DNA from: Deltaproteobacteria bacterium
Lineage (GTDB): Bacteria > Myxococcota > Kuafuiibacteriia > Kuafuiibacteriales > Kuafuiibacteriaceae
DNA: 64,000 nt
Direction: 5' to 3'
Assembly: GCA_040218735.1 (NCBI GenBank)
Contig: JAVJQW010000040.1
Coordinates: 16,837-80,836, forward strand
Shown: one piece after another, positions 1 to 64,000 of the stretch
Layout of the letters: the number at the start of each line of letters is the position of its first letter
How positions within the stretch are numbered: position 1 is the first letter of the stretch
The notes under the pieces: generated by a model
Told to the model about the DNA's origin: nothing
Database searches by the model: none
The model's input: only the letters and a program-made list of their open reading frames with translations
Position numbers and translations under genes: made by a program

Positions 1-513
1 GTGATCGCGTTGAAGACCGCGACGACGATCGACGGCGTTCCGATCAACATCTACAACCGAAACCTCTGCGACGACGCGGACTGGAAGGGGCCCGACGCGA
101 TGGGTCGGTACTTCTGTCCGACCGCGGACCGCGGCCCGGGCGGCCCGCCCGACGTCGACCGATGGGCCTACGACTGGACGGTCCAAACGCATCGCATCGA
201 CCCGCTGGACATCGAGATCTTCCCGCTGGTGACCTTGGGTTCGACGGGGCGCTTCGATCCCAGCATCCCCGGCGGTCACGTTCCGCACATTCTGGGTACG
301 GAGTCACTCGCGAACCCGAACTGGGACAACTGCGCGTGGCCGGAGATGTTCACGCCGGACGAGATCGCGAACCAGGACGGCGCTGGGTTCGACCCACTCA
401 CGTACACGGCGCAAACCTATCGCTTCGGCAAGGATCCGGACCTCGACCTCCGCGCCGTGCTCGCCACGAACTGGCGACGCGGGTTCTGCTTCGAACCCAT
501 CCCGGGTCTTTGA
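1..513 (+). CDS. Hypothetical protein, probably the 3' part of a gene starting before the window
   Basis: Open frame from base 1 to TGA at 511-513, with GC3-rich codon usage; no family recognised. Confidence 0.6.
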   Translation: MIALKTATTIDGVPINIYNRNLCDDADWKGPDAMGRYFCPTADRGPGGPPDVDRWAYDWTVQTHRIDPLDIEIFPLVTLGSTGRFDPSIPGGHVPHILGTESLANPNWDNCAWPEMFTPDEIANQDGAGFDPLTYTAQTYRFGKDPDLDLRAVLATNWRRGFCFEPIPGL

Positions 514-595
514 CTGTTGAACGTCGCGTCGAGGCAGGGGCTGGACGACGCGTACGTGGGCGTCGGCGGGTGCTCGGCCGAATCCGATCGACGGT

Positions 596-1882
596 TCACG
601 GGACTCGGAGCTCCGCCGTCCACAGCTCCGCCGACGCAACGTCGTACAGCACCGTGTTCGGCGGCAGGAAGAGCATGCCTTCGACGTCACCGCGGGACAG
701 GCGCATCGCGCTGCACTCGGTGCCGCTGTCGGGTTCGATGAAGCCCTGACGACCGTCCGCGCCGCCGTAGAGGACGCCGCGCGGGTGTGCGATCGCGTGG
801 TCGATGTCGCGGAGGACGCTCTCGAAAGTCAGCACGGGCCGCCACGCGCCTTCGTCGTGCTCGAGGAGGTAACGAATCGCGTCCTTGTCGACCGCGAGGA
901 GGAAGGTGCGTTCGCGGAGCGCGACCGCGTTCATCACCTTCACGCCGGTGCCGAGCTCTTCACTCACGGGCTCCAGGGAACGCTCCGTCCCTCGCCATCG
1001 CTCGATGAGATGGCGCTCGGACGTCACCAACACGCCGCCGCCCGAGGTCCACGTCACGCGGTAGCGTCCGCCGGGCACATCGGTCGTACCCAACGGCGTC
1101 CACGACCCTCCCGCGTACCGGGCGAGCGCTCCGGCGTCGGTGATCGCGTAGGCCGTGGTTCCGTCGGGGCCCGTGGCGATGTCGACGACCGGCGCGCCGA
1201 GGTGCAACGTCGCGCCGACGCTCAGGCGCTCCGGGTCGTCGAGCCGTCCGACGCGGCCGTCGTCGAACCCGACGAACGAACCCGCGAAGCGCGAGAGAGG
1301 GGAGGTCGAGGTGTCGATGGTCTGAAGGGCGCCGTCCCGGAGCCGGTGCAGCGCGAACCGGTCTGCGATGCGCACGGACCCGTCGGCGTCCGCAGCCATT
1401 CCTACGATGAGCTCGTCGAACGCCACGTCGATGCGCGCGACGACGTAGGTCGGGCAAGAGAACGCGAGTCCCGGCGCCGCGTCCGCGCTCGGCGTGAACG
1501 TCGACCACGCCGAGACCGCACCGCTATCGAAGCGCGCCGACCACGCCGCGTTCGCGGGCGGCATTCGAACGTCTCCTTCGTCGAGTGGTCCGGGACGCAC
1601 GAACAGCTCCGTCGGCGTGCCCGAGAACAGGCGAGCCTCGAGGTTGGCGGCGTCGACCTCGGAGAGCTGTGTCGCGAGCTGCACGGAGTCGCCCGGCTCC
1701 ACGACGTAGTGCTCGGTGGTCATCGGCGCGCGCAGCGTGAGGAGCTGCGTGCCCCGATCGAAGTCCGGCGGCGGGTCGAACTCGATGCGCAGCCGTTCCA
1801 CGCCGCCGTCGCTACAGCCGAGCGCCAGGACGATCGCTACCGCACCGCGCCGCACGGTGTTCCTCGTCCGGGGCGTTGGCAC
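596..1882 (-). CDS. Putative lipoprotein with beta-propeller-like C-terminal region
   Basis: Lipobox-like AIVLALGC; repeated short beta-strand/W motifs. The start is uncertain because it overlaps the upstream gene. Confidence 0.65.
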   Translation of the reverse strand: MPTPRTRNTVRRGAVAIVLALGCSDGGVERLRIEFDPPPDFDRGTQLLTLRAPMTTEHYVVEPGDSVQLATQLSEVDAANLEARLFSGTPTELFVRPGPLDEGDVRMPPANAAWSARFDSGAVSAWSTFTPSADAAPGLAFSCPTYVVARIDVAFDELIVGMAADADGSVRIADRFALHRLRDGALQTIDTSTSPLSRFAGSFVGFDDGRVGRLDDPERLSVGATLHLGAPVVDIATGPDGTTAYAITDAGALARYAGGSWTPLGTTDVPGGRYRVTWTSGGGVLVTSERHLIERWRGTERSLEPVSEELGTGVKVMNAVALRERTFLLAVDKDAIRYLLEHDEGAWRPVLTFESVLRDIDHAIAHPRGVLYGGADGRQGFIEPDSGTECSAMRLSRGDVEGMLFLPPNTVLYDVASAELWTAELRVP

Positions 1883-2646
1883 AGGTCGAACGAAGTCATC
1901 GGGCCGTCATCCGACGCGGCGACGACGGCGACCGTGACCGCGGCGGCGGCGACGACCGCGGCGCCGATCCCCGCCCACAACCACAAGGACGTTCCGCTCG
2001 GTTCCAGCGATACACGCTGCGTGGTCTCCACGCCGGCCAAGATGCGAACCTCCAGGCTCGCGGTCTCGTGGTCGTCTGCGGCGACCTCCAGGCGATGCGT
2101 GCCCGGGAGCAAGAGGACACGCGGAAGATCGAGCGGGGTGTCGTCGATCTTCACCGCCGCGTCGTCGGGGCTGCGTTCGATGCGCAGCGCGCCGTGCGAC
2201 GGGTGGCCCGCCGCGTCGAGCGCCGCGCGGAGCTCGTCGACGATCGCGCGACGTGGTGTTCGGGTGTTGGGATCGATCTCAGCGAAGTGGCGTTCGAGGC
2301 GCCGCCCCGCTCGGGTGTCGACGATGTCGACGGCGACGCCGATGTGATCGGCGCGCGCCTCGACGATCGCGACCACGACCCGACTGAACACATCCGGGGT
2401 GGCTTCGACGATACACGCCAAGTCACCCGCGCATTCGAGGAGGCGGACTCGATCGGGCTCGGCCAGGACCGTGGCCTCGAGGGAGGGGGTGAAGTCGAAG
2501 ACCTCCGCCACGTCGACCTCGAGCTCGGCGCCGACCGACCGAATCGCGACCGCGGTCGCCTGCGGCGCGGAAGCGGCCGACATCGCGGTGAGCGCAGCAA
2601 GGAGCACGGCGCGTCGATGCTGCCTGGTGACTCGACTTGGGTCCAT
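1837..2646 (-). CDS. PEGA domain-containing membrane protein
   Basis: Signal-like N-terminus; PEGA-like LRIERSPDDAAVKIDD...LLPGTHRLEV; C-terminal TM helix LWLWAGIGAAVVAAAAVTVAVV. Start trimmed to ATG 2646. Confidence 0.75.
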   Translation of the reverse strand: MDPSRVTRQHRRAVLLAALTAMSAASAPQATAVAIRSVGAELEVDVAEVFDFTPSLEATVLAEPDRVRLLECAGDLACIVEATPDVFSRVVVAIVEARADHIGVAVDIVDTRAGRRLERHFAEIDPNTRTPRRAIVDELRAALDAAGHPSHGALRIERSPDDAAVKIDDTPLDLPRVLLLPGTHRLEVAADDHETASLEVRILAGVETTQRVSLEPSGTSLWLWAGIGAAVVAAAAVTVAVVAASDDGPMTSFDLCQRPGRGTPCGAVR

Positions 2647-2678
2647 GTACCGTCGCGACGGGCCACGGCCCGCCCGTG

Positions 2679-4151
2679 ATGACGGACCGGACGGAATCGA
2701 CCTTCGGCGCCTATACGCTGCACGAACGTATCGGAATGGGCGGAATGGCGGAGGCCTACGTCGCGACCCGCGAAGGCTCGACGACGCCCTGCGTGCTGAA
2801 GCTGATTCGAGACGCGGACAACGCGCTCGCCCTCGCGCGGATGCGTCAGGAAGCACACGCCGGGATCCACCTCGCGCACGACAACGTGGTGCGGACCCTC
2901 GACGCGGGGACCATCGCGGGCACGTTCTACATCGCGGTCGAGCTGATCGTCGGCGAAGATCTCCGGCGCGTCGGCGAGTGGTTCACCGTGAACGGCGAGC
3001 GCGCGCCGGTCGCGTTCGTCGTCGGTGTGATGCGACAGGCGTTGGCGGGGCTCGCCTACGCGCACTCCGCGAAGGGGCCGGACGGCGCTCCGCTCGGTGT
3101 CGTTCACCGCGACCTCTCGCCGGGGAACCTGATGATCGACCAAGCCGGGTGCCTCAAGATCATCGACTTCGGGCTGGTGCACGCGGAGCTCGGCGATCCG
3201 AGGACGCGCCCCGGGATGTTGATGGGCACGCTCGCGTACATCTCCCCCGAGCAGGCGAGGGGAGAGACGGTCGACGGTCGGGGCGACCTGTACGCGCTGT
3301 CCGTCGTGGCCTACGAGCTCCTCGCCGGGCGTCGCGTGGCGCGCGGGATTCGGCCGGCCGACGTCGTACGATCGATCCTGACCGACACCACGCGACCGGT
3401 CGAAGAGCTCCGTGATGAGGTGCCGCCGCAGCTGGCGCGCGCGCTCGGTCGTGGCCTCGAAAAGGAGCGCGACGACCGCTACGCCGACGCCGCGGAGTAC
3501 CTCGCCGCGCTCGAGGGGCTCGAGGCTCACGACGCCGACGCCATCGCGGCGCACATGCACGAAGCGTTTCCCGAGCTCGCCGACCGACGCACACGCTGGA
3601 CTTCGATCGGAGACCAGGAGCCGACGCAGGTACCCACCCGCGCCGCGCCCGCGCCGCCGCGCCCAGACCCGCCGTCGCCGCGCCTCGCGCCGGTTATTCT
3701 CGCGGCGATCGCCGTGGCGATCGTCGCTGTGGTCGCGACGGTGGCGTGGATGAGCACACCACCGCCCGCGCCGCTCCTGGCGACGCCGACGTCCCCCGCG
3801 GTCGAACCGAAGCCTGCGGTGACGCCCAAGGCCGCCGCGCCACCCGAAACGTCGCCGCGCCCGACGCCGCCGCGCACGACGCCACCGCGAAGGCCCCCGC
3901 CGCGCCGGTTGCGCAGGGCGCCGCCCGCGCCGGCCGACGAGGTGAAGGTCGAACGCGCCACCCCGGACGAACGCATCGCGCGACTCGACGCACGCCTTCG
4001 GCGCCTCGACGCGCGCGGCGTCGATCCGGAGCGGACCGAACGCCTGCGCGCCGACCTCACGTTCGTACGCGCCTCGGGGAACGCACGCCCCGAGGCCCTC
4101 GACCGCCTCGAGCGCGCCGTCGACCACCTCGAGCGCGGCGCCGATCCGTGA
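2679..4151 (+). CDS. Serine/threonine protein kinase (Hanks type) with TM helix and Pro-rich C-terminal region
   Basis: IGMGGMAEAY, HRDLSPGN, DFG, YISPEQ, DLYAL motifs; TM helix after the kinase domain. Confidence 0.93.
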   Translation: MTDRTESTFGAYTLHERIGMGGMAEAYVATREGSTTPCVLKLIRDADNALALARMRQEAHAGIHLAHDNVVRTLDAGTIAGTFYIAVELIVGEDLRRVGEWFTVNGERAPVAFVVGVMRQALAGLAYAHSAKGPDGAPLGVVHRDLSPGNLMIDQAGCLKIIDFGLVHAELGDPRTRPGMLMGTLAYISPEQARGETVDGRGDLYALSVVAYELLAGRRVARGIRPADVVRSILTDTTRPVEELRDEVPPQLARALGRGLEKERDDRYADAAEYLAALEGLEAHDADAIAAHMHEAFPELADRRTRWTSIGDQEPTQVPTRAAPAPPRPDPPSPRLAPVILAAIAVAIVAVVATVAWMSTPPPAPLLATPTSPAVEPKPAVTPKAAAPPETSPRPTPPRTTPPRRPPPRRLRRAPPAPADEVKVERATPDERIARLDARLRRLDARGVDPERTERLRADLTFVRASGNARPEALDRLERAVDHLERGADP

Positions 4152-5336
4152 TCAGTCCACGTTGTCGTAGACGGCCTTCTCGAAGTCGAAGTAGCCGCCC
4201 ACCGACGTCGGGTCCGCGAACGGGAAGATCTGCGTCGCCCAGTAACCGCCCAGGCCGTTCTCCCGATCGATCCAGTAGTAGAGGTTCGCGAGCCCCGCCC
4301 ACGCGAGCGCGCCCGCCGGACGCCCGGTCGGCGCGTCCTCTTCGTTGATCATGAACGTGAGCGCCCAGGTCTTCGGCATGCCGGGGAAGAACTCGGCGTC
4401 GTTCGACAGCGCCGGGTTCACGCCCGGGAGCATCTTGATGTTCATCCCCTCCGGCAGGTGGTTCTTGCACGCCATCTGTACGGTCTCGGGCTTCAGGACG
4501 CGCTCGCCGCCCGCCGCCTTGCCGTCGTTCAGCCACATGCGGATGAACTTCACGTAGTCGTCCGCCGTCCCGTACAGACCGTGTCCGGACATGTGGATCT
4601 CGGGCTCCGACGTGAGCTCGAAGTCGCTCATCGGGTCGAGGCTCCCGTCTGCGTTGCGCGCGTGGATGCGCGAGAGCCGCGAGCGCATGTCCGACGTCAT
4701 CGTGAACGCGGTCGAGGTCATGCCGAGCGGTCCGAAGATCCGTTCTTCGAAGACGTCGCCGAGGCGCTTGCCCGTGATCCCTTCGACCACCATGCCCGCC
4801 CAGTCGATGTTCGTTCCGTACTCCCACTGCTCTCCCGGGTCGAAGAGCAGCGGCGTCTCGATCGACGCCCACGACGAAGCGAGGACGCTCGGCTGCCCGT
4901 GGTCGTTTGCGAGCCGCGTGTAGTCCTCGTTGAAGAAGTCGTACGCGAACCCCGCCGTGTGGGTGAGGAGGTGACGCGTCGTGATGTCGCGCTTCGGCGC
5001 GCGCAGCTTCGGCTGGCCCTCGGCGTCGAAGCCCTCGAGCACCTTCAGCTCGCCGATGCGCGGCACGTACTTCTTCGCCGGCGCGTCCAAGTCGAGCTTC
5101 CCCTCCTCCACGAGCTGGAGGCACGCGGTGCCGCCGATCGCCTTCGTCGTGGAGAAGATCGCGCAGACGGTGTCGGTGGTGAACGCCGTGTCCTGCCCCA
5201 GGACGCGCTCGCCGCGGGCGCCCTCGTAGATGTTCTCCTCGCGGTTCGTCGCGATCGCCGCGACCCCGGGGACCCGCGGAGACCCAAAGACCACGCCCTC
5301 CAGGACACTATCCAGCGCTGTGCTCAGTTTGCTCAT
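4152..5336 (-). CDS. Serine hydrolase, beta-lactamase fold (family VIII esterase; methyl-acetate-hydrolase-like)
   Basis: SxxK motif FSTTK, LLTHTAG, WEYG, WAGLAN; GGGGAGG RBS upstream. Confidence 0.9.
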
Positions 5337-5457
5337 GTTCTGACCTCCCCCGGCGCCGGACGGCGTCGGGCTCCAAACGATTGAAAGTAGAGGTGAACGG
5401 TAGCGCTGGCCCCGACAGGGAATAACCGCCGCGCGGCGCGATCCGTCCGCGTTGGAT

Positions 5458-5471
5458 CCGCCAAATGGCGG
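5458..5471. promoter_or_regulatory. Palindrome CCGCCA-AA-TGGCGG, candidate operator upstream of the esterase
   Basis: Perfect 6-bp inverted repeat with a 2-nt spacer, between the regulator and the esterase gene. Confidence 0.4.
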
Positions 5472-5477
5472 TCGGGC

Positions 5478-6515
5478 TCAGCGGCGTTCGGAGGGGGGCG
5501 GGAGATCGAGGACCGACGAGTGACGCAGCCGCCAGGCGAGGAACGCGAGCCCGATCCGGGTGCGGCCGATGCCGTCCATCGGGTCGAAGGGGAGCGCGTC
5601 GCGGATGGTCTCGAGCCGCGTCTGCATGGTGCTGTGGTGCACCTCGGCGAGCCGCGACGCCTCACGGACGGACGCGGAGCGGAGCAGGGCGTCGAGGGTC
5701 GCGACCGCCCACGGGTACTGCATGACGTCTTCGAGCTCTTCGACGTCGAGCAGGGGCCGCTCGATCGAGCACTGCGCGAGCAGCTCCACCAGTCCGCCGT
5801 AGTCATCGGCGACGACGATCGGGATGTCCGGGATCGCGCAGAGCCGCAAACTCACCAGCGCGGTCGAAAACGATCGATGCAGCGCGTCCGCCGGCATCGC
5901 TGCGCCGACGCCGCACGGGCGCGCGTCGACGCGTGTGATCTCGGCGGGGACCACGCCGACATGCATCGGCCCGAAGCGCGTGGGCACGACGTCCTCGAGC
6001 ATCTCGGGGTGATGATTCCACGTCGCGAACAGCGGCAGGCTCAGCACGCGGTAGCGGCCGCGCGCCGAGAGGCCGAGCTTGGCGGCCGCGGCGCGTCGCT
6101 GTTGGGGGTCGACCTCGGCGTCGAGGAGGGCCCCCAGGCGGAGGAGCGGATCCTCCGGCTTGCGCCCGTGCCGAATCTCGAGCGCGAGCGCGAGGCGCTC
6201 GAGGATCATCGTGTCGTTGGCTTGCGCAGTACAGTCCCGCTCGAGCCACACGCACAGGCCATCGGACGTCAGCGCGTTCGGGTGTGGCGTCGCGTCGCCT
6301 TCGCTCAGCACTTCTCCGCTCGGCGCGACGCGCATCGCGCTCTGGGGTGACGCCCGTGCGTAGCCGGCGACGCAGCCCGACAGCGACGCCGCCGCGCCGA
6401 GGAGCGCCTGCGTGTTGACGCCACCACGAACCAGCTCGTCGAAACACGCGATGACGCGGAGCGCGAGGCTCGCGTTCGGGTCGAGCGTCTTGAGTCGTGC
6501 CAGGAGCTCTTGCAC
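5478..6515 (-). CDS. PucR/CdaR-family transcriptional regulator
   Basis: C-terminal HTH: TLDALLRSASVREASRLAEVHHSTMQTRL. Confidence 0.85.
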   Translation of the reverse strand: MQELLARLKTLDPNASLALRVIACFDELVRGGVNTQALLGAAASLSGCVAGYARASPQSAMRVAPSGEVLSEGDATPHPNALTSDGLCVWLERDCTAQANDTMILERLALALEIRHGRKPEDPLLRLGALLDAEVDPQQRRAAAAKLGLSARGRYRVLSLPLFATWNHHPEMLEDVVPTRFGPMHVGVVPAEITRVDARPCGVGAAMPADALHRSFSTALVSLRLCAIPDIPIVVADDYGGLVELLAQCSIERPLLDVEELEDVMQYPWAVATLDALLRSASVREASRLAEVHHSTMQTRLETIRDALPFDPMDGIGRTRIGLAFLAWRLRHSSVLDLPPPSERR

Positions 6516-6525
6516 GGCGTCCTAT

Positions 6526-7530
6526 TCAATCCGCCAGGACGCGCGACATCCAAGCGTTTCGCGTCGCTATCATGCCACGGGACAGGGCGGTGTGCGGCGC
6601 GAAGATGTCGAACGCGTGGAATCCGCCGGGCCACACGTGGAGCTCGGCGTGCCCGCCCGCGTTCCACAACGCGTCCGCGTACGCGACGGCTTCGTCTCGA
6701 AAAATCTCGGCGCTGCCCACATCGAGAAACGCGGGCGGGAGGTCGTGCAGCTCGGTCGCGCGGGCGGGTGCGGCGTACGGCGAGACGTCCGGGCCGCCGC
6801 GCCGTTCACCGAGCAGGGCGCTCCAGCCGGTTTCGTTGCTCACGCGATCCCACACGCCGATCCCGTCGAACTGGTTCGTCGACTTCGTGACCCCGCGGTC
6901 GTCCAACATTGGATAGTCGAGGAGCTGACCGCACAGGCGTGGGCCGCCGCGATCGCGCGCCGCGATCGCCGCGCCCGCGGCGAGGCCTCCGCCGGCGCTG
7001 GCTCCGGCGATCAGCAGGCGGTCGAGGTGTATGCCGAGCGCCTCGGCGTCGGAGGCGACCCACTCCAGCGCCGCGTAGACGTCCTCGCGCGGGTACGGGT
7101 CACGGTGTTCCGGTGCGAGTCGATACTCGATCGACACCAGTACGACGCCGAGCTGCTCCACGAAGTCGAGCATGCGATCCAATCCACTGAAACGATCGCC
7201 GAACATCAGGCCGCCCGAGTGCACGAAGAGGATGCCGGGGCGCGCGCCCAAGGCCTCGGTGTGGCGGAAGATGGATGCCTCGAGCTCGTGCCCCTCGTAG
7301 CCGAAGAACGTGCGCTCCTCGCAACGAATGGGGCGACCGGTGATCAGCGCGTCGAGCGGCGGGCCCGCGTAGGAGATGCGCATGAAGTCGATCAGGTCGG
7401 GGGTGATCGTCGGCGGGAACATGCCGCCCACGATCGCGAGCCCCGCGCGGAGCTCGGGATCGAACGCAGGCCGGCCGGGCGAGGGTTCTTGGTCGACGCC
7501 GAAGAGAAAGCCCGGTGCGTGATCGCTCAT
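6526..7530 (-). CDS. Alpha/beta hydrolase (HSL-family esterase)
   Basis: HSGG oxyanion motif, EYRLAPEH, GASAGG nucleophile, GGFHAF catalytic His. Confidence 0.92.
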   Translation of the reverse strand: MSDHAPGFLFGVDQEPSPGRPAFDPELRAGLAIVGGMFPPTITPDLIDFMRISYAGPPLDALITGRPIRCEERTFFGYEGHELEASIFRHTEALGARPGILFVHSGGLMFGDRFSGLDRMLDFVEQLGVVLVSIEYRLAPEHRDPYPREDVYAALEWVASDAEALGIHLDRLLIAGASAGGGLAAGAAIAARDRGGPRLCGQLLDYPMLDDRGVTKSTNQFDGIGVWDRVSNETGWSALLGERRGGPDVSPYAAPARATELHDLPPAFLDVGSAEIFRDEAVAYADALWNAGGHAELHVWPGGFHAFDIFAPHTALSRGMIATRNAWMSRVLAD

Positions 7531-7667
7531 GACGCCCTGTTTTCTACCGCGAACGTCTCGGGCGGGGAACGCTGGGCCCGGTGCGTCGTCGCGGGTCCGG
7601 TCTTTGGCGCTTCGGGTCCGCGACGTCGCGCCGCGCTCACGCGAAGGTGTTCGTCAGGAGGCCAACC

Positions 7668-7950
7668 GTGAGCACGCCGATGACCGTCGAATCCCTTCGC
7701 ATCCGACCCGAAGACCAAGAGTCCACCGCCAGCGACATGAAGATCGTCGCGCGCAACGCCGCGCTCGGCGGTCACTACTCCGTGATGCAGGGCGCCGTTC
7801 GGCCCAAGGAGATCCTGGCCTTCCACACCCACCACAATGAAGACCAACACATGTACATCATCTCAGGTGAGTTGCACTTCGAGGTGGGGGGCGCCGACCG
7901 AGGCCGCGTACGTCGAGACGTCGACGCAAGGGGGCTTCGAGCGCTTCGTC
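7668..7950 (+). pseudogene. Cupin-domain gene remnant (internal deletion and frameshift)
   Basis: AGGAGG RBS plus GTG at 7668; cupin motif 1 HTHHNEDQHMYIISGEL. Motif 2 is missing, and the C-terminal piece YVETSTQGGFERFV is in another frame. Confidence 0.7.
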
Positions 7951-8490
7951 GAGCATCCTCTCCGACGCCCTCGAGACGCGGATCGTGAAGGAGGAGGGCG
8001 TGGCCGCGCTCGTGACCCGTCACCCTTCGGACGTTCTGGACGATGGCGCTGGCGCCGAGGTCGGGCTCGCGCTCGGCGTGCGTTTCGTGCGCGCCCACGC
8101 ACCGAGCCGCGGCTGTTCGCGTACATCGAGGCGCACCTTCAGAATGCCGTCGACGCGCTCACCCGGAGTGATGAGCTGGTCGAAATCCGCGACGCCGTCG
8201 CGAAGAACGTCGCGATCCAGGAGTACGGTGCGAAAGCGCTCGCGAGTCGGCTCCGCCTCTCGCTACGGGCGCTACAGCGTGAGGTGTCGAGACACGGGAC
8301 GACCGTGCGTGCGTTGCTGGACGAGGCGCGGTGTGCGCAGGCCAAACGGCTCCTCCAGGATCGTCGCCTCAGCGTCGATGAGATCGCCTTCGTGCTGAGT
8401 TACTCGGACGAGCGTGCGTTCCGCCGCGCCTTCAAGCGCATGACGGGCGAGAGCCCCGCGCAGTTCCGGCGCCGTCAGTCGTTGTCGTAG
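7951..8490 (+). pseudogene. AraC-family regulator remnant (N-terminus deleted, frameshifted)
   Basis: Intact HTH end LSVDEIAFVLSYSDERAFRRAFKRMTGESPAQFR; the N-terminal-domain fragment (AEVGLALGVRFVR) lies in a different frame; no proper start. Confidence 0.75.
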
Positions 8491-9575
8491 ACGAAGACGT
8501 CCGTGTTGAAGACCTGTCCGGGGCCGACGCCGCCCGGACAGACGAAGTCCCAGCCCGAGAAGATGTACATCTTGCCGTCGACGACGGCGGACGCGCTTCG
8601 TTTGAGACGAACCGCTCCGGCGGCGTCGTGACGACGCCAGCGCTTCTGCACGAGATGAAACGACCAGATCTCGTTGGAGACGTTCTGCAGGAACGGCGCG
8701 TTGCACCCCGTGGTCCCGCCGGGGATGTCGCCCCCGTGAATGAACAGGCGTTGTCCGATACGCGCCGCCGCTCCGTAGTTGCGGTGCAGCGGGAGGTCTT
8801 TCGCGGGGGCGGGCGTCGCGTCGATCCACTGCTGCGCGGCGACGTCGTACTGCCAGACGTCTTCGAGGATCACGAAGTCGAAGGTGGTGAAGTCGAGCGC
8901 TTCGCCGCCGTACAGCGTCAACTTGCCTTGTTTGAGCGTCTGACCGGCGCTCGCAACGTGCCGGCCGGGAGGCGCGCCGGCCGCGCCGTCGGGGCTGTGG
9001 AGCGTCCAGAGGTTCGTGCCGAAGTCGTACGACCACAGGTCGTTCCGGAACTGAAAGAACTGCGTGATGCCGCCGAACACGTAGAGTTTGTCGCCGTCGG
9101 CCCACATCGAGGCGCCGGAGCGGGCGTCGGGACCCGCGTTGCTCGCGACGATCTCCGTCCACGTGTTGTCTCCGGGTGCGTAGACCCAGAGGTCGTCGAA
9201 CACCGAGAAGACCTGAAACGTCGGGTCGTAGACCGAACCTCCGAACACCGCGAGGACGCCGCGCCCTTCGTGACCCGCGGCCGCCGCAAACGTGCGCGCT
9301 GGCGGCGACGTCGCCGGGGAGAGTCGAGTCCAGGCCCCAGTGGTCGTGTCGAACCGGTAGGTGTCGTCGTAGAAGGTGTTGGTGAAGGACGCGAAGTCAT
9401 CGAGCAGCCCACCGAACAGATAGACCTGAGTACCGAGCGAACCCACCGCCGGTGTCGTGCGCCCGGACGGGACGTCGCCGGTTCCGACGACGCGGGTGAA
9501 TGTCTGGGCGTAGGACGTCGTGTGGACGAATGAGATCAGCGCGAAGCCGAACGAGAAGATGCCGAAGCGGCGCAT
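8475..9575 (-). CDS. Secreted Kelch-repeat beta-propeller protein
   Basis: Signal peptide MRRFGIFSFGFALISF; about six Kelch repeats (LFGG...DTYRFD...W); GGAGG RBS before ATG 9575. Confidence 0.9.
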   Translation of the reverse strand: MRRFGIFSFGFALISFVHTTSYAQTFTRVVGTGDVPSGRTTPAVGSLGTQVYLFGGLLDDFASFTNTFYDDTYRFDTTTGAWTRLSPATSPPARTFAAAAGHEGRGVLAVFGGSVYDPTFQVFSVFDDLWVYAPGDNTWTEIVASNAGPDARSGASMWADGDKLYVFGGITQFFQFRNDLWSYDFGTNLWTLHSPDGAAGAPPGRHVASAGQTLKQGKLTLYGGEALDFTTFDFVILEDVWQYDVAAQQWIDATPAPAKDLPLHRNYGAAARIGQRLFIHGGDIPGGTTGCNAPFLQNVSNEIWSFHLVQKRWRRHDAAGAVRLKRSASAVVDGKMYIFSGWDFVCPGGVGPGQVFNTDVFVYDND

Positions 9576-9669
9576 GTGTTGAACCTCCGGTCGCCATTCG
9601 AGACGTATTCGAACGGAGCGCGAAGGGGGCCCGACTCGGAAAGGTCGGCGAAACCGACCGTGAGCCGAC

Positions 9670-10926
9670 TCAGGGCGCGGCGTCGCGATAGAGGTCGAGG
9701 CCCGGGCCGTAGAACCCATCGTCACCGTAGAGCGCGAAGTTGTCCCACGCGTTGCTCCCCGGGTTCGTCTCCCAGGACAACCAGAGCGCCTGCGTGAGCC
9801 CCTCGTCGAGCTGGACCTGGATGAGCGCCTCGTTCATCGCCGCGGCGGCTGCCTCTGGGTTCTCGGCGCGAATCGCGTCCGGGGACGGGCCACCTTCGGT
9901 GGAGAGCGCGGTGGGATCGTAGCCGAGGATCTCCGCGGCCATCGCCTCGTAGTCTTCGCTCACCTCCGGTCCGTAACCCATGTGCCCGCGTGCGCAGCCG
10001 CAGTTCGGGTCCGGGTCCGTCGACTCGTTGTCGGGCCATGAGTACGTGTGCGTTGGGATCCAACCCACGAGCTGTTCACCTGGCTCTTCACGGCTCGCGA
10101 TTTCTTCGACGAGCGCGACGAAATATTCCTGCGCGCTGTAGACGCCGAACGTGTCGTCGTTGAAGTACGTCGCTCCACCCGCCATGGGCGGGATGCCGAT
10201 CACCGCGTTGGTCCCGGCGACGGCGTCGTTCACCGCCTCGACCGCCCAGGCTTGGTTCTCGATGCTCGTCTCGAAGTAGCGGTTGCGGCTCTCCGGATCG
10301 TTGATGTCCACGCGGTGCGCGCCTTCGATGTTCGGCTCGTTGCCGACCTGAATCAGCTCGATACCGACGTTGTTGGCGAGGTGCGCCGCGGCGGCCGACA
10401 TCTGATCGATGAGGTTCTGATCCCACTGGTCGGGCGTGACCGGCGTGTACAGCCGGACGACCGGCGTGATGCCCGCCTCGCGCAACGCTTCGAGCAACTG
10501 GTCTTGCGCCTGGTAGTTGTTCACGTCGACGAGGACGACGGCGTAACCGGCGCCGAGCTCCTGCGCCTGCCGAATGCCCTCCGTCACCGCGTCGTTCGGC
10601 ATCGGCGTGCTGGTGCTGCTCGCGTCCCAGTGGACCCCGATGCGTCCGTTGACGAAGACACCGTCCGCAACCTCGAACGGCGCGTACACCGAGCTGGTGT
10701 TCGTCGTCTGCGCGTCGAAGATGCCGACGGCGCCCTCCGTCGCGATCCCGTCGGGGGGCTCGGTCGGTTGATCCTGCTGAGGCAGCGGCGGGTTCGTGAG
10801 CGCGATCTGCTGCTGCAGCGTGGCTTGGAGGTCGGCCTGAAGCTGCTCCTGGATGATCTGCTCCTGGATGTCCGTTTCGTGTGTCTCGTTCGGTGCGTGG
10901 TTGTGTTCGTTGATCGCGAGTCCCAT
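9670..10926 (-). CDS. Clan GH-A-like glycoside hydrolase with Q/E-rich N-terminal extension
   Basis: QVGNEPN acid/base and STEGG nucleophile motifs; N-terminal ~70 aa low complexity; no signal peptide. Confidence 0.7.
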   Translation of the reverse strand: MGLAINEHNHAPNETHETDIQEQIIQEQLQADLQATLQQQIALTNPPLPQQDQPTEPPDGIATEGAVGIFDAQTTNTSSVYAPFEVADGVFVNGRIGVHWDASSTSTPMPNDAVTEGIRQAQELGAGYAVVLVDVNNYQAQDQLLEALREAGITPVVRLYTPVTPDQWDQNLIDQMSAAAAHLANNVGIELIQVGNEPNIEGAHRVDINDPESRNRYFETSIENQAWAVEAVNDAVAGTNAVIGIPPMAGGATYFNDDTFGVYSAQEYFVALVEEIASREEPGEQLVGWIPTHTYSWPDNESTDPDPNCGCARGHMGYGPEVSEDYEAMAAEILGYDPTALSTEGGPSPDAIRAENPEAAAAAMNEALIQVQLDEGLTQALWLSWETNPGSNAWDNFALYGDDGFYGPGLDLYRDAAP

Positions 10927-10939
10927 GCACCATCGAGTT

Positions 10940-10956
10940 AGCAAGGCGGAGACCAA
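10940..10956 (-). promoter_or_regulatory. Putative sigma54 (-24/-12) promoter
   Basis: Minus strand TTGGTCTCCGCCTTGCT (GG-N10-GC), about 15 nt upstream of ATG 10926. Confidence 0.55.
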
Positions 10957-11132
10957 CGTTCGGAGGCGGATCTTGCGCTCCACCGTGTGCAGTCGCCCGC
11001 GTCCACGCGCGAGAGAGCAACGCGCCGGGTGCACCTTGCCCATGCGGCCTCGGGCGGAGCACGCACGCTCCGGGGTGAGAGCGTGCGTGCCGGGTTGGCG
11101 CGATCGTCGAACGAACAGTACGCTCGGCCGTC

Positions 11133-13904
11133 TTGGCCAACCTCGAACGCAGGCTGGATCTGTCCGCCGTGGTCGCGATCAGCATCAGCGCGATGTTGGG
11201 GAGCGGCATCTTCGTGTTGCCCGGGATCGCAGCCGCCAAGACCGGGCCGTCCGTCTGGCTGGCCTACCTCGTCGCGGGCCTGTGTGTGCTGCCCGCGGCG
11301 TTGTCGAAGGGGGAGCTCGCGACCGCCATGCCCTCGGCCGGCGGAACGTACATCTACCTCGACCGAACGTTTGGTCCGCTCGTCGGAACCATCTCGGGGC
11401 TCGGGCTGTGGCTGTCGCTGCTCCTGAAGAGCAGCTTCGCGCTCCTCGGCCTCGGCGTGTACCTGCTCGTCGTCGTCGACGTCCCGGTCAGACCCGTCGC
11501 CCTCGCGTTCCTCGGCGCGATCGTCCTTCTGAACATCGTCGGGGTCAAAGGGGTCGGTCGCGTCCAGAAGTTCGTCACGGCGGTCGCGCTCGCGATGCTC
11601 GTCGTGCTCACGCTCACCGGCGTCTTCGGCCTCGAGCAACAGAACTTGGAGAATGGGTTCCCGCTGGGCGCGCTGGGTTTCGTCGACGCGGTGGGTTTCG
11701 TCGTCATCTCCTACGCGGGGGTCACGAAGGTCGCGGCGATCGCCGAGGAGGTGAAGAACCCAGCCCGTAACTTACCCGCGGGCATGCTGTTGTCGCTGAT
11801 CATCGTCATGATCATCTACAGCCTCGTCGCCTTCGTGATGGTGGGGGGCTTGGGGCTGGAAGCGCTCAGCGGCGACCTCCACCCAATCTATGCGCTCGCC
11901 GTTTCCCAGAACTTCCCCACGCCGTTCACGATCGGAGTCGCCGTCATTGGCACGTTGACCATGGTTTCGATGGCGACGGCCGGGCTCCTCGCCGGCTCGC
12001 GCTTTCCGTTCGCGATGAGTCGCGACGATCTCTTGCCGCCCGTCCTGAAGGGCATTCATCAGCGCTTCCTCACGCCCATTCCGGCGATCCTCGCGACGGG
12101 CGCGATCATGTTCGCGGCGATTGCGTTCCTGGAGATCGAGAAGATCGCCAAGCTCGCGTCGGCCTTTATGTTGATGATGTTCGGCGCCGTGAACCTCGCC
12201 GTCATCATCCTGCGCGAGACCGGCGTGCAGTGGTACAAGCCGGCGTTTCGATCGCCGCTCTATCCGTGGGTTCAGATCTTCGGGGTCGTCACCAACCTCG
12301 GGCTCATCGCCGTCATGGGGCCGTTGGCAGTGGCCGCTGGCGTGAGTATCGCGGTTCCGGGGCTCTTCCTGTTCCTGCTCTACGGACGTAAGCGTGTCAC
12401 CCGGTCCGGCGTGCTGACCAAGCGACTCAGCCGCCAGGAGATGTTGAAGTCGAACCCCGGTGGCGCGGTGCCGCGGTCTGGTAACGACGTGCGGCCGCTC
12501 GAGACCGAGGAGCCGGAGGAAGCCGCGGTCGTCGTGGCGCTGTTCGGCAAGGAACGCAGCCCCGAGATCCTCGTGGAGCTCGGGCAGGGTCTGGCGCACG
12601 GCGGCCGCATCGAGGTCGTCTACCTCACCGAGGTCCCAGAGCAGTCGATCCTGTCCGGGTGGGAGGAGGATCCGACGTGTGCTTCGGTGCGCCGTCGCAT
12701 TCAGGCGATGGCGGAGACAAACGAGGTCGAGCTCGATTTCGAGGCGCTCCCGACCTACGACCAGATCGACACCGTGCATCGCTACGCGTCTCGGCTGAAC
12801 TGCGAGTGGGTCGTGATGGAGTGGAGCGGGCGGGCGCGGGACGCCTTCACGATCGGCAACCCCATCGGTTGGTTGAAGGACCACCTCCCCGCGAACCTGG
12901 CGCGCTTTCACGACGCCGGAGTTCGATACATTCGAAAGATCCTCGTCCACGCCGAGCCGGGTGCGAACGATGCGCTGGTCGCTTACACCGCCGACAAACT
13001 CGCCCGGGAGCACGGCGCCTCGCTGACGTTCATCCGATACGTGCCGCAGGACGCCGACGCATCACGCGAGGCTTCCGAGAAGGAGTACCTCGAGCAGATC
13101 CGTCAGCTCTGCGAGGTGGACGCGGAGATCATGATCGCGCGCGGCAAGAGCGAAGCCGAGGTGATCGCGACGCAGAGCGCGTTCTTCGACCTGCTGGTCA
13201 CGACCGAGGTGCGTCAGCGCTCCATCGTCAGCCGCGTCGTCGGGACGATCAGCGACCGCCTCAGCGAGTCGGCGGTGGCGTGCTCCGTCCTGCGGGTGCT
13301 CAGCCCGCCCAACGCGACCCACCAGGCGCTCGAACGCATCCGTGCGCGACCGAACACCCGCTGGAAGAGCGCGACCCTCGCGAGTTACTTCGACGCGGAC
13401 CTCATTCGTGCCCAGCTGCCCGCCCAGAAGAAGGACGCGCTGTTCCTGCAGATGGCGCGTGCGCTGAGCGAGGCGAAGGGCTCCGACCTGCAGTCGGATC
13501 AGATCCTGGCGTCGCTCTGGGAGCGCGAGCGGAGCCTCAACACCGGGATCGGCAACGGCATCGCGTTGCCGCACGCGACGGTCCCGACCATGGCCGGCAC
13601 TCGGGTGGGCGTCTTCACGTGTCGCGAGCCCATCGACTACGGCGCCGCCGATGGTGTTCCGGTCGATGTGTTCGTCGTGACGATCGGCGGGCCGAGCGAC
13701 CGGAACGCGCACCTCGACGTCCTCGCTTCGATGTCGAAGATGCTCAGCCGCACCGATCTCCTCAGCCGGCTACGCGCCGCGGAGACGACGGAGGCGATCT
13801 TCGAAGCCGTCCACTCCGCGGACGACGCCGTCGGCGGCGACACCGCACCGGCGCGCCCGGCCGCCTCCGAACCCGCAGAGCGGGTGGAGCAGGGCACGGA
13901 CTGA
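11133..13904 (+). CDS. APC-family amino acid permease fused to USP-like domains and a PTS EIIA domain
   Basis: MLGSGIFVLPG, AEEVKNPARNLP, about 12 TM helices; USP-like alpha/beta region; C-terminal ERERSLNTGIGNGIALPHA. Confidence 0.92.
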   Translation: MANLERRLDLSAVVAISISAMLGSGIFVLPGIAAAKTGPSVWLAYLVAGLCVLPAALSKGELATAMPSAGGTYIYLDRTFGPLVGTISGLGLWLSLLLKSSFALLGLGVYLLVVVDVPVRPVALAFLGAIVLLNIVGVKGVGRVQKFVTAVALAMLVVLTLTGVFGLEQQNLENGFPLGALGFVDAVGFVVISYAGVTKVAAIAEEVKNPARNLPAGMLLSLIIVMIIYSLVAFVMVGGLGLEALSGDLHPIYALAVSQNFPTPFTIGVAVIGTLTMVSMATAGLLAGSRFPFAMSRDDLLPPVLKGIHQRFLTPIPAILATGAIMFAAIAFLEIEKIAKLASAFMLMMFGAVNLAVIILRETGVQWYKPAFRSPLYPWVQIFGVVTNLGLIAVMGPLAVAAGVSIAVPGLFLFLLYGRKRVTRSGVLTKRLSRQEMLKSNPGGAVPRSGNDVRPLETEEPEEAAVVVALFGKERSPEILVELGQGLAHGGRIEVVYLTEVPEQSILSGWEEDPTCASVRRRIQAMAETNEVELDFEALPTYDQIDTVHRYASRLNCEWVVMEWSGRARDAFTIGNPIGWLKDHLPANLARFHDAGVRYIRKILVHAEPGANDALVAYTADKLAREHGASLTFIRYVPQDADASREASEKEYLEQIRQLCEVDAEIMIARGKSEAEVIATQSAFFDLLVTTEVRQRSIVSRVVGTISDRLSESAVACSVLRVLSPPNATHQALERIRARPNTRWKSATLASYFDADLIRAQLPAQKKDALFLQMARALSEAKGSDLQSDQILASLWERERSLNTGIGNGIALPHATVPTMAGTRVGVFTCREPIDYGAADGVPVDVFVVTIGGPSDRNAHLDVLASMSKMLSRTDLLSRLRAAETTEAIFEAVHSADDAVGGDTAPARPAASEPAERVEQGTD

Positions 13905-13916
13905 GTCTTGTCGCCT

Positions 13917-14816
13917 ATGAGCTTCGATGATCTTCGCCGTCCGGGACAGACCGGACCGTATTGGCTCCTCGTGATCCTCGGCCTGCCGGGCGGAATGATC
14001 GCGGCCGCGCTCGAGCGCTGGGAGCTCGCGGCGCTTGCGCTCGTGGTGGTGCTCGTGGCGCTCGGCCTCATCGCGCGCGTGCGGGCGTTGGAGATCCCGC
14101 AGAACCTCGGCCCGGTCGCCGCCCTGCTCGGGCTCATCTGGGGCATGAACTACTTCCTCGGGGACGGCGAGACGTACTCGTTGGTGGTGTTCGTCGTCGC
14201 GACGACGTTCTTCGTCGGGAGCGGGGGCGTCCTCGTCGCGCAGCTGTTCGTACGCGATCGTTTCCCGGACAAACTCGCGGAGCGGTTCGGCGCCGAGGCG
14301 ACGTGTGAGCTCGACGGCGTGCGCTTCGTCGTCGTCGTCTTGGACGAAGCGATCGAGCTGTGGGCGCAGAACGGTTGGAGTCGGCCCCGCGCGCTCGACG
14401 TCACCCTCAGTCACGCTTCGGGCCGACGTCTGTTGTCGCAGCTCGCGGCGCCCGATATGGACCTGTCGTTCGAGGGGCAACACCACCTCGACCTTCCGCC
14501 GGGGAGCCTCGCGCAGCTCAGAGTCCCGGTGCGATTCCACCCGGGCACCACGGGACGACGTCGCGTCGTGATTCGTCCGCGCGTCGCCTACGCGGAGCGT
14601 GGTCGACGACTGTTCCGGACGCGGCGCGCCGAGATCGTCGACCCGGACATCGTTTCGCAGGTGCTGGCGCCCCACGAGCAGGACAAGGTGGAGCGAAACC
14701 TGACGGCGGAGTGGGAGGTCGACCCCTCGATGGGCCGAGCGCGAACGGAGCAAGAGGAGCGCGCGTCGTTGCGGATCGTCTGGACGCCGGACGGGCACCA
14801 GATTCGTGACGTGTGA
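13917..14816 (+). CDS. Hypothetical membrane protein
   Basis: About four N-terminal hydrophobic helices followed by a soluble domain. Confidence 0.7.
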   Translation: MSFDDLRRPGQTGPYWLLVILGLPGGMIAAALERWELAALALVVVLVALGLIARVRALEIPQNLGPVAALLGLIWGMNYFLGDGETYSLVVFVVATTFFVGSGGVLVAQLFVRDRFPDKLAERFGAEATCELDGVRFVVVVLDEAIELWAQNGWSRPRALDVTLSHASGRRLLSQLAAPDMDLSFEGQHHLDLPPGSLAQLRVPVRFHPGTTGRRRVVIRPRVAYAERGRRLFRTRRAEIVDPDIVSQVLAPHEQDKVERNLTAEWEVDPSMGRARTEQEERASLRIVWTPDGHQIRDV

Positions 14817-14854
14817 ACCTGGCTCCTCCGGCGCCGCGACGCTACGCTCTGGGT

Positions 14855-16957
14855 ATGCGGGCTTGGGTGCTCGTCGCGTTGGGCGTCGTCGGCTGCGGCC
14901 CGCTCGTCATCCCTCGCGCGGAGGCGCCCGAAGGGGCCTACGGAGAGATCCTCCTCGTCGGTGACGAACGCGAGGTGGTCGCGGCGTTTGCTTCGGACCC
15001 CGACTCCCCGACCACGTTCGACCCGACGACCGTCTCCGGCGTCGAACGTGCCGAGGTGTTCTTCGTCGCCGACCACATCGACGGACGCGGGCTCGCGCCG
15101 GGCCCGTTCGAGCTCGGCGGCGAGCTCGTCACCCCGCTCGACGCCGAGGTGATCGACCTCAATGACGACGTGTCGTGGAGGAGCGGCCCAGTCCTCTGGG
15201 AGGAGCGACTTCGGTTGCCGCCCGTCGACGTGACGCGCTGCCTCGACTTCGACCACTGCTTCGCGGACCAGGTCTGTGGCCCCTGCGATCGTCTGCGGAC
15301 ACCTTCGGAGCCGATGCCGCCCGAGCCGCCTGTCGTCGACTGCCCGCCGGGTTGGACGTCGGTCCCCGACGGCGACTTCAGCCATTGCCGGCCGTTCGCG
15401 GTCGTACCCATGGACGCGTGCCCGCCGGGCGCCGGACGTTTCCCGGGCGGTGATGCGTGTGTCGGTGTCGCGGCGGCCTGTGCGGGCGATGGGTGGCCCG
15501 CGGACCTGCCGCCGGACGCGGTGTTCGTCTCCGCGAGCGCCACCAGCTCCGGTGACGGCTCGCGGGCGCGACCCTTCGCGCGTGTGCAGGACGCCGAGGT
15601 CGCGATCAGCGGCGGTGGCGCGACCGTCGCGCTGAGCGTCGGAACCCACTCGCTCGGCATCGTCGAGTTGACCGGGACGGCGACGATCGTCGGAGCGTGC
15701 GCCGACACGCTGCTCGACGCACAGCTCGATCTCCGCGGAGACTTCGTGGTCCGCAGCCTCGTCCTCGTCGGGAGCGTGCGCTCGCAGGGGACGCTGGTCG
15801 TCGAGGATGTTGCCGTCGTCGAGGCCGGACCGGCGCCCACCGCGATCCGGGGGAGCGTTGGCGAGCTTCGGCTGTCGTCCGTCTCGGTCAACGCGCCGCG
15901 CGCGGAGGGGATTCGCACGAACGAGGGCGTTCGCATCGACGCGCAGCGCGTCTACGTGGGGCCGGGGGCGGGCGAGGGCATCATCATCCAAGGTGAGGAG
16001 AGTCAGCTCATCGACGCGTTCGTCGAAGGACGCGGTTCGTTCGGGGTGCAGGTCCTCTTCGCGACGGGCGCCGTGATTCGAAACGTCGGCGTGCTGCGCA
16101 ATCGCGAAGACGCCGTTCGCATCGACGCGAGCCGCAGCGTGACGATCGAGAACCTGTGGGTCCAGGACCTGGACCGAGCCTCGGGCGTCGCCGTCGTCGA
16201 GAGTCAGAACGTCGGTATCGACAACGCGTGGTTCGTCAACGGGAGCTACGGCGACGTCGCGACGAGCGTCTCGCAAGTGAGGTTGCAGGACGTGGTCGTC
16301 GTGGATGCGGGGCCGTACGACAGCGAGGACGATGACGCGGACCCCGGTTCGCTGTGGGTTCGTGGCTCGACGGTTTCGGTCCAGCGCGCGGCGTTCCTCC
16401 GGCCGCAGAAGAATGCACTCTTTCCGCGCACCAGCGTGCTGAGCGCTGAGGACGTCAGCGTGATCGATCACGTGCGTGCGGCCCTCGAAGTCACCGAGAG
16501 CGACGCCGTCCTGCGCCGGGCGCGTCTGTCCGCGGCCCCGGCGCCCGTCTGTGGCGGCCACGAAGGGGCCGGCGTGCGGTCTACGCGCGGCTTGGTGCGG
16601 CTGGAGGACGTCGCGATCGATTCGAGCGCGTCGCCGGGGCTGTTCCTCGACGAGACCTACGATACACAGCTCCTCGCTGCGGAGCGTCTGCGTGTCCACC
16701 GCACCGTCGGATGTGGGGGTGACGCGGTATTCATCGGCGGCGGGTGGTCGAGCGCGCTGAGCCACGTCGACCTTTCATCGGAGGCCGGGACGGCGCTCAC
16801 CTTCGACGCGTTGGGGAGCCTCGAGCTAGCGACGTCACGCATCGCGGACAGCATGGTCGGCATCATGGTCTCGTCGAACGTCGACGCCCTCCGACTCGTC
16901 GATGGCGTACGGTTCGAGGGCAACGTTCGCGCCTTCGTCCAGAGCGACCCGAACTGA
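14855..16957 (+). CDS. Lipoprotein with Cys-rich segment and right-handed parallel beta-helix repeats
   Basis: Lipobox VALGVVGC; CPPGW/Cys-rich region; GDGSRARPFARVQDA motif typical of beta-helix N-caps. Confidence 0.8.
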   Translation: MRAWVLVALGVVGCGPLVIPRAEAPEGAYGEILLVGDEREVVAAFASDPDSPTTFDPTTVSGVERAEVFFVADHIDGRGLAPGPFELGGELVTPLDAEVIDLNDDVSWRSGPVLWEERLRLPPVDVTRCLDFDHCFADQVCGPCDRLRTPSEPMPPEPPVVDCPPGWTSVPDGDFSHCRPFAVVPMDACPPGAGRFPGGDACVGVAAACAGDGWPADLPPDAVFVSASATSSGDGSRARPFARVQDAEVAISGGGATVALSVGTHSLGIVELTGTATIVGACADTLLDAQLDLRGDFVVRSLVLVGSVRSQGTLVVEDVAVVEAGPAPTAIRGSVGELRLSSVSVNAPRAEGIRTNEGVRIDAQRVYVGPGAGEGIIIQGEESQLIDAFVEGRGSFGVQVLFATGAVIRNVGVLRNREDAVRIDASRSVTIENLWVQDLDRASGVAVVESQNVGIDNAWFVNGSYGDVATSVSQVRLQDVVVVDAGPYDSEDDDADPGSLWVRGSTVSVQRAAFLRPQKNALFPRTSVLSAEDVSVIDHVRAALEVTESDAVLRRARLSAAPAPVCGGHEGAGVRSTRGLVRLEDVAIDSSASPGLFLDETYDTQLLAAERLRVHRTVGCGGDAVFIGGGWSSALSHVDLSSEAGTALTFDALGSLELATSRIADSMVGIMVSSNVDALRLVDGVRFEGNVRAFVQSDPN

Positions 16958-17071
16958 CGACGCGACGAACTGGGACAAGAGCGCAGGCTGCGGACACGAG
17001 TCCGCAGGCGTGAAGGGTGATCCGGTGTGGACCGCTCTCCGCAACCTGGGTTGCAGGTGAGCAAGCGGCGT

Positions 17072-17087
17072 TGGAACGGTTCCTGAT
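17072..17087 (+). promoter_or_regulatory. Putative sigma54-like promoter
   Basis: TGGAAC-GGTTC-CTGAT (GA at -12), about 16 nt before ATG 17102. Confidence 0.4.
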
Positions 17088-17101
17088 GGTGGCGTCCGGC
17101 T

Positions 17102-18253
17102 ATGAAGAACTGCCGACGTGCACCTCTCCCCCTCACCTTCGTGACCGGCGCGCTCCTCGTCGCGTGCGGCGGCGCGCCGAGCGACTCCGCCGAGCTCTCC
17201 GAAGACACCGCGTCCGTCACGGTACGCGACCGCTTCGCCGCGTGGTTCGCCGACTACAACGAGGGGCAGGGGACCGCCTACCTCGATACGCCCTACCGGG
17301 TCCGGCGACGTGGTGACTCGCGCTACCCGGACGCGCCGGCGCACGCGCACCACCGGTCGATGCAGTACGGCCCGTTCCCGCGGAACGTGCTCGACGTGTG
17401 GAGCCTGAACAGCGACGCGCCCACGCCGCTCGCGATCTTCATCCACGGGGGTGGGTTCAACGACAACGACAAGGAGTCGATTCACCGCTCGCGTACGAAC
17501 ATTCTGCGGCTGCTCGAGGCCGGGGTCTCCGTCGCGTCGATCAGCTACCGTATCGCCTATCGCGATCCGGACGCGGCCCTCGAAGCTCCCATCCCGAACG
17601 ACATCGGCGAGGTCCACGATGAGAACGGCACCCGCGTCGACTACATCCTCCGCGACTGCGCACGCGCCGTGCAGTTCCTCCGGCACCGCGCCGACCTGTT
17701 GAACATCGACCCGTCGCGCATCGGCGCGTGGGGCCCGTCCGCGGGGGCGGGCTGCACGGTGTGGGTTGGCACGGTGCCGAACCTCGCGGTGTCAGGGCAC
17801 AGCGACCCGGTGCTTCGGCAGTCGACGCGCATCGCCGTGATGGGGCACGAGAACGGGCAGCCGACGTACGACTGGGGGCGCTGGCCGGAGCTGCTCGACA
17901 TGAGCGAGGACTTCGTCTTCGACACCATCGGTCGCGAGCCCGTGCGTCTGTTGCAGATGGAGATGGATGACTTCCGGTTCACTCGAGCGGGTCGAGACCT
18001 CGCGTACATCCTCGACTACTACCGGCACCTCGGTCGGAACGACCCTCCGTTGTTCACCGTCAACGGAGGGCGGGACGTGGACGAGCCGAACGCGTCGGCG
18101 AGCCAGATCATCCACCACCCGCGGGCGCACGTCGCGCTGTACGACAAGTGCGTGGCGTCGGGCGGAACGTGTGAGATCGATACGGTCATCGAGAGCACGG
18201 ACTACCCCGGGACCACCGTCCACTTCCTCGCGGAGCAGCTCCTCGCACCCTGA
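17102..18253 (+). CDS. Alpha/beta hydrolase lipoprotein (carboxylesterase)
   Basis: Lipobox LLVAC; HGGG; GPSAGAG. Confidence 0.88.
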   Translation: MKNCRRAPLPLTFVTGALLVACGGAPSDSAELSEDTASVTVRDRFAAWFADYNEGQGTAYLDTPYRVRRRGDSRYPDAPAHAHHRSMQYGPFPRNVLDVWSLNSDAPTPLAIFIHGGGFNDNDKESIHRSRTNILRLLEAGVSVASISYRIAYRDPDAALEAPIPNDIGEVHDENGTRVDYILRDCARAVQFLRHRADLLNIDPSRIGAWGPSAGAGCTVWVGTVPNLAVSGHSDPVLRQSTRIAVMGHENGQPTYDWGRWPELLDMSEDFVFDTIGREPVRLLQMEMDDFRFTRAGRDLAYILDYYRHLGRNDPPLFTVNGGRDVDEPNASASQIIHHPRAHVALYDKCVASGGTCEIDTVIESTDYPGTTVHFLAEQLLAP

Positions 18254-18282
18254 CGCTCGTGACGCGACGATGGACAGCTGCT

Positions 18283-20322
18283 TCAGCGGTCGACGTCGTT
18301 GGAGCGGTCGATGACCCGGAAGGTGAGCGTCCCCATGAAGCGGTGGTCGGTTATCAGCTCCGACCCCGTCAGGCGCAGCCGCGTGTAGCTCGCTTCGAGC
18401 GACAGCTCCCCGCGGTCCTCGAACGCACGGCCCACGCCGAGGAGCGCACGCCAGGATGGCTGCGTGGGGTCCAGGTCGGGCTCCCGCCCTCGGCCCGCCT
18501 TGGGCATCACCACCTGAAGGCCGCCGGCGCCGCCCAGCGTCCAACGCCAAGCTCCCGGCTCCAGGACCAAGGCGCCACGCAAGCGGATCGGGACGAGATC
18601 GACCTGGCGCCACGCGCTCGTTCCGCTCCCGTCGCGGTGACGTGACCAGCCCACCTCGGCGCCGAAGTCCGCGTTCAGCAACCCGACGATCGGAATCCGC
18701 GCGCCGTAGTCCGCGCTGACGACGGGCTGCGCGTCCCCGTCCACCGGGAGCGCTACGCCGAGCCGCAGTCCGAGCCCGAAGCGAGGCGCCCTGCGCGGTG
18801 GGCTGGGTTCGGCACGCACGACGATGGGAGCGGCCTGCGGCGGAGGAGGCGGGGCTGCGGGCTCGACCGGCAGCGCCTGGGCGTTCACCACCAGGCGCTC
18901 CGACGTCGACCACGCAGCGTCTCGTGCCTCGAGCTGATAGTCGATCGTGTGCCGACCCGCGTCGACGGGCACGCGCCACACCCCGTCCGTCACCGTGCCC
19001 GTCGCGCTCGTGAGCCGCACACCGCTCGGGAGGGCCAACGCGATCTCCTGAGGGGCGTCCAGCTCGATCACGCCGTCCGTCACCGTCGGCGCCGCGCTCG
19101 ACGTCGCGACCGCTTCGAGCACGATGAGCGGCCGACCGACGCTCGCTTCGCCGACGAGTCCGCGCGAATCACGGCCGCGGAGCACCACCTCGTAGGCGCC
19201 GTCCGCGAGCGCGAAGAGGCGCGTGTGATCGGTGGCGGTGAGCGTGCGGAGGACTCGTCCGTCGGCGTCCGGGCGCGCGTCGCGAACCTCGAGGACGGCG
19301 ACCGTCGCGGTACCGACGAGCTCCCAGCGAAGCTCCTCCTGGCTCGGAGTGAGGGTCACGATCGCACCCGACTTCGCCCACTTTGGGGCGTCGGGGAGGC
19401 GGGTCGGCTCCTCCGGAGCTTCGCCCACCTTGACCCGCGTCCCGAAGCCTCGGTTCACGTCGACGCTCTTGCCGCGCGCCGAGACGCGCGACTTCCCGCG
19501 ATACACGGAGACGGTGTTGCTCTTCTTGAGTGCGTCGTACCCGATGCGCGTGCTCTTCGACGCGACGTCGATCGTGGCCGCCGGCGAGCGAATCGCGACG
19601 GGGTGATCCTCGTTGGCGAGCGCCGCGAGGAGCGTGCCTTCCTCCAGCACCACATCCTCGAGACGGTGCCTTTCGACATCGGACGCAGCGCGCCCCCGGT
19701 AGATGACGACGAGCGACTCTTCCCCGAGGCGGAGTCGATCCATCGTGCGGAACGTGACCTCACCCGCCGACTCCGGGAGCGTCCGCACCCGGAACATCTC
19801 GTCGAGCGGCATGTTGAGCGCGGCGGCACGCCAGTCCACTCCCGAGGGTTCACGCGCCTGAACCTCCCGGTGGACCCACGACACCCACGCGGGCGGCGAG
19901 GTCTGAACCTCGCCGGTCGCGACCCACACTTCGACGCGGCGATTTCGGGCGTGCGCGGCGCGGTTCCTTCGGCGCGTGAGGGGTTCGCGTTCACCGACCG
20001 AGGTGACGTCCATGGAACGCGCGTCCACGCCGAGCTCGGTGAGACGTGTGGCGACGGTGCGCGCGCGCCGCAGGCCGAGGCGTTCGTTGCGCTTCGCACT
20101 TCCGGTGGTGTCGGTGTGCCCGACGATTCGGATGCGGTCGACGGCCCCGTCGGCGAGCTTCTTCGCGATGCGCTTCAGGGCATCACGGTCACCGTCGACG
20201 AGTCGTGCGCCGCCCGCTTGGAACCGAACCGTTGCGAGGTGGACGGGGGGCCCGGCGTTGGCCTCCGTCGCGAAGAGTGTCGCAGCGGCGACGAAAAACA
20301 GTGGGGTGCGTAGTCGCATCAT
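18283..20322 (-). CDS. OmpA-like peptidoglycan-binding + FecR-like + C-terminal outer-membrane beta-barrel protein
   Basis: Signal peptide; GHTDTTGSAKRNERLGLRRA...NRRVEV; FecR-like VRTLPESAGEVTF...LRLGEESLV...SVYRGKSRV; amphipathic beta strands at the C-terminus. ATGA overlap with the upstream gene. Confidence 0.85.
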   Translation of the reverse strand: MMRLRTPLFFVAAATLFATEANAGPPVHLATVRFQAGGARLVDGDRDALKRIAKKLADGAVDRIRIVGHTDTTGSAKRNERLGLRRARTVATRLTELGVDARSMDVTSVGEREPLTRRRNRAAHARNRRVEVWVATGEVQTSPPAWVSWVHREVQAREPSGVDWRAAALNMPLDEMFRVRTLPESAGEVTFRTMDRLRLGEESLVVIYRGRAASDVERHRLEDVVLEEGTLLAALANEDHPVAIRSPAATIDVASKSTRIGYDALKKSNTVSVYRGKSRVSARGKSVDVNRGFGTRVKVGEAPEEPTRLPDAPKWAKSGAIVTLTPSQEELRWELVGTATVAVLEVRDARPDADGRVLRTLTATDHTRLFALADGAYEVVLRGRDSRGLVGEASVGRPLIVLEAVATSSAAPTVTDGVIELDAPQEIALALPSGVRLTSATGTVTDGVWRVPVDAGRHTIDYQLEARDAAWSTSERLVVNAQALPVEPAAPPPPPQAAPIVVRAEPSPPRRAPRFGLGLRLGVALPVDGDAQPVVSADYGARIPIVGLLNADFGAEVGWSRHRDGSGTSAWRQVDLVPIRLRGALVLEPGAWRWTLGGAGGLQVVMPKAGRGREPDLDPTQPSWRALLGVGRAFEDRGELSLEASYTRLRLTGSELITDHRFMGTLTFRVIDRSNDVDR

Positions 20323-22094
20323 GATTCCTCGGAAGGGCTCTCGACGACCCGAAGCGGCAACGTGTTCGTGCCTCGGTGATCGATGTCGGAGGTCGGACTC
20401 GCCGGACCGATCGAGCGCACGTGGACGAGCCGTGGATGGGCGATGAGGTCCGCGCCGATCCGTTGCGCCGCCGCCACGTTCACGACCGCCGTGGACGGCT
20501 TGGCGACCTGCTGAAGGTCCGCGGCCTCCGCGACGAGCGGACCGACGACGGAGATCTCGTTCGCCGCGTCGACGCGCCCGACGATCGCGCGCCCGACCGC
20601 GATCCCCATCGAGATCGTCACCGACGTCGACCGTCCCTGTTCGGTCCAGCGTTCGAAGACGTGATCCGCCGACGCGAGCACGGCCACCGCCGCCATGGCC
20701 GCGTTGCGCGCGTAGTCGGCGTGGGCCGAAGCCGTGAAGATCCCGATGATCGCGTCGCCGGAGAAGTGATCGATTCGGCCCCCCGCATCCTCGAGTGCGC
20801 CGCAGGCTGCCGCGTAGAGCTCCCCGAGCACGGCGACCAAGTTCTCCTTCGACCCCTCGTTCCAGCGGTCTTGGTCGGCGAGGTCGATGTACAGCAGCGC
20901 CACGTCCTCTTCGGTGCCGTTCTCGACGACACGGAACTCCTTCGTCAGGAGCTGGTGGAGCACCGTGGGCGGGAGGAAACGCGCCATCCTCAGGCGGAGC
21001 TGTGTCGTCGACTGACTGGCGCGCCGGTGATGTTCGACGACCTCGAGCGCTTCGTTGAACGCGTCGCGAAGCACCGCGATTTCGGCGGTTGCGCGCGTGT
21101 CGACGGAGCCGCGAAAGCCGTCGCGTGCCGCCCGTCGCACCGAGCTCGTCAGGCGACGAATCGGCTCCGTGACGTGACGCGCCAGCCACAGCGCGACGAT
21201 CCCCGCGGCGAGCGCGGCGACCAGGGCGAGGAGCCAGACCCGACGGCGCACCCGCTCGAGCGACGCCAGCGCGGCCGACTCCGGCCGCGAAACGCCGACG
21301 TGCCAGCCGAGCTTGGGCACTGACACGGCTGCGACGAGGACCGGGCCTCGTTCCGTCTCGATGCGTTGAACCACGCCGGCCTCGAGCGTCCCCAGGAGCG
21401 GTCGGTCACTCCCGCGTTCGAAGCCCACGAAGGGCGACTCCGTCGACGCGACACCGGAGGCGTCCGGGCGGCTCGACGCGATATACGTGAGTGTGCCGTC
21501 GACGACGTCGACTTCGCCGTCGACGCCCAAGAAGCGGTCCCGCAGCGTACGAACGGTCGCCTCGACCCGCTTGATCTCGAGCGGCGCGGCGAGATAACCG
21601 AGCGTCTCGTCTCCGCGACGCCAAGCCACGACCACGGGGCACGCCGACGCGCCAGGCTCGAGACGGCCCGGAGTGAATCGCTCCACCCGCGCGCGGCGTC
21701 GGGTCTCTTCGTCGAGTCGACTCGGGAGCTGGTCTTGGCCGCTCTCGACCGCGACGCGTGAGTCGAGGGCCCCCTCCGCATCGTAGATCGCGATCTGCGA
21801 TGCGCGACCTGCGGCGACGATCGCGCGCAACAGGACGCGGCGCCGTTCGAACGGGAGCTCGTCGGCGTCGAGGATGCGCTCGGCCTCTTCGAGGGATCCG
21901 ACGCGTGCGTCGAGCTCCGCGGCGATCGCTTCATCGACACGCGTTGCGAGTGCGAGGTGGACGTTCTGGGCCTCCTCCACCAGGCCGGAGCGATTCGCGT
22001 CGATGACGAAGTAACCCAACGCGACGGCGGGAGGGAGCGCGACGGCGAGGTGCGTCAACAACGCGCGATGAAGGAAGTGACCGCGTCGCTCCAC
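20319..22094 (-). CDS. Membrane Cache-HAMP-class III nucleotidyl cyclase-like protein (catalytic residues degenerate)
   Basis: Two TM helices around a periplasmic domain; HAMP (VTEPIRRL...EIAVLRDAFN); cyclase-like LLYIDL, DHFSGDAIIGIF, MGIAVG. Confidence 0.85.
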   Translation of the reverse strand: MERRGHFLHRALLTHLAVALPPAVALGYFVIDANRSGLVEEAQNVHLALATRVDEAIAAELDARVGSLEEAERILDADELPFERRRVLLRAIVAAGRASQIAIYDAEGALDSRVAVESGQDQLPSRLDEETRRRARVERFTPGRLEPGASACPVVVAWRRGDETLGYLAAPLEIKRVEATVRTLRDRFLGVDGEVDVVDGTLTYIASSRPDASGVASTESPFVGFERGSDRPLLGTLEAGVVQRIETERGPVLVAAVSVPKLGWHVGVSRPESAALASLERVRRRVWLLALVAALAAGIVALWLARHVTEPIRRLTSSVRRAARDGFRGSVDTRATAEIAVLRDAFNEALEVVEHHRRASQSTTQLRLRMARFLPPTVLHQLLTKEFRVVENGTEEDVALLYIDLADQDRWNEGSKENLVAVLGELYAAACGALEDAGGRIDHFSGDAIIGIFTASAHADYARNAAMAAVAVLASADHVFERWTEQGRSTSVTISMGIAVGRAIVGRVDAANEISVVGPLVAEAADLQQVAKPSTAVVNVAAAQRIGADLIAHPRLVHVRSIGPASPTSDIDHRGTNTLPLRVVESPSEES

Positions 22095-22095
22095 C

Positions 22096-23226
22096 TCAGG
22101 CGCCCTCCACGAAGAAGAGCTGGAACAACACCAGGGCCATCGCGACCAAGAAGGCCGCGAGGAGCGCCAGCCACATCCGATGGGCGTAGGCGCCGTCCTC
22201 GTCGAACGGGTCCTTCACGCCCGGATCGCTCGCGGCGCGTTCCTTGGGGAGATCGGACGACTCGCTGACGAGCGCGCGTTGCGCGCGAGCCTTCGCCCAG
22301 TCGAAGCGGCGCCCCGCCCAAGAACCACCGGGGGCGGTGAGGTCGGTGTCCGAATCCGTGCACTGCCCGGCGAGGATCGCCTCGACCTCGTCCGCAAAGG
22401 CGTCCGCCGATGCGTGGCGTCGCTCGCGCTCCGTGTCGAGGGCACGATGGAGGACGCGGTGCAGCCGGACGGCGACGTCGCGCTCCAGCTCGAGGCCGCC
22501 CTGCGCGACGGCCTGTACGAACGGTGGCGGCGGCTGGGAGCACGTCGCCATCATCGAGGCCATGGGCGTGTCCCCCGACCACGGCGTTTGCCCGGTGAGG
22601 AGCTCGTAGGCGACGACGGCGAGGGAGAAGACATCCGCGCGCGCATCGACGCGATGACCGAGGATCTGCTCGGGTGCCATGTAACGCGGGGTGCCGTTGG
22701 TGACGTCGGTGCGGGTGAGGCGGTAACCGGCGACCTTCGAGATTCCGAAGTCGAGGAGCTTCACGCCGCCGTCGTCGGTCACGAAGATGTTCGACGGCTT
22801 CACGTCACGGTGGAACACCTGCACGTCGTGGGCGGCCTGGAGGGCGCGTGCGACGCGGACGATCACCCGCAAGCGATCCCGGAAGCCGAAGCGGAAGTCG
22901 TACTGGAGCTGAGAGAGGTCGACCCCGTCGAGGAGCTCCATCGCGATCCAGAGGACCTCGGGGGTCTCGCCGTAGTCGTAGACCCGAACGATGTCCGGGT
23001 GTTGGATCCGCAAGCCGAGTTGCGCCTCGAGCTCGAAGCGATCGCGAGTCGTCTTGGAGAGCGACGTGGCGATCACCTTGATCGCGAAGCGCTCGTCGTC
23101 GATGACCCGGCGGGCCCGGTAGACGGTCGCGATCCCCCCGGACCCGAGGAGGGCTTCGAGCTCGTAGCCCTCGAGATCGAGGGTTTCGACACCGAAGGGC
23201 ATCGGGACGGAGGTCACGTCCGACAT
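22096..23226 (-). CDS. Serine/threonine protein kinase with C-terminal TM helix
   Basis: LGSGGIATVY, AIK, HRDVKPSN, DFG, YMAPEQ. Confidence 0.93.
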   Translation of the reverse strand: MSDVTSVPMPFGVETLDLEGYELEALLGSGGIATVYRARRVIDDERFAIKVIATSLSKTTRDRFELEAQLGLRIQHPDIVRVYDYGETPEVLWIAMELLDGVDLSQLQYDFRFGFRDRLRVIVRVARALQAAHDVQVFHRDVKPSNIFVTDDGGVKLLDFGISKVAGYRLTRTDVTNGTPRYMAPEQILGHRVDARADVFSLAVVAYELLTGQTPWSGDTPMASMMATCSQPPPPFVQAVAQGGLELERDVAVRLHRVLHRALDTERERRHASADAFADEVEAILAGQCTDSDTDLTAPGGSWAGRRFDWAKARAQRALVSESSDLPKERAASDPGVKDPFDEDGAYAHRMWLALLAAFLVAMALVLFQLFFVEGA

Positions 23227-23240
23227 CGAGCGGCGCGGTG

Positions 23241-23256
23241 AGCAACTCTTGGGCCG
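23241..23256 (-). promoter_or_regulatory. Putative sigma54 (-24/-12) promoter
   Basis: Minus strand CGGCCC-AAGAG-TTGCT, about 16 nt upstream of ATG 23226. Confidence 0.6.
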
Positions 23257-23373
23257 CGGCGTGGGGCGCAAGGCTGGGGCTCGAGAGTGCGTCGACGTGT
23301 GTCACCCGTGAGACAGACTGGCACGCCTTCGGTCGGTGTCGCGTTTCGCTCCGCGCTGGTTAAGCTAGCCGAG

Positions 23374-24156
23374 ATGATCTTGGAGTGGTGGGCGGACCGG
23401 CGTCGTCGAGCGATCCTCGCGGAGCCGTTTCCCGACGCCTACCGCGCGATCCTCGCGGCCAACGTTCCGCACGTCGAACTGCTCGATGACGACGAGCGCA
23501 CCGAGCTCGAACGCATGGTGCAGGTCTTCGTCGCCGAGAAGAACTGGGAGGGGTGCGGCGGCCAAGAGATCGACGACGAGGTCAAGGTCACCGTCGCCGG
23601 GCAGGCTTGCCTCCTGATCCTCGGACTCGACCACACGCTCTACCGCAACGTCGAATCGATCCTCGTGTACCCGAGCACGGTCGTCGCGCCCGAGACCGAG
23701 GTGCCGGGCACCCTCGCGCGGGGCGGCGTGCCCATCCTCGGGCAGGTGATGCGCGGCGGACCGGTGATCCTCGCGTGGGACGCCGTCAAACACGGCGCGC
23801 ACAACCCGGGCGACGGAAAGAACGTCGTCTACCACGAGTTCGCCCACAAGCTGGATCTCCTCGACGGCGCGGCCGACGGGACCCCGCCGCTCGACCGCGA
23901 ACAGTACGACGCGTGGGTCGACGCGTGCGGGCGCGCGTACGTGGAGCTCGTCGCGCGCTCCGAACGGAACCGCAAGACCTTCCTCGACGACTACGGCGCC
24001 ACCAACGAGGCCGAGTTCTTCGCGGTCGCGACCGAGTTCTTCTTCGAGAAACCCACGCAGATGCGAAAGAAACACCCGGCGCTGTACGCGGTCCTTCGCG
24101 ACTTCTACCGACAAGACCCCGCCGAACGACGGGTGCGCGCCGATCAGTCCGCGTAG
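23374..24156 (+). CDS. mtfA: MtfA-like zinc metallopeptidase (M90 family)
   Basis: VAGQACLLIL, ILVYP, NVVYHEFAHKLD, DYGATNEAEFFAVATEFFFEKP. Confidence 0.92.
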   Translation: MILEWWADRRRRAILAEPFPDAYRAILAANVPHVELLDDDERTELERMVQVFVAEKNWEGCGGQEIDDEVKVTVAGQACLLILGLDHTLYRNVESILVYPSTVVAPETEVPGTLARGGVPILGQVMRGGPVILAWDAVKHGAHNPGDGKNVVYHEFAHKLDLLDGAADGTPPLDREQYDAWVDACGRAYVELVARSERNRKTFLDDYGATNEAEFFAVATEFFFEKPTQMRKKHPALYAVLRDFYRQDPAERRVRADQSA

Positions 24157-25316
24157 GTGCGGCGCCCCAGCCACTGCGGTCGGCCGACGCGCGTCGGGCC
24201 CGCCTGCTGCCGCAGCACCTTGCGCGGCCCGTCTTCCACGCGGACCGTCACGAGCTCGGCTGCGCCCTCGTCGGTCGCTCGAATGTAAGCGACCCGGCTG
24301 CCGTCCGGGGACCACGCGGGGTGCCCCGCCGCAAACGTCGGGCCCACGACGTCGAGGGTGTTCGAGTCCAGCTCCGACGTGAGCACCGAGAGGGCGATCG
24401 CGGAGTCGTCCGTCATCACGTCGAGGTACGCGAGCGTGTCGTCCGTCGGGGACCACTGCACCTGCGGCTGCGCGTCGAGCGCGAGCTCGAGTAACGTCTC
24501 GATCTCTCGCGTCCGCACGTCGAAGCGGCCGACGACCCACGCGTCCTCGGCGAGGTACGTGACCGCGAGGTACTCGCCGGAGCGGTCGTAGACGGGGCGT
24601 TGCAGCGGAACGGCGCCGGGCGGATCGAACACGGTCTGCACCGCGCCCGTCGCGACATTCGCGATGCGGAGCACACCCTCCGCGCCCAGGAACGCCGCGT
24701 ACGCGAGTGACTCGCCGTTCGGTGAGAACGTGGGACGCACGCGCGGGATGTCGCTCCCGGTGACCGTGAACGCGTCGATCGACCGCACGTTGCCGTCGAG
24801 ATCCACGATGGAGATCTCCCACTTCGCGCCGCCCACGTCGTACGAGACGAACGCGAGTGACTTCCCGTCCGGGCTCCACGTGGGCTGTCCGGGCTGCGTT
24901 CCACCGACCAGCGTGACCAAGTGTTGCGGCTCCTGGGTCCAGAGATCCATTCGGTAGAGCTGCCAACCGGACTCGTAGGTGACGTACGCGATCTCGTGAC
25001 CGTTCGGGCTCACCGCAACCTGTCCTGCGGTGGGGAAGGTGCCCGACAGTTTGACGAGGCGCGCCGCGTATCCGGACTCGCCGTCGACGACGTACAACGA
25101 CGGCACGTCGTCTTCGAGGTCCTCCACGACCAGCGCGGAGCACCCCCCTTCATCGATCCTCAGCTCGGGATCACACGTGCGGAACGCGACGTCTGTCTCG
25201 GGCGCCTCGGGCAGCGCTTCGAACGCCTGAGGCTCTTCCGCTTGGTAGAGCACCGGCGTCTCGCCGCAAGCGGCGAGCAAGGGGATCCAACACAGGAGCG
25301 AGACGCTCCGCTGCAT
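24144..25316 (-). CDS. TolB-like (PD40/WD40 repeat) lipoprotein
   Basis: Lipobox PLLAAC; repeated PTWSPDGKSLAF-type motifs. Confidence 0.88.
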   Translation of the reverse strand: MQRSVSLLCWIPLLAACGETPVLYQAEEPQAFEALPEAPETDVAFRTCDPELRIDEGGCSALVVEDLEDDVPSLYVVDGESGYAARLVKLSGTFPTAGQVAVSPNGHEIAYVTYESGWQLYRMDLWTQEPQHLVTLVGGTQPGQPTWSPDGKSLAFVSYDVGGAKWEISIVDLDGNVRSIDAFTVTGSDIPRVRPTFSPNGESLAYAAFLGAEGVLRIANVATGAVQTVFDPPGAVPLQRPVYDRSGEYLAVTYLAEDAWVVGRFDVRTREIETLLELALDAQPQVQWSPTDDTLAYLDVMTDDSAIALSVLTSELDSNTLDVVGPTFAAGHPAWSPDGSRVAYIRATDEGAAELVTVRVEDGPRKVLRQQAGPTRVGRPQWLGRRTYAD

Positions 25317-25371
25317 CGACATCGTAGAGTGGGTGGTGTGGCGCGTGGCCACGATTCAAAAAAAACGTCCG

Positions 25372-25500
25372 TTGATCGGCGTCAGCGTCGTCGCCGGCGG
25401 CATCGAAGCCGTGAACTGTCCGATCCTCGTCGGCATCGTCGCATCGTGGTTCGTGTCGCCGCTCCTCGTGATCTACAGCCTGCTCACGCGGATCTTCTGA
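25372..25500 (+). pseudogene. Short remnant resembling a PiT-family inorganic phosphate transporter
   Basis: Translates LIGVSVVAGGIEAVNCPILVGIVASWFVSPLLVIYSLLTRIF*, similar to the PiT segment G..VNW..L..IVASW..SPL. Absent from the ORF track. Confidence 0.55.
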
Positions 25501-25515
25501 GCTACCATCACGTCG

Positions 25516-26553
25516 ATGCGATGCAAGGAGACCGCGTTCTCGGGTCTGCGCCTGGAACGCATCCGCGCTTCGAAGCAGTTCGACGGCGCGGCGTTCTCGA
25601 ACCCGACCGGCAAGGGCCCCTCGCTGAAGGGCAACCCGTTGCCGATGCTCGGGGAGTACTTCTTTGGCAAGAACCAGCGCATGCCGCCGGGGCCGCTCCC
25701 GCTCGAACGACCGCACGACGCGTGGCGGGCTCCGATCGAGTCGGGCCTGCGCGTGACGTGGCTCGGACACTCGACGGTGCTCCTCGAGATCGACGGCTAC
25801 CGCGTCCTCACGGACCCGGTCTTCGGGGCGCGCGCTTCGCCGCTCGCCTTCGCGGGGCCGAAGCGTTTTCACCCGGTCCCCGCAGAGCTGGACGAGCTCC
25901 CACCGATCGACGTCGTGGTGCTGTCCCACGATCACTACGACCACCTCTGCCGCGACACGATGCGGCGCCTCGCGAAGGCCGAGATGCCGATCGTGACCTC
26001 GCTGGGCGTCGGTGCGCGGCTGGAGGCGATTGGGGTCGCGAATGAGCGCATCCACGAGCTCGACTGGAACGAATACGTCGACGTCCGGGGCCTGAGGATC
26101 ACGGCGACGCCCTGTCAGCACTTCTCGGGGCGCGGCGCGTCGGACCGGAACAAGACGCTGTGGTCGTCGTGGGTGCTGCGCACGGATCATCACCGCGTGT
26201 TCTTCTCGGGGGACACGGGGCTCACCGAGATGTTCCGGACGATCGGCGACGCGCACGGTCCCTTCGATCTCGTGATGCTGGAGATCGGCGCGTTCCACGA
26301 GAGCTGGGGCGACATCCACCTCGGCCCGCACAACGCGATGAAGGTGTTCTCGATGCTCGGCGGCGGCACGCTCCTCCCCGTGCACTGGGGGACCTTCAAC
26401 CTCGCGCTGCACGACTGGGACGACCCCGGGGAGACGATCCTCCGCCTCGGCGAAGAGCAGGGGCAGCGCGTGCTCACGCCGCGGCTGGGCCAGGTGTTCG
26501 AGCCGGCGCAGGTAGAGCGCTTCGAGGCGTGGTGGCGCGCCGTGGGCGCCTGA
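25516..26553 (+). CDS. MBL-fold metallo-hydrolase (RomA/NAPE-PLD-like)
   Basis: TWLGHST, LTDPVF, SHDHYDHL, FFSGDTG, PVHWGTF. Confidence 0.92.
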   Translation: MRCKETAFSGLRLERIRASKQFDGAAFSNPTGKGPSLKGNPLPMLGEYFFGKNQRMPPGPLPLERPHDAWRAPIESGLRVTWLGHSTVLLEIDGYRVLTDPVFGARASPLAFAGPKRFHPVPAELDELPPIDVVVLSHDHYDHLCRDTMRRLAKAEMPIVTSLGVGARLEAIGVANERIHELDWNEYVDVRGLRITATPCQHFSGRGASDRNKTLWSSWVLRTDHHRVFFSGDTGLTEMFRTIGDAHGPFDLVMLEIGAFHESWGDIHLGPHNAMKVFSMLGGGTLLPVHWGTFNLALHDWDDPGETILRLGEEQGQRVLTPRLGQVFEPAQVERFEAWWRAVGA

Positions 26554-26615
26554 ACGTTCCTGCAATCGGCGCGTAATCGTCCCGCTGCGCGCAGGGCTTC
26601 ATGATGGTCTTCGCG

Positions 26616-28154
26616 ATGACCGTCCGTGAGTCGACCAAAACCCAGGAGAACCGCTGGCGTCGCCTTCGCCTGCAGGAGGAGGACCGCACGCCGCCTCCTC
26701 CTCCGCCTCCGGCTCCGACGACGACCACCGCGCCCGAGGCGCCCGCGTTTCGGCCCTCCGACGCGACGGTGCGCGACGCACGTCAGCGCCTGACGCAGGA
26801 CCCGAGCTTCAACTTCCTCGCGTTTCGGCTCCAGAACGATCTCGACGCGCGTGACGCCGACCAGGCCGCAGCGGACGAAGCGGTCGCGACGATTCGCGAG
26901 GAGTTCTCCGAGGACGTCGATCAGGACGACCTCGAGCACATCAGCGAGGTGTGGGCGGGGCTGACGCCGGAGCAGGCGCAGGCGGCGTTCGACGAGCTCA
27001 CCGACGACGAGATCGACAAGTGGGGGAGCGAGGCGCAGCGCTCGACGTTCTGGACCGACAACGGTCTGACCGGTAACCAGCAGCAGGCGCTCTTCGACGA
27101 CCTCGCGACGAAGCTCACCGCGGATCAGCTGAAGGAGGTCGCCGTCGCGTTCGACAACCGCGGGCGCATGGAGGACGCGGTTCGCGAGCACGCGCCGAGC
27201 GAGGTACGTACCGAGTACCTCGCGGGCGCTCCGTCGGATCCGATCACGGTGCTGAACCTAAACGTCTCGGGCGGCCACGGGAACAAACCGTACGACTCCG
27301 ACGGCATGGACCCCGGCGACATCGACGAGCTCGCGACGCGCATCATCGAGGGCGACGCGGACGTCGCGACGCTGCAGGAGGTCTGGGAGCAGGACCTGCC
27401 GGCGCTCGAGCGCGAGCTCGAAGAGCGAACCGGCGACGAGTGGGATCTGCACTTCGCGGAAGCGAGCAAGAAGGTCCGCTTCGACGACGACCTGTTCGCG
27501 ACGGCGCACCTGAACCAGCCGTTCGGCAACGCGGTGCTCGTCCGGCGCGGGGAGGGCGTGGCGTACTCCGAGATCGCGGGGCGCGAGAAGATCGACTCCC
27601 CCGGCGAGGTCGGAGACGGCTCGGACGGGCGCTCCGCGATCGCGGTGCGAGTGCACACGGCGGACGGCGGTTCCTTCGTCGTCGCGACGGCGCACACCGA
27701 CACGGCGGGGGACATCGCGGACCCCGAGGAGCGCGCGCGGGAGATCGCCGAGGTGCGGCGGTTCGCGGAGGGGGTCGCGGGGGACGATCCGGTCGTCGTG
27801 ACCGGAGACTTCAACGCGGTCATCGACGGCGACGACGCGACGGCGGAGGCGCTGCAGGACTATGTCGACGCGGGGTACGCGGACGCCGGCGACATCGGCC
27901 CGACCTCCGACTTCGGCTCCGGGCGGCGCATCGACTTCGTCTTCACGGGCGAGGGGATCATCGCGGGTGACCCCGAGCGGCTCGACGGCGACTCGCCGGA
28001 CCACGAGGGCCAGGACGCGGACCTCGCGGACCACGACGGCATCCTCGTCGACATCTCCGTGCCGACGGACGGCGAGGGCATCGCCCCCGACGATATCCCG
28101 GAGGGCAGCGACTTCGAGCGTGGGCAGGGCGGCGTCGACGACGACTATCGCTGA
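26616..28154 (+). CDS. Endonuclease/exonuclease/phosphatase (EEP) domain protein with Pro-rich and helical N-terminal extension
   Basis: LNLNV, TLQEV, FGNAVL, GDFN, RIDFVF, ADHDG motifs; N-terminal PPPPPPPAPTTTT; no signal peptide. Confidence 0.85.
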   Translation: MTVRESTKTQENRWRRLRLQEEDRTPPPPPPPAPTTTTAPEAPAFRPSDATVRDARQRLTQDPSFNFLAFRLQNDLDARDADQAAADEAVATIREEFSEDVDQDDLEHISEVWAGLTPEQAQAAFDELTDDEIDKWGSEAQRSTFWTDNGLTGNQQQALFDDLATKLTADQLKEVAVAFDNRGRMEDAVREHAPSEVRTEYLAGAPSDPITVLNLNVSGGHGNKPYDSDGMDPGDIDELATRIIEGDADVATLQEVWEQDLPALERELEERTGDEWDLHFAEASKKVRFDDDLFATAHLNQPFGNAVLVRRGEGVAYSEIAGREKIDSPGEVGDGSDGRSAIAVRVHTADGGSFVVATAHTDTAGDIADPEERAREIAEVRRFAEGVAGDDPVVVTGDFNAVIDGDDATAEALQDYVDAGYADAGDIGPTSDFGSGRRIDFVFTGEGIIAGDPERLDGDSPDHEGQDADLADHDGILVDISVPTDGEGIAPDDIPEGSDFERGQGGVDDDYR

Positions 28155-28215
28155 TCCGAGGGCGGAGAAATTCGGTCGCGCCTCGTTCGCGCGCGTCTGC
28201 TAGGCTCCGCGCCCC

Positions 28216-29928
28216 ATGCGATGGTCCGAGACCTTCATCCCCACGCTCCGCAACGATCCCGCTGACGCGGAGGCCGCCTCGCACAAACTCATGGTGCGCG
28301 CCGGGCTCATTCGGCAGTTGGGCTCCGGTATCTACTCGTACCTCCCGATCGGGTGGCGCGTCGCGCGGAAGGCCGAGGCGATCGTGCGTGAGGAGATGGA
28401 TGCGATCGGCGCGCAGGAGTTCTACCTGCCGGCGCTGCACCCTGCGGAGGTGTGGAAGGAGTCCGGGCGCTGGGACGCGATCGGCGGCGAGATGTTCCGC
28501 CTCAAGGACCGCAAGGACGCCGAGATGTGCCTCGGGATGACGTGCGAGGAGATCTTCACGTTCCTCGCGCGCGACGGGCTCAACTCGTACAAGCAGCTCC
28601 CGCAGATCTGGTACCAGATCCAGTGCAAGTTCCGCGACGAGCCGCGCCCGAAGTCGGGTGTGCTGCGCGGACGGCAGTTCACGATGAAGGACTCCTACTC
28701 CTTCGACAAGGACTGGGCCGGGCTGGACGCGTCGTTCGACAAACACGCCGTCGCGTACAAGAAGATCTTCGACCGGTGTGGCATCGACTCGATCCCCGTC
28801 GAGGCTTCGTCGGGTGCGATGGGCGGGAGTGAGTCCGTCGAGTTCATGGCGCGCTCGACGGCGGGCGAGGACTGGATCGCGCGCTGCTCCGGGTGTGACT
28901 ACTCCGCGAACGTGGAGCGCGCGGTGTCGGCCGTCGAGCCGATCGTCGACGAGCCGGACGACGCCGCGGTCGAGAAGTTCCCGACGCCCGGCATCCGCAC
29001 CATCGCTGCCCTCGTCACGTTCGAGGGCGGCGCTGCGGCGGACCGGCAGATCAAGACGCTGGTGTTCATGAAGCGCACCGAGGAGGGGGAGTCGCCGGTG
29101 CTGCTCCTCATCCAGGGCGACGACGAGCTCAACGAGGTCGGCGCGATCGACGCGGTGGGCGCGGGCCTGCGGCCGGCGCACGAAGAAGAGATCGTGAAGG
29201 CGCTCGGCGCGAAGCCCGGGAGCCTCGGCGCGGTCGGCGTGAAGGACATCCCGATCTACGCGGACAAACGCCTGAAGGGGCGCGTGGGGATGACGACCGG
29301 CGCCAACCACGACGACCACCACGTGCGCCACGTGAGCATCGAGCGCGACATCGCGGTCACCGAGTGGGCAGACCTGCGGCTGGTTCGCGACGGGGAGCCT
29401 TGCACCAAGTGCGGCAAGGCGCTGGAGCTGCAGAAGGCGATCGAGATCGGGCACATCTTCAAGCTGGGGCTTCGTTACTCCGAGAGCATGAAGGCCTCGG
29501 TGATCGACGAGAACGGCAAGCTCCAGCCCGTGGTGATGGGGTCGTACGGGATCGGCATCGACCGCATCGTCGCGGCGGCGATCGAAGCGCACCACGACGA
29601 CAAGGGCATCCGCTGGCCGCTGTCGCTCGCGCCCTACAAGGTCGTCGTCGCGCCCATCAAGCTGAACGACGACGCGCAGCGCGAGGCGAGTGAGAAGCTC
29701 TACGGCGAGCTGAAGGCGCTGGGCATCGAGGTGATCTACGACGACCGCAACGAACGCCCCGGCGCGAAGTTCAAGGACCACGAGCTGGTCGGCATCCCGT
29801 TCCGCGTGGTGACGGGGCGCGGGCTCGCCGACGGTCAGGTGGAGCTGTACGACCGGTACGCGGACGAGAAGAAGGACGTCCCGCTCGCGGAGGTCGTCGA
29901 TCTCTTGAAAGAGCGCCTGAAACTCTAG
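28216..29928 (+). CDS. proS: Proline--tRNA ligase (bacterial type with editing domain)
   Basis: MRWSETFIPTLR, SHKLMVRAG, KFRDEPRP, MKDSYSF, EIGHIFKLG, MGSYGIG. Confidence 0.98.
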   Translation: MRWSETFIPTLRNDPADAEAASHKLMVRAGLIRQLGSGIYSYLPIGWRVARKAEAIVREEMDAIGAQEFYLPALHPAEVWKESGRWDAIGGEMFRLKDRKDAEMCLGMTCEEIFTFLARDGLNSYKQLPQIWYQIQCKFRDEPRPKSGVLRGRQFTMKDSYSFDKDWAGLDASFDKHAVAYKKIFDRCGIDSIPVEASSGAMGGSESVEFMARSTAGEDWIARCSGCDYSANVERAVSAVEPIVDEPDDAAVEKFPTPGIRTIAALVTFEGGAAADRQIKTLVFMKRTEEGESPVLLLIQGDDELNEVGAIDAVGAGLRPAHEEEIVKALGAKPGSLGAVGVKDIPIYADKRLKGRVGMTTGANHDDHHVRHVSIERDIAVTEWADLRLVRDGEPCTKCGKALELQKAIEIGHIFKLGLRYSESMKASVIDENGKLQPVVMGSYGIGIDRIVAAAIEAHHDDKGIRWPLSLAPYKVVVAPIKLNDDAQREASEKLYGELKALGIEVIYDDRNERPGAKFKDHELVGIPFRVVTGRGLADGQVELYDRYADEKKDVPLAEVVDLLKERLKL

Positions 29929-30749
29929 TAGAGCGTGATCGACGGATCCGCGTAGCCCTCACCGACGACACCGTCCGCGATGGGATAGGAACGTAGCCCC
30001 GTCGTGTCCCAGTCGTTGAAGAACGTCCCGTGGGGGTCTTCGTAGACCGAAACGACGAACGTGGCGCCCCCAGCGTCCCAGCGGGTGTCGATGATCCAAG
30101 CGGTCGTCGTCGCGCTCGGCACGACGAGCTCCGAGGACCATTGCACGCCGTCCGCCGACGTCCGACAAACGAGGCGACTCCCGGTGCGCGGGTCGGGCAT
30201 GCCGCCTGCGGTTGCCGCAGAGGGGCTCCCAGTGAAGTGGACCCAACACACGAGATACACGCCGTCCGGCGCTCGGACCGCGTGCGGCATGAAGTACCAA
30301 TCGGGTCCCGCGATCGAGCTCGCGCCGCCCGCGGAGCTCAGGAGGAGCTCGACCCCGGCGGAGGACGCACGTGAGACGATGGCGTCGGGTGCGCTGTGCT
30401 CCACGGGCATTGCTGTGTCGGGCGATGACGAGTCGAACCGAAAGTGGATCGTCACGTTGGGATCGAGCCCGTCCGGGTACACGTTGGTGCCCTCGGGCCG
30501 ACCGATGCTGGAGTGCTCGGGGCACGCGTAGCACACGCCTCCGTCATCGCAAGGCACACTCGAGCAGCCCATGGGTTCGCCAGCATCTTCCTCGCCGATG
30601 CTGGCGTCCGATGAGACACCGGCGTCGCGCGATGTCGATGCGTCGACTGGGACGTTGGCGTCTGGGCCCGTGCGGTTCGAAGGCGGTGCATCGTCGTCCG
30701 GACACGCGCTGAGCGCGAGGGCGGCGACGATCATGAACGTACGTTTCAC
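29925..30749 (-). CDS. Hypothetical lipoprotein
   Basis: Lipobox ALALSAC, DAG-rich linker, Cys pairs; start trimmed to GTG 30749. Confidence 0.7.
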   Translation of the reverse strand: MKRTFMIVAALALSACPDDDAPPSNRTGPDANVPVDASTSRDAGVSSDASIGEEDAGEPMGCSSVPCDDGGVCYACPEHSSIGRPEGTNVYPDGLDPNVTIHFRFDSSSPDTAMPVEHSAPDAIVSRASSAGVELLLSSAGGASSIAGPDWYFMPHAVRAPDGVYLVCWVHFTGSPSAATAGGMPDPRTGSRLVCRTSADGVQWSSELVVPSATTTAWIIDTRWDAGGATFVVSVYEDPHGTFFNDWDTTGLRSYPIADGVVGEGYADPSITLY

Positions 30750-30754
30750 CAGAA

Positions 30755-33160
30755 TCACGGTGAGCCTCCACAGGACGGGCTCGAGTTGTTCGAGCAGAAT
30801 CGTTCCGCGTAGCCCTCGAATGAGAATGGGCCGATTCGAATCGGTTGAATACTCACATCGGCGCAGAGGCACCCGCGCAAGTTCTCATCGGTACAACTTA
30901 GGCCGATGGGTTGTGCGACGGATCCCTCTACGACGAGGCTTGCGCTCGCGCCTGGGGTCGCGACGCTACAGTCGCAGCATGAGCCGCCCGAAAAGGCGCC
31001 GTTCGTGCCCCGGCACTGGGAGCATTCGAGCACCCGCTTGATCCATCGAGTACACAATCGCGCAAAGCCGGAGCCACCGCCGTACACCGCAGCTCCGATC
31101 TCGGCGCACACGCCACCACGGCAGTCCGCCGGGGCGTCGCGACCCCGATGCGTAAGGAGTGTTCCGGCGGCGCGTGCCTCGATGCCAACCTCGTAGGTGA
31201 GGCCGATATCGAGCCCGGACCGCTTGCGGATCCTCGACCCACTGACGAAGGCTCCGATCGTCCCGGAGAGTGTGGCGTGGCAACACTGCGTCGCCGAATC
31301 ACAGAAGGCGAGCGGGGGCTCCTCGCACCGGAGCGTCGATGAACACGTGCGCTCCAGGCTCAACCGCGCGCGCGCTTGAATTGGGGTGGGCGGTATGCGC
31401 GCTTCGATGAACCCGGTTGCCATCGACGACTCGCCGCACATGCCGTCGTCGGTTAGCTCGCTATCGAGGTCGGTCGATACTCCGATGGCGAAGATCGAGG
31501 GAAGCTCTGCCGAGAGCTCGAAGGCTGGCACGACGGCCAGGGGTGGCGGCCCGCCCATCGTACACACGGCCGTTCCGTCGACACGTCCGGATGACGGAGC
31601 CAAAAGGATGGCCCACTCGGTCGGATTCGTCAGGCTCGCGGAGAAGGCCACCGAGCCCCGATCGTTGAATCCGGTGGCTCTGCCGTCATTCGTGGAGACG
31701 GAACTGGGCGGTGACGGGTTGATGACGGCACGTACGACACCGCCGAAGTCGACGGACTCACCGTGCATCACGATCGTATCCACCGCGGCGCTGCGTGAAA
31801 CGAAGAGCCCGCTTCCGTTCGAAGTCCTGGCTCCGAAAGCCAGTTGTCCGCGACGGTTGATCGCCGGAAGGGTGTCGAGCACGCCCATCGTTTCGCTCGG
31901 GTCTCCCGGGGCCGGATCACCCGGAACCCACACGACATCGAGTGTGTTCCCGGGCGGCGCTCCATCGAGCGAGTAGCCGACACTTCCTGGTGATCCGGAT
32001 ACGAGGTAGTTCCGCGCGTCGCTCGCTCCGAGCCACGCGACCATTTGGCCGGACCCGTGGGCATGACTGCGCGCGCCCACGGATGTGATCGTTGCACCGG
32101 TCCCGGATAGTTCTTGCCCCGTGACCAATACCGCATGGCCCGCGCTTGAAACTATGCCATCGCGGAACTCGAACCCAGAGCTCGTCGGGATTCGCAACTC
32201 CGCTGCAAAATACTGGGTGCCGCCGCTCCCGAAGATAGCCGGACCTCGATTGGCGCCCGTCGAGAGGCTGTAGATGATCGACGGCTCGTCCTCCTCGTTC
32301 TTCTTCTTGGCTGGTCGAACTGGAAGTCCGGTAAGCTCATCTCCGACCAAGACACTGGGAGTTGTTCCTAGGGCGTGGTAGGTCGGGCACGGCGTCGTGC
32401 TCGTCTGCACCAGCGCTACGCGATAACCGATGTGCCGGCCGCTGCTCAGTGCGACGTCGTACAACGCGGAGACTTCGCAGTTCTCGAAGGGGCCCGGATC
32501 TCCGATTTTCAGTACAGGTGAGAGCCCGCCCCCAGAGCTTCGAAAGACGCCGTACTGACCCATCGCATCCGTTGCCATCATGGCGACGGTTCCGCTCTGG
32601 TAGCGAATGAGATCGGAATAGAAGCTCTCGACGTCGGCGCCGCGCCGAGCCATGAGTCGAGCTCCGCTGGGCGTTCCCTCGAACAGACCGACGGACTGCC
32701 CTTCGGGTAGGGCGGGGCCCCTCAGCTGCGCGAAGAAGAGGACGTGGTCATTGCGTCCGGCCCATAGACTGTCACCACGGCTGTATTGCGGAAAACTCGC
32801 GAAGACTGTGCCGGACTCCGTACCCGGCGCTGGCTCTCCTTCGCGCGCGATGAGTTTGAGATCGTCACCGACGCATCCGGCTACCCATATCGCCTCATCG
32901 TCTTGTCCCACCGTGGGGCCTGATATCGACGCGCGGAATGCGACCCGATCGTCGGGCGACAGCGCAAAGTTGGCGACGCCGGTAAAGACGGCGCCGTCGG
33001 CGGCTGGGAGTTTGGGTTCGTCGAAGGCCGCCATGCCAGGCTCGACCACGATGCAGAGGGGCTCGGCGGCGGACGACGGCGGACTGACCGTGACAGATGC
33101 AGCCACCGCGACGACTGCCAGGGCATGTCCTTCGCGAAACTGCGAGATCATGTGACCCAC
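30755..33160 (-). CDS. Secreted protein with NxxGxxAF-type tandem repeats and a Cys-rich C-terminal domain
   Basis: Signal-like N-terminus; LIAREGEPAPG, AINRRGQLAF, FNDRGSVAF repeats; many Cys in the last ~270 aa. Confidence 0.7.
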   Translation of the reverse strand: MGHMISQFREGHALAVVAVAASVTVSPPSSAAEPLCIVVEPGMAAFDEPKLPAADGAVFTGVANFALSPDDRVAFRASISGPTVGQDDEAIWVAGCVGDDLKLIAREGEPAPGTESGTVFASFPQYSRGDSLWAGRNDHVLFFAQLRGPALPEGQSVGLFEGTPSGARLMARRGADVESFYSDLIRYQSGTVAMMATDAMGQYGVFRSSGGGLSPVLKIGDPGPFENCEVSALYDVALSSGRHIGYRVALVQTSTTPCPTYHALGTTPSVLVGDELTGLPVRPAKKKNEEDEPSIIYSLSTGANRGPAIFGSGGTQYFAAELRIPTSSGFEFRDGIVSSAGHAVLVTGQELSGTGATITSVGARSHAHGSGQMVAWLGASDARNYLVSGSPGSVGYSLDGAPPGNTLDVVWVPGDPAPGDPSETMGVLDTLPAINRRGQLAFGARTSNGSGLFVSRSAAVDTIVMHGESVDFGGVVRAVINPSPPSSVSTNDGRATGFNDRGSVAFSASLTNPTEWAILLAPSSGRVDGTAVCTMGGPPPLAVVPAFELSAELPSIFAIGVSTDLDSELTDDGMCGESSMATGFIEARIPPTPIQARARLSLERTCSSTLRCEEPPLAFCDSATQCCHATLSGTIGAFVSGSRIRKRSGLDIGLTYEVGIEARAAGTLLTHRGRDAPADCRGGVCAEIGAAVYGGGSGFARLCTRWIKRVLECSQCRGTNGAFSGGSCCDCSVATPGASASLVVEGSVAQPIGLSCTDENLRGCLCADVSIQPIRIGPFSFEGYAERFCSNNSSPSCGGSP

Positions 33161-33224
33161 GATGACATGTTCAGAGATACGCGACCACGCGGGGATCGCC
33201 CATCGACGGTGCGGATATCAGAGA

Positions 33225-34193
33225 TCAACTCCGGACGGCGGCGATGGTGTCGCGGATGAGCTGCGCCATCGCGTCGTTGCCCGCGCCCGAGAGGTGCAGG
33301 CCGTCGCCGCCGTCGGTGTTCGCGCCGGCGATCTGGGACCAGTCGGCCACGAACATGTTGGGGCGGCGCGCGGCTTCCTGCGCGATGACGTCGTTGATGG
33401 CGGCGTTGCCGTCGTAATACGACTGGCCGTAGCTCGCGCCGTTCGGGCGTTGGGTTTGGGTGTTGACCCACACCACCGTCGGCGGCGGGTTCAACGTGGC
33501 GAGCTGGTCCATCGTCTCCGGAACGAAGCGCGCGTAGTCGTTGTGGTTGCTGCCGAGCTCGAGGACGAGCACGTCGGCGCCGGACTGCTCGGCCATCTGT
33601 CGGATCTCTGCGGGGGAGACGTGGTGGCCTGCGCCGCTGCCGTTGATCGCGCGTCCGCCTGCGGCGTCGATGGTGACGTCGGCGGCGCCCGCGCCGCGCA
33701 GAGCGGCTTCGGTCTGCCCGCGCGCGCCGACCATGAGGGAGTCGCCGATGACGTGGACGTCGAGGTTCTCGAGGCCCTGGCCCGGCGGGAGGTTGGACGC
33801 CGCGGTCGGTGCGGCGCTCGGCGCCGTCGTCGGCGCGGGGGCGCCGCCGCTGCCCCAGGAGGTCGGCTGCGGTCCGTTCGCGAAGCTCGCGCCCGGGAGC
33901 TGACCGGCCTGTCGGGGCGCCGCGTCCTGCCGGTGCATGTCGTTCGCGAGGTAGTCGATCAGCAGGCTCACGAGCGCCGCGGTGGCGAGCGCCTCGAAAA
34001 ACTGCATCGGGTCCTGCTGCTGCTGAAGCCACGCCTGGATGTCGTCGTCGGGCGCCGCGCCGATGGTCGCCTGATCCTCGGGTGCGAAGAGCTGCGGGAG
34101 CGTCTGCTCGGCCGGCAGCAGGTCGGCCCACGGCTGCGCGGGGCCCCATAACCAAGGGTTCAGGACGCCGAAGTCATTCGCGCGCGAGACCAT
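33225..34193 (-). CDS. SGNH/GDSL hydrolase (OatA C-domain-like) with N-terminal extension
   Basis: IGDSLM, GGR, LGSNH, DGLH blocks; Q/P/A-rich N-terminus without a signal peptide. Confidence 0.85.
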   Translation of the reverse strand: MVSRANDFGVLNPWLWGPAQPWADLLPAEQTLPQLFAPEDQATIGAAPDDDIQAWLQQQQDPMQFFEALATAALVSLLIDYLANDMHRQDAAPRQAGQLPGASFANGPQPTSWGSGGAPAPTTAPSAAPTAASNLPPGQGLENLDVHVIGDSLMVGARGQTEAALRGAGAADVTIDAAGGRAINGSGAGHHVSPAEIRQMAEQSGADVLVLELGSNHNDYARFVPETMDQLATLNPPPTVVWVNTQTQRPNGASYGQSYYDGNAAINDVIAQEAARRPNMFVADWSQIAGANTDGGDGLHLSGAGNDAMAQLIRDTIAAVRS

Positions 34194-34248
34194 GCCGACA
34201 CGATGCCGGATGGTGTGGGTGAGTGTCGCTTACGCGGCGAACGTAAGG

Positions 34249-35262
34249 TCAGCGCCAGCCGTCGAGCGCGCCGGGCTTCACGCGGAGGTACAGCGCGCCG
34301 AACGTGTGGATCGCGCTGGTCGCCATCACCACGTGCTCCCCGACGTCGCGCCCCGCGGCGACCGCCTCGCGGAGGACGACGAACGGGTCCGCTGCGCCGA
34401 GGTGGCCGTAGCGGTCGAGCGTGCCGAAGGTTTGCTCGGGACCGAGGCCGATCGTCTCGCGCACGGCGGCGATCACCTTGGGGGCGGTCTGGTTCGTGAG
34501 CAGGAAGTCGGGTCGCTCGATGCCGGCGGCTTCACACACGTTGCGGATCGAACGCTCGTAGCTCGTGATGTAGACCGGCTTGAAGACTTCGACGAACTGC
34601 TCGCGGTCCGTGCACTGACGGCAGTGCATCCCTTCGCGCAGCGTCTCTTCACTCGGCGGGTTCCTCGTCCCGCCGGCCGGGATGAAGAAGTAGTCGTTGA
34701 GGTGCGGGTACGTGACGAACGACGCCGGCCCGATCTCGATACCTCCGCCCGCCCGCACGACCGCAGCCGCGCCGCCGTCCGCGTGACCGAGGGCCTGCGC
34801 GGGGCGCGTGCGTTCGTAGTCGATCGACGGCGTCCATCGCTCGGCCGCGACGATCAGCGCCGCGCGCGGTGTCGACGCGCACCACTTCTTCGCGATGTCG
34901 AGCCCGGTGAGGCCGCCCGCGCAGCCCGCCGCGAGGTCGTAGCCGAAGCCGTCGCGGATGCCGACCTCGTTCATGATCTTCGCGGCCATCGACCACGACG
35001 GGACGTAGTCGCGGCTGATGCTCACGCAGATGACGAGCCCAACGTCCTCGGGCGCGACCCCCGCGTGCTCCAGCGCGCGGCGCGCAGCGGCCGCGCCGAT
35101 CGTGGAGGGGTGATCGTCGGGGCCGCCAATCGCCTTCTCGCCTAGGCCGAGCTCCTCGCGGAGGACCTGCTCGTCGATGCCCGACCGGCGCGCGATCTCC
35201 GCGGCGGTCATCCGCCCCTCGGGGACGTGCACTCCGATACCCGCGATGCCGGCGCTCTCCAT
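34249..35262 (-). CDS. KAS III (FabH)-like thiolase-fold enzyme with non-canonical triad
   Basis: IAGIGVHVP, DLAAGCAGG (catalytic Cys), IPAGGT; NQTA replaces HQAN; GHLGAAD replaces GNT. Confidence 0.88.
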   Translation of the reverse strand: MESAGIAGIGVHVPEGRMTAAEIARRSGIDEQVLREELGLGEKAIGGPDDHPSTIGAAAARRALEHAGVAPEDVGLVICVSISRDYVPSWSMAAKIMNEVGIRDGFGYDLAAGCAGGLTGLDIAKKWCASTPRAALIVAAERWTPSIDYERTRPAQALGHADGGAAAVVRAGGGIEIGPASFVTYPHLNDYFFIPAGGTRNPPSEETLREGMHCRQCTDREQFVEVFKPVYITSYERSIRNVCEAAGIERPDFLLTNQTAPKVIAAVRETIGLGPEQTFGTLDRYGHLGAADPFVVLREAVAAGRDVGEHVVMATSAIHTFGALYLRVKPGALDGWR

Positions 35263-35298
35263 GGTCGTGTTCGAGTCTGCGCGGGATCGGACGAAACG

Positions 35299-36552
35299 TC
35301 ACGCGCCGCCGAAGACACCTTCGGCGAGTGTCCCGGCGCGTTCCATGCGCGGGTGCGCGTCGACCTCGCCGAGCAGCGCCTCGGAGGCGAGGACGGTGTC
35401 GAGCTCGAGTGTGTTCTTGATGCGCACGATGCGAGCGTCGGCGGGCGCGAGCCCGACGAGCGACCTCAGCGCGAGGTCGACCGCGATGCGTTCGGACGGC
35501 GCGACCACCGGGAGGCGCCCGGCTTCGATCACCGTCGAGCCGACGACGTTGGTGTACGTCGTCTTCCAGTCGATCGCTTCGAACAGCCGGTTGGTGATCA
35601 CGTCGACGAGGCCCACGCCGATCGCGTTGCCGTGGCTCGCTTCGGTGAGTCGCGTGACGACGATGCGTTCGATGAACGGCGCGAGCGCGCCGCGGACCGC
35701 GCCCTGTTTGCGGTCGGCGACGAGCGCGTCGAAGCCGGCACCGCTGATGTCCTTGCCCATCTCCTCGATCACGAGGACGTCGAGGCGGTCGAAGAGGAGG
35801 CGCCCCATCATCTGGCGGGCGACCTCGAGGAGCTCCGGCTCGCGGTCGAACATCCGCGCGCCCGCGAGCACCTCCGCGTCGGCGATGTGTCCGTAGGCGT
35901 CCTCGACGAGCGCGACGCCGAACAGGAACGGCGTCGCCGCGACGATCGTCTTCGCGACCTCTTCGAGGACGCCACAGAACGCGTCGGCCGGGACGTTCCC
36001 GTGCAGCGTCGACGCGCTCATGCGTTTGCCGGTCCCGACCGCGAGCATCTTCACGAGCCCGCTCTCGACGCGGCCGTGGAAGTGCGTGTGCGGTTTGATG
36101 CGGTTGACGAGGACGATGCCGTCGGCGTCGAGCGCCTCCGCGCCGACGTGTACGTCGAGGCCGCGCACCTGGCCGACGACCTTCGTGTCCATCGTGGCGC
36201 GGACCGGCGCGCCGACGGAGACCTCGTCGACGCCGAGCGCGGCGAGCACTTCGATCTGGCCGTCCGCGGTCGCGGCGCCGTGGGTGCCCATCGCGGGGAA
36301 GACAAACGGCTCGGCACCGGCGCGTTTCAGCTGTTCGACGACGGCGCCGACGATCGAAGCGATGCCCGGGATGCCGCGGCTGCCCACGCCGACGGCGATA
36401 CGTCCTGCGGCCTTCGGCTGCAGCGCGCCGATCTGCTCGGCGATGTGCCGCGCCGGATCTTCGAGCTCACGGCGTTCGAACGTCTGACGCACCGAGGCCA
36501 TGCGCGGCAGCGCGCGCGGCGCGCCCCAGTCGAGATCGAGATCGGCGAACAC
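35299..36552 (-). CDS. LarA-like / DUF362-type domain protein
   Basis: VGVGSRGI, PAMGTHG, NRIKPHTHF, ESGLVKM, GKDISG, SHGNAIGVG. Confidence 0.82.
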   Translation of the reverse strand: MFADLDLDWGAPRALPRMASVRQTFERRELEDPARHIAEQIGALQPKAAGRIAVGVGSRGIPGIASIVGAVVEQLKRAGAEPFVFPAMGTHGAATADGQIEVLAALGVDEVSVGAPVRATMDTKVVGQVRGLDVHVGAEALDADGIVLVNRIKPHTHFHGRVESGLVKMLAVGTGKRMSASTLHGNVPADAFCGVLEEVAKTIVAATPFLFGVALVEDAYGHIADAEVLAGARMFDREPELLEVARQMMGRLLFDRLDVLVIEEMGKDISGAGFDALVADRKQGAVRGALAPFIERIVVTRLTEASHGNAIGVGLVDVITNRLFEAIDWKTTYTNVVGSTVIEAGRLPVVAPSERIAVDLALRSLVGLAPADARIVRIKNTLELDTVLASEALLGEVDAHPRMERAGTLAEGVFGGA

Positions 36553-36554
36553 GG

Positions 36555-37088
36555 CTACAGCTCTAACAGGCGTTCGACCCCTTCGACGATCTGCTCGGCG
36601 CGTCGTTCGAGGAGCGCGTCGGAGACGTTCTGGATCGGGTGGTCGAGGACGATGCGCGGGAACGTCGCCTCGGGGCGCCAGTGGGAGAGGTGGCGCTCGA
36701 GCACGTCGACGAACGGCTCCGTCACGACGACGACCGCCGCTGCGCCTTTCAGGTGAAGTTGAACCGCGTCGAGCGAACCGCCCGCTGAGCAGCTCCCTCA
36801 GTCGAAGACGCCGAGGATCAGGAGGCCCTGCTCCTCGGCGATGCGCTCCAGGGTGTGGTCGCTCTCGCGACGGGTGATGCGCGCCTTCTTCGTGAGCCCG
36901 GTGATCTTCACGCCGCGCGCTTCGAGGCGGCGGCCGACGTCGTCCAGGATGCGGCGCGAGTTGGGTTTGCCGGAGTCGACGAAGTGCACCTCGCGGGTGT
37001 TCTTCGGCGTGTGAATCGGGAGCGGACGCGGGCGCGGCGTGGGGTTCGGATCGATCAGGATCTCACACTGCGGTTCGAAGTCGCGCAT
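36555..37088 (-). CDS. UGSC-family selenoprotein (Sec at the in-frame TGA, 36800-36798), 177 aa
   Basis: Minus strand GTC TTC GAC TGA GGG AGC TGC = VFD-U-GSC. The frame continues GSCSAGGSLDAVQL...VVVVTEPF...IVLDHPI...EQIVEGVERLLEL to TAG at 36557-36555, 2 nt before the next gene's start. Confidence 0.88.
36764..36797 (-). promoter_or_regulatory. Putative bacterial SECIS element
   Basis: After UGA: GGGAGCUGCUC AGCGGG CGG UUCGCU CGACGCGG. A stem-loop with a G-containing apical loop about 17 nt downstream of UGA. Confidence 0.6.
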
Positions 37089-37095
37089 CAGCAGG

Positions 37096-38133
37096 TCACC
37101 GAGTCCGGTCCATGATGAAGACCTCCGCGTCCGGTCGCAACTCGACGGCGTGGGTGATGTTGCCGACCCACCCCGGGATCACCGCGGAGAACTTCCCCGC
37201 GGCGCCGCCGGACTCGAGGAACGTGAGCTGCTCGTAGGACCGCAGCGGCGAGCGCGGCGCTTCGGGGTCGACGGACATCCGTGGATCCGGATCGGCGGGG
37301 ACCCGACCGAGTCGAACCAGCTCCGGGCCGGGGCGCTTCGAGTGTTCGAAGACGAAACGCCGCGCGTCGTCGCGATCGAAGGCCTCGCAGATCAGGCTCG
37401 CGTGCTCGGGTGCGAGCACGACGGTGTAGCCGCCCGTCTGCCAGTAGAAGTTGGTGGAGCCGTAGTGGGCGATCGTCCCGGCGATCGTCTCGAGGAGTAT
37501 CTCGGCGCTCGACGCGTAGTGGTTGTTGACGCTGTTCGGCCCCTCCGCGGCGGTGATGGTGATCGCGGATTGCTCGGGGTCGAGGCCGAACTGATCGTGA
37601 TACCGCGTCCACCGCGTCTGTTCGTGCTCCGCGACGCAGAACGAGATGCGCCCCGGGTGACCCAGCACGCCGAATTCTTCGAGGATGCCGCCGGCGCGCC
37701 CGCAGAAGTGACGCACCATGTTCGCGAAGCGCCCGACGGTGAGGTTGATGCGCGCGCTGCCGCCGAGGGTGTTCGCGCCGCTCGCGAAGCCGAGCTCTTG
37801 GACGATCGGCCCGCTGACGATCACCAACACCGCGCACCCGCCGGTCGTGACGGCGACGCCGTTGATGTTGAAGCTCGGCGCGAGCAACAGCCGAGTGAGC
37901 GGGCGTAGCACCGGCGCGTATTCGTCGCGGCACCCAGCCATCACGGCGATCGCCGCGACCTGGATCGCGCGCACTTCGAGCCCGTAGTCGTCGAGCTCGA
38001 CGAGGGTCTCGGTCGCCGACCACCCCAGCGCCGCGAGCATCGATTCGACGCGGCTCCCGTAGGGCGGGACGACCGGGAGGCCGTCGCTCCACCCGCGTTC
38101 GAAGCAGGCTTCGATGTCGTTGTCGAGCGCCAC
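37096..38133 (-). CDS. UGSC-associated protein of unknown function
   Basis: GWSDGLPVVPP, AVMAGC, VIVSGPI, TVGRF, EGP motifs of the family commonly found next to UGSC genes. Start trimmed to GTG 38133. Confidence 0.8.
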   Translation of the reverse strand: MALDNDIEACFERGWSDGLPVVPPYGSRVESMLAALGWSATETLVELDDYGLEVRAIQVAAIAVMAGCRDEYAPVLRPLTRLLLAPSFNINGVAVTTGGCAVLVIVSGPIVQELGFASGANTLGGSARINLTVGRFANMVRHFCGRAGGILEEFGVLGHPGRISFCVAEHEQTRWTRYHDQFGLDPEQSAITITAAEGPNSVNNHYASSAEILLETIAGTIAHYGSTNFYWQTGGYTVVLAPEHASLICEAFDRDDARRFVFEHSKRPGPELVRLGRVPADPDPRMSVDPEAPRSPLRSYEQLTFLESGGAAGKFSAVIPGWVGNITHAVELRPDAEVFIMDRTR

Positions 38134-38205
38134 GGTCGTCGCGTCGATTATGACTTCTCGGCTCCCCCAGTCCAATGGACGACGTTCTGCGGTAGGCTGC
38201 GCGCG

Positions 38206-38898
38206 ATGCGCACCGTGACGATCGCCGACCGCTTCCGAGGCCCGCCCGACTCTGCAAACGGCGGGTATGCGTGCGGCGTGGTCGCTGCGGCGCTCGAGAC
38301 GTCCGAGCCCGTGCAGGTCACGCTGCGGAGCCCGCCTCCGTTGGATACGCCGCTGTCGATCGTCGAGGTCGAGGGCGGTGTTGAGATGAAACACGGTGAG
38401 ACAGTCGTCGCCGAAGGGCGTACGAGCACGCTCGATCTCGAGGTGCCGGCGGCCGTGGATCGCGCGACGGCCGAGGTCGCGCAGAAGAACTTCGTCGGGT
38501 TCGAGAACCACTTCCTCCCGACGTGTTTTGTGTGCGGAACGAAGCACGAGCAAGACGGCTTGCGCATCTTCCCCGGGCGCGTCGAAGGGCGCGAGCTCGC
38601 GGCGGCTCCGTGGGATCCGACGCCGGACCTCTACGAAGGCGGGCGCATCGCGTCGGTGTTCATGTGGTCGGCGCTGGACTGCCCGTCGTGCTTCGGCGCG
38701 TTCATCACCGAGCCGGTGCTGCTCGGACGACTCGTCGCGCAGATCGACGAGCGGCCGCCCCAGGGGGAGAAGCTCGTCGCGGTGGGGTGGCCCATCGAGC
38801 GCGACGGGCGAAAGATCTTCGCGGGCTCGGCGATCTTCGGCGAGGACGGTCGGGTCTTGGGGAAGGCGTTCGCGACCTGGATCGCGTTCAAGCGCTGA
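38206..38898 (+). CDS. Double hotdog-fold thioesterase-like protein
   Basis: RFRGPPDSANGGY, LRSPPPLD, CFVCG, ALDCP, DGRKIFAGSA. Confidence 0.85.
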   Translation: MRTVTIADRFRGPPDSANGGYACGVVAAALETSEPVQVTLRSPPPLDTPLSIVEVEGGVEMKHGETVVAEGRTSTLDLEVPAAVDRATAEVAQKNFVGFENHFLPTCFVCGTKHEQDGLRIFPGRVEGRELAAAPWDPTPDLYEGGRIASVFMWSALDCPSCFGAFITEPVLLGRLVAQIDERPPQGEKLVAVGWPIERDGRKIFAGSAIFGEDGRVLGKAFATWIAFKR

Positions 38899-38899
38899 C

Positions 38900-39550
38900 T
38901 CACTTCCGCTTCGTCGCCTTCTTCTTCGTGACCTTCTTCTTCGCGGTCCTCTTCTTCGTCGGCGGGTGGAACGACTCGCCGCACGCGAGCATCTGCACGA
39001 ACTTCGCGATCTTCTTCTCCCGGGCCTCGGGTTTGATCGCATCGTGGATCCGGTAGAGGAACGCGAAGCGGTTGTTGCGGTCGATCGCTTCGAACGCCGC
39101 CTTCGCCTTCTTGTTGGCGTCGAGCGCCGCGGCGAAGTCATCGGGGACCTGGATCGTGGAGTGGGAGTCGTACGCGCGCTCCCAGCGCCCATCCGCCTTC
39201 GCCGCTTCGACCTGGGCGAGCCCCGCCTTGCGCATCTTCTTCTTCGCGATCAGCTCCTCGGCGATCCCGCGGTTGATCTTGGACCACTTGCTCCGCTTGC
39301 GGCGCGGGGTGACGCGGATGATGAAGTAGTCGTCGTCCCAGGTCTTTCGCTGCCCGTCGATCCACCCGTACATCAGCGCGCCCTCGCGCGTTTGTTCGTA
39401 GGTGATGGTGCGAACGTCCCGCCCCTTCTTGCCCAGTTTGACCCACAGCCCCGCGTCGCGTGTGTGCTCTACGCGCAGCCAGGCCACCCACGCGGCCATG
39501 GTCGCGAAGGCGATGACCTCCAGGTCTTTGTGCGTTTCGGTCTCGGGCAT
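38900..39550 (-). CDS. YdeI/OmpD-associated family protein
   Basis: YGWIDG, TPRRKRSKWSKIN, VPDDFAAAL; GAGGAG RBS before ATG 39550. Confidence 0.92.
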   Translation of the reverse strand: MPETETHKDLEVIAFATMAAWVAWLRVEHTRDAGLWVKLGKKGRDVRTITYEQTREGALMYGWIDGQRKTWDDDYFIIRVTPRRKRSKWSKINRGIAEELIAKKKMRKAGLAQVEAAKADGRWERAYDSHSTIQVPDDFAAALDANKKAKAAFEAIDRNNRFAFLYRIHDAIKPEAREKKIAKFVQMLACGESFHPPTKKRTAKKKVTKKKATKRK

Positions 39551-39644
39551 CGTTCGGGGCTCCTCGGATCGGTGTCGTCGAGATCCACCGGCACATCGCC
39601 GGTTGTTCCGTACGCCGGGCGCGACCGTCACGGTCCGGCGGCGC

Positions 39645-39660
39645 TGGCACGGCGTTTGTA
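39645..39660 (+). promoter_or_regulatory. Putative sigma54 (-24/-12) promoter
   Basis: TGGCAC-GGCGT-TTGTA, about 14 nt before ATG 39673. Confidence 0.55.
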
Positions 39661-39672
39661 GTCGATGTCGGT

Positions 39673-40767
39673 ATGCGTGTCGTTTCTCATCTGTTCAACC
39701 GTGACAGCAACAGTGACGTCTTCCGCTTCGGCAACCGGTCGTCGCTGACCCAGGAGCCCGGCGGGCGGTTCACCTTCCGGGCGGGGCCGGGTGACAACCG
39801 CATCGACGTCCGCAAGGTGTCCGGTCGCGAAGACGACTTCTACGAGGTGCGCGTCGACGACGAACGGTTCCGCCTCACGCAGGACCAGATGCGGCGTCTG
39901 ACGATCAAGGGCGGCGGCGGCGACGACACGATCCGCATCGACCCGAGCGTCGACGTCCCGATCCGCGTCGAGGGCAACACCGGCGGCGACACCATCATCA
40001 ACGGCTCGAACGGCGCCCACCTGGCCGGCGGCGACGGCAACGACTTCATCAGCAGCCACGGACACTTCGTCCGAATCCACGGCGGCGCGAAGGGTGATCT
40101 GATCGACGCTCACGGCAACGGCGTCGAGGTCCGCGGCGGGAACGGTAACGACACCATCAACCTCACCGGACGCGGGAACGTCGCGTACGGTGGCCTCGGC
40201 GCGGACGGCATCTCCGCCCAGGGCGACGGCCACGCGCTCTACGGCGGCGGCGGCGCCGACGATCTCGAGCTGCACGGCAACGGCGGGATGATGCGCGGCA
40301 ATCGCGGCCGCGATCGGCTGCGCGCCGTCGGCGACGCCAACGACCTCGGCGGCGGGCTCGGCCGCGACGTCCTCCGCGGCTACGGCGACGCGAACATCCT
40401 GCGGGGCGGCGCGGGAATGGACGACCTCGAGGTCCAGGGCTTCGGCAACCGGCTGCGCGGCAATACCGGGCCGGATCGCCTCCGCGCCGCGGGCGCGTCG
40501 AACCGGTTGGAGGGGGGCTGGGGCTACGACCTCGTCGAGGCGGTGGGCGCGTTCAACTTCGCCAACGGCGGGCCCGGTCCGGACGTGGTGAATGCCTTCG
40601 GGCCGGGCAGCTTCGCGACGGGCGGGCTCGGCTGGGACAACGTGAACGGGCAGGGGGCGTGGGGTGAGTTCTTCGAGGCGCCGTACCGTCACCCGGGGCG
40701 TCTGCTCGGGCAGATGATCTCGGCGGCCGACACGTTCCTGATGCGCGTCGCCGGCTGGGGCCTCTAG
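39673..40767 (+). CDS. RTX/hemolysin-type calcium-binding repeat protein
   Basis: More than 10 GGxGxD nonapeptide repeats, mostly in an 18-aa period; no signal peptide. Confidence 0.88.
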   Translation: MRVVSHLFNRDSNSDVFRFGNRSSLTQEPGGRFTFRAGPGDNRIDVRKVSGREDDFYEVRVDDERFRLTQDQMRRLTIKGGGGDDTIRIDPSVDVPIRVEGNTGGDTIINGSNGAHLAGGDGNDFISSHGHFVRIHGGAKGDLIDAHGNGVEVRGGNGNDTINLTGRGNVAYGGLGADGISAQGDGHALYGGGGADDLELHGNGGMMRGNRGRDRLRAVGDANDLGGGLGRDVLRGYGDANILRGGAGMDDLEVQGFGNRLRGNTGPDRLRAAGASNRLEGGWGYDLVEAVGAFNFANGGPGPDVVNAFGPGSFATGGLGWDNVNGQGAWGEFFEAPYRHPGRLLGQMISAADTFLMRVAGWGL

Positions 40768-40771
40768 CCGA

Positions 40772-41359
40772 TCAGTACACGTCCCAGACGAAGCGCGCGC
40801 CGACCAGGTACTGGTGGTCGTAGCGGCGGCGGTTGCCGACGAAGAAGTCCGCGCGCAAGAAGGCTTGCAGCTCGTTCTCGCGGCCCTGCCCGTCCAAGCG
40901 CACGTGCGCGATGACCTCTGGGCCGATCGCGAAGCCGAGCTCGTCGCCGTCGTAGGCGCCGGTCACACGCATGCCGCCGGAGACGAGTGACCACCCCGCG
41001 CCGATGTGCGCGGCGGCGAACGCGGCTTCGCGTCGAAACATCCAGCCGCCCTCCGCGCCGAGCACGAGCACGAGATCACTCGTCGCGATCGAAGGGAGAT
41101 CCGCGACGCGGTACCCGCTCGGCAGCGCCGGTCGACGTGCGCCCAGCGCGGTGGCGTAGAAGCCGACCGCGAGCCCGCCCTCCAGCGCGCCGTCCGACAG
41201 GCCGACGGTCGCCGCGCCGGTCGGTCCGGCCGTCACCACGTCGGCGATCGCGTGGTTGGCCGTGCGCGCCGCGTCGCTCCCGTACCGCTGCGCGATGTTG
41301 TCGGTGATGGCGCTACAGCCCGTCAGGCCCACCACCAGCGCCGCCCAGAACACCCGCAT
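40772..41359 (-). CDS. Hypothetical lipoprotein, possibly outer-membrane beta-strand protein
   Basis: Lipobox VGLTGC; amphipathic strands ending in an aromatic residue. Confidence 0.7.
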   Translation of the reverse strand: MRVFWAALVVGLTGCSAITDNIAQRYGSDAARTANHAIADVVTAGPTGAATVGLSDGALEGGLAVGFYATALGARRPALPSGYRVADLPSIATSDLVLVLGAEGGWMFRREAAFAAAHIGAGWSLVSGGMRVTGAYDGDELGFAIGPEVIAHVRLDGQGRENELQAFLRADFFVGNRRRYDHQYLVGARFVWDVY

Positions 41360-41468
41360 CGCGAGCGCCTCTGTACTCCACCGGGCCGCGTCGGAAAACT
41401 CGCCTGGGGGTTCTTGACGACCGGTTGGTATGCCGACAGATTGCGCGCCCCATAGGAGGGAAACCGCA

Positions 41469-42218
41469 ATGACCGATACCCACTACACCCCCGGGCGCTT
41501 CGTCTGGCACGAGGTCGCCACCCCCGACATCGAAGGCACCAAGAAGTTCTACGGCGCGCTCTTCGGCTGGAGCTTCAACGAGGTCCCGATGCCCGACGGG
41601 GCGTACACGATGATCATGAACGGCGAAGCCCCGGTCGGTGGGGTCTTCGACATCAAGAAGCTCCCCAACGACAAGGTCCCGCCCCACTGGATGGGCTACG
41701 TCTCGGTGCCGAACGTCGACGAGGCGGTCGCCGCGGCGAAGTCGGTCGGCGGCACGATCGGCCTCGAGCCGATGGACATCCCGAACGTGGGCCGGATGGC
41801 GGTCATCGGCGACGGCCAGCACGCGTACACGACGGCCTTCAAGTCCGCGCAGGGGGATCCGCCCGTCGTCGAGCAGCCCGGCGCCGGCACGTTCTGCTGG
41901 GAGACCCTCAACACCGCGGACATCGACGCCGCGAAGGCGTTCTACCCGAAGGTGTACGGCTGGCAGGTCGGTGACTTCCACGGGATGACCACTTTCCAGG
42001 TCGGCGACAAGGGCATCGCCGACGCGCAGAAGACCCAGGGCGAGATGCCCTCGCACTGGCTGTCGTTCGTCGTGGTGCCGGACCTCGCTGCCGCGCGGAA
42101 CACCGTCGGCGAGCAGGGTGGCAAGGTGATCGTCGAGGAGATCCCGATCCCCGACGTCGGCAAGATCGCGATCGTCTCCGACAACGTCGGCGCCTTCGTC
42201 GGCCTCTTCGAGCGCTGA
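41469..42218 (+). CDS. VOC family protein (two glyoxalase/bleomycin-resistance domains)
   Basis: PGRFVWHEVATPD, FYGALFGW, HWMGYVSV repeated twice; AGGAGG RBS. Confidence 0.93.
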   Translation: MTDTHYTPGRFVWHEVATPDIEGTKKFYGALFGWSFNEVPMPDGAYTMIMNGEAPVGGVFDIKKLPNDKVPPHWMGYVSVPNVDEAVAAAKSVGGTIGLEPMDIPNVGRMAVIGDGQHAYTTAFKSAQGDPPVVEQPGAGTFCWETLNTADIDAAKAFYPKVYGWQVGDFHGMTTFQVGDKGIADAQKTQGEMPSHWLSFVVVPDLAAARNTVGEQGGKVIVEEIPIPDVGKIAIVSDNVGAFVGLFER

Positions 42219-42226
42219 GCCCGACC

Positions 42227-43144
42227 TCACTTCGCGAGGGCCAGCGTTCGCTCCAGTAGACGGCGCGCGCGCTGGTCCTCCGGCCGAAGCACGGCCGCCC
42301 GCTCGAAGTGATTCACGGCGCGTTCGAACGCGCCGCGCCGCAGGAGCAACACGCCCAAGTTCAGGTGGGCCGTGGACGCCTCCGGCGCGTACGCGAGCGC
42401 GCGCTCGTAGTGCAAGAGCGCCGCCTCTTCGTTCCCGACGCGCGCCATCGCGACGCCGAGGTTGTTCCACCCGCGATAGAAGCCGTCCTCGAGGCGCACC
42501 GCGCGTGTGAAGTCAGCGGCGGCGGCGGTCCAGGGGAGGGCGCGCTTCGCCGCGTCCGCTTGTGCGAGGCGCATGAAGCCGCGGTTGTTGTAGTAGTGCG
42601 CGATCGCCTGGCGGTCGCTGATGGTGTTCCAGCGGCGGCGGATGCCGGTGCCGTACTCCATCGCGACGAAGCCGTCCGGGTGTTGGACGACCGCGGTGAT
42701 GTGGCTGCTGCGCACGATCATCGACCAGCGTTCGTAGCGGACGTTCTCGTGGTCGTACTCCGCGAACTCGGCGCGCAACCCGAGCGCGCGCGCGAGGCCG
42801 ACGACGATGGCGGCGTACGAGAAGCAGTTGCCGCGTCGGCGTTCGAGGGCCTCGTTCGCGGTGAGGCTCGCGTGTGCGTCGTACTGCACGTCGAAGCCGT
42901 CCGGATCGTTGAGCAGATCGATCAGCGCCTGCGCACGGTTGGCGTCGCCCTGCACGAGCACGAGCTCTTCGCGGGCGCGCTTCACCCAAGCGGGATCCAC
43001 CTCGAAGGGGATCACCAGCTCGTCGGGGGCGAGCACCGTCGACAGCTCGCGCTTCAGCTCCACGTTCGGCGGCGCGGGCGTCGAGGCACACGCCGCGGAC
43101 AGCACCAGGACAGCCGCGCAGCACCACCTCATGCCGTCCAGCAT
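42227..43144 (-). CDS. Transglutaminase-like + TPR lipoprotein
   Basis: Lipobox; GNCFSYA (Cys), SHI (His); AHYYNNRG and WNNLGV TPR motifs. Confidence 0.85.
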   Translation of the reverse strand: MLDGMRWCCAAVLVLSAACASTPAPPNVELKRELSTVLAPDELVIPFEVDPAWVKRAREELVLVQGDANRAQALIDLLNDPDGFDVQYDAHASLTANEALERRRGNCFSYAAIVVGLARALGLRAEFAEYDHENVRYERWSMIVRSSHITAVVQHPDGFVAMEYGTGIRRRWNTISDRQAIAHYYNNRGFMRLAQADAAKRALPWTAAAADFTRAVRLEDGFYRGWNNLGVAMARVGNEEAALLHYERALAYAPEASTAHLNLGVLLLRRGAFERAVNHFERAAVLRPEDQRARRLLERTLALAK

Positions 43145-43203
43145 ACCAGATGGTATCGGGGTAGATCGCGCCCCCGAGGACGTACAAGCTCTCGGACTCC
43201 CCC

Positions 43204-46200
43204 ATGCACATTCGACTCACACCCCTGCTGATCGCGCTCGCCTGTCCCGTCACCGCCTGGGCCCAGACGGTCGTCCCGCCTGGAAACCTCGTGGGTTCGC
43301 AGACCTGGACCCCCGGCGCTTCGCCGTACGTGCTCGCCGGTGACCTCACGGTCCCGGCCGGCATCACGCTCACGATCCAGGCCGGCACCACCGTCACCCT
43401 CGGCCCGGGCGACACCCTCGGGTCGGGCTTGGACAGCGCGCGCACCGAGCTGTCGGTGCTCGGGACGATCGTCGTGAACGGGACGCCCGCGAGCCCGGTG
43501 ACGTTCGACTCCGGCGCGGTCGGCCCCGCGACGTCCGACTTCTACGGCATCGTGCTGCAGGCCGGGAGCACGGCGACGCTATCGAATGCGGTCGTCGAGC
43601 ACGGTCACCGCTGCATCGAGGACCACTCGACCGGAGCGACCATCACCAACGTCGACGCGATCGATTGCAGCTACGGCTACTACGTCGTCGGCGGCTCACC
43701 GACGATCACCGGCGGCGCGATCGAGGACGGGAGCAGCTACGGCATCTACGCGACGACGAGCGCCAACGTCACCGCGTCCGGGCTGCGTGTGCGGAACAAC
43801 TCCAGCTACGGCGTCTACGCGCTGAACGCTTCGTTCGCGCTCACCGGTTCGCTGATCGAAGGCAACGGCAGCCACGGCGTCTACTACCGCAGCTCGAGCG
43901 GCTCACACACGACGTCGCTCCAACACAACACGATCTACGACAACGGCACGTACGGCGTGTACCTCTACGAACAGTCCGGCACGTTGACGGTGACGATGCG
44001 CGACAACGTCGTGCTCGACAACAGCTCGACGGGCGTCGTGCGCTCGGGCTCGCCGATCTCCACCATCTCGCACAACCTCGTCTACGGACACTCCACGAAC
44101 TACTCCGGCGCCTCCCCGGGGACGGGCGGTGTCACCGAGAACCCGCTCCTCGTGAACGCGGCGAGCGGTGACTTCCGGCCGACTTCACGCTCGGGCGCGC
44201 GCATGGCGGCGTCGGACGGGATGGACATCGGCGCGTTCGCGTACGACGGCGCGGTGACGCCGGCGCTGGTCGGCCACCTGTTCGTCAACACGACGCTCAC
44301 CGCCGCGGCGTCGCCGCACATGGTGACGGGCGATCTCACGATCGAGCCGAACGTCACGCTCACGATCGAGCCGGGCGCCGTCGTCCGGTTTGCCTCGGGC
44401 ACGGATCAGATGGGCGCCAACGCGGACACGAGCCGGACCGAGCTTCGCGTCGCGGGTACCCTCGTCGCGGACGGGACCACCACGCTCCCGATCGTGATGG
44501 AGAGCGCCGCCGCGTCTCCGTCGCGCGGCGATTGGTATGGCGTGCACTTCTTGGCCGGCGCGTCGTCGTCGATCATCGACTTCGCGTCGATTCGCTTCGC
44601 GCGGTACGGCGTGCACAGCAACGCACCCGCGGGGACGACCGTGCAGCGTACGACGATCGAGGAGTCCTCCTCGTACGGCGTGTACGTCACGACCGGCGCG
44701 CTCGATCTCGACCAAGCGATCGTCCGCGACAACTCGAGCTACGGCGTCTACTACCTGAACGGGAGCGGCTCGATCACCGGCTCGCAAATCTACGACAACG
44801 GGAGCCACGGCGTGTACGCGCGCAGCTCGAGCGGGAGCCACAACGTCTCGATCCTCGGGAACACGATCGCCGAGAACGGCACCTACGGCGCGTATCTGTA
44901 CGAGCAGTCGGGCACCCTCACCACGACGTTCCGCGACAACCTCGTCCTATCGAACAGCTCGACGGGCGTGGTGCGTTCGGGCTCGCCGATCTCCACGATC
45001 ACCTACAACCTCGTGTGGGGGCACTCGACGGACTACTCGGGTGCGTCCCCGGGGACGGGCGGCGTGACCGAGAACCCGCTGGTCGTGGACCGGGTCGGCC
45101 GTGACTTCCGCGTGACCTCGAACTCCCCCGCGCGCAACCACGCGTCGGACGGCACGGACATCGGCGCCATCGCGTTCGACGGGACGCCGACGGTCGGCGT
45201 GCACGGGCACCTGTACACGAACACGACGTGGAGCTCGGTCGGCGGCCCAATCGATGTTCTCGGCGACATCACGATCGAGCCGGGCGTCACGCTCACCATC
45301 GCGGCGGGCACCGAGCTGCGCTTCGCGGCCGGCGCGGACAGCATGGGCGGAAACGCCGCGACGGATCGCACCGAGCTGATCGTGTTGGGGCGCCTCGTAG
45401 CGGACGGCACGACGCCTTCGCCGGTGGTCTTCCGCAGCGCGTCGACCACGCCCAGCCGGGGTGACTGGTACGGCGTGCGGCTCACGAGCTCTGCGGCGAA
45501 CTCGTCGATCGACAACGCCGAGATCAGCCACGCGCGTTACGGCGTCCATTCGCAGGCGCCGAACACCACCTCCGTCACGCAGTCGCGCGTGCACGAGTCG
45601 TCGTCGTACGGGATGTACATCGACGGCGGCGCGCTCGTCGTCGACGGCACGCGGGTCTACGACAACGGGAGCTACGGCGTGTACGCGCTCAACGCATCGG
45701 CGACGCTGACGAACCTCGTCGTGCACGAGAACGGCTCGCACGGGATCTACGCGCGCAGCTCGAGCGGCAGTCACAACGTCGTGCTCAACAACCTCACGGT
45801 CTGGAACAACGGGACGTACGGCGTCTATCTGTACGAGCAGTCCGGCACGTTGACGGTGTCGCTGCGGAACTCGATCGTCGCGGAGAACAGCTCGACCGGC
45901 GTCGTCCGATCCGGCTCCCCGATCTCCACGATCAACTACAACAACGTGTGGGGCCACACGACGGACTACTCGGGCGCGAGCGGCGGCACCGGCGCGATCA
46001 GCGCCAACCCGCAGTTCGTGAACACGATGCTCGACAACTTCTACTTGCTCCCGAGCTCCACGAGCATCGACGCCGCGGACCCGACGACCGCTGCCGCCTC
46101 GGACTTCGACGGCACGGCGCGCCCGCTCGACGGCAACGGCAACACGATGGCGGTGCCGGACCTCGGCGCGTTCGAGTACAACCCGTCCGCGAACCGCTGG

Positions 46201-49200
46201 CCGATCGCCGACGCCGGCTCCGACCGCGTCGTGACGAGCGGGCTCCCCGTCGCGTTCGACGGCACCGGGTCCTTCGATCCCGACGGCACGGTGATGAACT
46301 ACGTCTGGGACTTCGGCGATGGCTCCATGGCCTCCGGCGCGACGGTGATGCACACCTTCGCGGGCGGCACGGACCGCACCGTCACGCTGACGGTCACGGA
46401 CAACGCGGGCGCGATCGACGTCGACGCGATCGCGGTGGAGGTGAACCTCCCGCCGAACGCCGACGCCGGCCCGCAGCGCTTCGCGGACCCCGCGGAGATC
46501 GTCACGTTCAACGGCAACGGCTCCACGGACAGCGACGGGACGATCGTCGCGTACCTGTGGGACTTCGGCGACGGGGCCACCGCGAGCGGCCAGTCGGTCA
46601 CGCACCAGTACGCGACCGGCGGGCAGTACACGGTGACGCTCACCGTGACGGACGACGACGGCGCGACGGGCGTCGCGACGACGACCGCGAACATCACCGG
46701 AAACGACGGCGCGCCGCCGAGCATCGTGCACACGCCGATCACCGCAGCGCAGCCGGCGGGCACGGCGGTCACGATCTCCGCGGAGGTCACGGACTCGTCG
46801 GGTGTGGCGAGCGTCGCGCTCTACTTCCGGACGCAGGGGGCGCCCGCGTTCTCCGCGGCGCCGATGGGGAACACCGCGGGTGCGACGTACCAGGTCGACA
46901 TCCCCGCGGGCAGCGTCGCGGCGCCGGGTGTGGAGTATTACATTCAAGCGACCGACTCCGCGGCGTCGAGCAACACCGGCACGAACCCGCCGGGTGCGCC
47001 GGGCTCCGTGCACACGTTCACGGTGGCGGCGCCGGCCGGGCCGTCGATTACCCACGTGCCGGTGGGCGACGGGCAGGCGGCCGGGCAGTCCGTCGGCATC
47101 GCGGCGACGGTGACCTCCGGGACGCCGCTCGCCTCCGTCACGCTCTACTACCGAACGCAGGGGGGCTCGGCGTTCACGTCGGCGCCGATGACGAACACCG
47201 CGGGCGACGATTGGGCCGGGCAGATCCCCGGCGCCGCGGTCGTCACGCCCGCCGTCGAGTACTACCTGGAGGCGGTCGACACCGCGAACCCGGCGAACAC
47301 CGCGACGCATCCGGTATCGATGGGCGCGGTGAACGCGTTCACGGTGACGGCGAGCGATACTTCACCGCCCACGATCGTGCACACGCCGGTCGGTGACGGG
47401 CAGGCCGAGGCCACCGACATCACGGTGATGGCGACCGTGACGGACGGGACGGGCGTCGCGTCGGTCGAGCTGTTCTACCGCGTGTCGGGCGGCGGCGGCT
47501 TCGCGACCGCGGCGATGACGAACACCTCGGGCGACACCTGGACGGGCACGATCCCGGCGGCGTCGGTGACGCAGCTCGGCGTCGACTACTACATCGCGGC
47601 GGCGGACTCCGCGACGCCGTCCAACGCGGCGACCGACCCGACGGGTGCGCCGGGCGCGTTCCACGGCTTCACGGTGATGCGGCAGTTCACCGTCAGCGAG
47701 GGCGACCTCGTGGTCACCGAGGTGATGAACGACCCGACGGGCTCCGAGACGGACCGCGAGTGGTTCGAGCTGTACAACACGACGAGCGCGCCGATCGACA
47801 TCGACGGGTTCACGTTCGCGGACCTCGGTACCGACAGCTTCACGGTCAACGGCGGCGGCCCCGTCGTGGTGCCGGCGGGCGGCTACCTCGTGCTGGGGCG
47901 CAACGACGACACCGCGGCGAACGGCGGCGTGACGGTCGGGTACGTGTACTCGGGCATGGCGCTGTCGAACAACGACGACGAGATCATCATCAGCGCCGGA
48001 CCGACCGAGGTGGATCGCGTCGTCTACGATGCGGGCGCGACGTTTCCGAACACGCCGGGCGCGACGATCTCGCTGGACCCCGATCAGCTCGACTACACAT
48101 CGAACGACGACGGCGCGAGCTGGTGCGTCGCGACCTCGATGCTCGCGAGTGGTGACTTCGGGACGCCGGGCGCTCGCAACGATCCTTGCGTGCCCATCGA
48201 CGACACGGATCCGCCGATCGTCACCCACGTCCCGGTCACGGACGGGCAGCCGAACGGCGTCGCGATCCCGGTGGTGGTGGTTGCAACGGACGCGAGCGGC
48301 GTCGCGGTGGTCGAGGTCTATCACCGCGTGCGGGGCGGCGGCGCGTTCGAGGTGGCGACGCTGACGGACGTCGGCGGCGGGACCTACCTGGGCGAGATCC
48401 CGGCGACGTCGGTGACGCTCGCGGGCGTCGACTACTACATCCGCGCGGTGGACGACTCCGCGGTGTCGAACGAACGCTTCGCACCGACGGAGGCCGACGC
48501 GATGCCGTTCACGTTCGACGTCACGGCGATGGACGGCGCGGGCCCGTCGATCACTCACGTCCCGATCGCTGACGGTCGCCCGAGCGGCGTCGCGGTCGAC
48601 GTCTTCGCGCGGGTCCTCGATCCGTCGGGCATCGGCGCGGCGTCGGTCAGCTACCGCACCGGCGGCGGCGCGTGGATGACCGCGACGATGACCGACACCG
48701 GCGGCGGGCTCTACAGCGGGCAGATCCCGGCGGACGCGGTGACGACCGACGGCGTCGAATATTTCCTCGCGGCGGAGGACACCAGCGCAAACGCGGCGGA
48801 GTATCCGGTCGGCGGCGCGGCTTCACCGCTCGCGTTCACGGTGACGCTCGTCGACGTCGACGGCCCGGTGATCGCCCACACCCCGGTCGCGAATGGCCAG
48901 CCGGCGGGTGCCGCGGTGCCGATCGTCGCGACGGTCACGGACGAGTCGACCGTCGCCGAGGTGCGGGTGTATTTCCGCGCGACGGGGACGGCGTCGTTTG
49001 TCTCGGCGGCGATGACCGCGAACGGGGACATGTTCACCGGCGAGATCCCCGCCGCGCTCGTGACGGGCGGCGGTGTCGACTATTACCTGGAGGCGACCGA
49101 CGCGTCCGACGACCAGAACCTCTCGCGAGATCCCGAGGCGGCGCCGATGGCGGTGCACAGCTTCACGATCGCCGAGGACGGCGCGGACACGGAGGCGCCT

Positions 49201-49638
49201 GCGATCCTGCACCTCCCCGAGACGGAGACGACGGTGGGGACGCCGGTTTCGATCGTCGCGGAGATCGTCGACGCGTCGGGCGTCGCGACGGCCGAGGTCC
49301 TGTACCGCGCGCCGGGGTCGTCTTCGTTCGTGAGCCTCACGCTCGAGAACGAGGCGGGCACGAACCGTTACGCGGGCATCATCCCGGCGACGGCGGTCGT
49401 GGTCGGCCAGCTCGAGTACTACCTGCGCGCGCGCGACGGGGCGCCGGCGATGAACGAGGCGACGCGCCCCGAGGCCGCCCCGGACGAGGTCTTCGCGATC
49501 AGCGTCACCGCGAGCACGGGCACGGAGCCGCCGCCGGTCGACGACGGCGGGTGCAGCTGCGCCGCGGAACGTTCCTCGCGCGGTGGACTGTGGCTGGCCG
49601 TGGGGCTGTTGGCGCTGGTGCTGCGACGCCGACGCTGA
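43204..49638 (+). CDS. Giant surface protein (2144 aa): 3 beta-helix repeat units, PKD x2, 7 Ig-like repeats, lamin-tail domain, MYXO-CTERM-like tail
   Basis: Signal peptide; DLGAFE anchor-like motif; WDFGDG twice; VTEVMNDP...EWFELYN; tail GGCSCA...LWLAVGLLALVLRRRR. Confidence 0.93.
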   Translation: MHIRLTPLLIALACPVTAWAQTVVPPGNLVGSQTWTPGASPYVLAGDLTVPAGITLTIQAGTTVTLGPGDTLGSGLDSARTELSVLGTIVVNGTPASPVTFDSGAVGPATSDFYGIVLQAGSTATLSNAVVEHGHRCIEDHSTGATITNVDAIDCSYGYYVVGGSPTITGGAIEDGSSYGIYATTSANVTASGLRVRNNSSYGVYALNASFALTGSLIEGNGSHGVYYRSSSGSHTTSLQHNTIYDNGTYGVYLYEQSGTLTVTMRDNVVLDNSSTGVVRSGSPISTISHNLVYGHSTNYSGASPGTGGVTENPLLVNAASGDFRPTSRSGARMAASDGMDIGAFAYDGAVTPALVGHLFVNTTLTAAASPHMVTGDLTIEPNVTLTIEPGAVVRFASGTDQMGANADTSRTELRVAGTLVADGTTTLPIVMESAAASPSRGDWYGVHFLAGASSSIIDFASIRFARYGVHSNAPAGTTVQRTTIEESSSYGVYVTTGALDLDQAIVRDNSSYGVYYLNGSGSITGSQIYDNGSHGVYARSSSGSHNVSILGNTIAENGTYGAYLYEQSGTLTTTFRDNLVLSNSSTGVVRSGSPISTITYNLVWGHSTDYSGASPGTGGVTENPLVVDRVGRDFRVTSNSPARNHASDGTDIGAIAFDGTPTVGVHGHLYTNTTWSSVGGPIDVLGDITIEPGVTLTIAAGTELRFAAGADSMGGNAATDRTELIVLGRLVADGTTPSPVVFRSASTTPSRGDWYGVRLTSSAANSSIDNAEISHARYGVHSQAPNTTSVTQSRVHESSSYGMYIDGGALVVDGTRVYDNGSYGVYALNASATLTNLVVHENGSHGIYARSSSGSHNVVLNNLTVWNNGTYGVYLYEQSGTLTVSLRNSIVAENSSTGVVRSGSPISTINYNNVWGHTTDYSGASGGTGAISANPQFVNTMLDNFYLLPSSTSIDAADPTTAAASDFDGTARPLDGNGNTMAVPDLGAFEYNPSANRWPIADAGSDRVVTSGLPVAFDGTGSFDPDGTVMNYVWDFGDGSMASGATVMHTFAGGTDRTVTLTVTDNAGAIDVDAIAVEVNLPPNADAGPQRFADPAEIVTFNGNGSTDSDGTIVAYLWDFGDGATASGQSVTHQYATGGQYTVTLTVTDDDGATGVATTTANITGNDGAPPSIVHTPITAAQPAGTAVTISAEVTDSSGVASVALYFRTQGAPAFSAAPMGNTAGATYQVDIPAGSVAAPGVEYYIQATDSAASSNTGTNPPGAPGSVHTFTVAAPAGPSITHVPVGDGQAAGQSVGIAATVTSGTPLASVTLYYRTQGGSAFTSAPMTNTAGDDWAGQIPGAAVVTPAVEYYLEAVDTANPANTATHPVSMGAVNAFTVTASDTSPPTIVHTPVGDGQAEATDITVMATVTDGTGVASVELFYRVSGGGGFATAAMTNTSGDTWTGTIPAASVTQLGVDYYIAAADSATPSNAATDPTGAPGAFHGFTVMRQFTVSEGDLVVTEVMNDPTGSETDREWFELYNTTSAPIDIDGFTFADLGTDSFTVNGGGPVVVPAGGYLVLGRNDDTAANGGVTVGYVYSGMALSNNDDEIIISAGPTEVDRVVYDAGATFPNTPGATISLDPDQLDYTSNDDGASWCVATSMLASGDFGTPGARNDPCVPIDDTDPPIVTHVPVTDGQPNGVAIPVVVVATDASGVAVVEVYHRVRGGGAFEVATLTDVGGGTYLGEIPATSVTLAGVDYYIRAVDDSAVSNERFAPTEADAMPFTFDVTAMDGAGPSITHVPIADGRPSGVAVDVFARVLDPSGIGAASVSYRTGGGAWMTATMTDTGGGLYSGQIPADAVTTDGVEYFLAAEDTSANAAEYPVGGAASPLAFTVTLVDVDGPVIAHTPVANGQPAGAAVPIVATVTDESTVAEVRVYFRATGTASFVSAAMTANGDMFTGEIPAALVTGGGVDYYLEATDASDDQNLSRDPEAAPMAVHSFTIAEDGADTEAPAILHLPETETTVGTPVSIVAEIVDASGVATAEVLYRAPGSSSFVSLTLENEAGTNRYAGIIPATAVVVGQLEYYLRARDGAPAMNEATRPEAAPDEVFAISVTASTGTEPPPVDDGGCSCAAERSSRGGLWLAVGLLALVLRRRR
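43864..46010 (+). repeat. Three intragenic tandem units with a 933-nt (311-aa) period
   Basis: The block NGSHGVY.RSSSGSH...YEQSGTL...NSSTGVVRSGSPISTI starts at about 43864, 44797 and 45730. Confidence 0.85.
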
Positions 49639-49639
49639 G

Positions 49640-50787
49640 TCAGAGCGCTACGCGCGTGTGCGGCGGCGCGACCGTGCGCCGCTGCACCACGCGGACGAGG
49701 CGGTGTCCGTCGAGCTGCGCGACGACGCGGAGCGAGCCTCGGCTTGCGTCCGGGATCACCGCCCAGCGCGTCCGGTCGAGTCGTTCGACGCCCCACCCCG
49801 AGGGGGCGTCGAGCTCGAGGTCTACGTCCGGGGCTTCGCAGCGGACGTCGACGACGAAGCGTGCGCCGGGCGCGGGGCCGGCGAAGGTCGCGACCGGATC
49901 GTAGAAGCGCTCGACGGGGTGATCACCTTCGGGGGTCGCGGTCGCGATGACCGAGAGGCTGCGCTCGAACGCGACGGCCTCCGCGAGTCGGCGCCGTTGC
50001 AGATCGGCTTCGAAGTCGTCGCCGGGTTCGCGTGGGTCGAACGCCGCTTCACCGACGACGGCGCGGTAGCGCCGTAGCGACGAGGGGCTCGGCTCGGTGA
50101 GGACCCCGCCGTGTTGGGTGCGGTGCTCGGCCATACCGAACGCGCCGAGGCGAGCGGCGGACAGGCCGAAGCCCGGGAGGGGCGCGCCGACGTCGAAGGC
50201 GACCTCGCCGTCCGGGTCGAAGAGGAGGAGGCCGGCCAAGGACGCTGCGCGCTCGAACGTCGGCGTGCTCGCCGCGCGCGCGTAGGCCTCCCGCGTCGCG
50301 CATCCGACGGCTTGGTGGTGGCCATGTCCGTCGCTCGGCGCGCCGACGTAGCGGCTCATCACGTAGGTAGGGCGGTGGCGTTCGATCGCGTGGGTCATCG
50401 CGTCGACCAGCGCGGCGAAGTCCCAGCGCTCGAGGGTCGCGTCGAGCGAGGTCGTGTAGCCGAAGTCCGAGAAGTCGCCGACCTCGACGTCCTCGACGCC
50501 GTACCACTCCGCCGCGGCGACGAGCTCACGATGTCGGCGGGAGCCGAGCGCGGCGCCGGCTTCGTGGCCCGCGTGGTTCTCGCCGCCTTCGCCGCGGGTC
50601 GCGCACCACAGCGCGACGCGAACGCCGAGGCCGCGCGCGAGGTAGGTGAGCGTCGCGGCGTCTTCGTCGTCGGGGTGCGCGGTGAAGTAGAGGACGCTGC
50701 GCGACTGCTGCGTCCGGAGCCGGCGCAGCGCACCGCCCGCTGCCGTGAAGTCGATCGGGCGCGCGAGCGGGAGCGTCAGCAGGTCGT

Positions 50788-50791
<4 letters not shown>
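49640..50791 (-). CDS. PIG-L family deacetylase
   Basis: AHPDDE, TRGEGG, DFGY, HGHH; GTGA overlap with the upstream gene. Confidence 0.88.
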
Positions 50792-52514
<1,723 letters not shown>

Positions 52515-52518
<4 letters not shown>

Positions 52519-53726
52519 GGGGCACCTCCCGGGACGTCGACGTGGCCGGCGCGCTGCGCGGCGACCGCCCAGAGGAGGCCGGTCGCCGACCACAGCTGGT
52601 CGCGCTCCCCCATCGCGGCGCCGGACCGTCCGTGGCGCCACTCGGGGAAGGGGTGCTGCACGTCGTCGACGGCGTCGACGAGGCGCGCGACGACCTGCTC
52701 GGGGGACCGCCCCGCGCGGACCCGTGCGACGGCTTCGAGTCCGCCGATGAACGGCCACGCTCCGCCGTTTTGGTACTGGTGCGGCGTGTTCAAGCCACGC
52801 CAGGTGAAGTGATCGCGGTAGTCCGGGTCGCCCGGGTAGAGCGGAGGGTCGATCGTCTTGGAGGGGTACGGTGCGTTGGCGCCGACACGATCGAGGTGGT
52901 CGAGGATCGACGTGGCGCGTGAGTCGTCGGCGACGCCGAAGAGCACCGCGAGGCCGTTGCCGACCACGTCGCAGTGACGCCCCGCGGTGCGGAAGCCGAC
53001 GTACGGGAGGTAGTAGGGGAGGGCGCCCCACCGCGCGACGTAGCGGCCCGTGATGCCCCACTCCGGGCAGTCGCGTTCGAGCGCCGTGAGGTAGTCCGCG
53101 GTGCCTCGCGCGTCGATGCACCCTTCGAGCCAGAAGAGGCGGTTGATGCGCGCTGCAACTTGGGTTGCGCGCTCGGCGTGTGTCGCCTCGCCCGTCAGTT
53201 CGGTGAGCGCGCGGAGCGCCGCGACGTAGAGGACGTTCACGAACAACACGTGGTGTCGGTGCGGCATCATGTCCGCCCAGTCGCTCGCCTCCGGGGTCTC
53301 GAGGATCAGGTCGCCGTCGACGTCGAGGTGTCGTGTCCAGTGCAGCGCGCGCCGCGCGGGGTCGAGGAAGCGCTCGACGTCTTCGTGACGACCGAGCGCG
53401 GCGACGGCGAGGACGAACCACAGGCCCGCGTCGACGCCCGCGCTGTTCTCGCTCACGGCGCGGTCTTCGGCGACGTCGACCTTCAGCGGCACCCGGCCCA
53501 GCTCGTCCTGGTGACGAGCGATCGCTTCGAGCGAACGACGGACGCGGAGCACGTCGTCGGGGCCGCGCGGTGCGGCGAGGATCCCGAGCGATGCGAGCCC
53601 GACGTCGCGGGTCCACACGTGGGGGTAGAGCGCGGAGCCGGCCGCCGCGCGGAGGCCGCGGCCGTCCGGGTCGCACCGTTCGACGACGTTCCAAGCGCGC
53701 GCGACCACCGCGTCGAGATCGACCAT
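52515..53726 (-). CDS. (alpha/alpha)6 glycoside hydrolase (GH100 / amylo-alpha-1,6-glucosidase-like)
   Basis: YPHVWTRD, DAGLWF, DWAD, YQNGGAWPFIGG, FPEW, QLWSA. Confidence 0.85.
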
Positions 53727-53799
53727 GTGGTCTATAGGCTTACATGGGGCGGCGAGCGGGTCAGTCGGGCGGACGCGGCGTGTGGGGTCGGACGGACGA

Positions 53800-53847
53800 C
53801 GGAACGTTTTCGACGCAACGCGGGAGCGAACGTTCGTTTCGAACGAA
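53800..53847. promoter_or_regulatory. Palindromic candidate operators (LacI-like) upstream of the sugar operon
   Basis: CGGAACGTTTTCG at 53800, CGAACGTTCG at 53827, TTCGTT-TCG-AACGAA at 53833. Confidence 0.4.
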
Positions 53848-53904
53848 TCGCAGCGACGATCTGATCGCGGCTGACGCCGGCCACGCGGCGCCGAGCGGAT
53901 CTGA

Positions 53905-54423
53905 TCAGGGGACGGCGCCCTCTTGGATCCACAAGCGGATGGTCTCGACCTCGCCGGCCGACACGCGGACGTTCTCGCGGTTGGGCGGCATGAAGTCTCC
54001 GTCGGCGCGCGGGATCGTGAGGTGGCGGTTCTCGATCTTCAGCAGCAGATAACTCCGCTCCGGATCGCCGGGTTCGATGTAGTCGGCCTCGGCGCGAATC
54101 GCGGAGCGGTCGACCAACCGGTCGTACGTCTCCATCGCGGGCCGGCGGAAGTCCATGCGGGGCGGGCGCTGCAGCGACGAGTGGCAACGCACGCAGTAGT
54201 TGTCGAGGATCGGTGCGACGTCGGTGACGAACGAGGTCGTCGGCCCGCCGTCACGTCCGCCGTCGCGCGACACACCGGCGTCTTCGAAGCCGGCGTCGCG
54301 CGCACCGGCATCGACGAAGCCAGCGTCGAGCGCGCCGCCGTCGCGGGGGGCGTCGATCGTGGTGGGCTCTTCACCGGCGCAAGCCAAGAACGGGAGGAGC
54401 AACAACAGAGAGCAGCGGCGCAT
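53905..54423 (-). CDS. Monoheme c-type cytochrome lipoprotein
   Basis: Lipobox; CVRCH; PGDPERSYLLLK...MPP...IRLWIQEGA. Confidence 0.85.
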   Translation of the reverse strand: MRRCSLLLLLPFLACAGEEPTTIDAPRDGGALDAGFVDAGARDAGFEDAGVSRDGGRDGGPTTSFVTDVAPILDNYCVRCHSSLQRPPRMDFRRPAMETYDRLVDRSAIRAEADYIEPGDPERSYLLLKIENRHLTIPRADGDFMPPNRENVRVSAGEVETIRLWIQEGAVP

Positions 54424-54511
54424 GCGTGACCTGGAGCGTACCCGGACGGACGGTATGCTTTGAATCAGTTCTTTCGAGACGACTCTGTACGGCTCTGGCG
54501 AACAATCGCGT

Positions 54512-55018
54512 TCAGGTCGGGTTTACGAAGCGCACGTCCACCGCCGTCTCGACCTCGCGCACGATGACACCCTCTTCGGTCGGGCCCGAGAGCACCTCGA
54601 GCCGGACCGGCGCGGTCGTCGGCGTGTCGACGAACACCGGCAGCATCGCGATCTGGTTCCAGCCAGGGGTGCACGGCTCGGCGATGAACGCGCCCGACGC
54701 GACCTTGATCTCGGTGCCCCGGAAGAACGCCTTGTACTCGTGCTGCCACGTGGTGTGGTCCTTGGCGTAGTACTCCAGCGAGATGAACACGTGCTGCCCG
54801 CCCTGCGGTCCGAACTCCATGAAGAGCTCCTCTTCGGGGTTCAGCGGCATGAACGTGTCGTTCGCGCCGAGCCCGACGACGACCGTCTCCGCGCCGTCAC
54901 TCGGCGCCGCGCGGTTCAGGCACTCCACCTCGGGAGGGGGGAGCCCCGGCCCGCATCCGCCGCGGATGTTGAGCAGGCCGAAGACGATCGCGAGGACGCC
55001 GGTGGTGAGACGTTTCAT
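54512..55018 (-). CDS. Hypothetical exported protein / lipoprotein
   Basis: Signal-like N-terminus with GGC; GPQGGQHVF motif. Confidence 0.75.
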   Translation of the reverse strand: MKRLTTGVLAIVFGLLNIRGGCGPGLPPPEVECLNRAAPSDGAETVVVGLGANDTFMPLNPEEELFMEFGPQGGQHVFISLEYYAKDHTTWQHEYKAFFRGTEIKVASGAFIAEPCTPGWNQIAMLPVFVDTPTTAPVRLEVLSGPTEEGVIVREVETAVDVRFVNPT

Positions 55019-55060
55019 GAACGCCCGAAGGTATACCGCGCTCCGGTACGGGCGGGTGGC

Positions 55061-56275
55061 TCAATCGTGTCGGAGGCGCGCGAGGGCGGCTTCGACCATC
55101 GCGCGTTTCGGCGAGGCGGGCTCGAGCTCGAGGAAGCGCTCGTAGAGCGTCGCGGCGGTACCGTGGCGACCGGCGCGCTCGTAGGCGCGCGCGAGCATGA
55201 GGCGGGCGGTGCCGTCGGCCGGGTCGGAGGCGACGCGGAGCTCGAGGGCGTCGACGACGTCCTCGGCGACGGGGTCGGGTGCGTCGGCGTCGATGACGAC
55301 GCTCGCGACACGCATTGCGGGGCGAGGTGATGCTTCCGGCGCCGCGACGAACATCGCTCCGGCGGCCGCGGAGAACGCCGCCGTCATCGCGACCGCGGCG
55401 AACCAGTTCCTTCGCTCTCGCCGACGGCGCAGTGAAAGGTGGCCCTCTTCCATCGCTTCGATCTGGTGTTCGACGGCGGCGCGCATCTCGGCGGCCGACT
55501 TGAATCGTCGGTTCTTCGACCGTGACAGCCCGCGGAGGATCAGATCGTCGACTTCTCGCGAGATGCTCTCCCGGATCTCGCTGATCGGCGTGGCGCGCTC
55601 CTCGGTCGTGCCGCCCACGCGCGGCGGTCGGCCGGAAAGCATCTCGTACATCGTCGCGGCGAGCGCGTAGAGGTCGACGCGCGGATCGATCGCCTTGTCA
55701 CCCAAGCGCTGCTCCGGCGACATGTACTCGGGCGTGCCGACCATCAACCCGTCCATCGTGAGGCGCGCGGCCTTCTTGGTGACGGCGAGGCCGAGGTCGA
55801 GCAGCAGCGCGTTTCCGCGTGCGTCGATCGCGACGTTCTCGGGTTTGATGTCGCGGTGGACGATCCCCGAGTCGTGCAGCTGCTGGAGGCCGAGCAGGAC
55901 CTGCTGCGCGATGCGGAGGAGCTCGAGCTCGGACATGCGACCGTCTTTGACCTGTCGGTGGTGGAGCGTCTTGCCCGCGAAGAGCTTCATCGCGAGGTAG
56001 ACACGACCGTCGTCGCTGCCGACGTCGTAGACCGGCACCACGTACGGCGAGTCGATCGCGGCCATCATCTGCGCCTCGCGGAGGAAGCGCTCCGTCATGT
56101 TGGGGAGCGCCGTGACGGCGGGGTTGAGGACCTTCAGGGCGAGGCGGCGACCGAGGCGCAAGTCCCGCGCTTCGAACACGGTCCCCATCCCGCCGCGCCC
56201 GATCGCACGCAGGACCTCGTAGCGCCCGCCGACGACCACGCCGGTCGAAAGGTCGGCCAGTGCGGAGGACGGCAT
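55061..56275 (-). CDS. Serine/threonine protein kinase with TM helix and C-terminal TPR
   Basis: IGRGGMGTVF, ALK, HRDIKPEN, DLG, YMSPEQ; TPR ARLMLARAYERAG. Confidence 0.93.
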   Translation of the reverse strand: MPSSALADLSTGVVVGGRYEVLRAIGRGGMGTVFEARDLRLGRRLALKVLNPAVTALPNMTERFLREAQMMAAIDSPYVVPVYDVGSDDGRVYLAMKLFAGKTLHHRQVKDGRMSELELLRIAQQVLLGLQQLHDSGIVHRDIKPENVAIDARGNALLLDLGLAVTKKAARLTMDGLMVGTPEYMSPEQRLGDKAIDPRVDLYALAATMYEMLSGRPPRVGGTTEERATPISEIRESISREVDDLILRGLSRSKNRRFKSAAEMRAAVEHQIEAMEEGHLSLRRRRERRNWFAAVAMTAAFSAAAGAMFVAAPEASPRPAMRVASVVIDADAPDPVAEDVVDALELRVASDPADGTARLMLARAYERAGRHGTAATLYERFLELEPASPKRAMVEAALARLRHD

Positions 56276-56336
56276 GCCGGCTTCATCGGCGGGGCGTTGG
56301 TGTGTTTCGAGTTGAGCGTATCGAAGCGAGTCGCGG

Positions 56337-57437
56337 TCACGCCGCGGCGGCGCGAGTCGTCGGGTGCGCCGGGCGCGCCGGTTCGATGGAGAGCCCGACC
56401 GTCGCGATGACGTCGGCGCGCGCGTCGGAGGTGATCTCGCCGAGCGCGAGCAGCGGAGGCATCGACGCGACGCGCAGGTGGCGGAGGATGCCGCGGACCT
56501 CGTCGCGCACGACCAGCACGGCGCCGAGGCACTCGGCGGTCAGCATCGCGTCGTGGACGGAGCGGATGATCGTGACGGAGCGCTCGGTGTCGAGCTCACG
56601 CTCCGGCTCGCAGTACCACTCGAGCTCGTGGTTGAGGTTCTCCGAGAGCATCACCATCGACAGGCGCGCGTCGCGGGCGAAGCGCTTGGTGATCGACGTG
56701 GCGAGCGCGAGGCGGACACGCGCGAGCGCCTGCTCGCGCGTCTGCTCTTGGAGGCCCTCCGTGGCGTACGTGTCGAGGATGGTGGTGAGGTCGCGGATCG
56801 GAACGCCCTCGTTCAACAGCTCGCGGAGCACCCACAGCAGGTGCCCGAGGCGCGGCGACGCCGCGCGGAACGTGTGCACGGCTTTCGCGTCGGACGCCTC
56901 CGCGAGGTCGACGAGGGTTGCGACCTGGTTGGCCTGCAGGAGCGCGCCGAGGCGCTGGCGGAGGATCTCGCCGAGGTGGGCGGCGATGACCATGGACGCG
57001 CTGATGTGCTCGGCGTTCGGCGCTGCGTCGGGGTCGACCCAGTAACCGTCGAAGCCGAAGACCGGATCGCGGACGAGCTCGGTGTCGTTGGGCGCATCGG
57101 TGACGTCGACGACGAGGCGCTCGCTGGGCTGCACGCGACCGGTGGCGACGACGCGCCCCGACAGGCGGATGCGGTACGCGTACTTGCCGATCGACAGGTC
57201 GTCGATGATGCGGACGACCGGCATGAGGAAGCCCCAGTCGTGGTACAGCCAGCGGCGGAGCTGCTGGACACAGGGCACCAGTGAGTCGGCGTCCGCGGCC
57301 TCCGCGAGGGGGATCAGGCCGTAGCCGATCTCCAGGCGCACGAGGTCGTGCTCGCCCCAGTCGGCTTGTTCGATCGTCGGATCGTCAGCGCGCGGCGTGA
57401 TGTAGGCGGACAGCTGGTCGAGGTAGGCGTTCCACAT
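56337..57437 (-). CDS. FHIPEP-family (FlhA/SctV) cytoplasmic domain only
   Basis: LEIGYGLIPL, GFLMPVVRIIDD, DPVFGFDGYWV, VIAAHLGEIL, LLNEGVPIRDLTTILD; no TM segments. Confidence 0.88.
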   Translation of the reverse strand: MWNAYLDQLSAYITPRADDPTIEQADWGEHDLVRLEIGYGLIPLAEAADADSLVPCVQQLRRWLYHDWGFLMPVVRIIDDLSIGKYAYRIRLSGRVVATGRVQPSERLVVDVTDAPNDTELVRDPVFGFDGYWVDPDAAPNAEHISASMVIAAHLGEILRQRLGALLQANQVATLVDLAEASDAKAVHTFRAASPRLGHLLWVLRELLNEGVPIRDLTTILDTYATEGLQEQTREQALARVRLALATSITKRFARDARLSMVMLSENLNHELEWYCEPERELDTERSVTIIRSVHDAMLTAECLGAVLVVRDEVRGILRHLRVASMPPLLALGEITSDARADVIATVGLSIEPARPAHPTTRAAAA

Positions 57438-57454
57438 GGCTCGGTGACGCGTAA

Positions 57455-57470
57455 TGCACTTCGGATGCCG
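57455..57470 (-). promoter_or_regulatory. Putative sigma54 (-24/-12) promoter
   Basis: Minus strand CGGCAT-CCGAA-GTGCA, about 19 nt upstream of ATG 57437. Confidence 0.5.
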
Positions 57471-57576
57471 ACGCTCAATGCATCACGCCGACACACGGGC
57501 GTCGGGATCTCGACACCGTGCGCTGTCGGTTGCGTGACGATCGCCCCGAAATCGGACAGTGGGATAGGGTGGTCGC

Positions 57577-58170
57577 GTGCGCACCGAACTGGGTACCACC
57601 TCGTGGGTCGATCTCGATCCGAACTGGCTCCCGGCCGCCGAGGCCGATGACCTCCTCACGTCGCTGCTCGCCGACCTGAGCTGGGCGGCGCGTCCGATCG
57701 TCGTCTTCGGTAAGGAGGTGATGCAGCCGCGGCTCATCGCGTGGTGCGGTGAGGTCCCGTACAAGTACTCCGGCCAGGTGTTGGAGCCGACGCCGTTCAC
57801 CCCGGCGCTCGGCGCGCTCAACCAGCGGGTGTCCGAGCTGCTCGACGTCCCGTTCAATCACGTGCTCCTGAACCGCTACCGGGACGGCAAGGACAACATG
57901 GGCATGCACGCGGACGACGAGCGCCAGCTCGGTCGCGACCCGGTCATTGCGGCGTTGTCGCTCGGCGTGACGCGGAAGTTCGCGCTCCGCCACAAACGGA
58001 AACGCCGGTGGCGCAAACATCTGCAGCTCACGCACGGCTCGCTCTTGGTGATGGGCGGGCGCTGCCAACACGAGTGGCACCACGGCGTGCCCAAGCAGAT
58101 GCGTGTGACCGAGGAACGGATCAACGTGACGTTTCGGTGGTTGAAGGAGGGCGTCGAGCCCGCCCGTTGA
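57577..58170 (+). CDS. AlkB-family 2OG-Fe(II) dioxygenase (ALKBH2/3-like)
   Basis: QPRLIAW, LNRYRDGKD, HADDE, HGVPK, RINVTFR. Confidence 0.93.
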   Translation: MRTELGTTSWVDLDPNWLPAAEADDLLTSLLADLSWAARPIVVFGKEVMQPRLIAWCGEVPYKYSGQVLEPTPFTPALGALNQRVSELLDVPFNHVLLNRYRDGKDNMGMHADDERQLGRDPVIAALSLGVTRKFALRHKRKRRWRKHLQLTHGSLLVMGGRCQHEWHHGVPKQMRVTEERINVTFRWLKEGVEPAR

Positions 58171-58232
58171 CCGAACACGAGCGTCGCCGCTTGCCCGACC
58201 CGGGTTCGCCCCCAGGTTGGTAGGGTCGAGTC

Positions 58233-60095
58233 ATGCAAGCCGACGGTTCGACGGCACCACGGTCGCTTCAGCAGGCCGGTCAGATGCTCGCGCAGCGCGC
58301 GGCAGCGGGGGACCGCGCCTCGTCGACGGAGCTGGCGACGATCGCGAAGCAGCTCGACGTCTCCGTGGAGGACGTCCAGGCGGCGCTCGCCCACGCGATC
58401 GCGGCGGGTGTGGAGCACGTCGAGGACGTCGGAGGGCGGACGGCCGATCACCGCGCGCAGGTCGGCGACGGGAGCTACCGGGGCCAGCGCACGGCGGACG
58501 CCGACCACACCAGCGCGCTGCAGGGCCACAACCTCAACGTGGACGCGACGGCCGCCGCGGACGTGCTCGATCAGCTTGACGCGGCGGCGCGCGCGAAGGC
58601 GGCGAGCGCCGTCGACGCACGCGCGGAGCTGCGGTCCGCGCCGACGCTTCGTGACCTCGAGGCGATGCGCATCGGCGCGAAGTCGCCCGCCGAGGTCGCG
58701 AGTGCTCTGAGAACGGCGCTCGCCTCGTCGAACCCCGCCGTCGTGAAGAAGGCCGCGAACACACTGCGGACGGCGGAGGCGTACGGCCGCAAGGCGCGCG
58801 AGGACGCAGCCAACTACAAGGGGACCGGCTTCTGGGGGATGAGCTTCCCGAAGCTCCAGGTCCGCTTGAACGCGGACGAGACGAAGAAGGTGCTACGCAA
58901 CGTCGTCGCGACGGGTGACGCGCAGACGGTGGGCTCGATGATGCTCGCCGCGCGCGAAGGGCTGCTCGTCACCGAGCCCGCCGACGCGTTCGACGACCAC
59001 GCGGCGATGAAGAAGCTCTGGCCTTCGGATGCGTCGGCGATCGTACCCGGGAGCCACGGTCGCGAGGCGCCGCAACGCGCGACCTTCCAGGCGGAGTACG
59101 AGCTCGACACGGCGCCGGGGACCGACAACATCCGCGAGGTCATCGTCGACACGGCGAAGGCGTCGGGCTGTCCGTTCGCGCGCGGGAACCACGCGAAGGG
59201 GGTGTCGTTCGGTGACGGCGTGTTCGAGGTCGACAAGGGGGCGCCGGATTGGATCAAGGATCTGGTCGGCACCGACCCGCTGCAGGGCGCGATGATGCGC
59301 ATCAGCACCAGCCACTCGAGCCTGGAGGACCACGACAAGGAACCGGCGCAGACCGGGGTGCGGTTGGTGTTCCCAGTGATCGGCGAGCCGCACGCCGACA
59401 ACAGCTCGACCTGGGACGTCACGGCGAACACGGGCTCCACCACGCACCGGCCGAACGCACGCGAGCACACCGAGTTCACGCGTTCGTTGTCGACGCCGCG
59501 GGACGGAATCGCGGGGAACAAGGTGGTCCGCGTCGCTTCCTATCTGGCGCGCGGGGTCGCGCGGTTCAACGTCCTCGATCGGGTGAAGGGCATCATCTCG
59601 GCGCTGGAGCCGACGAAGGAGGCGATGAACACGCCGCTTCACCAGCAGAAGCTCTTCGCGCGGCACACGCTCTTCATCGGCGGCCGCTACGTGCAGGTCC
59701 GCTACGACGTCGTCGAGCCGACGGACTTCCAGGTCCCGGATCCGTCGCGCAAGAACGGGCAGCTCGAGACCAAGGAGGCCAGCATTCAGCGGCACGGCGT
59801 GAAGCTCCGCATCTACATGAAGGAGCTGCCGCCTGGCGCCGACCCCGAGCTCGTGGAGAAGGAGGGCTGGACCAACGCCGACCTCGACGACGGGCAGCGC
59901 TTCCAAGAGTACGTCTTCGGCGACGTGCGCTTCGACGCGCAGTCGAGCGACCCGGACTCGGCCGCCTCGAAGTTCTTCGACGCGTGGGCTCACATCCCCG
60001 GCCGCGAAACGCAGCTCGCGCGCGGCGCGGGCGTGATCGGCCGGCAGCGCTCGCCGACGTATCACGCGAGCGAGCAGGCCCGGAACGCACTTTAG
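58233..60095 (+). CDS. Catalase-like heme domain protein with long Ala-rich N-terminal extension
   Basis: RGNHAKG (distal His), MRIS, DVTAN, RSPTYHASEQAR (proximal Tyr). Confidence 0.7.
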   Translation: MQADGSTAPRSLQQAGQMLAQRAAAGDRASSTELATIAKQLDVSVEDVQAALAHAIAAGVEHVEDVGGRTADHRAQVGDGSYRGQRTADADHTSALQGHNLNVDATAAADVLDQLDAAARAKAASAVDARAELRSAPTLRDLEAMRIGAKSPAEVASALRTALASSNPAVVKKAANTLRTAEAYGRKAREDAANYKGTGFWGMSFPKLQVRLNADETKKVLRNVVATGDAQTVGSMMLAAREGLLVTEPADAFDDHAAMKKLWPSDASAIVPGSHGREAPQRATFQAEYELDTAPGTDNIREVIVDTAKASGCPFARGNHAKGVSFGDGVFEVDKGAPDWIKDLVGTDPLQGAMMRISTSHSSLEDHDKEPAQTGVRLVFPVIGEPHADNSSTWDVTANTGSTTHRPNAREHTEFTRSLSTPRDGIAGNKVVRVASYLARGVARFNVLDRVKGIISALEPTKEAMNTPLHQQKLFARHTLFIGGRYVQVRYDVVEPTDFQVPDPSRKNGQLETKEASIQRHGVKLRIYMKELPPGADPELVEKEGWTNADLDDGQRFQEYVFGDVRFDAQSSDPDSAASKFFDAWAHIPGRETQLARGAGVIGRQRSPTYHASEQARNAL

Positions 60096-60106
60096 GGCAC
60101 GGGCCC

Positions 60107-62137
60107 TTAGCTTGCGCGGCGGCACCACGCTGCGAGGTGCGCGAACGCCGCTTCGTTCCGCATCCACGTCGCGCGGCGCTGCTCCGCTTGTTCAGCGCCG
60201 CCTCTGAGGTGCGTCGAGACGTCGAGCTTCGCGCGGTCGGCGTACTGCTTCGCCGAGCCTTCGTGGGCGAGGCGTTCCAGCTCGGGCAGGACCTTCCGCA
60301 ACGCTTCGAGTCCGGGCGCGAGGTCGCTCGAGGCTTCGGTCTCTTCGAGGAGCTTCACGAGGCGGTCGGCGCTCCCGGGGAGCCGCTCGGCGGCGTGTTG
60401 GATCGCTTCGAACCGCGCACGGTCTCGGCCCGGCGACTGACGCTTCGTGGGGCGGGCGAGGGCGCCCGCGATCGCGGCGTCGATGCGTGTGAAGTCGGCG
60501 GCGATTTCCACGTGTGCGGCGTTGGCGCATGCATCGGTGCGGGCCGCGTAGGTCGGCGCCCAGGCTTCGAGCTGCGCGAAGGCGTCGCGGTCTCCCGCGC
60601 GCACGATGAAGTCGACCAGGCGCTCGACCTCTTCGGCGCTGGGGTGGTCGTTCAGCCAGGCGTCGATTCCGGACGCTGCGGCGCGCGCGACGCGGATCTC
60701 CTCGTCACGTCGCGACTGGCGCAGCGACAACGAAGCGAGGACCGCGTCGGGTTCTGCGGCGCGGTGGGCGTTGCGCGCGACGGCGGCGAGGGTCGTCTCG
60801 TCGCAGTCGTTCTCCAGGTGCCGCAGCGCCATCGCATAACTCGCGGCGCCGTCGAGGTCGTGGCGCGGCGCGGGCGCGGCGAGCACGTCGAGGAGGGCGT
60901 GGGTGTCGAGCGCGACGCGCAGGTTCGTGACCTTCGGGCACGGTGCGCCGTTGGCGTCGTCGAGCGCGACGTCGAACGCGAGCTCGCCGAGGCGGAGGGA
61001 CTGGGGCTCGGCGTCGAGCGCGCGAGACAGTGTGCGCTCGAGCCCGCGGGCGAAGCTCCCGTCACCCGCGCGGTCGAGCTGGTAGAGGAAGCGCTGGATG
61101 ACCTCGGCCGGGGTGTCGGAGTCGCTGTTCAGGAACACGACGCCGGCGAGGTCGGCGGACTGGTCCGTCGCGCTGTCGCCGATCGTCACCATGTGGTGCG
61201 GCGCGTCCTTGGCGTCGAGCCCGTAGGCGGCGGCGACGCCGGCGTACTGCTTCTTGCCGCGGGTCGGGCGCACTTCGTCGGCGCCGAAGTAGGCGTTGAA
61301 GTGGAGGTTCGCGCGAACCATCGTCTCTTCGACCGCGCGCGGGTCGACGCTGGTCGTGATGACGCTCAGCGCGCCCATCTGGTTGAGGTTGTCCGTCACG
61401 AAGCCGATGTCGGGTCTGAAACCGGCGTTGCGCTCGCGCTCGACGGTCCCGTTGAAGTCCCAGCACACGAGCTTTCCGTGATCGAAGCGCTGCGCCTGCG
61501 GGACGTTCGGCGTCGCCTGCGGGTTGAGCGCGCCGCCCGGGCCGAGCAGGTACGCGAACAGCGCTTTGACGCCGGGTTTCGGGTCAAAGCGAATGCCGAG
61601 CGCGCCGCGCCCGACGAGGAGCGCCTCGAAGCCTTCGATCAGGCGCTCCATCGCGGCGCCGCGTTCCTTGCCGTCGCTCGTGACGCGCGGGCGTTCGGGA
61701 TCCGCGAGGTCGACCTCCACCCATCGTCCGTCGGGGGCGTCGATGCGAACGCTGCGCTCTGTCGCGACGAGATCGAACCCCGCGCGTGAGGTGGTGACCG
61801 GTCTGCGTGGGGCCGTCGTGGTGCTCGCGCCCGAGACGTGCGCGAGGAAGTCGCGGTGACGCCGGAGGAGCTCGGCCCGACGCTCGGGTGCGCTGCGGAG
61901 GATCTCGGCGGCGGAGAGCGTCGTCGTGGGGCGGGCTTCGCGCCCGATGCGGAGCGCGCTGCCGTCCAGGTCGAGGCGCGCATAGGTCGGCGTCACCGGG
62001 AGCTGGATCGGTGTCACCGGCGCGGTGCCAGCCGCATGCGGCGCGGCCGCCTCTGGCGCTGTCGGGCGCTTCGGGACGTCCGAATCGAACTGGCGCCGAA
62101 CCCAGTCGACGGACAGACCCGCGTTGACGGAGGTCAT
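60107..62137 (-). CDS. HAD-like hydrolase domain protein with P/A-rich N-terminus and helical C-terminus
   Basis: WDFNGT, ITTS, K, IGDSATD motifs; start trimmed to ATG 62137. Confidence 0.72.
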   Translation of the reverse strand: MTSVNAGLSVDWVRRQFDSDVPKRPTAPEAAAPHAAGTAPVTPIQLPVTPTYARLDLDGSALRIGREARPTTTLSAAEILRSAPERRAELLRRHRDFLAHVSGASTTTAPRRPVTTSRAGFDLVATERSVRIDAPDGRWVEVDLADPERPRVTSDGKERGAAMERLIEGFEALLVGRGALGIRFDPKPGVKALFAYLLGPGGALNPQATPNVPQAQRFDHGKLVCWDFNGTVERERNAGFRPDIGFVTDNLNQMGALSVITTSVDPRAVEETMVRANLHFNAYFGADEVRPTRGKKQYAGVAAAYGLDAKDAPHHMVTIGDSATDQSADLAGVVFLNSDSDTPAEVIQRFLYQLDRAGDGSFARGLERTLSRALDAEPQSLRLGELAFDVALDDANGAPCPKVTNLRVALDTHALLDVLAAPAPRHDLDGAASYAMALRHLENDCDETTLAAVARNAHRAAEPDAVLASLSLRQSRRDEEIRVARAAASGIDAWLNDHPSAEEVERLVDFIVRAGDRDAFAQLEAWAPTYAARTDACANAAHVEIAADFTRIDAAIAGALARPTKRQSPGRDRARFEAIQHAAERLPGSADRLVKLLEETEASSDLAPGLEALRKVLPELERLAHEGSAKQYADRAKLDVSTHLRGGAEQAEQRRATWMRNEAAFAHLAAWCRRAS

Positions 62138-62209
62138 GAGCGTCGGGGTTATCGGCGGATGGGTTCGATTCGGTGCGTCGGATGACCCAACTGCTAGGAT
62201 CGCCGCCCT

Positions 62210-63115
62210 GTGACCCGCCTTTGTGTCCTGCTCGCCTCCTCGCTCCTCCTCGGCGCGTGCCACACACCGCCCGCGGCGGCCAAACCTCCCCCCAAGAAGG
62301 AGGCGGCCGAGAAGGACCCGATGGCGATCACCGTGACGAAGGTCGCCGGGGCGGTGCACCTGCTCGCGGGGCGCGGCGGGAACATCGCGGCGGTCGTGGG
62401 CCCGGACGGCGCGCTGATCGTCGACGACCAGGTCCCCGGCGCGGCGTCGCGGATCCAGAGTGCGCTCGCGACGATCTCGGACTTCCCGCTGCGGTGGGTC
62501 GTGAACACGCATTGGCATTGGGACCACACCGGGAGCAACGCGGACTTCGGGCGCGCGACGACGATCTTCGCGCACAAGAACGTGCGGGTGCGGATGTCGA
62601 CGCCGCAGCCGCTGCGCGGGGAGACGACGAAGCCGTCGCCCGAGCACGCGCTCCCGGTCGTGACCTACGAGGACGGGCTCACGATCCACGTCGGCGACGA
62701 ACCGCTGCGCGTCGAGACGGTGCCGCCGGGGCACACCGACGGCGACAGCTACGCCTTCTTCACGAAGTCGAAGGTCGTGCACCTGGGTGATGAGTTCTTC
62801 ACCGCGCGCTTCCCGTTCGTGGATCTCGAGAGCGGCGGCGACGTCGTGCAGCTCGAGAAGAACATCAGCGCGGTGATCGGAAAGCTCGGACCCGAGTGGA
62901 AGATCATCCCTGGCCATGGGCCGCTCTCGACGTTCGACGATCTGAAGGCCTACCGCGACATGCTGCGCGAGACGATCGCGTCCGTTCGCGAGCAAAAGGC
63001 CGCGGGGAAGAAGGTCGAGCAGGTCGAGCTCGACGCGAAGTGGGCGTCGTGGGGGACGGGCTACATCAAGACCGATCGGTGGATCGCGACGATTTACGAG
63101 AGCCTGGGGAGCTAG
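62210..63115 (+). CDS. MBL-fold metallo-hydrolase lipoprotein (cyclase-like subfamily)
   Basis: Lipobox LLLGAC; NTHWHWDHTG, GHTDGD, HLGD, IPGHG. Confidence 0.92.
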   Translation: MTRLCVLLASSLLLGACHTPPAAAKPPPKKEAAEKDPMAITVTKVAGAVHLLAGRGGNIAAVVGPDGALIVDDQVPGAASRIQSALATISDFPLRWVVNTHWHWDHTGSNADFGRATTIFAHKNVRVRMSTPQPLRGETTKPSPEHALPVVTYEDGLTIHVGDEPLRVETVPPGHTDGDSYAFFTKSKVVHLGDEFFTARFPFVDLESGGDVVQLEKNISAVIGKLGPEWKIIPGHGPLSTFDDLKAYRDMLRETIASVREQKAAGKKVEQVELDAKWASWGTGYIKTDRWIATIYESLGS

Positions 63116-63898
63116 GAGGCCGTAGCAAAATCGGATTGGGGCTCGTTGGAGGTGACGCGCGACTGAATCTTCCGCGCGAGCCGCGTCAGGCGGCTACGGC
63201 GAGTGCTCCGCGGTAGGTCGAGCGGATCGACGCCCTCGCCGTACTTCGCGTCCTCCTGGGTATCGGTCTGCTCGGCCAACTCCATGAGGTCGCTGATCTC
63301 GTTGAGGAGGCGATCTTCGTCCTTCTCCAATCGCTCGTAGCTCATCGCTTTGTGTTTGCTCGCGTTGGCTTGGATCTTCGAGCCGTCGATCGCGACGTGA
63401 CCGAGCTTCACGATGCCGGCCTTCTCACAGAGTCGCAGTACTTGGAGGACAAGCCTTCGAGTTGGCGCAGATGCTCGCGACGAAAAGCAGCGACGCGCGT
63501 GAGGTGCGGATGGCGCTCGCCAGCGATCACGCGGAACGGAACGTCCTCGTAGGTCGCGCGGGCAATGCGCCGCGAGGAGAAGACGCCGGTGCAGTAGCCG
63601 TAGAGGAGCAGCGCGACCATGAGGTCGGGTGCATAGGACCGCGCGCCGCGGGCGCCTTTACTCTGCGTTGCGGCGTGGAACGACCTGACGTCGAGCTCCC
63701 GCGACGAGGTCCAAGATGAAGTACACGAGGTGGCCGTCGGGCAACCAGTCCGATGGCGATGGCGGAAGGAGATGCGACTTCATCGCGACCACGGTTTGTA
63801 GGACTTCACATCAGCACGAGATCACGACGATGCTGCCGTTGGGATCGGGCAACTCGTCGAGCGGAGCGCAGACATCGGGCGCGGCGATTCCGACAGCC
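63116..63898 (-). mobile_element. Degenerate IS1182-family insertion sequence remnant
   Basis: Transposase fragments LLPPSPSDWLPDGHL / LLLYGYCTGVFSSRRIA / VAIDGSKIQANASKHKAMSY in different frames; imperfect terminal repeats GGCCGTAGCAA and GGCTGTCGGAA. Confidence 0.88.
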
Positions 63899-64000
63899 GG
63901 ACCGCCACGCCGATGCACCCAGGTACTGCCGAGCGTCGCAACGCGATCCCCGCGCCGGACGGTCGCCCGGCAAGCCGAACCGAGGTCGCCGCGCCCGATG

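What the first reader, a model, noticed from the sequence alone, without database searches (positions are those of the whole stretch)
34249..38133. Selenoprotein-containing operon: UGSC partner + UGSC(Sec) + LarA/DUF362-like + atypical KAS III
Seen: four co-oriented genes separated by only 7, 2 and 36 nt, with a divergent hotdog thioesterase-like gene at 38206. Known: UGSC selenoproteins and their GWSDGLPVVPP partner are recognised families of unknown function. Inference: their coupling to a LarA-like enzyme and an acyl-transferring thiolase-fold enzyme suggests an uncharacterised selenium-dependent redox / isomerisation / acyl-transfer pathway. I know of no described pathway with this composition. 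This is the best candidate for a new system in the window.
Basis: partly seen in the sequence, partly recalled or inferred. Interest (0 to 1): 0.85.

Follow-up and report, generated by a model that had tools for sequence, protein, structure and literature searches.

The report
UGSC selenoprotein operon with thiolase-like enzyme
This is a real operon for UGSC, a common selenium protein of unknown function, and its unnamed partner enzyme; in related bacteria a fatty-acid-synthase-like enzyme is a regular third member and the nickel-enzyme gene a rare add-on, which narrows the search for what the system does.

Summary
Four minus-strand genes lie 7, 2 and 36 nt apart, with an in-frame TGA (36800-36798) in a UGSC-family gene. 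The genome holds selA, selB, selD, tRNA-Sec and larB/C/E.

The four-family pathway is only partly supported. The deep core is the pair of an unnamed 345-aa partner and UGSC. UGSC is adjacent in 74 of 80 related metagenome loci, and the two are fused in both orders elsewhere.

In this partner subfamily a FabH-like enzyme with a Cys-Asn-His site is a third member. It is present in 49 of 51 loci with enough sequence, in four gene arrangements. It is often followed by selA-selB-tRNA-Sec and flanked by CoA-thioester enzymes.

The LarA homologue (NCBIfam NPN isomerase group 22) is not core: it occurs in 1 of 80 loci, and elsewhere it sits in hydroxy-acid uptake and catabolism clusters.

The window's own KAS III-like gene falls outside the clade of the other triad genes (AU p 9.7e-5). 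A second Cys-Asn-His lineage was therefore recruited here.

Best reading: a thioredoxin-linked selenol/thiol reductase working with thioester chemistry, substrate unknown. No paper found describes it. This scan has noted the pair many times; the KAS III link is new to it.

The parts
38147..38174 (-). sigma-70-like promoter candidate (TGGACT-16-CATAAT) upstream of the partner gene
   Evidence: the only promoter-like site in 33000-38600 (0.2 expected from shuffles). This is a consensus match only; no RNA data are available.
37096..38133 (-). Partner gene: a 345-aa protein of an unnamed family (N-terminal GWSDGLPVVPPY motif; invariant Cys10, Cys68, His159, His205, His244). Probable catalytic subunit.
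   Evidence: It has no Pfam or NCBIfam match. It has 491 homologues, the best 120 listed at 51-61% identity and all unnamed. A profile finds 4387 representative clusters. The start at 38133 agrees with the homologues' N-termini. The AF2 model has pLDDT 84 and no clear solved relative.
36555..37088 (-). UGSC-family selenoprotein gene (177 aa), with Sec97-Gly-Ser-Cys100 at the N-terminus of a helix
   Evidence: Pfam PF24696 scores 90.7 bits; NCBIfam NF041046 scores 79.9 bits, below its 125 cut-off. The AF2 model has pLDDT 90.8 and a flavodoxin/CheY-like three-layer fold. It is the only UGSC gene in the genome.
36798..36800 (-). In-frame TGA read as selenocysteine
   Evidence: The same column is TGA in 67 and TGC in 3 of 70 homologues. 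No difference is listed at this place in the four metagenome runs laid (that table is cut, 33 rows not shown).
36770..36800 (-). Candidate SECIS hairpin that starts at the UGA (7-bp inner stem 36793-36787 / 36783-36777, 3-nt loop)
   Evidence: On 22 homologues, 97.9% of cells are paired, against 34-53% when the 3' partners are slid. There are no compensatory double changes. No Rfam family matches. The three Cys-type homologues can form much of the same stem, so the evidence is inconclusive.
35299..36552 (-). LarA-superfamily gene (417 aa), NCBIfam 'nickel pincer cofactor-dependent isomerase, group 22'. A lineage-specific insertion between UGSC and the KAS III-like gene.
   Evidence: NF052515 scores 453.1 bits against a cut-off of 400. 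Pfam DUF362 scores 30.3 (cut-off 24) and Lar_N 17.4 (cut-off 23.3). His91, His155, Lys168 and His184 are invariant in 10 group members. It is not conserved next to the triad.
34249..35262 (-). KAS III (FabH)-like thiolase-fold gene (337 aa) with Cys114, Asn257 and His287 in place of FabH Cys-His-Asn
   Evidence: Pfam ACP_syn_III and ACP_syn_III_C score above their cut-offs. All NCBIfam FabH models score below theirs; the best is PRK06840 at 188.7 against 315. The alignment to B. subtilis FabH (8vd9) shows His to Asn and Asn to His. The gene falls outside the clade of the other triad KAS III genes.
38206..38898 (+). Divergent 230-aa gene, probably a hotdog-fold thioesterase
   Evidence: It has no Pfam or NCBIfam match. 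The nearest ESM Atlas clusters are named thioesterase/PaaI, with feature scores 0.96-0.98 and TM 0.94-0.96. A 48%-identical homologue lies 0.7 kb beyond the KAS III gene, on the same strand, in L028.
33225..34193 (-). Possible fifth gene of the operon: a weak GDSL/SGNH-hydrolase-like ORF 55 nt downstream of the KAS III-like gene
   Evidence: Pfam Lipase_GDSL_2 scores 28.1 bits, below its 32.9 cut-off. No homologue is found in any related locus. Membership of the operon is inferred from spacing alone.

Best explanation
The locus encodes a selenium-dependent multi-protein enzyme.

Its ancient core is the unnamed partner protein plus the small UGSC protein. Sec97 and Cys100 of UGSC form a redox-active U-x-x-C pair.

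The partner is the substrate-binding catalytic subunit. UGSC passes two electrons to it, or forms a covalent selenium intermediate with the substrate, and ends as a selenenylsulfide. A thioredoxin-type system then re-reduces it.

In the subfamily to which this copy belongs, a FabH-like thiolase-fold enzyme with a Cys-Asn-His site is a regular third component. The chemistry therefore passes through an acyl-enzyme or thioester, either as substrate or as product, and feeds or drains CoA-thioester metabolism.

In this genome the usual KAS III gene has been replaced by another Cys-Asn-His KAS III-like lineage. A group-22 LarA homologue, a predicted nickel-pincer 2-hydroxy-acid isomerase, has been inserted. 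It is an accessory that probably supplies the right stereoisomer of a hydroxy-acid substrate. A thioesterase-like gene lies divergently.

Shown: the genes, the Sec codon, the conservation, the fusions and the active-site pattern.

Inferred: complex formation, the electron route, the thioester step, the role of LarA and co-transcription.
For: Sec decoding:
- TGA is in frame inside the Pfam UGSC match.
- The codon is TGA in 67 and TGC in 3 of 70 homologues.
- The genome has selD (itself with a TGA), selA, selB and tRNA-Sec.

The pair:
- UGSC lies next to the partner in 74 of 80 loci. Five of the 6 misses have under 260 nt of sequence left.
- UGSC is present in 20 of 22 clusters at 80% partner identity.
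- UGSC-like D-U/C-GSC genes also lie beside 26-38%-identical partner paralogues in 6 of 14 same-phylum loci, representing 5 distinct places.
- P0111 is a partner-UGSC fusion that ends at the Sec codon.
- Of 35 longer representatives scanned, 15 carry UGSC (both orders), 5 carry an AhpC-TSA/Redoxin domain, 1 carries Pyr_redox_2, and one of the 15 also carries the ferredoxin-thioredoxin reductase catalytic domain.

The third member:
- A KAS III-like gene is present in 59 of 80 loci, in 49 of 51 loci with at least 2.2 kb downstream, and in 15 of 22 clusters; the 7 clusters without it all have at most about 1 kb of sequence downstream of the partner.
- It occurs in four arrangements: 50 downstream same strand, 4 upstream same strand, 3 upstream divergent, 2 downstream convergent.
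- Cys/Asn/His is found in 55 of 55 hits that cover all three positions.
- The window's gene has the same signature but lies outside the 100/100 clade of 20 triad genes. Its partner groups with L028/L029 (SH-aLRT 93). The matching KAS III topology is rejected (p-AU 9.7e-5).

Thioester context: acyl-CoA dehydrogenase, enoyl-CoA hydratase, AMP-binding ligase, ADP-forming CoA ligase, CoA-transferase III, thiolase and a FadB-like gene lie beside the triad in several clusters. A thioesterase-like gene lies here and in L028.

Sec machinery beside the triad: tRNA-Sec in 28 of 80 loci; selB in 5, selA in 3 and selD in 2 of 22 clusters.

LarA as accessory.
Against: - No substrate, activity, complex or transcript has been observed.
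- The partner model has no convincing solved relative. The best Foldseek hit is class I fumarate hydratase (E 1.4e-3, TM 0.3). The best VIA-align hit has Z 6.3 on a C-terminal sub-domain only. 'Catalytic subunit' is therefore inference from conservation.
- Distant partner-UGSC pairs in the same phylum have no KAS III gene within the 5-18 kb stretches fetched around them, up to about 8 kb each side. The thioester step is thus not general to the pair.
- Two loci with room (L059, L106) lack the KAS III gene. L107 has partner then KAS III with no UGSC between them.
- Cys-Asn-His KAS III-like genes also occur away from any UGSC gene, beside an acyl carrier protein (L152/L153).
- No thioredoxin or thioredoxin-reductase gene lies in the neighbourhood scanned here.
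- The SECIS hairpin has no covariation support.
- The CoA-enzyme neighbours are common gene types, and part of my ORF clustering in high-G+C loci was polluted by antisense frames.
Confidence: 0.55

Rival explanations
1. One reading: all four families (partner, UGSC, LarA-like, KAS III) are obligatory steps of one selenium- and nickel-dependent redox/isomerisation/acyl-transfer pathway.
For: - The spacing is tight (7, 2 and 36 nt) and there is one promoter-like site.
- The same order is found in a close strain from another study.
- larB/C/E are present.
- A second, independent lineage (L096) has a true group-22 LarA gene (517 bits) 3 kb from its triad. That is more than I would expect by chance for a family found in 11 of 401 sampled genomes.
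- D-2-hydroxyacid dehydrogenase genes lie about 2 kb upstream of the partner in 3 of 22 clusters.
- Two earlier scan notes mention LarA-like genes beside UGSC loci.
Against: - A LarA group-22 gene is found in 1 of 80 related loci.
- None of the 8 group-22 loci fetched from the phylum has a partner, UGSC or KAS III gene. Their neighbours are Tct/ABC/TRAP transporters, enolase-superfamily enzymes, IlvD/Edd dehydratase and hydroxy-acid dehydrogenases.
- In the 3 other genomes that hold both families, the two genes are on different contigs.
- The genome has two further Lar_N genes that can use the cofactor.
Confidence: 0.12
2. Partner plus UGSC is a general thiol/selenol antioxidant or repair enzyme (peroxidase-, sulfoxide-reductase- or disulfide-reductase-like). 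The KAS III-like, LarA-like and thioesterase-like genes are unrelated neighbours.
For: - The partner domain is fused to AhpC-TSA/Redoxin (5 of 35), Pyr_redox_2 (1) and FeThRed_B (1).
- Distant pairs lack KAS III.
- The literature classes UGSC with redox selenoproteins (PMC2398784 and PMC13188914, passages read).
Against: - The KAS III link survives four different gene arrangements and at least 15 sequence clusters.
- The link is rebuilt here with a non-orthologous Cys-Asn-His KAS III-like gene. That is hard to explain by inherited synteny or chance.
Confidence: 0.18
3. Glycine-reductase-like mechanism. The partner acts like protein B and loads an alpha-substituted acid onto Sec97 of UGSC, which acts as a carrier like selenoprotein A. 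The KAS III-like enzyme acts like protein C and releases the group as an acyl-thioester on Cys114 while U97-C100 close to a selenenylsulfide. Thioredoxin then resets UGSC.
For: - The system has three components with a Sec U-x-x-C protein and a thiolase-fold Cys enzyme.
- The wider family carries thioredoxin-type fusions.
- CoA-thioester enzymes lie downstream.
- Enzymes that act on 2-hydroxy acids are recruited nearby.
- That protein C of glycine reductase is thiolase-like, and the chemistry of proteins A, B and C, are recalled from my own knowledge.
Against: - No sequence similarity to GrdA, GrdB or PrdB families was detected. A Pfam scan of UGSC and the partner at E up to 10 lists only UGSC and DUF2478.
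- There is no sign of a pyruvoyl-forming subunit.
- Deep partner-UGSC pairs lack a KAS III gene.
- The hosts appear to be aerobic soil and water bacteria, judged from the names. This is inference.
Confidence: 0.12
4. The TGA is a true stop or a disabling mutation. The locus would then encode a truncated 96-aa product and no selenoprotein.
For: No protein or RNA data exist for this organism. The SECIS hairpin lacks covariation support.
Against: - The Pfam match and high conservation continue for 80 residues after the TGA.
- 67 of 70 homologues have TGA at this column and 3 have TGC.
- The genome has the full Sec machinery.
- The whole stretch is covered colinearly in another study's metagenome and no difference is listed at the TGA (the table of differences is cut, 33 rows not shown).
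Confidence: 0.02

Closest known systems
UGSC-containing (seleno)protein family (Pfam PF24696, NCBIfam NF041046; Zhang and Gladyshev 2008, PMC2398784)
   Same: The motif D-U-G-S-C, the size and the Pfam match are the same. The family is catalogued as one of the most abundant marine and freshwater selenoproteins: 255 Sec and 21 Cys forms in GOS. It is said to be fused to a domain 'Unknown_1' (passages read).
   Different: The literature gives no function and no operon partners, and a 2026 review still lists the family as uncharacterised (PMC13188914, passages). This copy scores below NCBIfam's equivalog cut-off (79.9 against 125). The AF2 model looks flavodoxin/CheY-like rather than a classical thioredoxin fold. 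I could not see Figure S1 of the 2008 paper, so the identity of 'Unknown_1' with the partner is inferred.
Glycine/sarcosine/betaine reductase (proteins A, B, C) and D-proline reductase of anaerobes
   Same: This is a likeness of working principle only. These systems have a small Sec protein with a U/C-x-x-C/U pair, a substrate-specific subunit, a thiolase-like subunit that ends with an acyl-thioester, and re-reduction by thioredoxin. These properties are recalled, not shown by a call.
   Different: No sequence relationship was detected. There is no pyruvoyl subunit. The partner's fold has no solved relative. The hosts are not fermenting anaerobes. The KAS III component is confined to one subfamily of the pair.
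FabH / beta-ketoacyl-ACP synthase III and KAS III-like acyltransferases (nearest model PRK06840)
   Same: It has the thiolase fold, with Pfam ACP_syn_III and ACP_syn_III_C above their cut-offs, the nucleophilic Cys in the A-x-G-C-x-G context, and 300 or more aligned residues to solved FabH structures.
   Different: FabH His244 is Asn and Asn274 is His, here and in 55 of 55 triad homologues. All NCBIfam FabH models score below their cut-offs. The housekeeping FabH-like gene is elsewhere (C70, 28% identity). The gene is not filed as FabH.
LarA superfamily of nickel-pincer-nucleotide 2-hydroxy-acid racemases/epimerases (PMC7583248 and PMC11770544; abstract and passages read)
   Same: It scores above the cut-off of NCBIfam's group-22 model. 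larB, larC and larE are in the genome. Lys168 and His184 are invariant and 16 residues apart, as I recall for Lys184/His200 of L. plantarum LarA (the LarA numbers are recalled).
   Different: It is very remote from characterised LarA. Neither the protein nor a 10-member profile matches any solved LarA sequence. Lar_N scores below its cut-off for this copy. Group 22 has no characterised member in the papers I read (one search found no mention).
Reductases whose catalytic domain is fused to its thiol reductant (for example methionine sulfoxide reductase-thioredoxin or peroxiredoxin-glutaredoxin hybrids)
   Same: The partner domain is found fused to UGSC, AhpC-TSA/Redoxin, pyridine-nucleotide-disulfide oxidoreductase and ferredoxin-thioredoxin-reductase domains. 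This is the pattern of an enzyme recycled by a dithiol or selenol-thiol relay. The comparison systems are recalled.
   Different: The partner domain itself belongs to no named family and its substrate is unknown.

Membership tests
UGSC family (PF24696 / NF041046) | Profile match above the curated threshold | tested here: met
   Pfam scores 90.7 bits against 25. NCBIfam's stricter equivalog cut-off is not reached (79.9 against 125). This is therefore a divergent member.
UGSC family (PF24696 / NF041046) | U/C-G-S-C motif with Sec encoded by an in-frame TGA | tested here: met
   GVFD-U-GSC at residue 97. The column is TGA in 67 and TGC in 3 of 70 homologues.
UGSC family (PF24696 / NF041046) | Sec-decoding machinery and a SECIS element | tested here: inconclusive
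   selA, selB, selD and tRNA-Sec are present. The hairpin after the UGA is conserved but has no covariation and no Rfam match.
LarA superfamily, NPN isomerase group 22 (NF052515) | Profile match above the curated threshold | tested here: met
   453.1 bits against 400. Pfam DUF362 scores 30.3 against 24. Pfam Lar_N scores 17.4, below 23.3, for this copy, but 32-34 bits for two group members.
LarA superfamily, NPN isomerase group 22 (NF052515) | Cofactor-anchoring Lys and Ni-binding His, plus catalytic His residues | tested here: inconclusive
   His91, His155, Lys168 and His184 are invariant in 10 members. No alignment to a solved LarA could be obtained. The equivalence rests on recalled spacing.
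LarA superfamily, NPN isomerase group 22 (NF052515) | NPN cofactor synthesis genes larB, larC and larE in the genome | tested here: met
   larC is at C28:100529-101878, larB at C28:101911-102549 and larE at C70:345437-346216, all above their cut-offs. Two other Lar_N genes could also be the clients.
FabH / KAS III | Thiolase-fold ACP_syn_III domains and a nucleophilic Cys | tested here: met
   PF08545 scores 38.6 and PF08541 scores 41.7 bits, above their cut-offs. Cys114 aligns with the FabH active-site Cys.
FabH / KAS III | His244 and Asn274 of the Cys-His-Asn triad needed for decarboxylative condensation | tested here: not met
   Asn257 and His287 stand at these positions. The same holds in 55 of 55 triad homologues. 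TIGR00747 scores 114.9 against 292.1.
Glycine/proline reductase-type selenoenzyme | Sequence relationship of the Sec protein or partner to GrdA, GrdB, PrdB, GrdE or PrdA | tested here: not met
   A Pfam scan at E up to 10 lists only UGSC and DUF2478 for UGSC, and nothing for the partner.
Glycine/proline reductase-type selenoenzyme | Covalent Se-substrate intermediate and acyl-thioester on the thiolase-like subunit | not testable with these tools
   This needs biochemistry.
Hotdog-fold (4HBT/PaaI) thioesterase (gene at 38206) | Profile match or fold match to the family | tested here: inconclusive
   There is no Pfam or NCBIfam hit and no PDB sequence hit. The nearest Atlas clusters are named thioesterase/PaaI (0.96-0.98), with PF03061 on 11% of the members of one cluster.

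The most novel reading that the evidence does not exclude
The partner, UGSC and the Cys-Asn-His KAS III-like enzyme form an aerobic counterpart of the clostridial glycine/proline reductases. An alpha-substituted acid, perhaps a 2-hydroxy or 2-oxo acid given the recruited LarA and D-2-hydroxyacid dehydrogenase genes, is bound covalently to Sec97. It is reductively cleaved and handed to Cys114 as an energy-rich acyl-thioester that enters CoA metabolism. Thioredoxin resets the U97-C100 selenenylsulfide. This would give a function to one of the commonest orphan selenoproteins of oceans and soils. It would also explain why selA-selB-selC travel with it.
Probability: 0.12. Interest if true: 0.9.

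Novelty: new variant of a known kind. Interest (0 to 1): 0.62.

Why it matters
UGSC has been listed for nearly twenty years among the most abundant selenoproteins of marine and freshwater metagenomes, with no function assigned (PMC2398784, PMC9312934, PMC13188914; passages read).

In many lineages the whole selenocysteine machinery (selA, selB, tRNA-Sec, sometimes selD) lies beside the partner-UGSC-KAS III unit. This unit may therefore be the main reason those bacteria keep selenocysteine at all.

The regular presence of a thiolase-fold Cys enzyme and of CoA-thioester enzymes gives a first chemical handle, namely thioester or acyl-enzyme chemistry. It also defines a three-protein set to reconstitute. 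The occasional LarA and 2-hydroxyacid dehydrogenase neighbours suggest a class of substrates to try first.

Tried and rejected
I ran no complex prediction, so binding of partner and UGSC rests on fusions and adjacency only.
- The search for related loci with the single partner protein in genome contigs gave one locus only. The alignment-based metagenome scan was needed.
- Fold searches of the partner gave no convincing relative. The fold search of UGSC gave only generic flavodoxin/CheY/TIR-like matches.
- Searches for fused forms longer than 605 aa (partner) and 591 aa (KAS III-like) found none. This is weak evidence.
- No RNA holder is listed among public runs. Co-transcription is therefore untested.
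- Rfam has no match for the SECIS region. Shuffles and covariation are uninformative.
- An apparent LarA-like hit beside a distant partner-UGSC pair (L128) was an artefact of an arginine/histidine-rich wrong-frame ORF and was dropped.
- The attempt to map NPN-binding residues through solved LarA structures failed, with no hit for the protein or a profile.
- My greedy ORF clustering mislabelled antisense frames in high-G+C loci. Neighbour counts are therefore rough. Counts of partner, UGSC and KAS III come from tblastn instead.
- The FabH CoA-binding residues could not be aligned reliably across the triad homologues, so I make no claim about loss of CoA binding.
- The papers on LarA homologues that I read do not mention a group 22.

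Full report
OBSERVATION

The window (68-70% G+C here) carries four minus-strand genes:
- partner, 38133..37096 (345 aa, GTG start)
- UGSC, 37088..36555 (177 codons, with TGA at 36800-36798)
- a LarA/DUF362-like gene, 36552..35299 (417 aa)
- a KAS III-like gene, 35262..34249 (337 aa)

The gaps are 7, 2 and 36 nt. A 230-aa gene starts divergently at 38206. A weak GDSL-like ORF follows 55 nt downstream of the KAS III-like gene.

The one sigma-70-like site in 33000-38600 lies at 38174-38147 on the minus strand, directly before the partner start. No terminator-like site lies between the genes.

A 69-kb contig from a metagenome of another study covers 34000-38400 colinearly, with 46 differences and no gaps. 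Shorter contigs of a second run bridge both junctions of the LarA-like gene. The order is therefore genuine. No RNA run is on record, so co-transcription is inferred from spacing.

THE SELENOPROTEIN

Read with TGA as Sec, the second gene gives ...LLILGVFD-U-GSCSAGGSLD.... The Pfam UGSC model matches residues 26-175, across the TGA, at 90.7 bits. NCBIfam's UGSC equivalog scores 79.9, below its cut-off of 125.

In 70 homologues beside partner genes the same column is TGA 67 times and TGC 3 times.

The genome (11.6 Mb, 70 contigs) has selD (itself with one TGA), selA, selB and a tRNA-Sec. It has only this one UGSC gene.

A hairpin that begins at the UGA is kept in 22 diverse homologues: 97.9% of cells are paired, against 34-53% when the partners are slid. 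It shows only wobble-compatible single changes and no compensatory pair. The Cys-type genes can form much of it too, and Rfam has no match. I call it a candidate SECIS.

The AF2 model of UGSC (pLDDT 90.8) is a three-layer alpha/beta fold with Sec97 at the start of a helix. Its best solved look-alikes are generic flavodoxin, CheY, TIR and SIS domains.

THE PARTNER

The partner has no Pfam or NCBIfam family, even at E up to 10.

It is nevertheless a large and well-conserved family. There are 491 hits, of which the best 120 are listed, at 51-61% identity. Those that carry a name are called 'hypothetical', from Kofleriaceae, Rhodocyclaceae, Pandoraea, Nocardia, Phytohabitans and many metagenomes. 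A profile of 33 members finds 4387 representative clusters at E up to 1e-3, and 777 at E up to 1e-30.

Invariant residues include Cys10, the DGLPVxPPY motif, Cys68, His159, His205 and His244.

The AF2 model (pLDDT 84.3) has no convincing solved relative. Foldseek's best match is class I fumarate hydratase at E 1.4e-3 with TM 0.3. VIA-align's best match is Z 6.3 on residues 195-325 only.

Fusions show what the partner works with. P0111 is partner followed by UGSC and ends exactly before the Sec codon. I picked 35 of the 150 listed representatives because they were longer than a lone domain. Among them:
- 15 carry a UGSC domain, on either side of the partner domain
- 5 carry an N-terminal AhpC-TSA/Redoxin domain
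- 1 carries a C-terminal pyridine-nucleotide-disulfide oxidoreductase
- 1 of the 15 UGSC carriers also carries the ferredoxin-thioredoxin reductase catalytic domain
- 14 show no other family

This is the signature of an enzyme recycled by a thiol/selenol relay.

WHAT IS CONSERVED AROUND IT

An alignment-based scan of metagenome contigs gave 80 loci with 50-58% identical partners.

UGSC is adjacent in 74 of the 80. Five of the six misses have under 260 nt left after the partner. The sixth (L107) has the KAS III gene directly after the partner.

A KAS III-like gene is present in 59 of 80 loci. Among the 51 loci with at least 2.2 kb downstream it is present in 49; L059 and L106 lack it. It occurs in four arrangements: 50 downstream on the same strand, 4 upstream on the same strand, 3 upstream divergent and 2 downstream convergent.

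After clustering partners at 80% identity (22 clusters), UGSC is found in 20 and KAS III in 15. The 7 clusters without KAS III all have too little downstream sequence.

A LarA group-22 gene is found in one locus only (L096). A homologue of the divergent gene is also found in one locus only (L028).

tRNA-Sec lies in 28 of the 80 loci. selB, selA and selD lie nearby in 5, 3 and 2 of the 22 clusters.

Other recurring neighbours are CoA-thioester enzymes: acyl-CoA dehydrogenase, enoyl-CoA hydratase, AMP-binding ligase, ADP-forming CoA ligase, CoA-transferase III, thiolase and a FadB-like protein. D-2-hydroxyacid dehydrogenase lies about 2 kb upstream in three clusters. These neighbour counts are rough, because antisense frames polluted my ORF clustering in high-G+C loci.

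In a sample of 401 genomes of the window's phylum, 12 have a partner relative, counting this genome. The other 11 are only 30-38% identical. UGSC-like genes (D-U/C-GSC) sit beside 6 of those 14 places (5 distinct, since two loci overlap). No KAS III gene lies within the stretches fetched around them, 5-18 kb in all and up to about 8 kb on each side.

The pair is therefore ancient, and the KAS III link belongs to one subfamily.

THE KAS III-LIKE ENZYME

The Pfam ACP_syn_III domains match. All NCBIfam FabH models stay below their cut-offs, and the best is PRK06840 at 188.7 against 315.

Aligned to solved FabH (8vd9), the nucleophilic Cys is kept (Cys114), FabH His244 is Asn257 and FabH Asn274 is His287. 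All 55 triad homologues that cover the three positions show Cys/Asn/His.

A maximum-likelihood tree puts the 20 triad KAS III genes in one clade (100/100) and the window's gene outside it.

The window's partner lies inside the triad subfamily, next to L028/L029 (SH-aLRT 93). The corresponding KAS III topology is rejected (log-likelihood 44 lower, p-AU 9.7e-5). That grouping was taken from the partner tree, but after I had seen the KAS III tree.

The window's gene also scores far higher on PRK06840 than three triad genes do (188.7 against 63-73 bits).

No close relative of it was found in the other 400 genomes of the phylum sample. The best is 35% identical, and that tally includes the unpublished genome G195.

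Two of the best hits there (L142/L143) are also Cys-Asn-His. They sit in a conserved cluster with methyltransferase, amidohydrolase and TPR genes, with an acyl carrier protein and a YcaO gene seen in L153, and not near any UGSC gene.

My reading is that the pair has recruited a Cys-Asn-His KAS III-like enzyme twice. This argues for a functional need rather than for inherited synteny.

THE LarA-LIKE GENE

It passes NCBIfam's model 'nickel pincer cofactor-dependent isomerase, group 22' (453.1 against 400) and Pfam DUF362. Lar_N is sub-threshold for this copy.

larB, larC and larE are present, but so are two other Lar_N genes.

His91, His155, Lys168 and His184 are invariant in ten members. Neither the protein nor a profile reaches any solved LarA sequence.

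Group 22 occurs in 11 of 401 phylum genomes. In the eight loci I fetched it sits beside Tct, ABC or TRAP transporters, enolase-superfamily enzymes, IlvD/Edd dehydratase and hydroxy-acid dehydrogenases. It never sits beside partner, UGSC or KAS III there.

It is therefore a hydroxy-acid or sugar-acid catabolic enzyme that was inserted into this operon.

L096, an independent triad lineage, also has a true group-22 gene (517 bits) 3 kb away. With the 2-hydroxyacid dehydrogenase neighbours, this keeps open a facultative link to 2-hydroxy-acid substrates.

OTHER GENES

The divergent gene at 38206 has no profile match. Its nearest Atlas clusters are named thioesterase/PaaI. The rest of the neighbourhood is unrelated and holds no thioredoxin or thioredoxin reductase gene: prolyl-tRNA synthetase, a metallo-beta-lactamase-fold protein, surface proteins and a glyoxalase-like protein.

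MECHANISM

Best-supported reading (about 0.55): the partner is the catalytic subunit. UGSC is its Sec/Cys redox or carrier subunit, reset by a thioredoxin-type system. The KAS III-like enzyme adds a thioester (acyl-Cys114) step that connects the reaction to CoA metabolism. LarA is a local accessory.

Rival readings:
- an obligatory four-enzyme pathway (0.12)
- a general antioxidant or repair pair with unrelated neighbours (0.18)
- a glycine-reductase-like covalent mechanism (0.12)
- no Sec at all (0.02)

KNOWN OR NEW

The papers I read list UGSC as a selenoprotein of unknown function: PMC2398784, PMC1976440, PMC5029168, PMC9312934 and PMC13188914 (passages only). They mention only a fusion to 'Unknown_1'.

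Full-text searches for UGSC together with ketoacyl or oxoacyl returned nothing relevant.

Earlier notes of this scan have described the partner-UGSC pair many times. 716 notes hold both words 'UGSC' and 'selenoprotein'; the eight shown describe the pair, several with thioredoxin-type fusions. Two mention LarA-like neighbours. None mentions FabH or ketoacyl.

New here are the third conserved component, its Cys-Asn-His site, its non-orthologous replacement in this genome, and the CoA-thioester context.

LIMITS

Neighbour statistics come from 80 metagenome loci that fall into 22 clusters, one of which holds 40 loci.

Noticed in passing
Genome contig C18:152317-153240 (outside the window): The selenophosphate synthetase gene selD itself contains one in-frame TGA. 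The organism's Sec machinery therefore depends on Sec.
   Followed up: no
L032-L043, L047, L049, L058, L060, L063, L092, L094 and others: In a large group of near-identical aquatic contigs the order is partner, UGSC, KAS III-like, selA, selB, tRNA-Sec, with an MFS transporter divergent upstream and a PucR-type regulator downstream. It looks like a portable 'selenocysteine trait plus its client' cassette.
   Followed up: partly
Proteins P0159, P0173, P0182, P0191, P0246, P0152, P0252: The partner domain is fused to AhpC-TSA/Redoxin, to a pyridine-nucleotide-disulfide oxidoreductase, or (together with UGSC) to the ferredoxin-thioredoxin reductase catalytic domain. P0133, P0155, P0176, P0192 and P0232 appear to hold two or three partner domains in tandem.
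   Followed up: partly
L059, L080, L098: Three loci carry Cys-type (TGC) UGSC genes. One of them (L059) has no KAS III-like gene within 8 kb upstream and 4 kb downstream.
   Followed up: no
L152:7718-8710 and L153:6583-7861: Cys-Asn-His KAS III-like genes in two genomes of the same phylum sit in a conserved cluster with methyltransferase, amidohydrolase and TPR genes. In L153 an acyl carrier protein gene follows directly and a YcaO gene lies in the cluster. This may be a small natural-product cluster.
   Followed up: partly
L120-L127: Group-22 LarA homologues are embedded in transporter-plus-dehydratase/dehydrogenase clusters (TctABC, sugar-type ABC, TRAP, enolase superfamily, IlvD/Edd, 2-hydroxyacid and 3-hydroxyisobutyrate-type dehydrogenases). 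This points to a sugar-acid or hydroxy-acid epimerase role for this uncharacterised group.
   Followed up: partly
window 39673-40767 (+): A 364-aa ORF is rich in repeated G-G-x-G-x-D-like glycine/aspartate motifs and has no Pfam match.
   Followed up: no
window 43204-49635 (+) and 30755-33160 (-): A 2144-aa protein carries beta-helix, NosD, PKD and lamin-tail domains. An 801-aa DUF7453 protein has a Cys-rich C-terminal part. Both look like surface or secreted proteins unrelated to the operon.
   Followed up: no
window 34000-38400 in runs X2-X5: Near-identical copies of the whole stretch occur in sponge, aquaculture and biofloc metagenomes of several studies (share of words 0.5-0.73; X2 about 99% identical over 4.4 kb).
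   Followed up: partly

Follow-up and report, generated by a model that had tools for sequence, protein, structure and literature searches.

The window, by which we mean the whole 64,000-nucleotide stretch of DNA that was analysed, carries on its minus strand a gene of the UGSC selenoprotein family, which lies directly downstream of the gene for a 345-residue protein (hereafter the partner) and upstream of genes for LarA-like and FabH-like proteins. The features of the locus are as follows.

38147..38174, minus strand: sigma-70-like promoter match, 14 nt before the GTG of the partner gene; a consensus match only
37096..38133, minus strand: partner gene, 345 aa, with the 'Unknown_1' domain, recognised by an A-V-M-A-G-C block as in the available part of PMC2398784 (Fig. 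S1A)
36555..37088, minus strand: UGSC-family selenoprotein gene, 177 aa with TGA read as Sec (U97), from the reading frame and a match to PF24696
37041..37067, minus strand: N-terminal arm of the UGSC protein (residues 8-16, C-E-I-L-I-D-P), probable partner-docking strand, from a model of a homologous complex
36798..36800, minus strand: putative Sec97 codon, an in-frame TGA, from the homologue column and TGA counts across loci
36761..36795, minus strand: whole predicted SECIS with its lower stem (+3 to +9 with +31 to +37), from a 40-nt fold
36770..36784, minus strand: SECIS upper stem-loop, +14 to +28 after the UGA, CGGGC-GGUUC-GCUCG, with G-U at +20/+21
35299..36552, minus strand: nickel-pincer-dependent isomerase, LarA family group 22 (NF052515, 453 bits, cut-off 400)
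34249..35262, minus strand: FabH-like gene, 3-oxoacyl-ACP synthase III fold, below all NCBIfam cut-offs

Reading frame and family of the UGSC gene

The upstream half of the UGSC gene is an open reading frame of 96 aa (37088-36798, minus strand) that ends in TGA. An earlier note on this DNA had proposed that the frame stays open past this triplet and fills the gap to the next gene. Indeed, the same frame continues for 80 further codons to a TAG (36557-36555), and the next gene begins at 36552, 2 nt beyond; at the other end, 7 nt separate the end of the partner gene from the start of UGSC. The UxxC redox motif claimed in the same note was borne out on translation, with TGA read as Sec, as D96-U97-G98-S99-C100. 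GC3 is 0.92 5' of the TGA and 0.85 3' of it, like that of other genes in the window, and residues D96, G98, C100, D107, F126, H150 and P151 are retained across both halves. In the second half no start codon precedes the GTG at residue 122, which lies beyond both G-S-C and D107. The sigma-70-like sequence ahead of the partner gene is the sole such match in 33000-39000, where 0.2 would be expected.

Codons ending in A or T had been described as unusually dense beyond the TGA. Their density is real: they make up six of codons 101-115, a stretch picked after the fact, and this is matched by 0.26% of 7016 overlapping 15-codon windows taken from 15 genes of the window. What RNA structure accounts for is limited to GGT, in the loop of the hairpin described below, and GTT, in its lower stem, and across the 69 TGA genes with enough flank only codon +7 is strongly A/T-ending (0.97).

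The read-through protein belongs to the Pfam family PF24696 (UGSC), with a score of 90.7 bits against a gathering cut-off of 25 and residues 26-175 aligned to positions 21-170 of a 172-position profile. The NCBIfam equivalog model NF041046 is covered almost throughout (3-146 of 147), but at 79.9 bits the protein falls short of its cut-off of 125, as do two close relatives with 72.3 and 84.2. When the two halves are taken separately, the first aligns to 19-90 and the second to 94-170 of PF24696, and to 3-68 and 70-146, respectively, of NF041046; since each half fits its own adjoining half of the profile, their continuity goes beyond chance.

A family of UGSC-containing selenoproteins has been predicted since 2007 (PMC1976440; also PMC2398784) and was the fifth most abundant in the GOS survey, with 255 sequences (PMC2398784); a 2026 review counts it among proteins with largely uncharacterised functions (PMC13188914), all according to the available parts of these papers. 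The open-licence literature searched yielded no study of function or structure for UGSC or its partner, and UGSC is absent from the main text of bioRxiv 2022.07.06.499078, as far as that text was available. With a family published as early as 2007 and covered by both Pfam and NCBIfam models, the window protein is not a new kind of protein. It carries the feature by which the accessible passages of PMC2398784 and PMC13188914 define the family, U-G-S-C with Sec from an in-frame TGA, and the U-G-S-C, K-P-N, E-P-F and H-P-I blocks of the GOS sequences reproduced in the former; it also shares the length of the family, the in-frame TGA and the link to Unknown_1. It differs in belonging to a divergent clade, together with P0004-6, L001 and L002 (SH-aLRT 100, quick tree), that is marked by a Cys-bearing N-terminal arm and a FabH-like gene downstream and is scattered over Chloroflexota, Halieaceae and the window host. 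The window protein is 38-40% identical to L001 and L002 and about 27-33% identical to the copies at other loci, and no other named family was found in the Atlas for a clade member. The window gene is thus a new, divergent member of the known UGSC selenoprotein family, inside PF24696 and outside the narrower NF041046. Elsewhere, UGSC domains occur fused to NifU-like, TetR-type DNA-binding and pyridine-nucleotide disulphide oxidoreductase domains (P0073, P0152, P0272).

A word-index search with the read-through protein gave no match, whereas a full HMMER search (phmmer against 1.84 billion representatives) succeeded, and the best 150 of its 199 matches were examined. The top match is the window's own 96-aa piece. 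Of the 149 others listed, 101 are full-length. Column 97 reads C in 97 of them, though a C there may conceal a Sec entered under that letter. Another 30 are shorter than 140 aa: 19 end one residue before the site (18 of them in D), 10 are C-terminal pieces and one is of neither kind. Separately stored halves of this sort are the fragments that gene callers leave of a UGA-recoded gene. The remaining 18 listed matches are longer, some of them fused to the partner. One homologue, P0004, has W at the recoded site and was probably translated with another table. The alignment that had been proposed as a check therefore turned out as predicted, with Cys or TGA at the site and similarity on both flanks.

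The codon at the site and the hairpin downstream

Related loci were fetched by means of the partner gene, and hence blind to the codon in UGSC, the best 80 of at least 609 stretches being taken. They contain 77 UGSC matches, of which 73 cover the site, and the codon there is TGA in 71, TGC in one and TCG in one. The close clade is represented among these 80 by two loci, L001 from Dehalococcoidia and L002 from Halieaceae, both with TGA at the site and with the gene order partner, UGSC, FabH-like. A plasmid sample, in which 12 of 16 UGSC matches were fetched, gave 10 Cys codons and two TGA. Altogether 11 UGSC genes with a Cys codon (TGC or TGT) are available at the DNA level, six archaeal and five bacterial.

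Several loci carry two or three partner/UGSC copies (L053:5306, L055:15446 and 17467, L058, L063, L072), with variant motifs among them, such as U-G-A-C in L053 and an L072 copy with neither Cys nor Sec; this suggests hetero-oligomers or substrate-specific paralogues. Haloarchaeal plasmids (L081-L083, L090-L092) encode the Cys form, which is often flanked there by a partner copy on both sides, with CoA-transferase or DUF6282 genes nearby.

A SECIS is present downstream of the UGA, as had been claimed. In the conserved helix +14 to +19 pairs with +23 to +28, and over 68 sequences (the window and 67 locus sequences, three duplicates and one cut-off gene having been left out) this pairing holds in 96.8% of 408 cells, a value reached by none of 500 shuffles, while slid registers give 19-62%. 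RNAalifold, unprompted, picks the same +14 to +28 helix, and the third base of codon +8, which is mostly synonymous, tracks its pairing base. Covariation counts inherit the relatedness of the sequences, the C-G/G-C swap at +18/+24 amounting to only about three changes on a quick tree. The loop G-U (+20/+21) is found in 67 of 70 TGA genes and in none of the 11 Cys-codon genes; the complete 5-bp stem occurs in 66 of 70 against 3 of 11, the three Cys genes that retain it indicating that the stem is partly imposed by the amino acids. The five bacterial Cys genes have neither (G-U 0/5, stem 0/5). Within the window, stem and G-U come together at 3 of 1258 TGA triplets, the UGSC site among them, and the element is intact despite the long end branch of this gene (1.0 changes per column).

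The register first drawn for the hairpin, AGCGGG-CGG-UUCGCU, did not stand, the conserved one lying two bases further on. Its folding energy is -4.1 kcal/mol, its pair probability is 0.00-0.02 at all lengths folded, and it is not conserved (55.9% paired, with 422 of 500 shuffles as high).

Bacterial SECIS elements were judged by a 3-9 nt loop with G in its first two positions, a stem of 4-16 bp, a distance of 16-37 nt from the UGA and an energy of at most -7.5 kcal/mol. The window's local hairpin has all of these, with a 3-nt loop beginning with G, an upper stem of 6 bp, a distance of 19 nt between UGA and loop, and -7.7 kcal/mol; whole-region folds vary with length. It likewise fits the bacterial model in the accessible part of PMC13188914 (Fig. 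2A) in loop position, leading G, stem and energy, and differs from it in nothing essential, with a competing hairpin overlapping the window element. The generic test is weak by itself, being passed by 273 of 1257 window TGA triplets, and neither it nor the folding z-scores (-0.4 to -1.7) discriminate in DNA of 69% GC.

When the 40 nt after the UGA are folded (-17.8 kcal/mol), a lower stem that involves the rare GTT codon is added, which is missing from the family consensus given by RNAalifold. In the window mRNA a competing hairpin (+3 to +11 with +15 to +23), which overlaps the SECIS at 36775-36795 on the minus strand, is favoured over it when 30, 35 or 60 nt are folded. A ribosome at the UGA would cover the first 11 nt. 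With these masked, the probability of the SECIS is 0.91-0.99 for 30-60 nt, 0.71 for 80 nt and 0.01 for 100 nt; the 100-nt fold loses the SECIS even so. Of 71 genes folded over 40 nt, none favours the competing hairpin. Of 14 genes with an AGY Ser codon at +4, 10 have T at +22, compared with 4 of the other 57, and the association recurs in three separate clades; the competing hairpin could serve to hide the SECIS before a ribosome gets there, or could be inherited.

These data bear on two other readings of the TGA. It might have arisen in a Cys gene (TGC/TGT) by nonsense mutation or as an error of sequencing, or might mark the boundary between two small genes. One change leads from TGC to TGA, the 11 Cys versions exist at the DNA level and databases do hold the halves as separate proteins; against this, 71 of 73 related genes, both nearest ones included, share the TGA at this codon, the TGA genes carry the SECIS that Cys versions are without, the first available start of a second gene comes too late for G-S-C and D107, and the modelled protein folds as a single domain. 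We regard this reading as very improbable. Hardly more credible is a decoding of UGA as Trp, Gly or Cys, by a changed code or by leaky read-through. The W of P0004 would agree with it, but TGA ends 26 of the 32 long codon-biased frames in the window and so is the main stop, which argues against a changed genetic code, homologues have a Cys column at the site, and the SECIS tracks with TGA. The best reading remains that of the earlier note, a UGA-recoded UxxC selenoprotein, in view of the Cys/TGA column, the two-sided similarity and the intact, family-conserved SECIS. We have very little doubt that 37088-36555 is a real UGSC Sec gene, and consider it highly probable that it is one gene, encoding a 177-aa UGSC selenoprotein by recoding of the TGA.

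Selenocysteine decoding in the host

No selA, selB or tRNA-Sec was found in the 64-kb window, nor selD among the window proteins scanned. An ARAGORN call of a tRNA-Arg at 3785-3884 (minus strand) was considered as a disguised tRNA-Sec and rejected; the sequence is Pro/Ala-rich and coding-like, pairs poorly and has no Rfam match, and the call is most likely false. Among the related loci, the UGSC operon of L002 adjoins tRNA-Sec, selB (339 bits, cut-off 242) and selA (575 bits, cut-off 268), and selA and selB occur in L070 and selB in L088; the tRNA scans took in L001-L060. In L002 (Halieaceae, 4124-10306) the partner-UGSC-FabH operon lies directly next to these genes, an arrangement that may represent a cassette travelling with its own decoding machinery.

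The window gene could be a cassette stranded in a host without Sec machinery after transfer from a Sec-using donor, translation then ending at residue 96. Such a fate would suit the window's want of sel genes and the scattering of the clade over Chloroflexota, Halieaceae and this host, which, together with the occurrence of the module on plasmids, means that the module moves. A stranded gene would hardly be expected to show host-like GC3, an open frame with conserved residues in both halves, a SECIS still intact on a long end branch and intact flanking genes, and we hold this explanation to be unlikely. The window gene suggests Sec use by its host, which very probably still decodes Sec at this gene.

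By the standard bacterial mechanism, Sec insertion depends on SelB (PMC13188914, section 5, and PMC9312934, in their available parts). At UGA97, the hairpin 14-28 nt downstream of the codon would present its G-U loop to SelB, which in the window host would deliver Sec-tRNA to the codon. For annotation it matters that the NCBIfam cut-off lies above the scores of the clade, and that the 19 relatives cut short before the site are stored as shortened proteins.

The partner, the predicted complex and a proposed function

The partner has 491 homologues and matched no Pfam family. Its A-V-M-A-G-C block and the pattern that follows are those of the Unknown_1 domain in the accessible part of PMC2398784, where a fusion of Unknown_1 to UGSC is reported (Fig. 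S1A); in the window the two are separate genes. Two further partner-UGSC fusions were found (P0035, P0061). A UGSC gene lies within 600 nt of the partner in 67 of the 80 loci (the best 80 of at least 609), and a partner match occurs in 16 of 16 UGSC-matching plasmids. Compared with the fusion in the available portion of that paper, the adjacency in 67 of 80 loci and the binding mode described below are new here. The partner has one invariant Cys and three invariant His. Its AlphaFold2 model (pLDDT 92) has no clear structural match (best Z 4.5), and a likeness to class I fumarate hydratase was rejected as too low (TM about 0.3, Z 4.0).

The 177-aa UGSC protein, modelled by AlphaFold2 with Cys for Sec, forms a single domain (pLDDT 96, pTM 0.88) in which strands and helices alternate and U97-x-x-C100 stands at the start of the helix following strand 3. 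Its best matches by structure are sandwiches of flavodoxin-like type, and none of them stands out (Z 9-10.5, rmsd 2.3-3.9, 108-139 residues aligned). The predicted fold is thus a flavodoxin-like alpha/beta/alpha one, a common architecture that shows no function. A Trx-like fold was guessed for UGSC earlier (PMC2398784, in its accessible text); no thioredoxin-fold entry is among the structural matches listed for the model, and such lists cannot exclude the fold. No solved relative was found by sequence for either protein.

Complex prediction for the natural Cys-encoding pair of L075, whose proteins are about 26-34% identical to the window pair, gave a score of 0.78 against 0.00 for the best of three controls. 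The mark used is reached by 116 of 157 solved pairs and 2 of 215 mismatched ones, and is rough for alignments like these. The runs share at least 90% of contacts, with a partner pLDDT of at least 87. In the confidently predicted interface the N-terminal arm of UGSC (residues 1-16) lies against the D-G-L-P region of the partner, and the active-site motif lies outside. The C-E-I-L-I-D-P of the window protein aligns with this docking arm, and C-x-x-[LM]-[VI]-[SDN]-P is found in all 22 N-halves of the clade. By homology with the L075 pair, the window UGSC protein probably binds its partner.

We propose that the 177-aa protein most likely serves a two-subunit enzyme as its small redox subunit. It would dock by the N-terminal arm on the 345-aa partner, which would hold the substrate; the selenolate would attack a bond of that substrate, Cys100 would resolve the adduct to a selenenyl-sulfide, and the thioredoxin system would re-reduce the latter. 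For the redox cycle with thioredoxin the chances seem about even. Thioredoxin-reductase-like matches, annotated trxB, occur in 6 of 92 related loci, the query's own included, and a UGSC-Pyr_redox_2 fusion exists; no thioredoxin-system genes were found in the window. As a class of substrate, a small carboxylic acid or an acyl-CoA intermediate is put forward quite tentatively. Recurrent neighbours of the related loci are TctC receptors (17 loci), SDRs (15), CoA transferases (9) and enoyl-CoA hydratases (9), classes that belong to carboxylate uptake and CoA metabolism and are common in these genomes.

PrdB and GrdB (PF07355) offer a comparison. They share with UGSC a U-x-x-C after a hydrophobic strand, a Glu 12 residues beyond the Cys, and then G/K-I-P-T-V, a likeness in spacing that was seen by eye with the GOS sequences in the accessible part of PMC2398784 and serves as a lead, homology not being established by search. 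They are the Sec subunits of the multi-subunit D-proline and glycine reductases (PMC13188914, available part), and an analogous role is proposed here for UGSC. They differ in that the UGSC partner belongs to another family and that no GrdA, GrdC or PrdA-type genes were recognised among the recurrent UGSC neighbours. PF07355 is absent among the 25 listed of 51 weakly matching Pfam families (130 alignment members), which does not exclude kinship, and a plasmid search at E 10 returned no records annotated PrdB or GrdB. That UGSC is the tethered catalytic Sec subunit of a widespread two-subunit reductase or lyase, distantly related to PrdB/GrdB and recycled by thioredoxin reductase, is in our estimation a speculative proposal.

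A comparably uncertain alternative accepts Sec insertion and makes UGSC a stand-alone thioredoxin-like antioxidant, as the literature has assumed, or U97 and C100 ligands of a metal or Fe-S centre. The extra N-terminal Cys of the clade (C-x3-6-C in 20 of 22 N-halves, with one Cys in the window copy), the homologue fused to a NifU-like domain and the invariant Cys and His residues of the partner would favour it. Set against it are the near-obligate linkage to the partner, the fusions and the predicted complex, as well as the alternating strands and helices of the model, in which the motif follows strand 3, and its flavodoxin-like best matches. If the two-subunit proposal is true, the divergent clade would link a Sec enzyme with a condensing enzyme of FabH-like type, which would suggest acyl-thioester chemistry. 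For work on function, the defined partner, the predicted interface and the fold offer a handle, as do natural Cys-encoding pairs, whose expression requires no Sec machinery.

In the 92 related loci, the FabH-like gene has matches in L001 and L002 only, the nearest related operons found, and the LarA-like gene, although it sits within the window operon, has none. The LarA-like, GDSL, upstream and YdeI neighbours are common to none of these loci, and a scan of window proteins turned up no recognisable larB, larC or larE cofactor genes. A divergently oriented gene of 230 aa (38206-38898, plus strand) has no Pfam match; its product looks like a hot-dog thioesterase.

Elsewhere in the window, 11079-13904 (plus strand) encodes an amino-acid permease fused to a PTS EIIA-2 domain. 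At 56337-57482 (minus strand) a protein with a FHIPEP (FlhA-like) domain is encoded that measures just some 370 aa; among the scanned proteins of the window, none besides it was recognised as belonging to secretion or flagella. A repetitive secreted protein of 2144 aa (43204-49638, plus strand) has at its end the motif G-G-C-S-C and a hydrophobic tail capped by Arg, presumably like a myxobacterial sorting signal. The host looks myxobacterial, several Ser/Thr kinases being encoded in the window, whose GC content is 69%.
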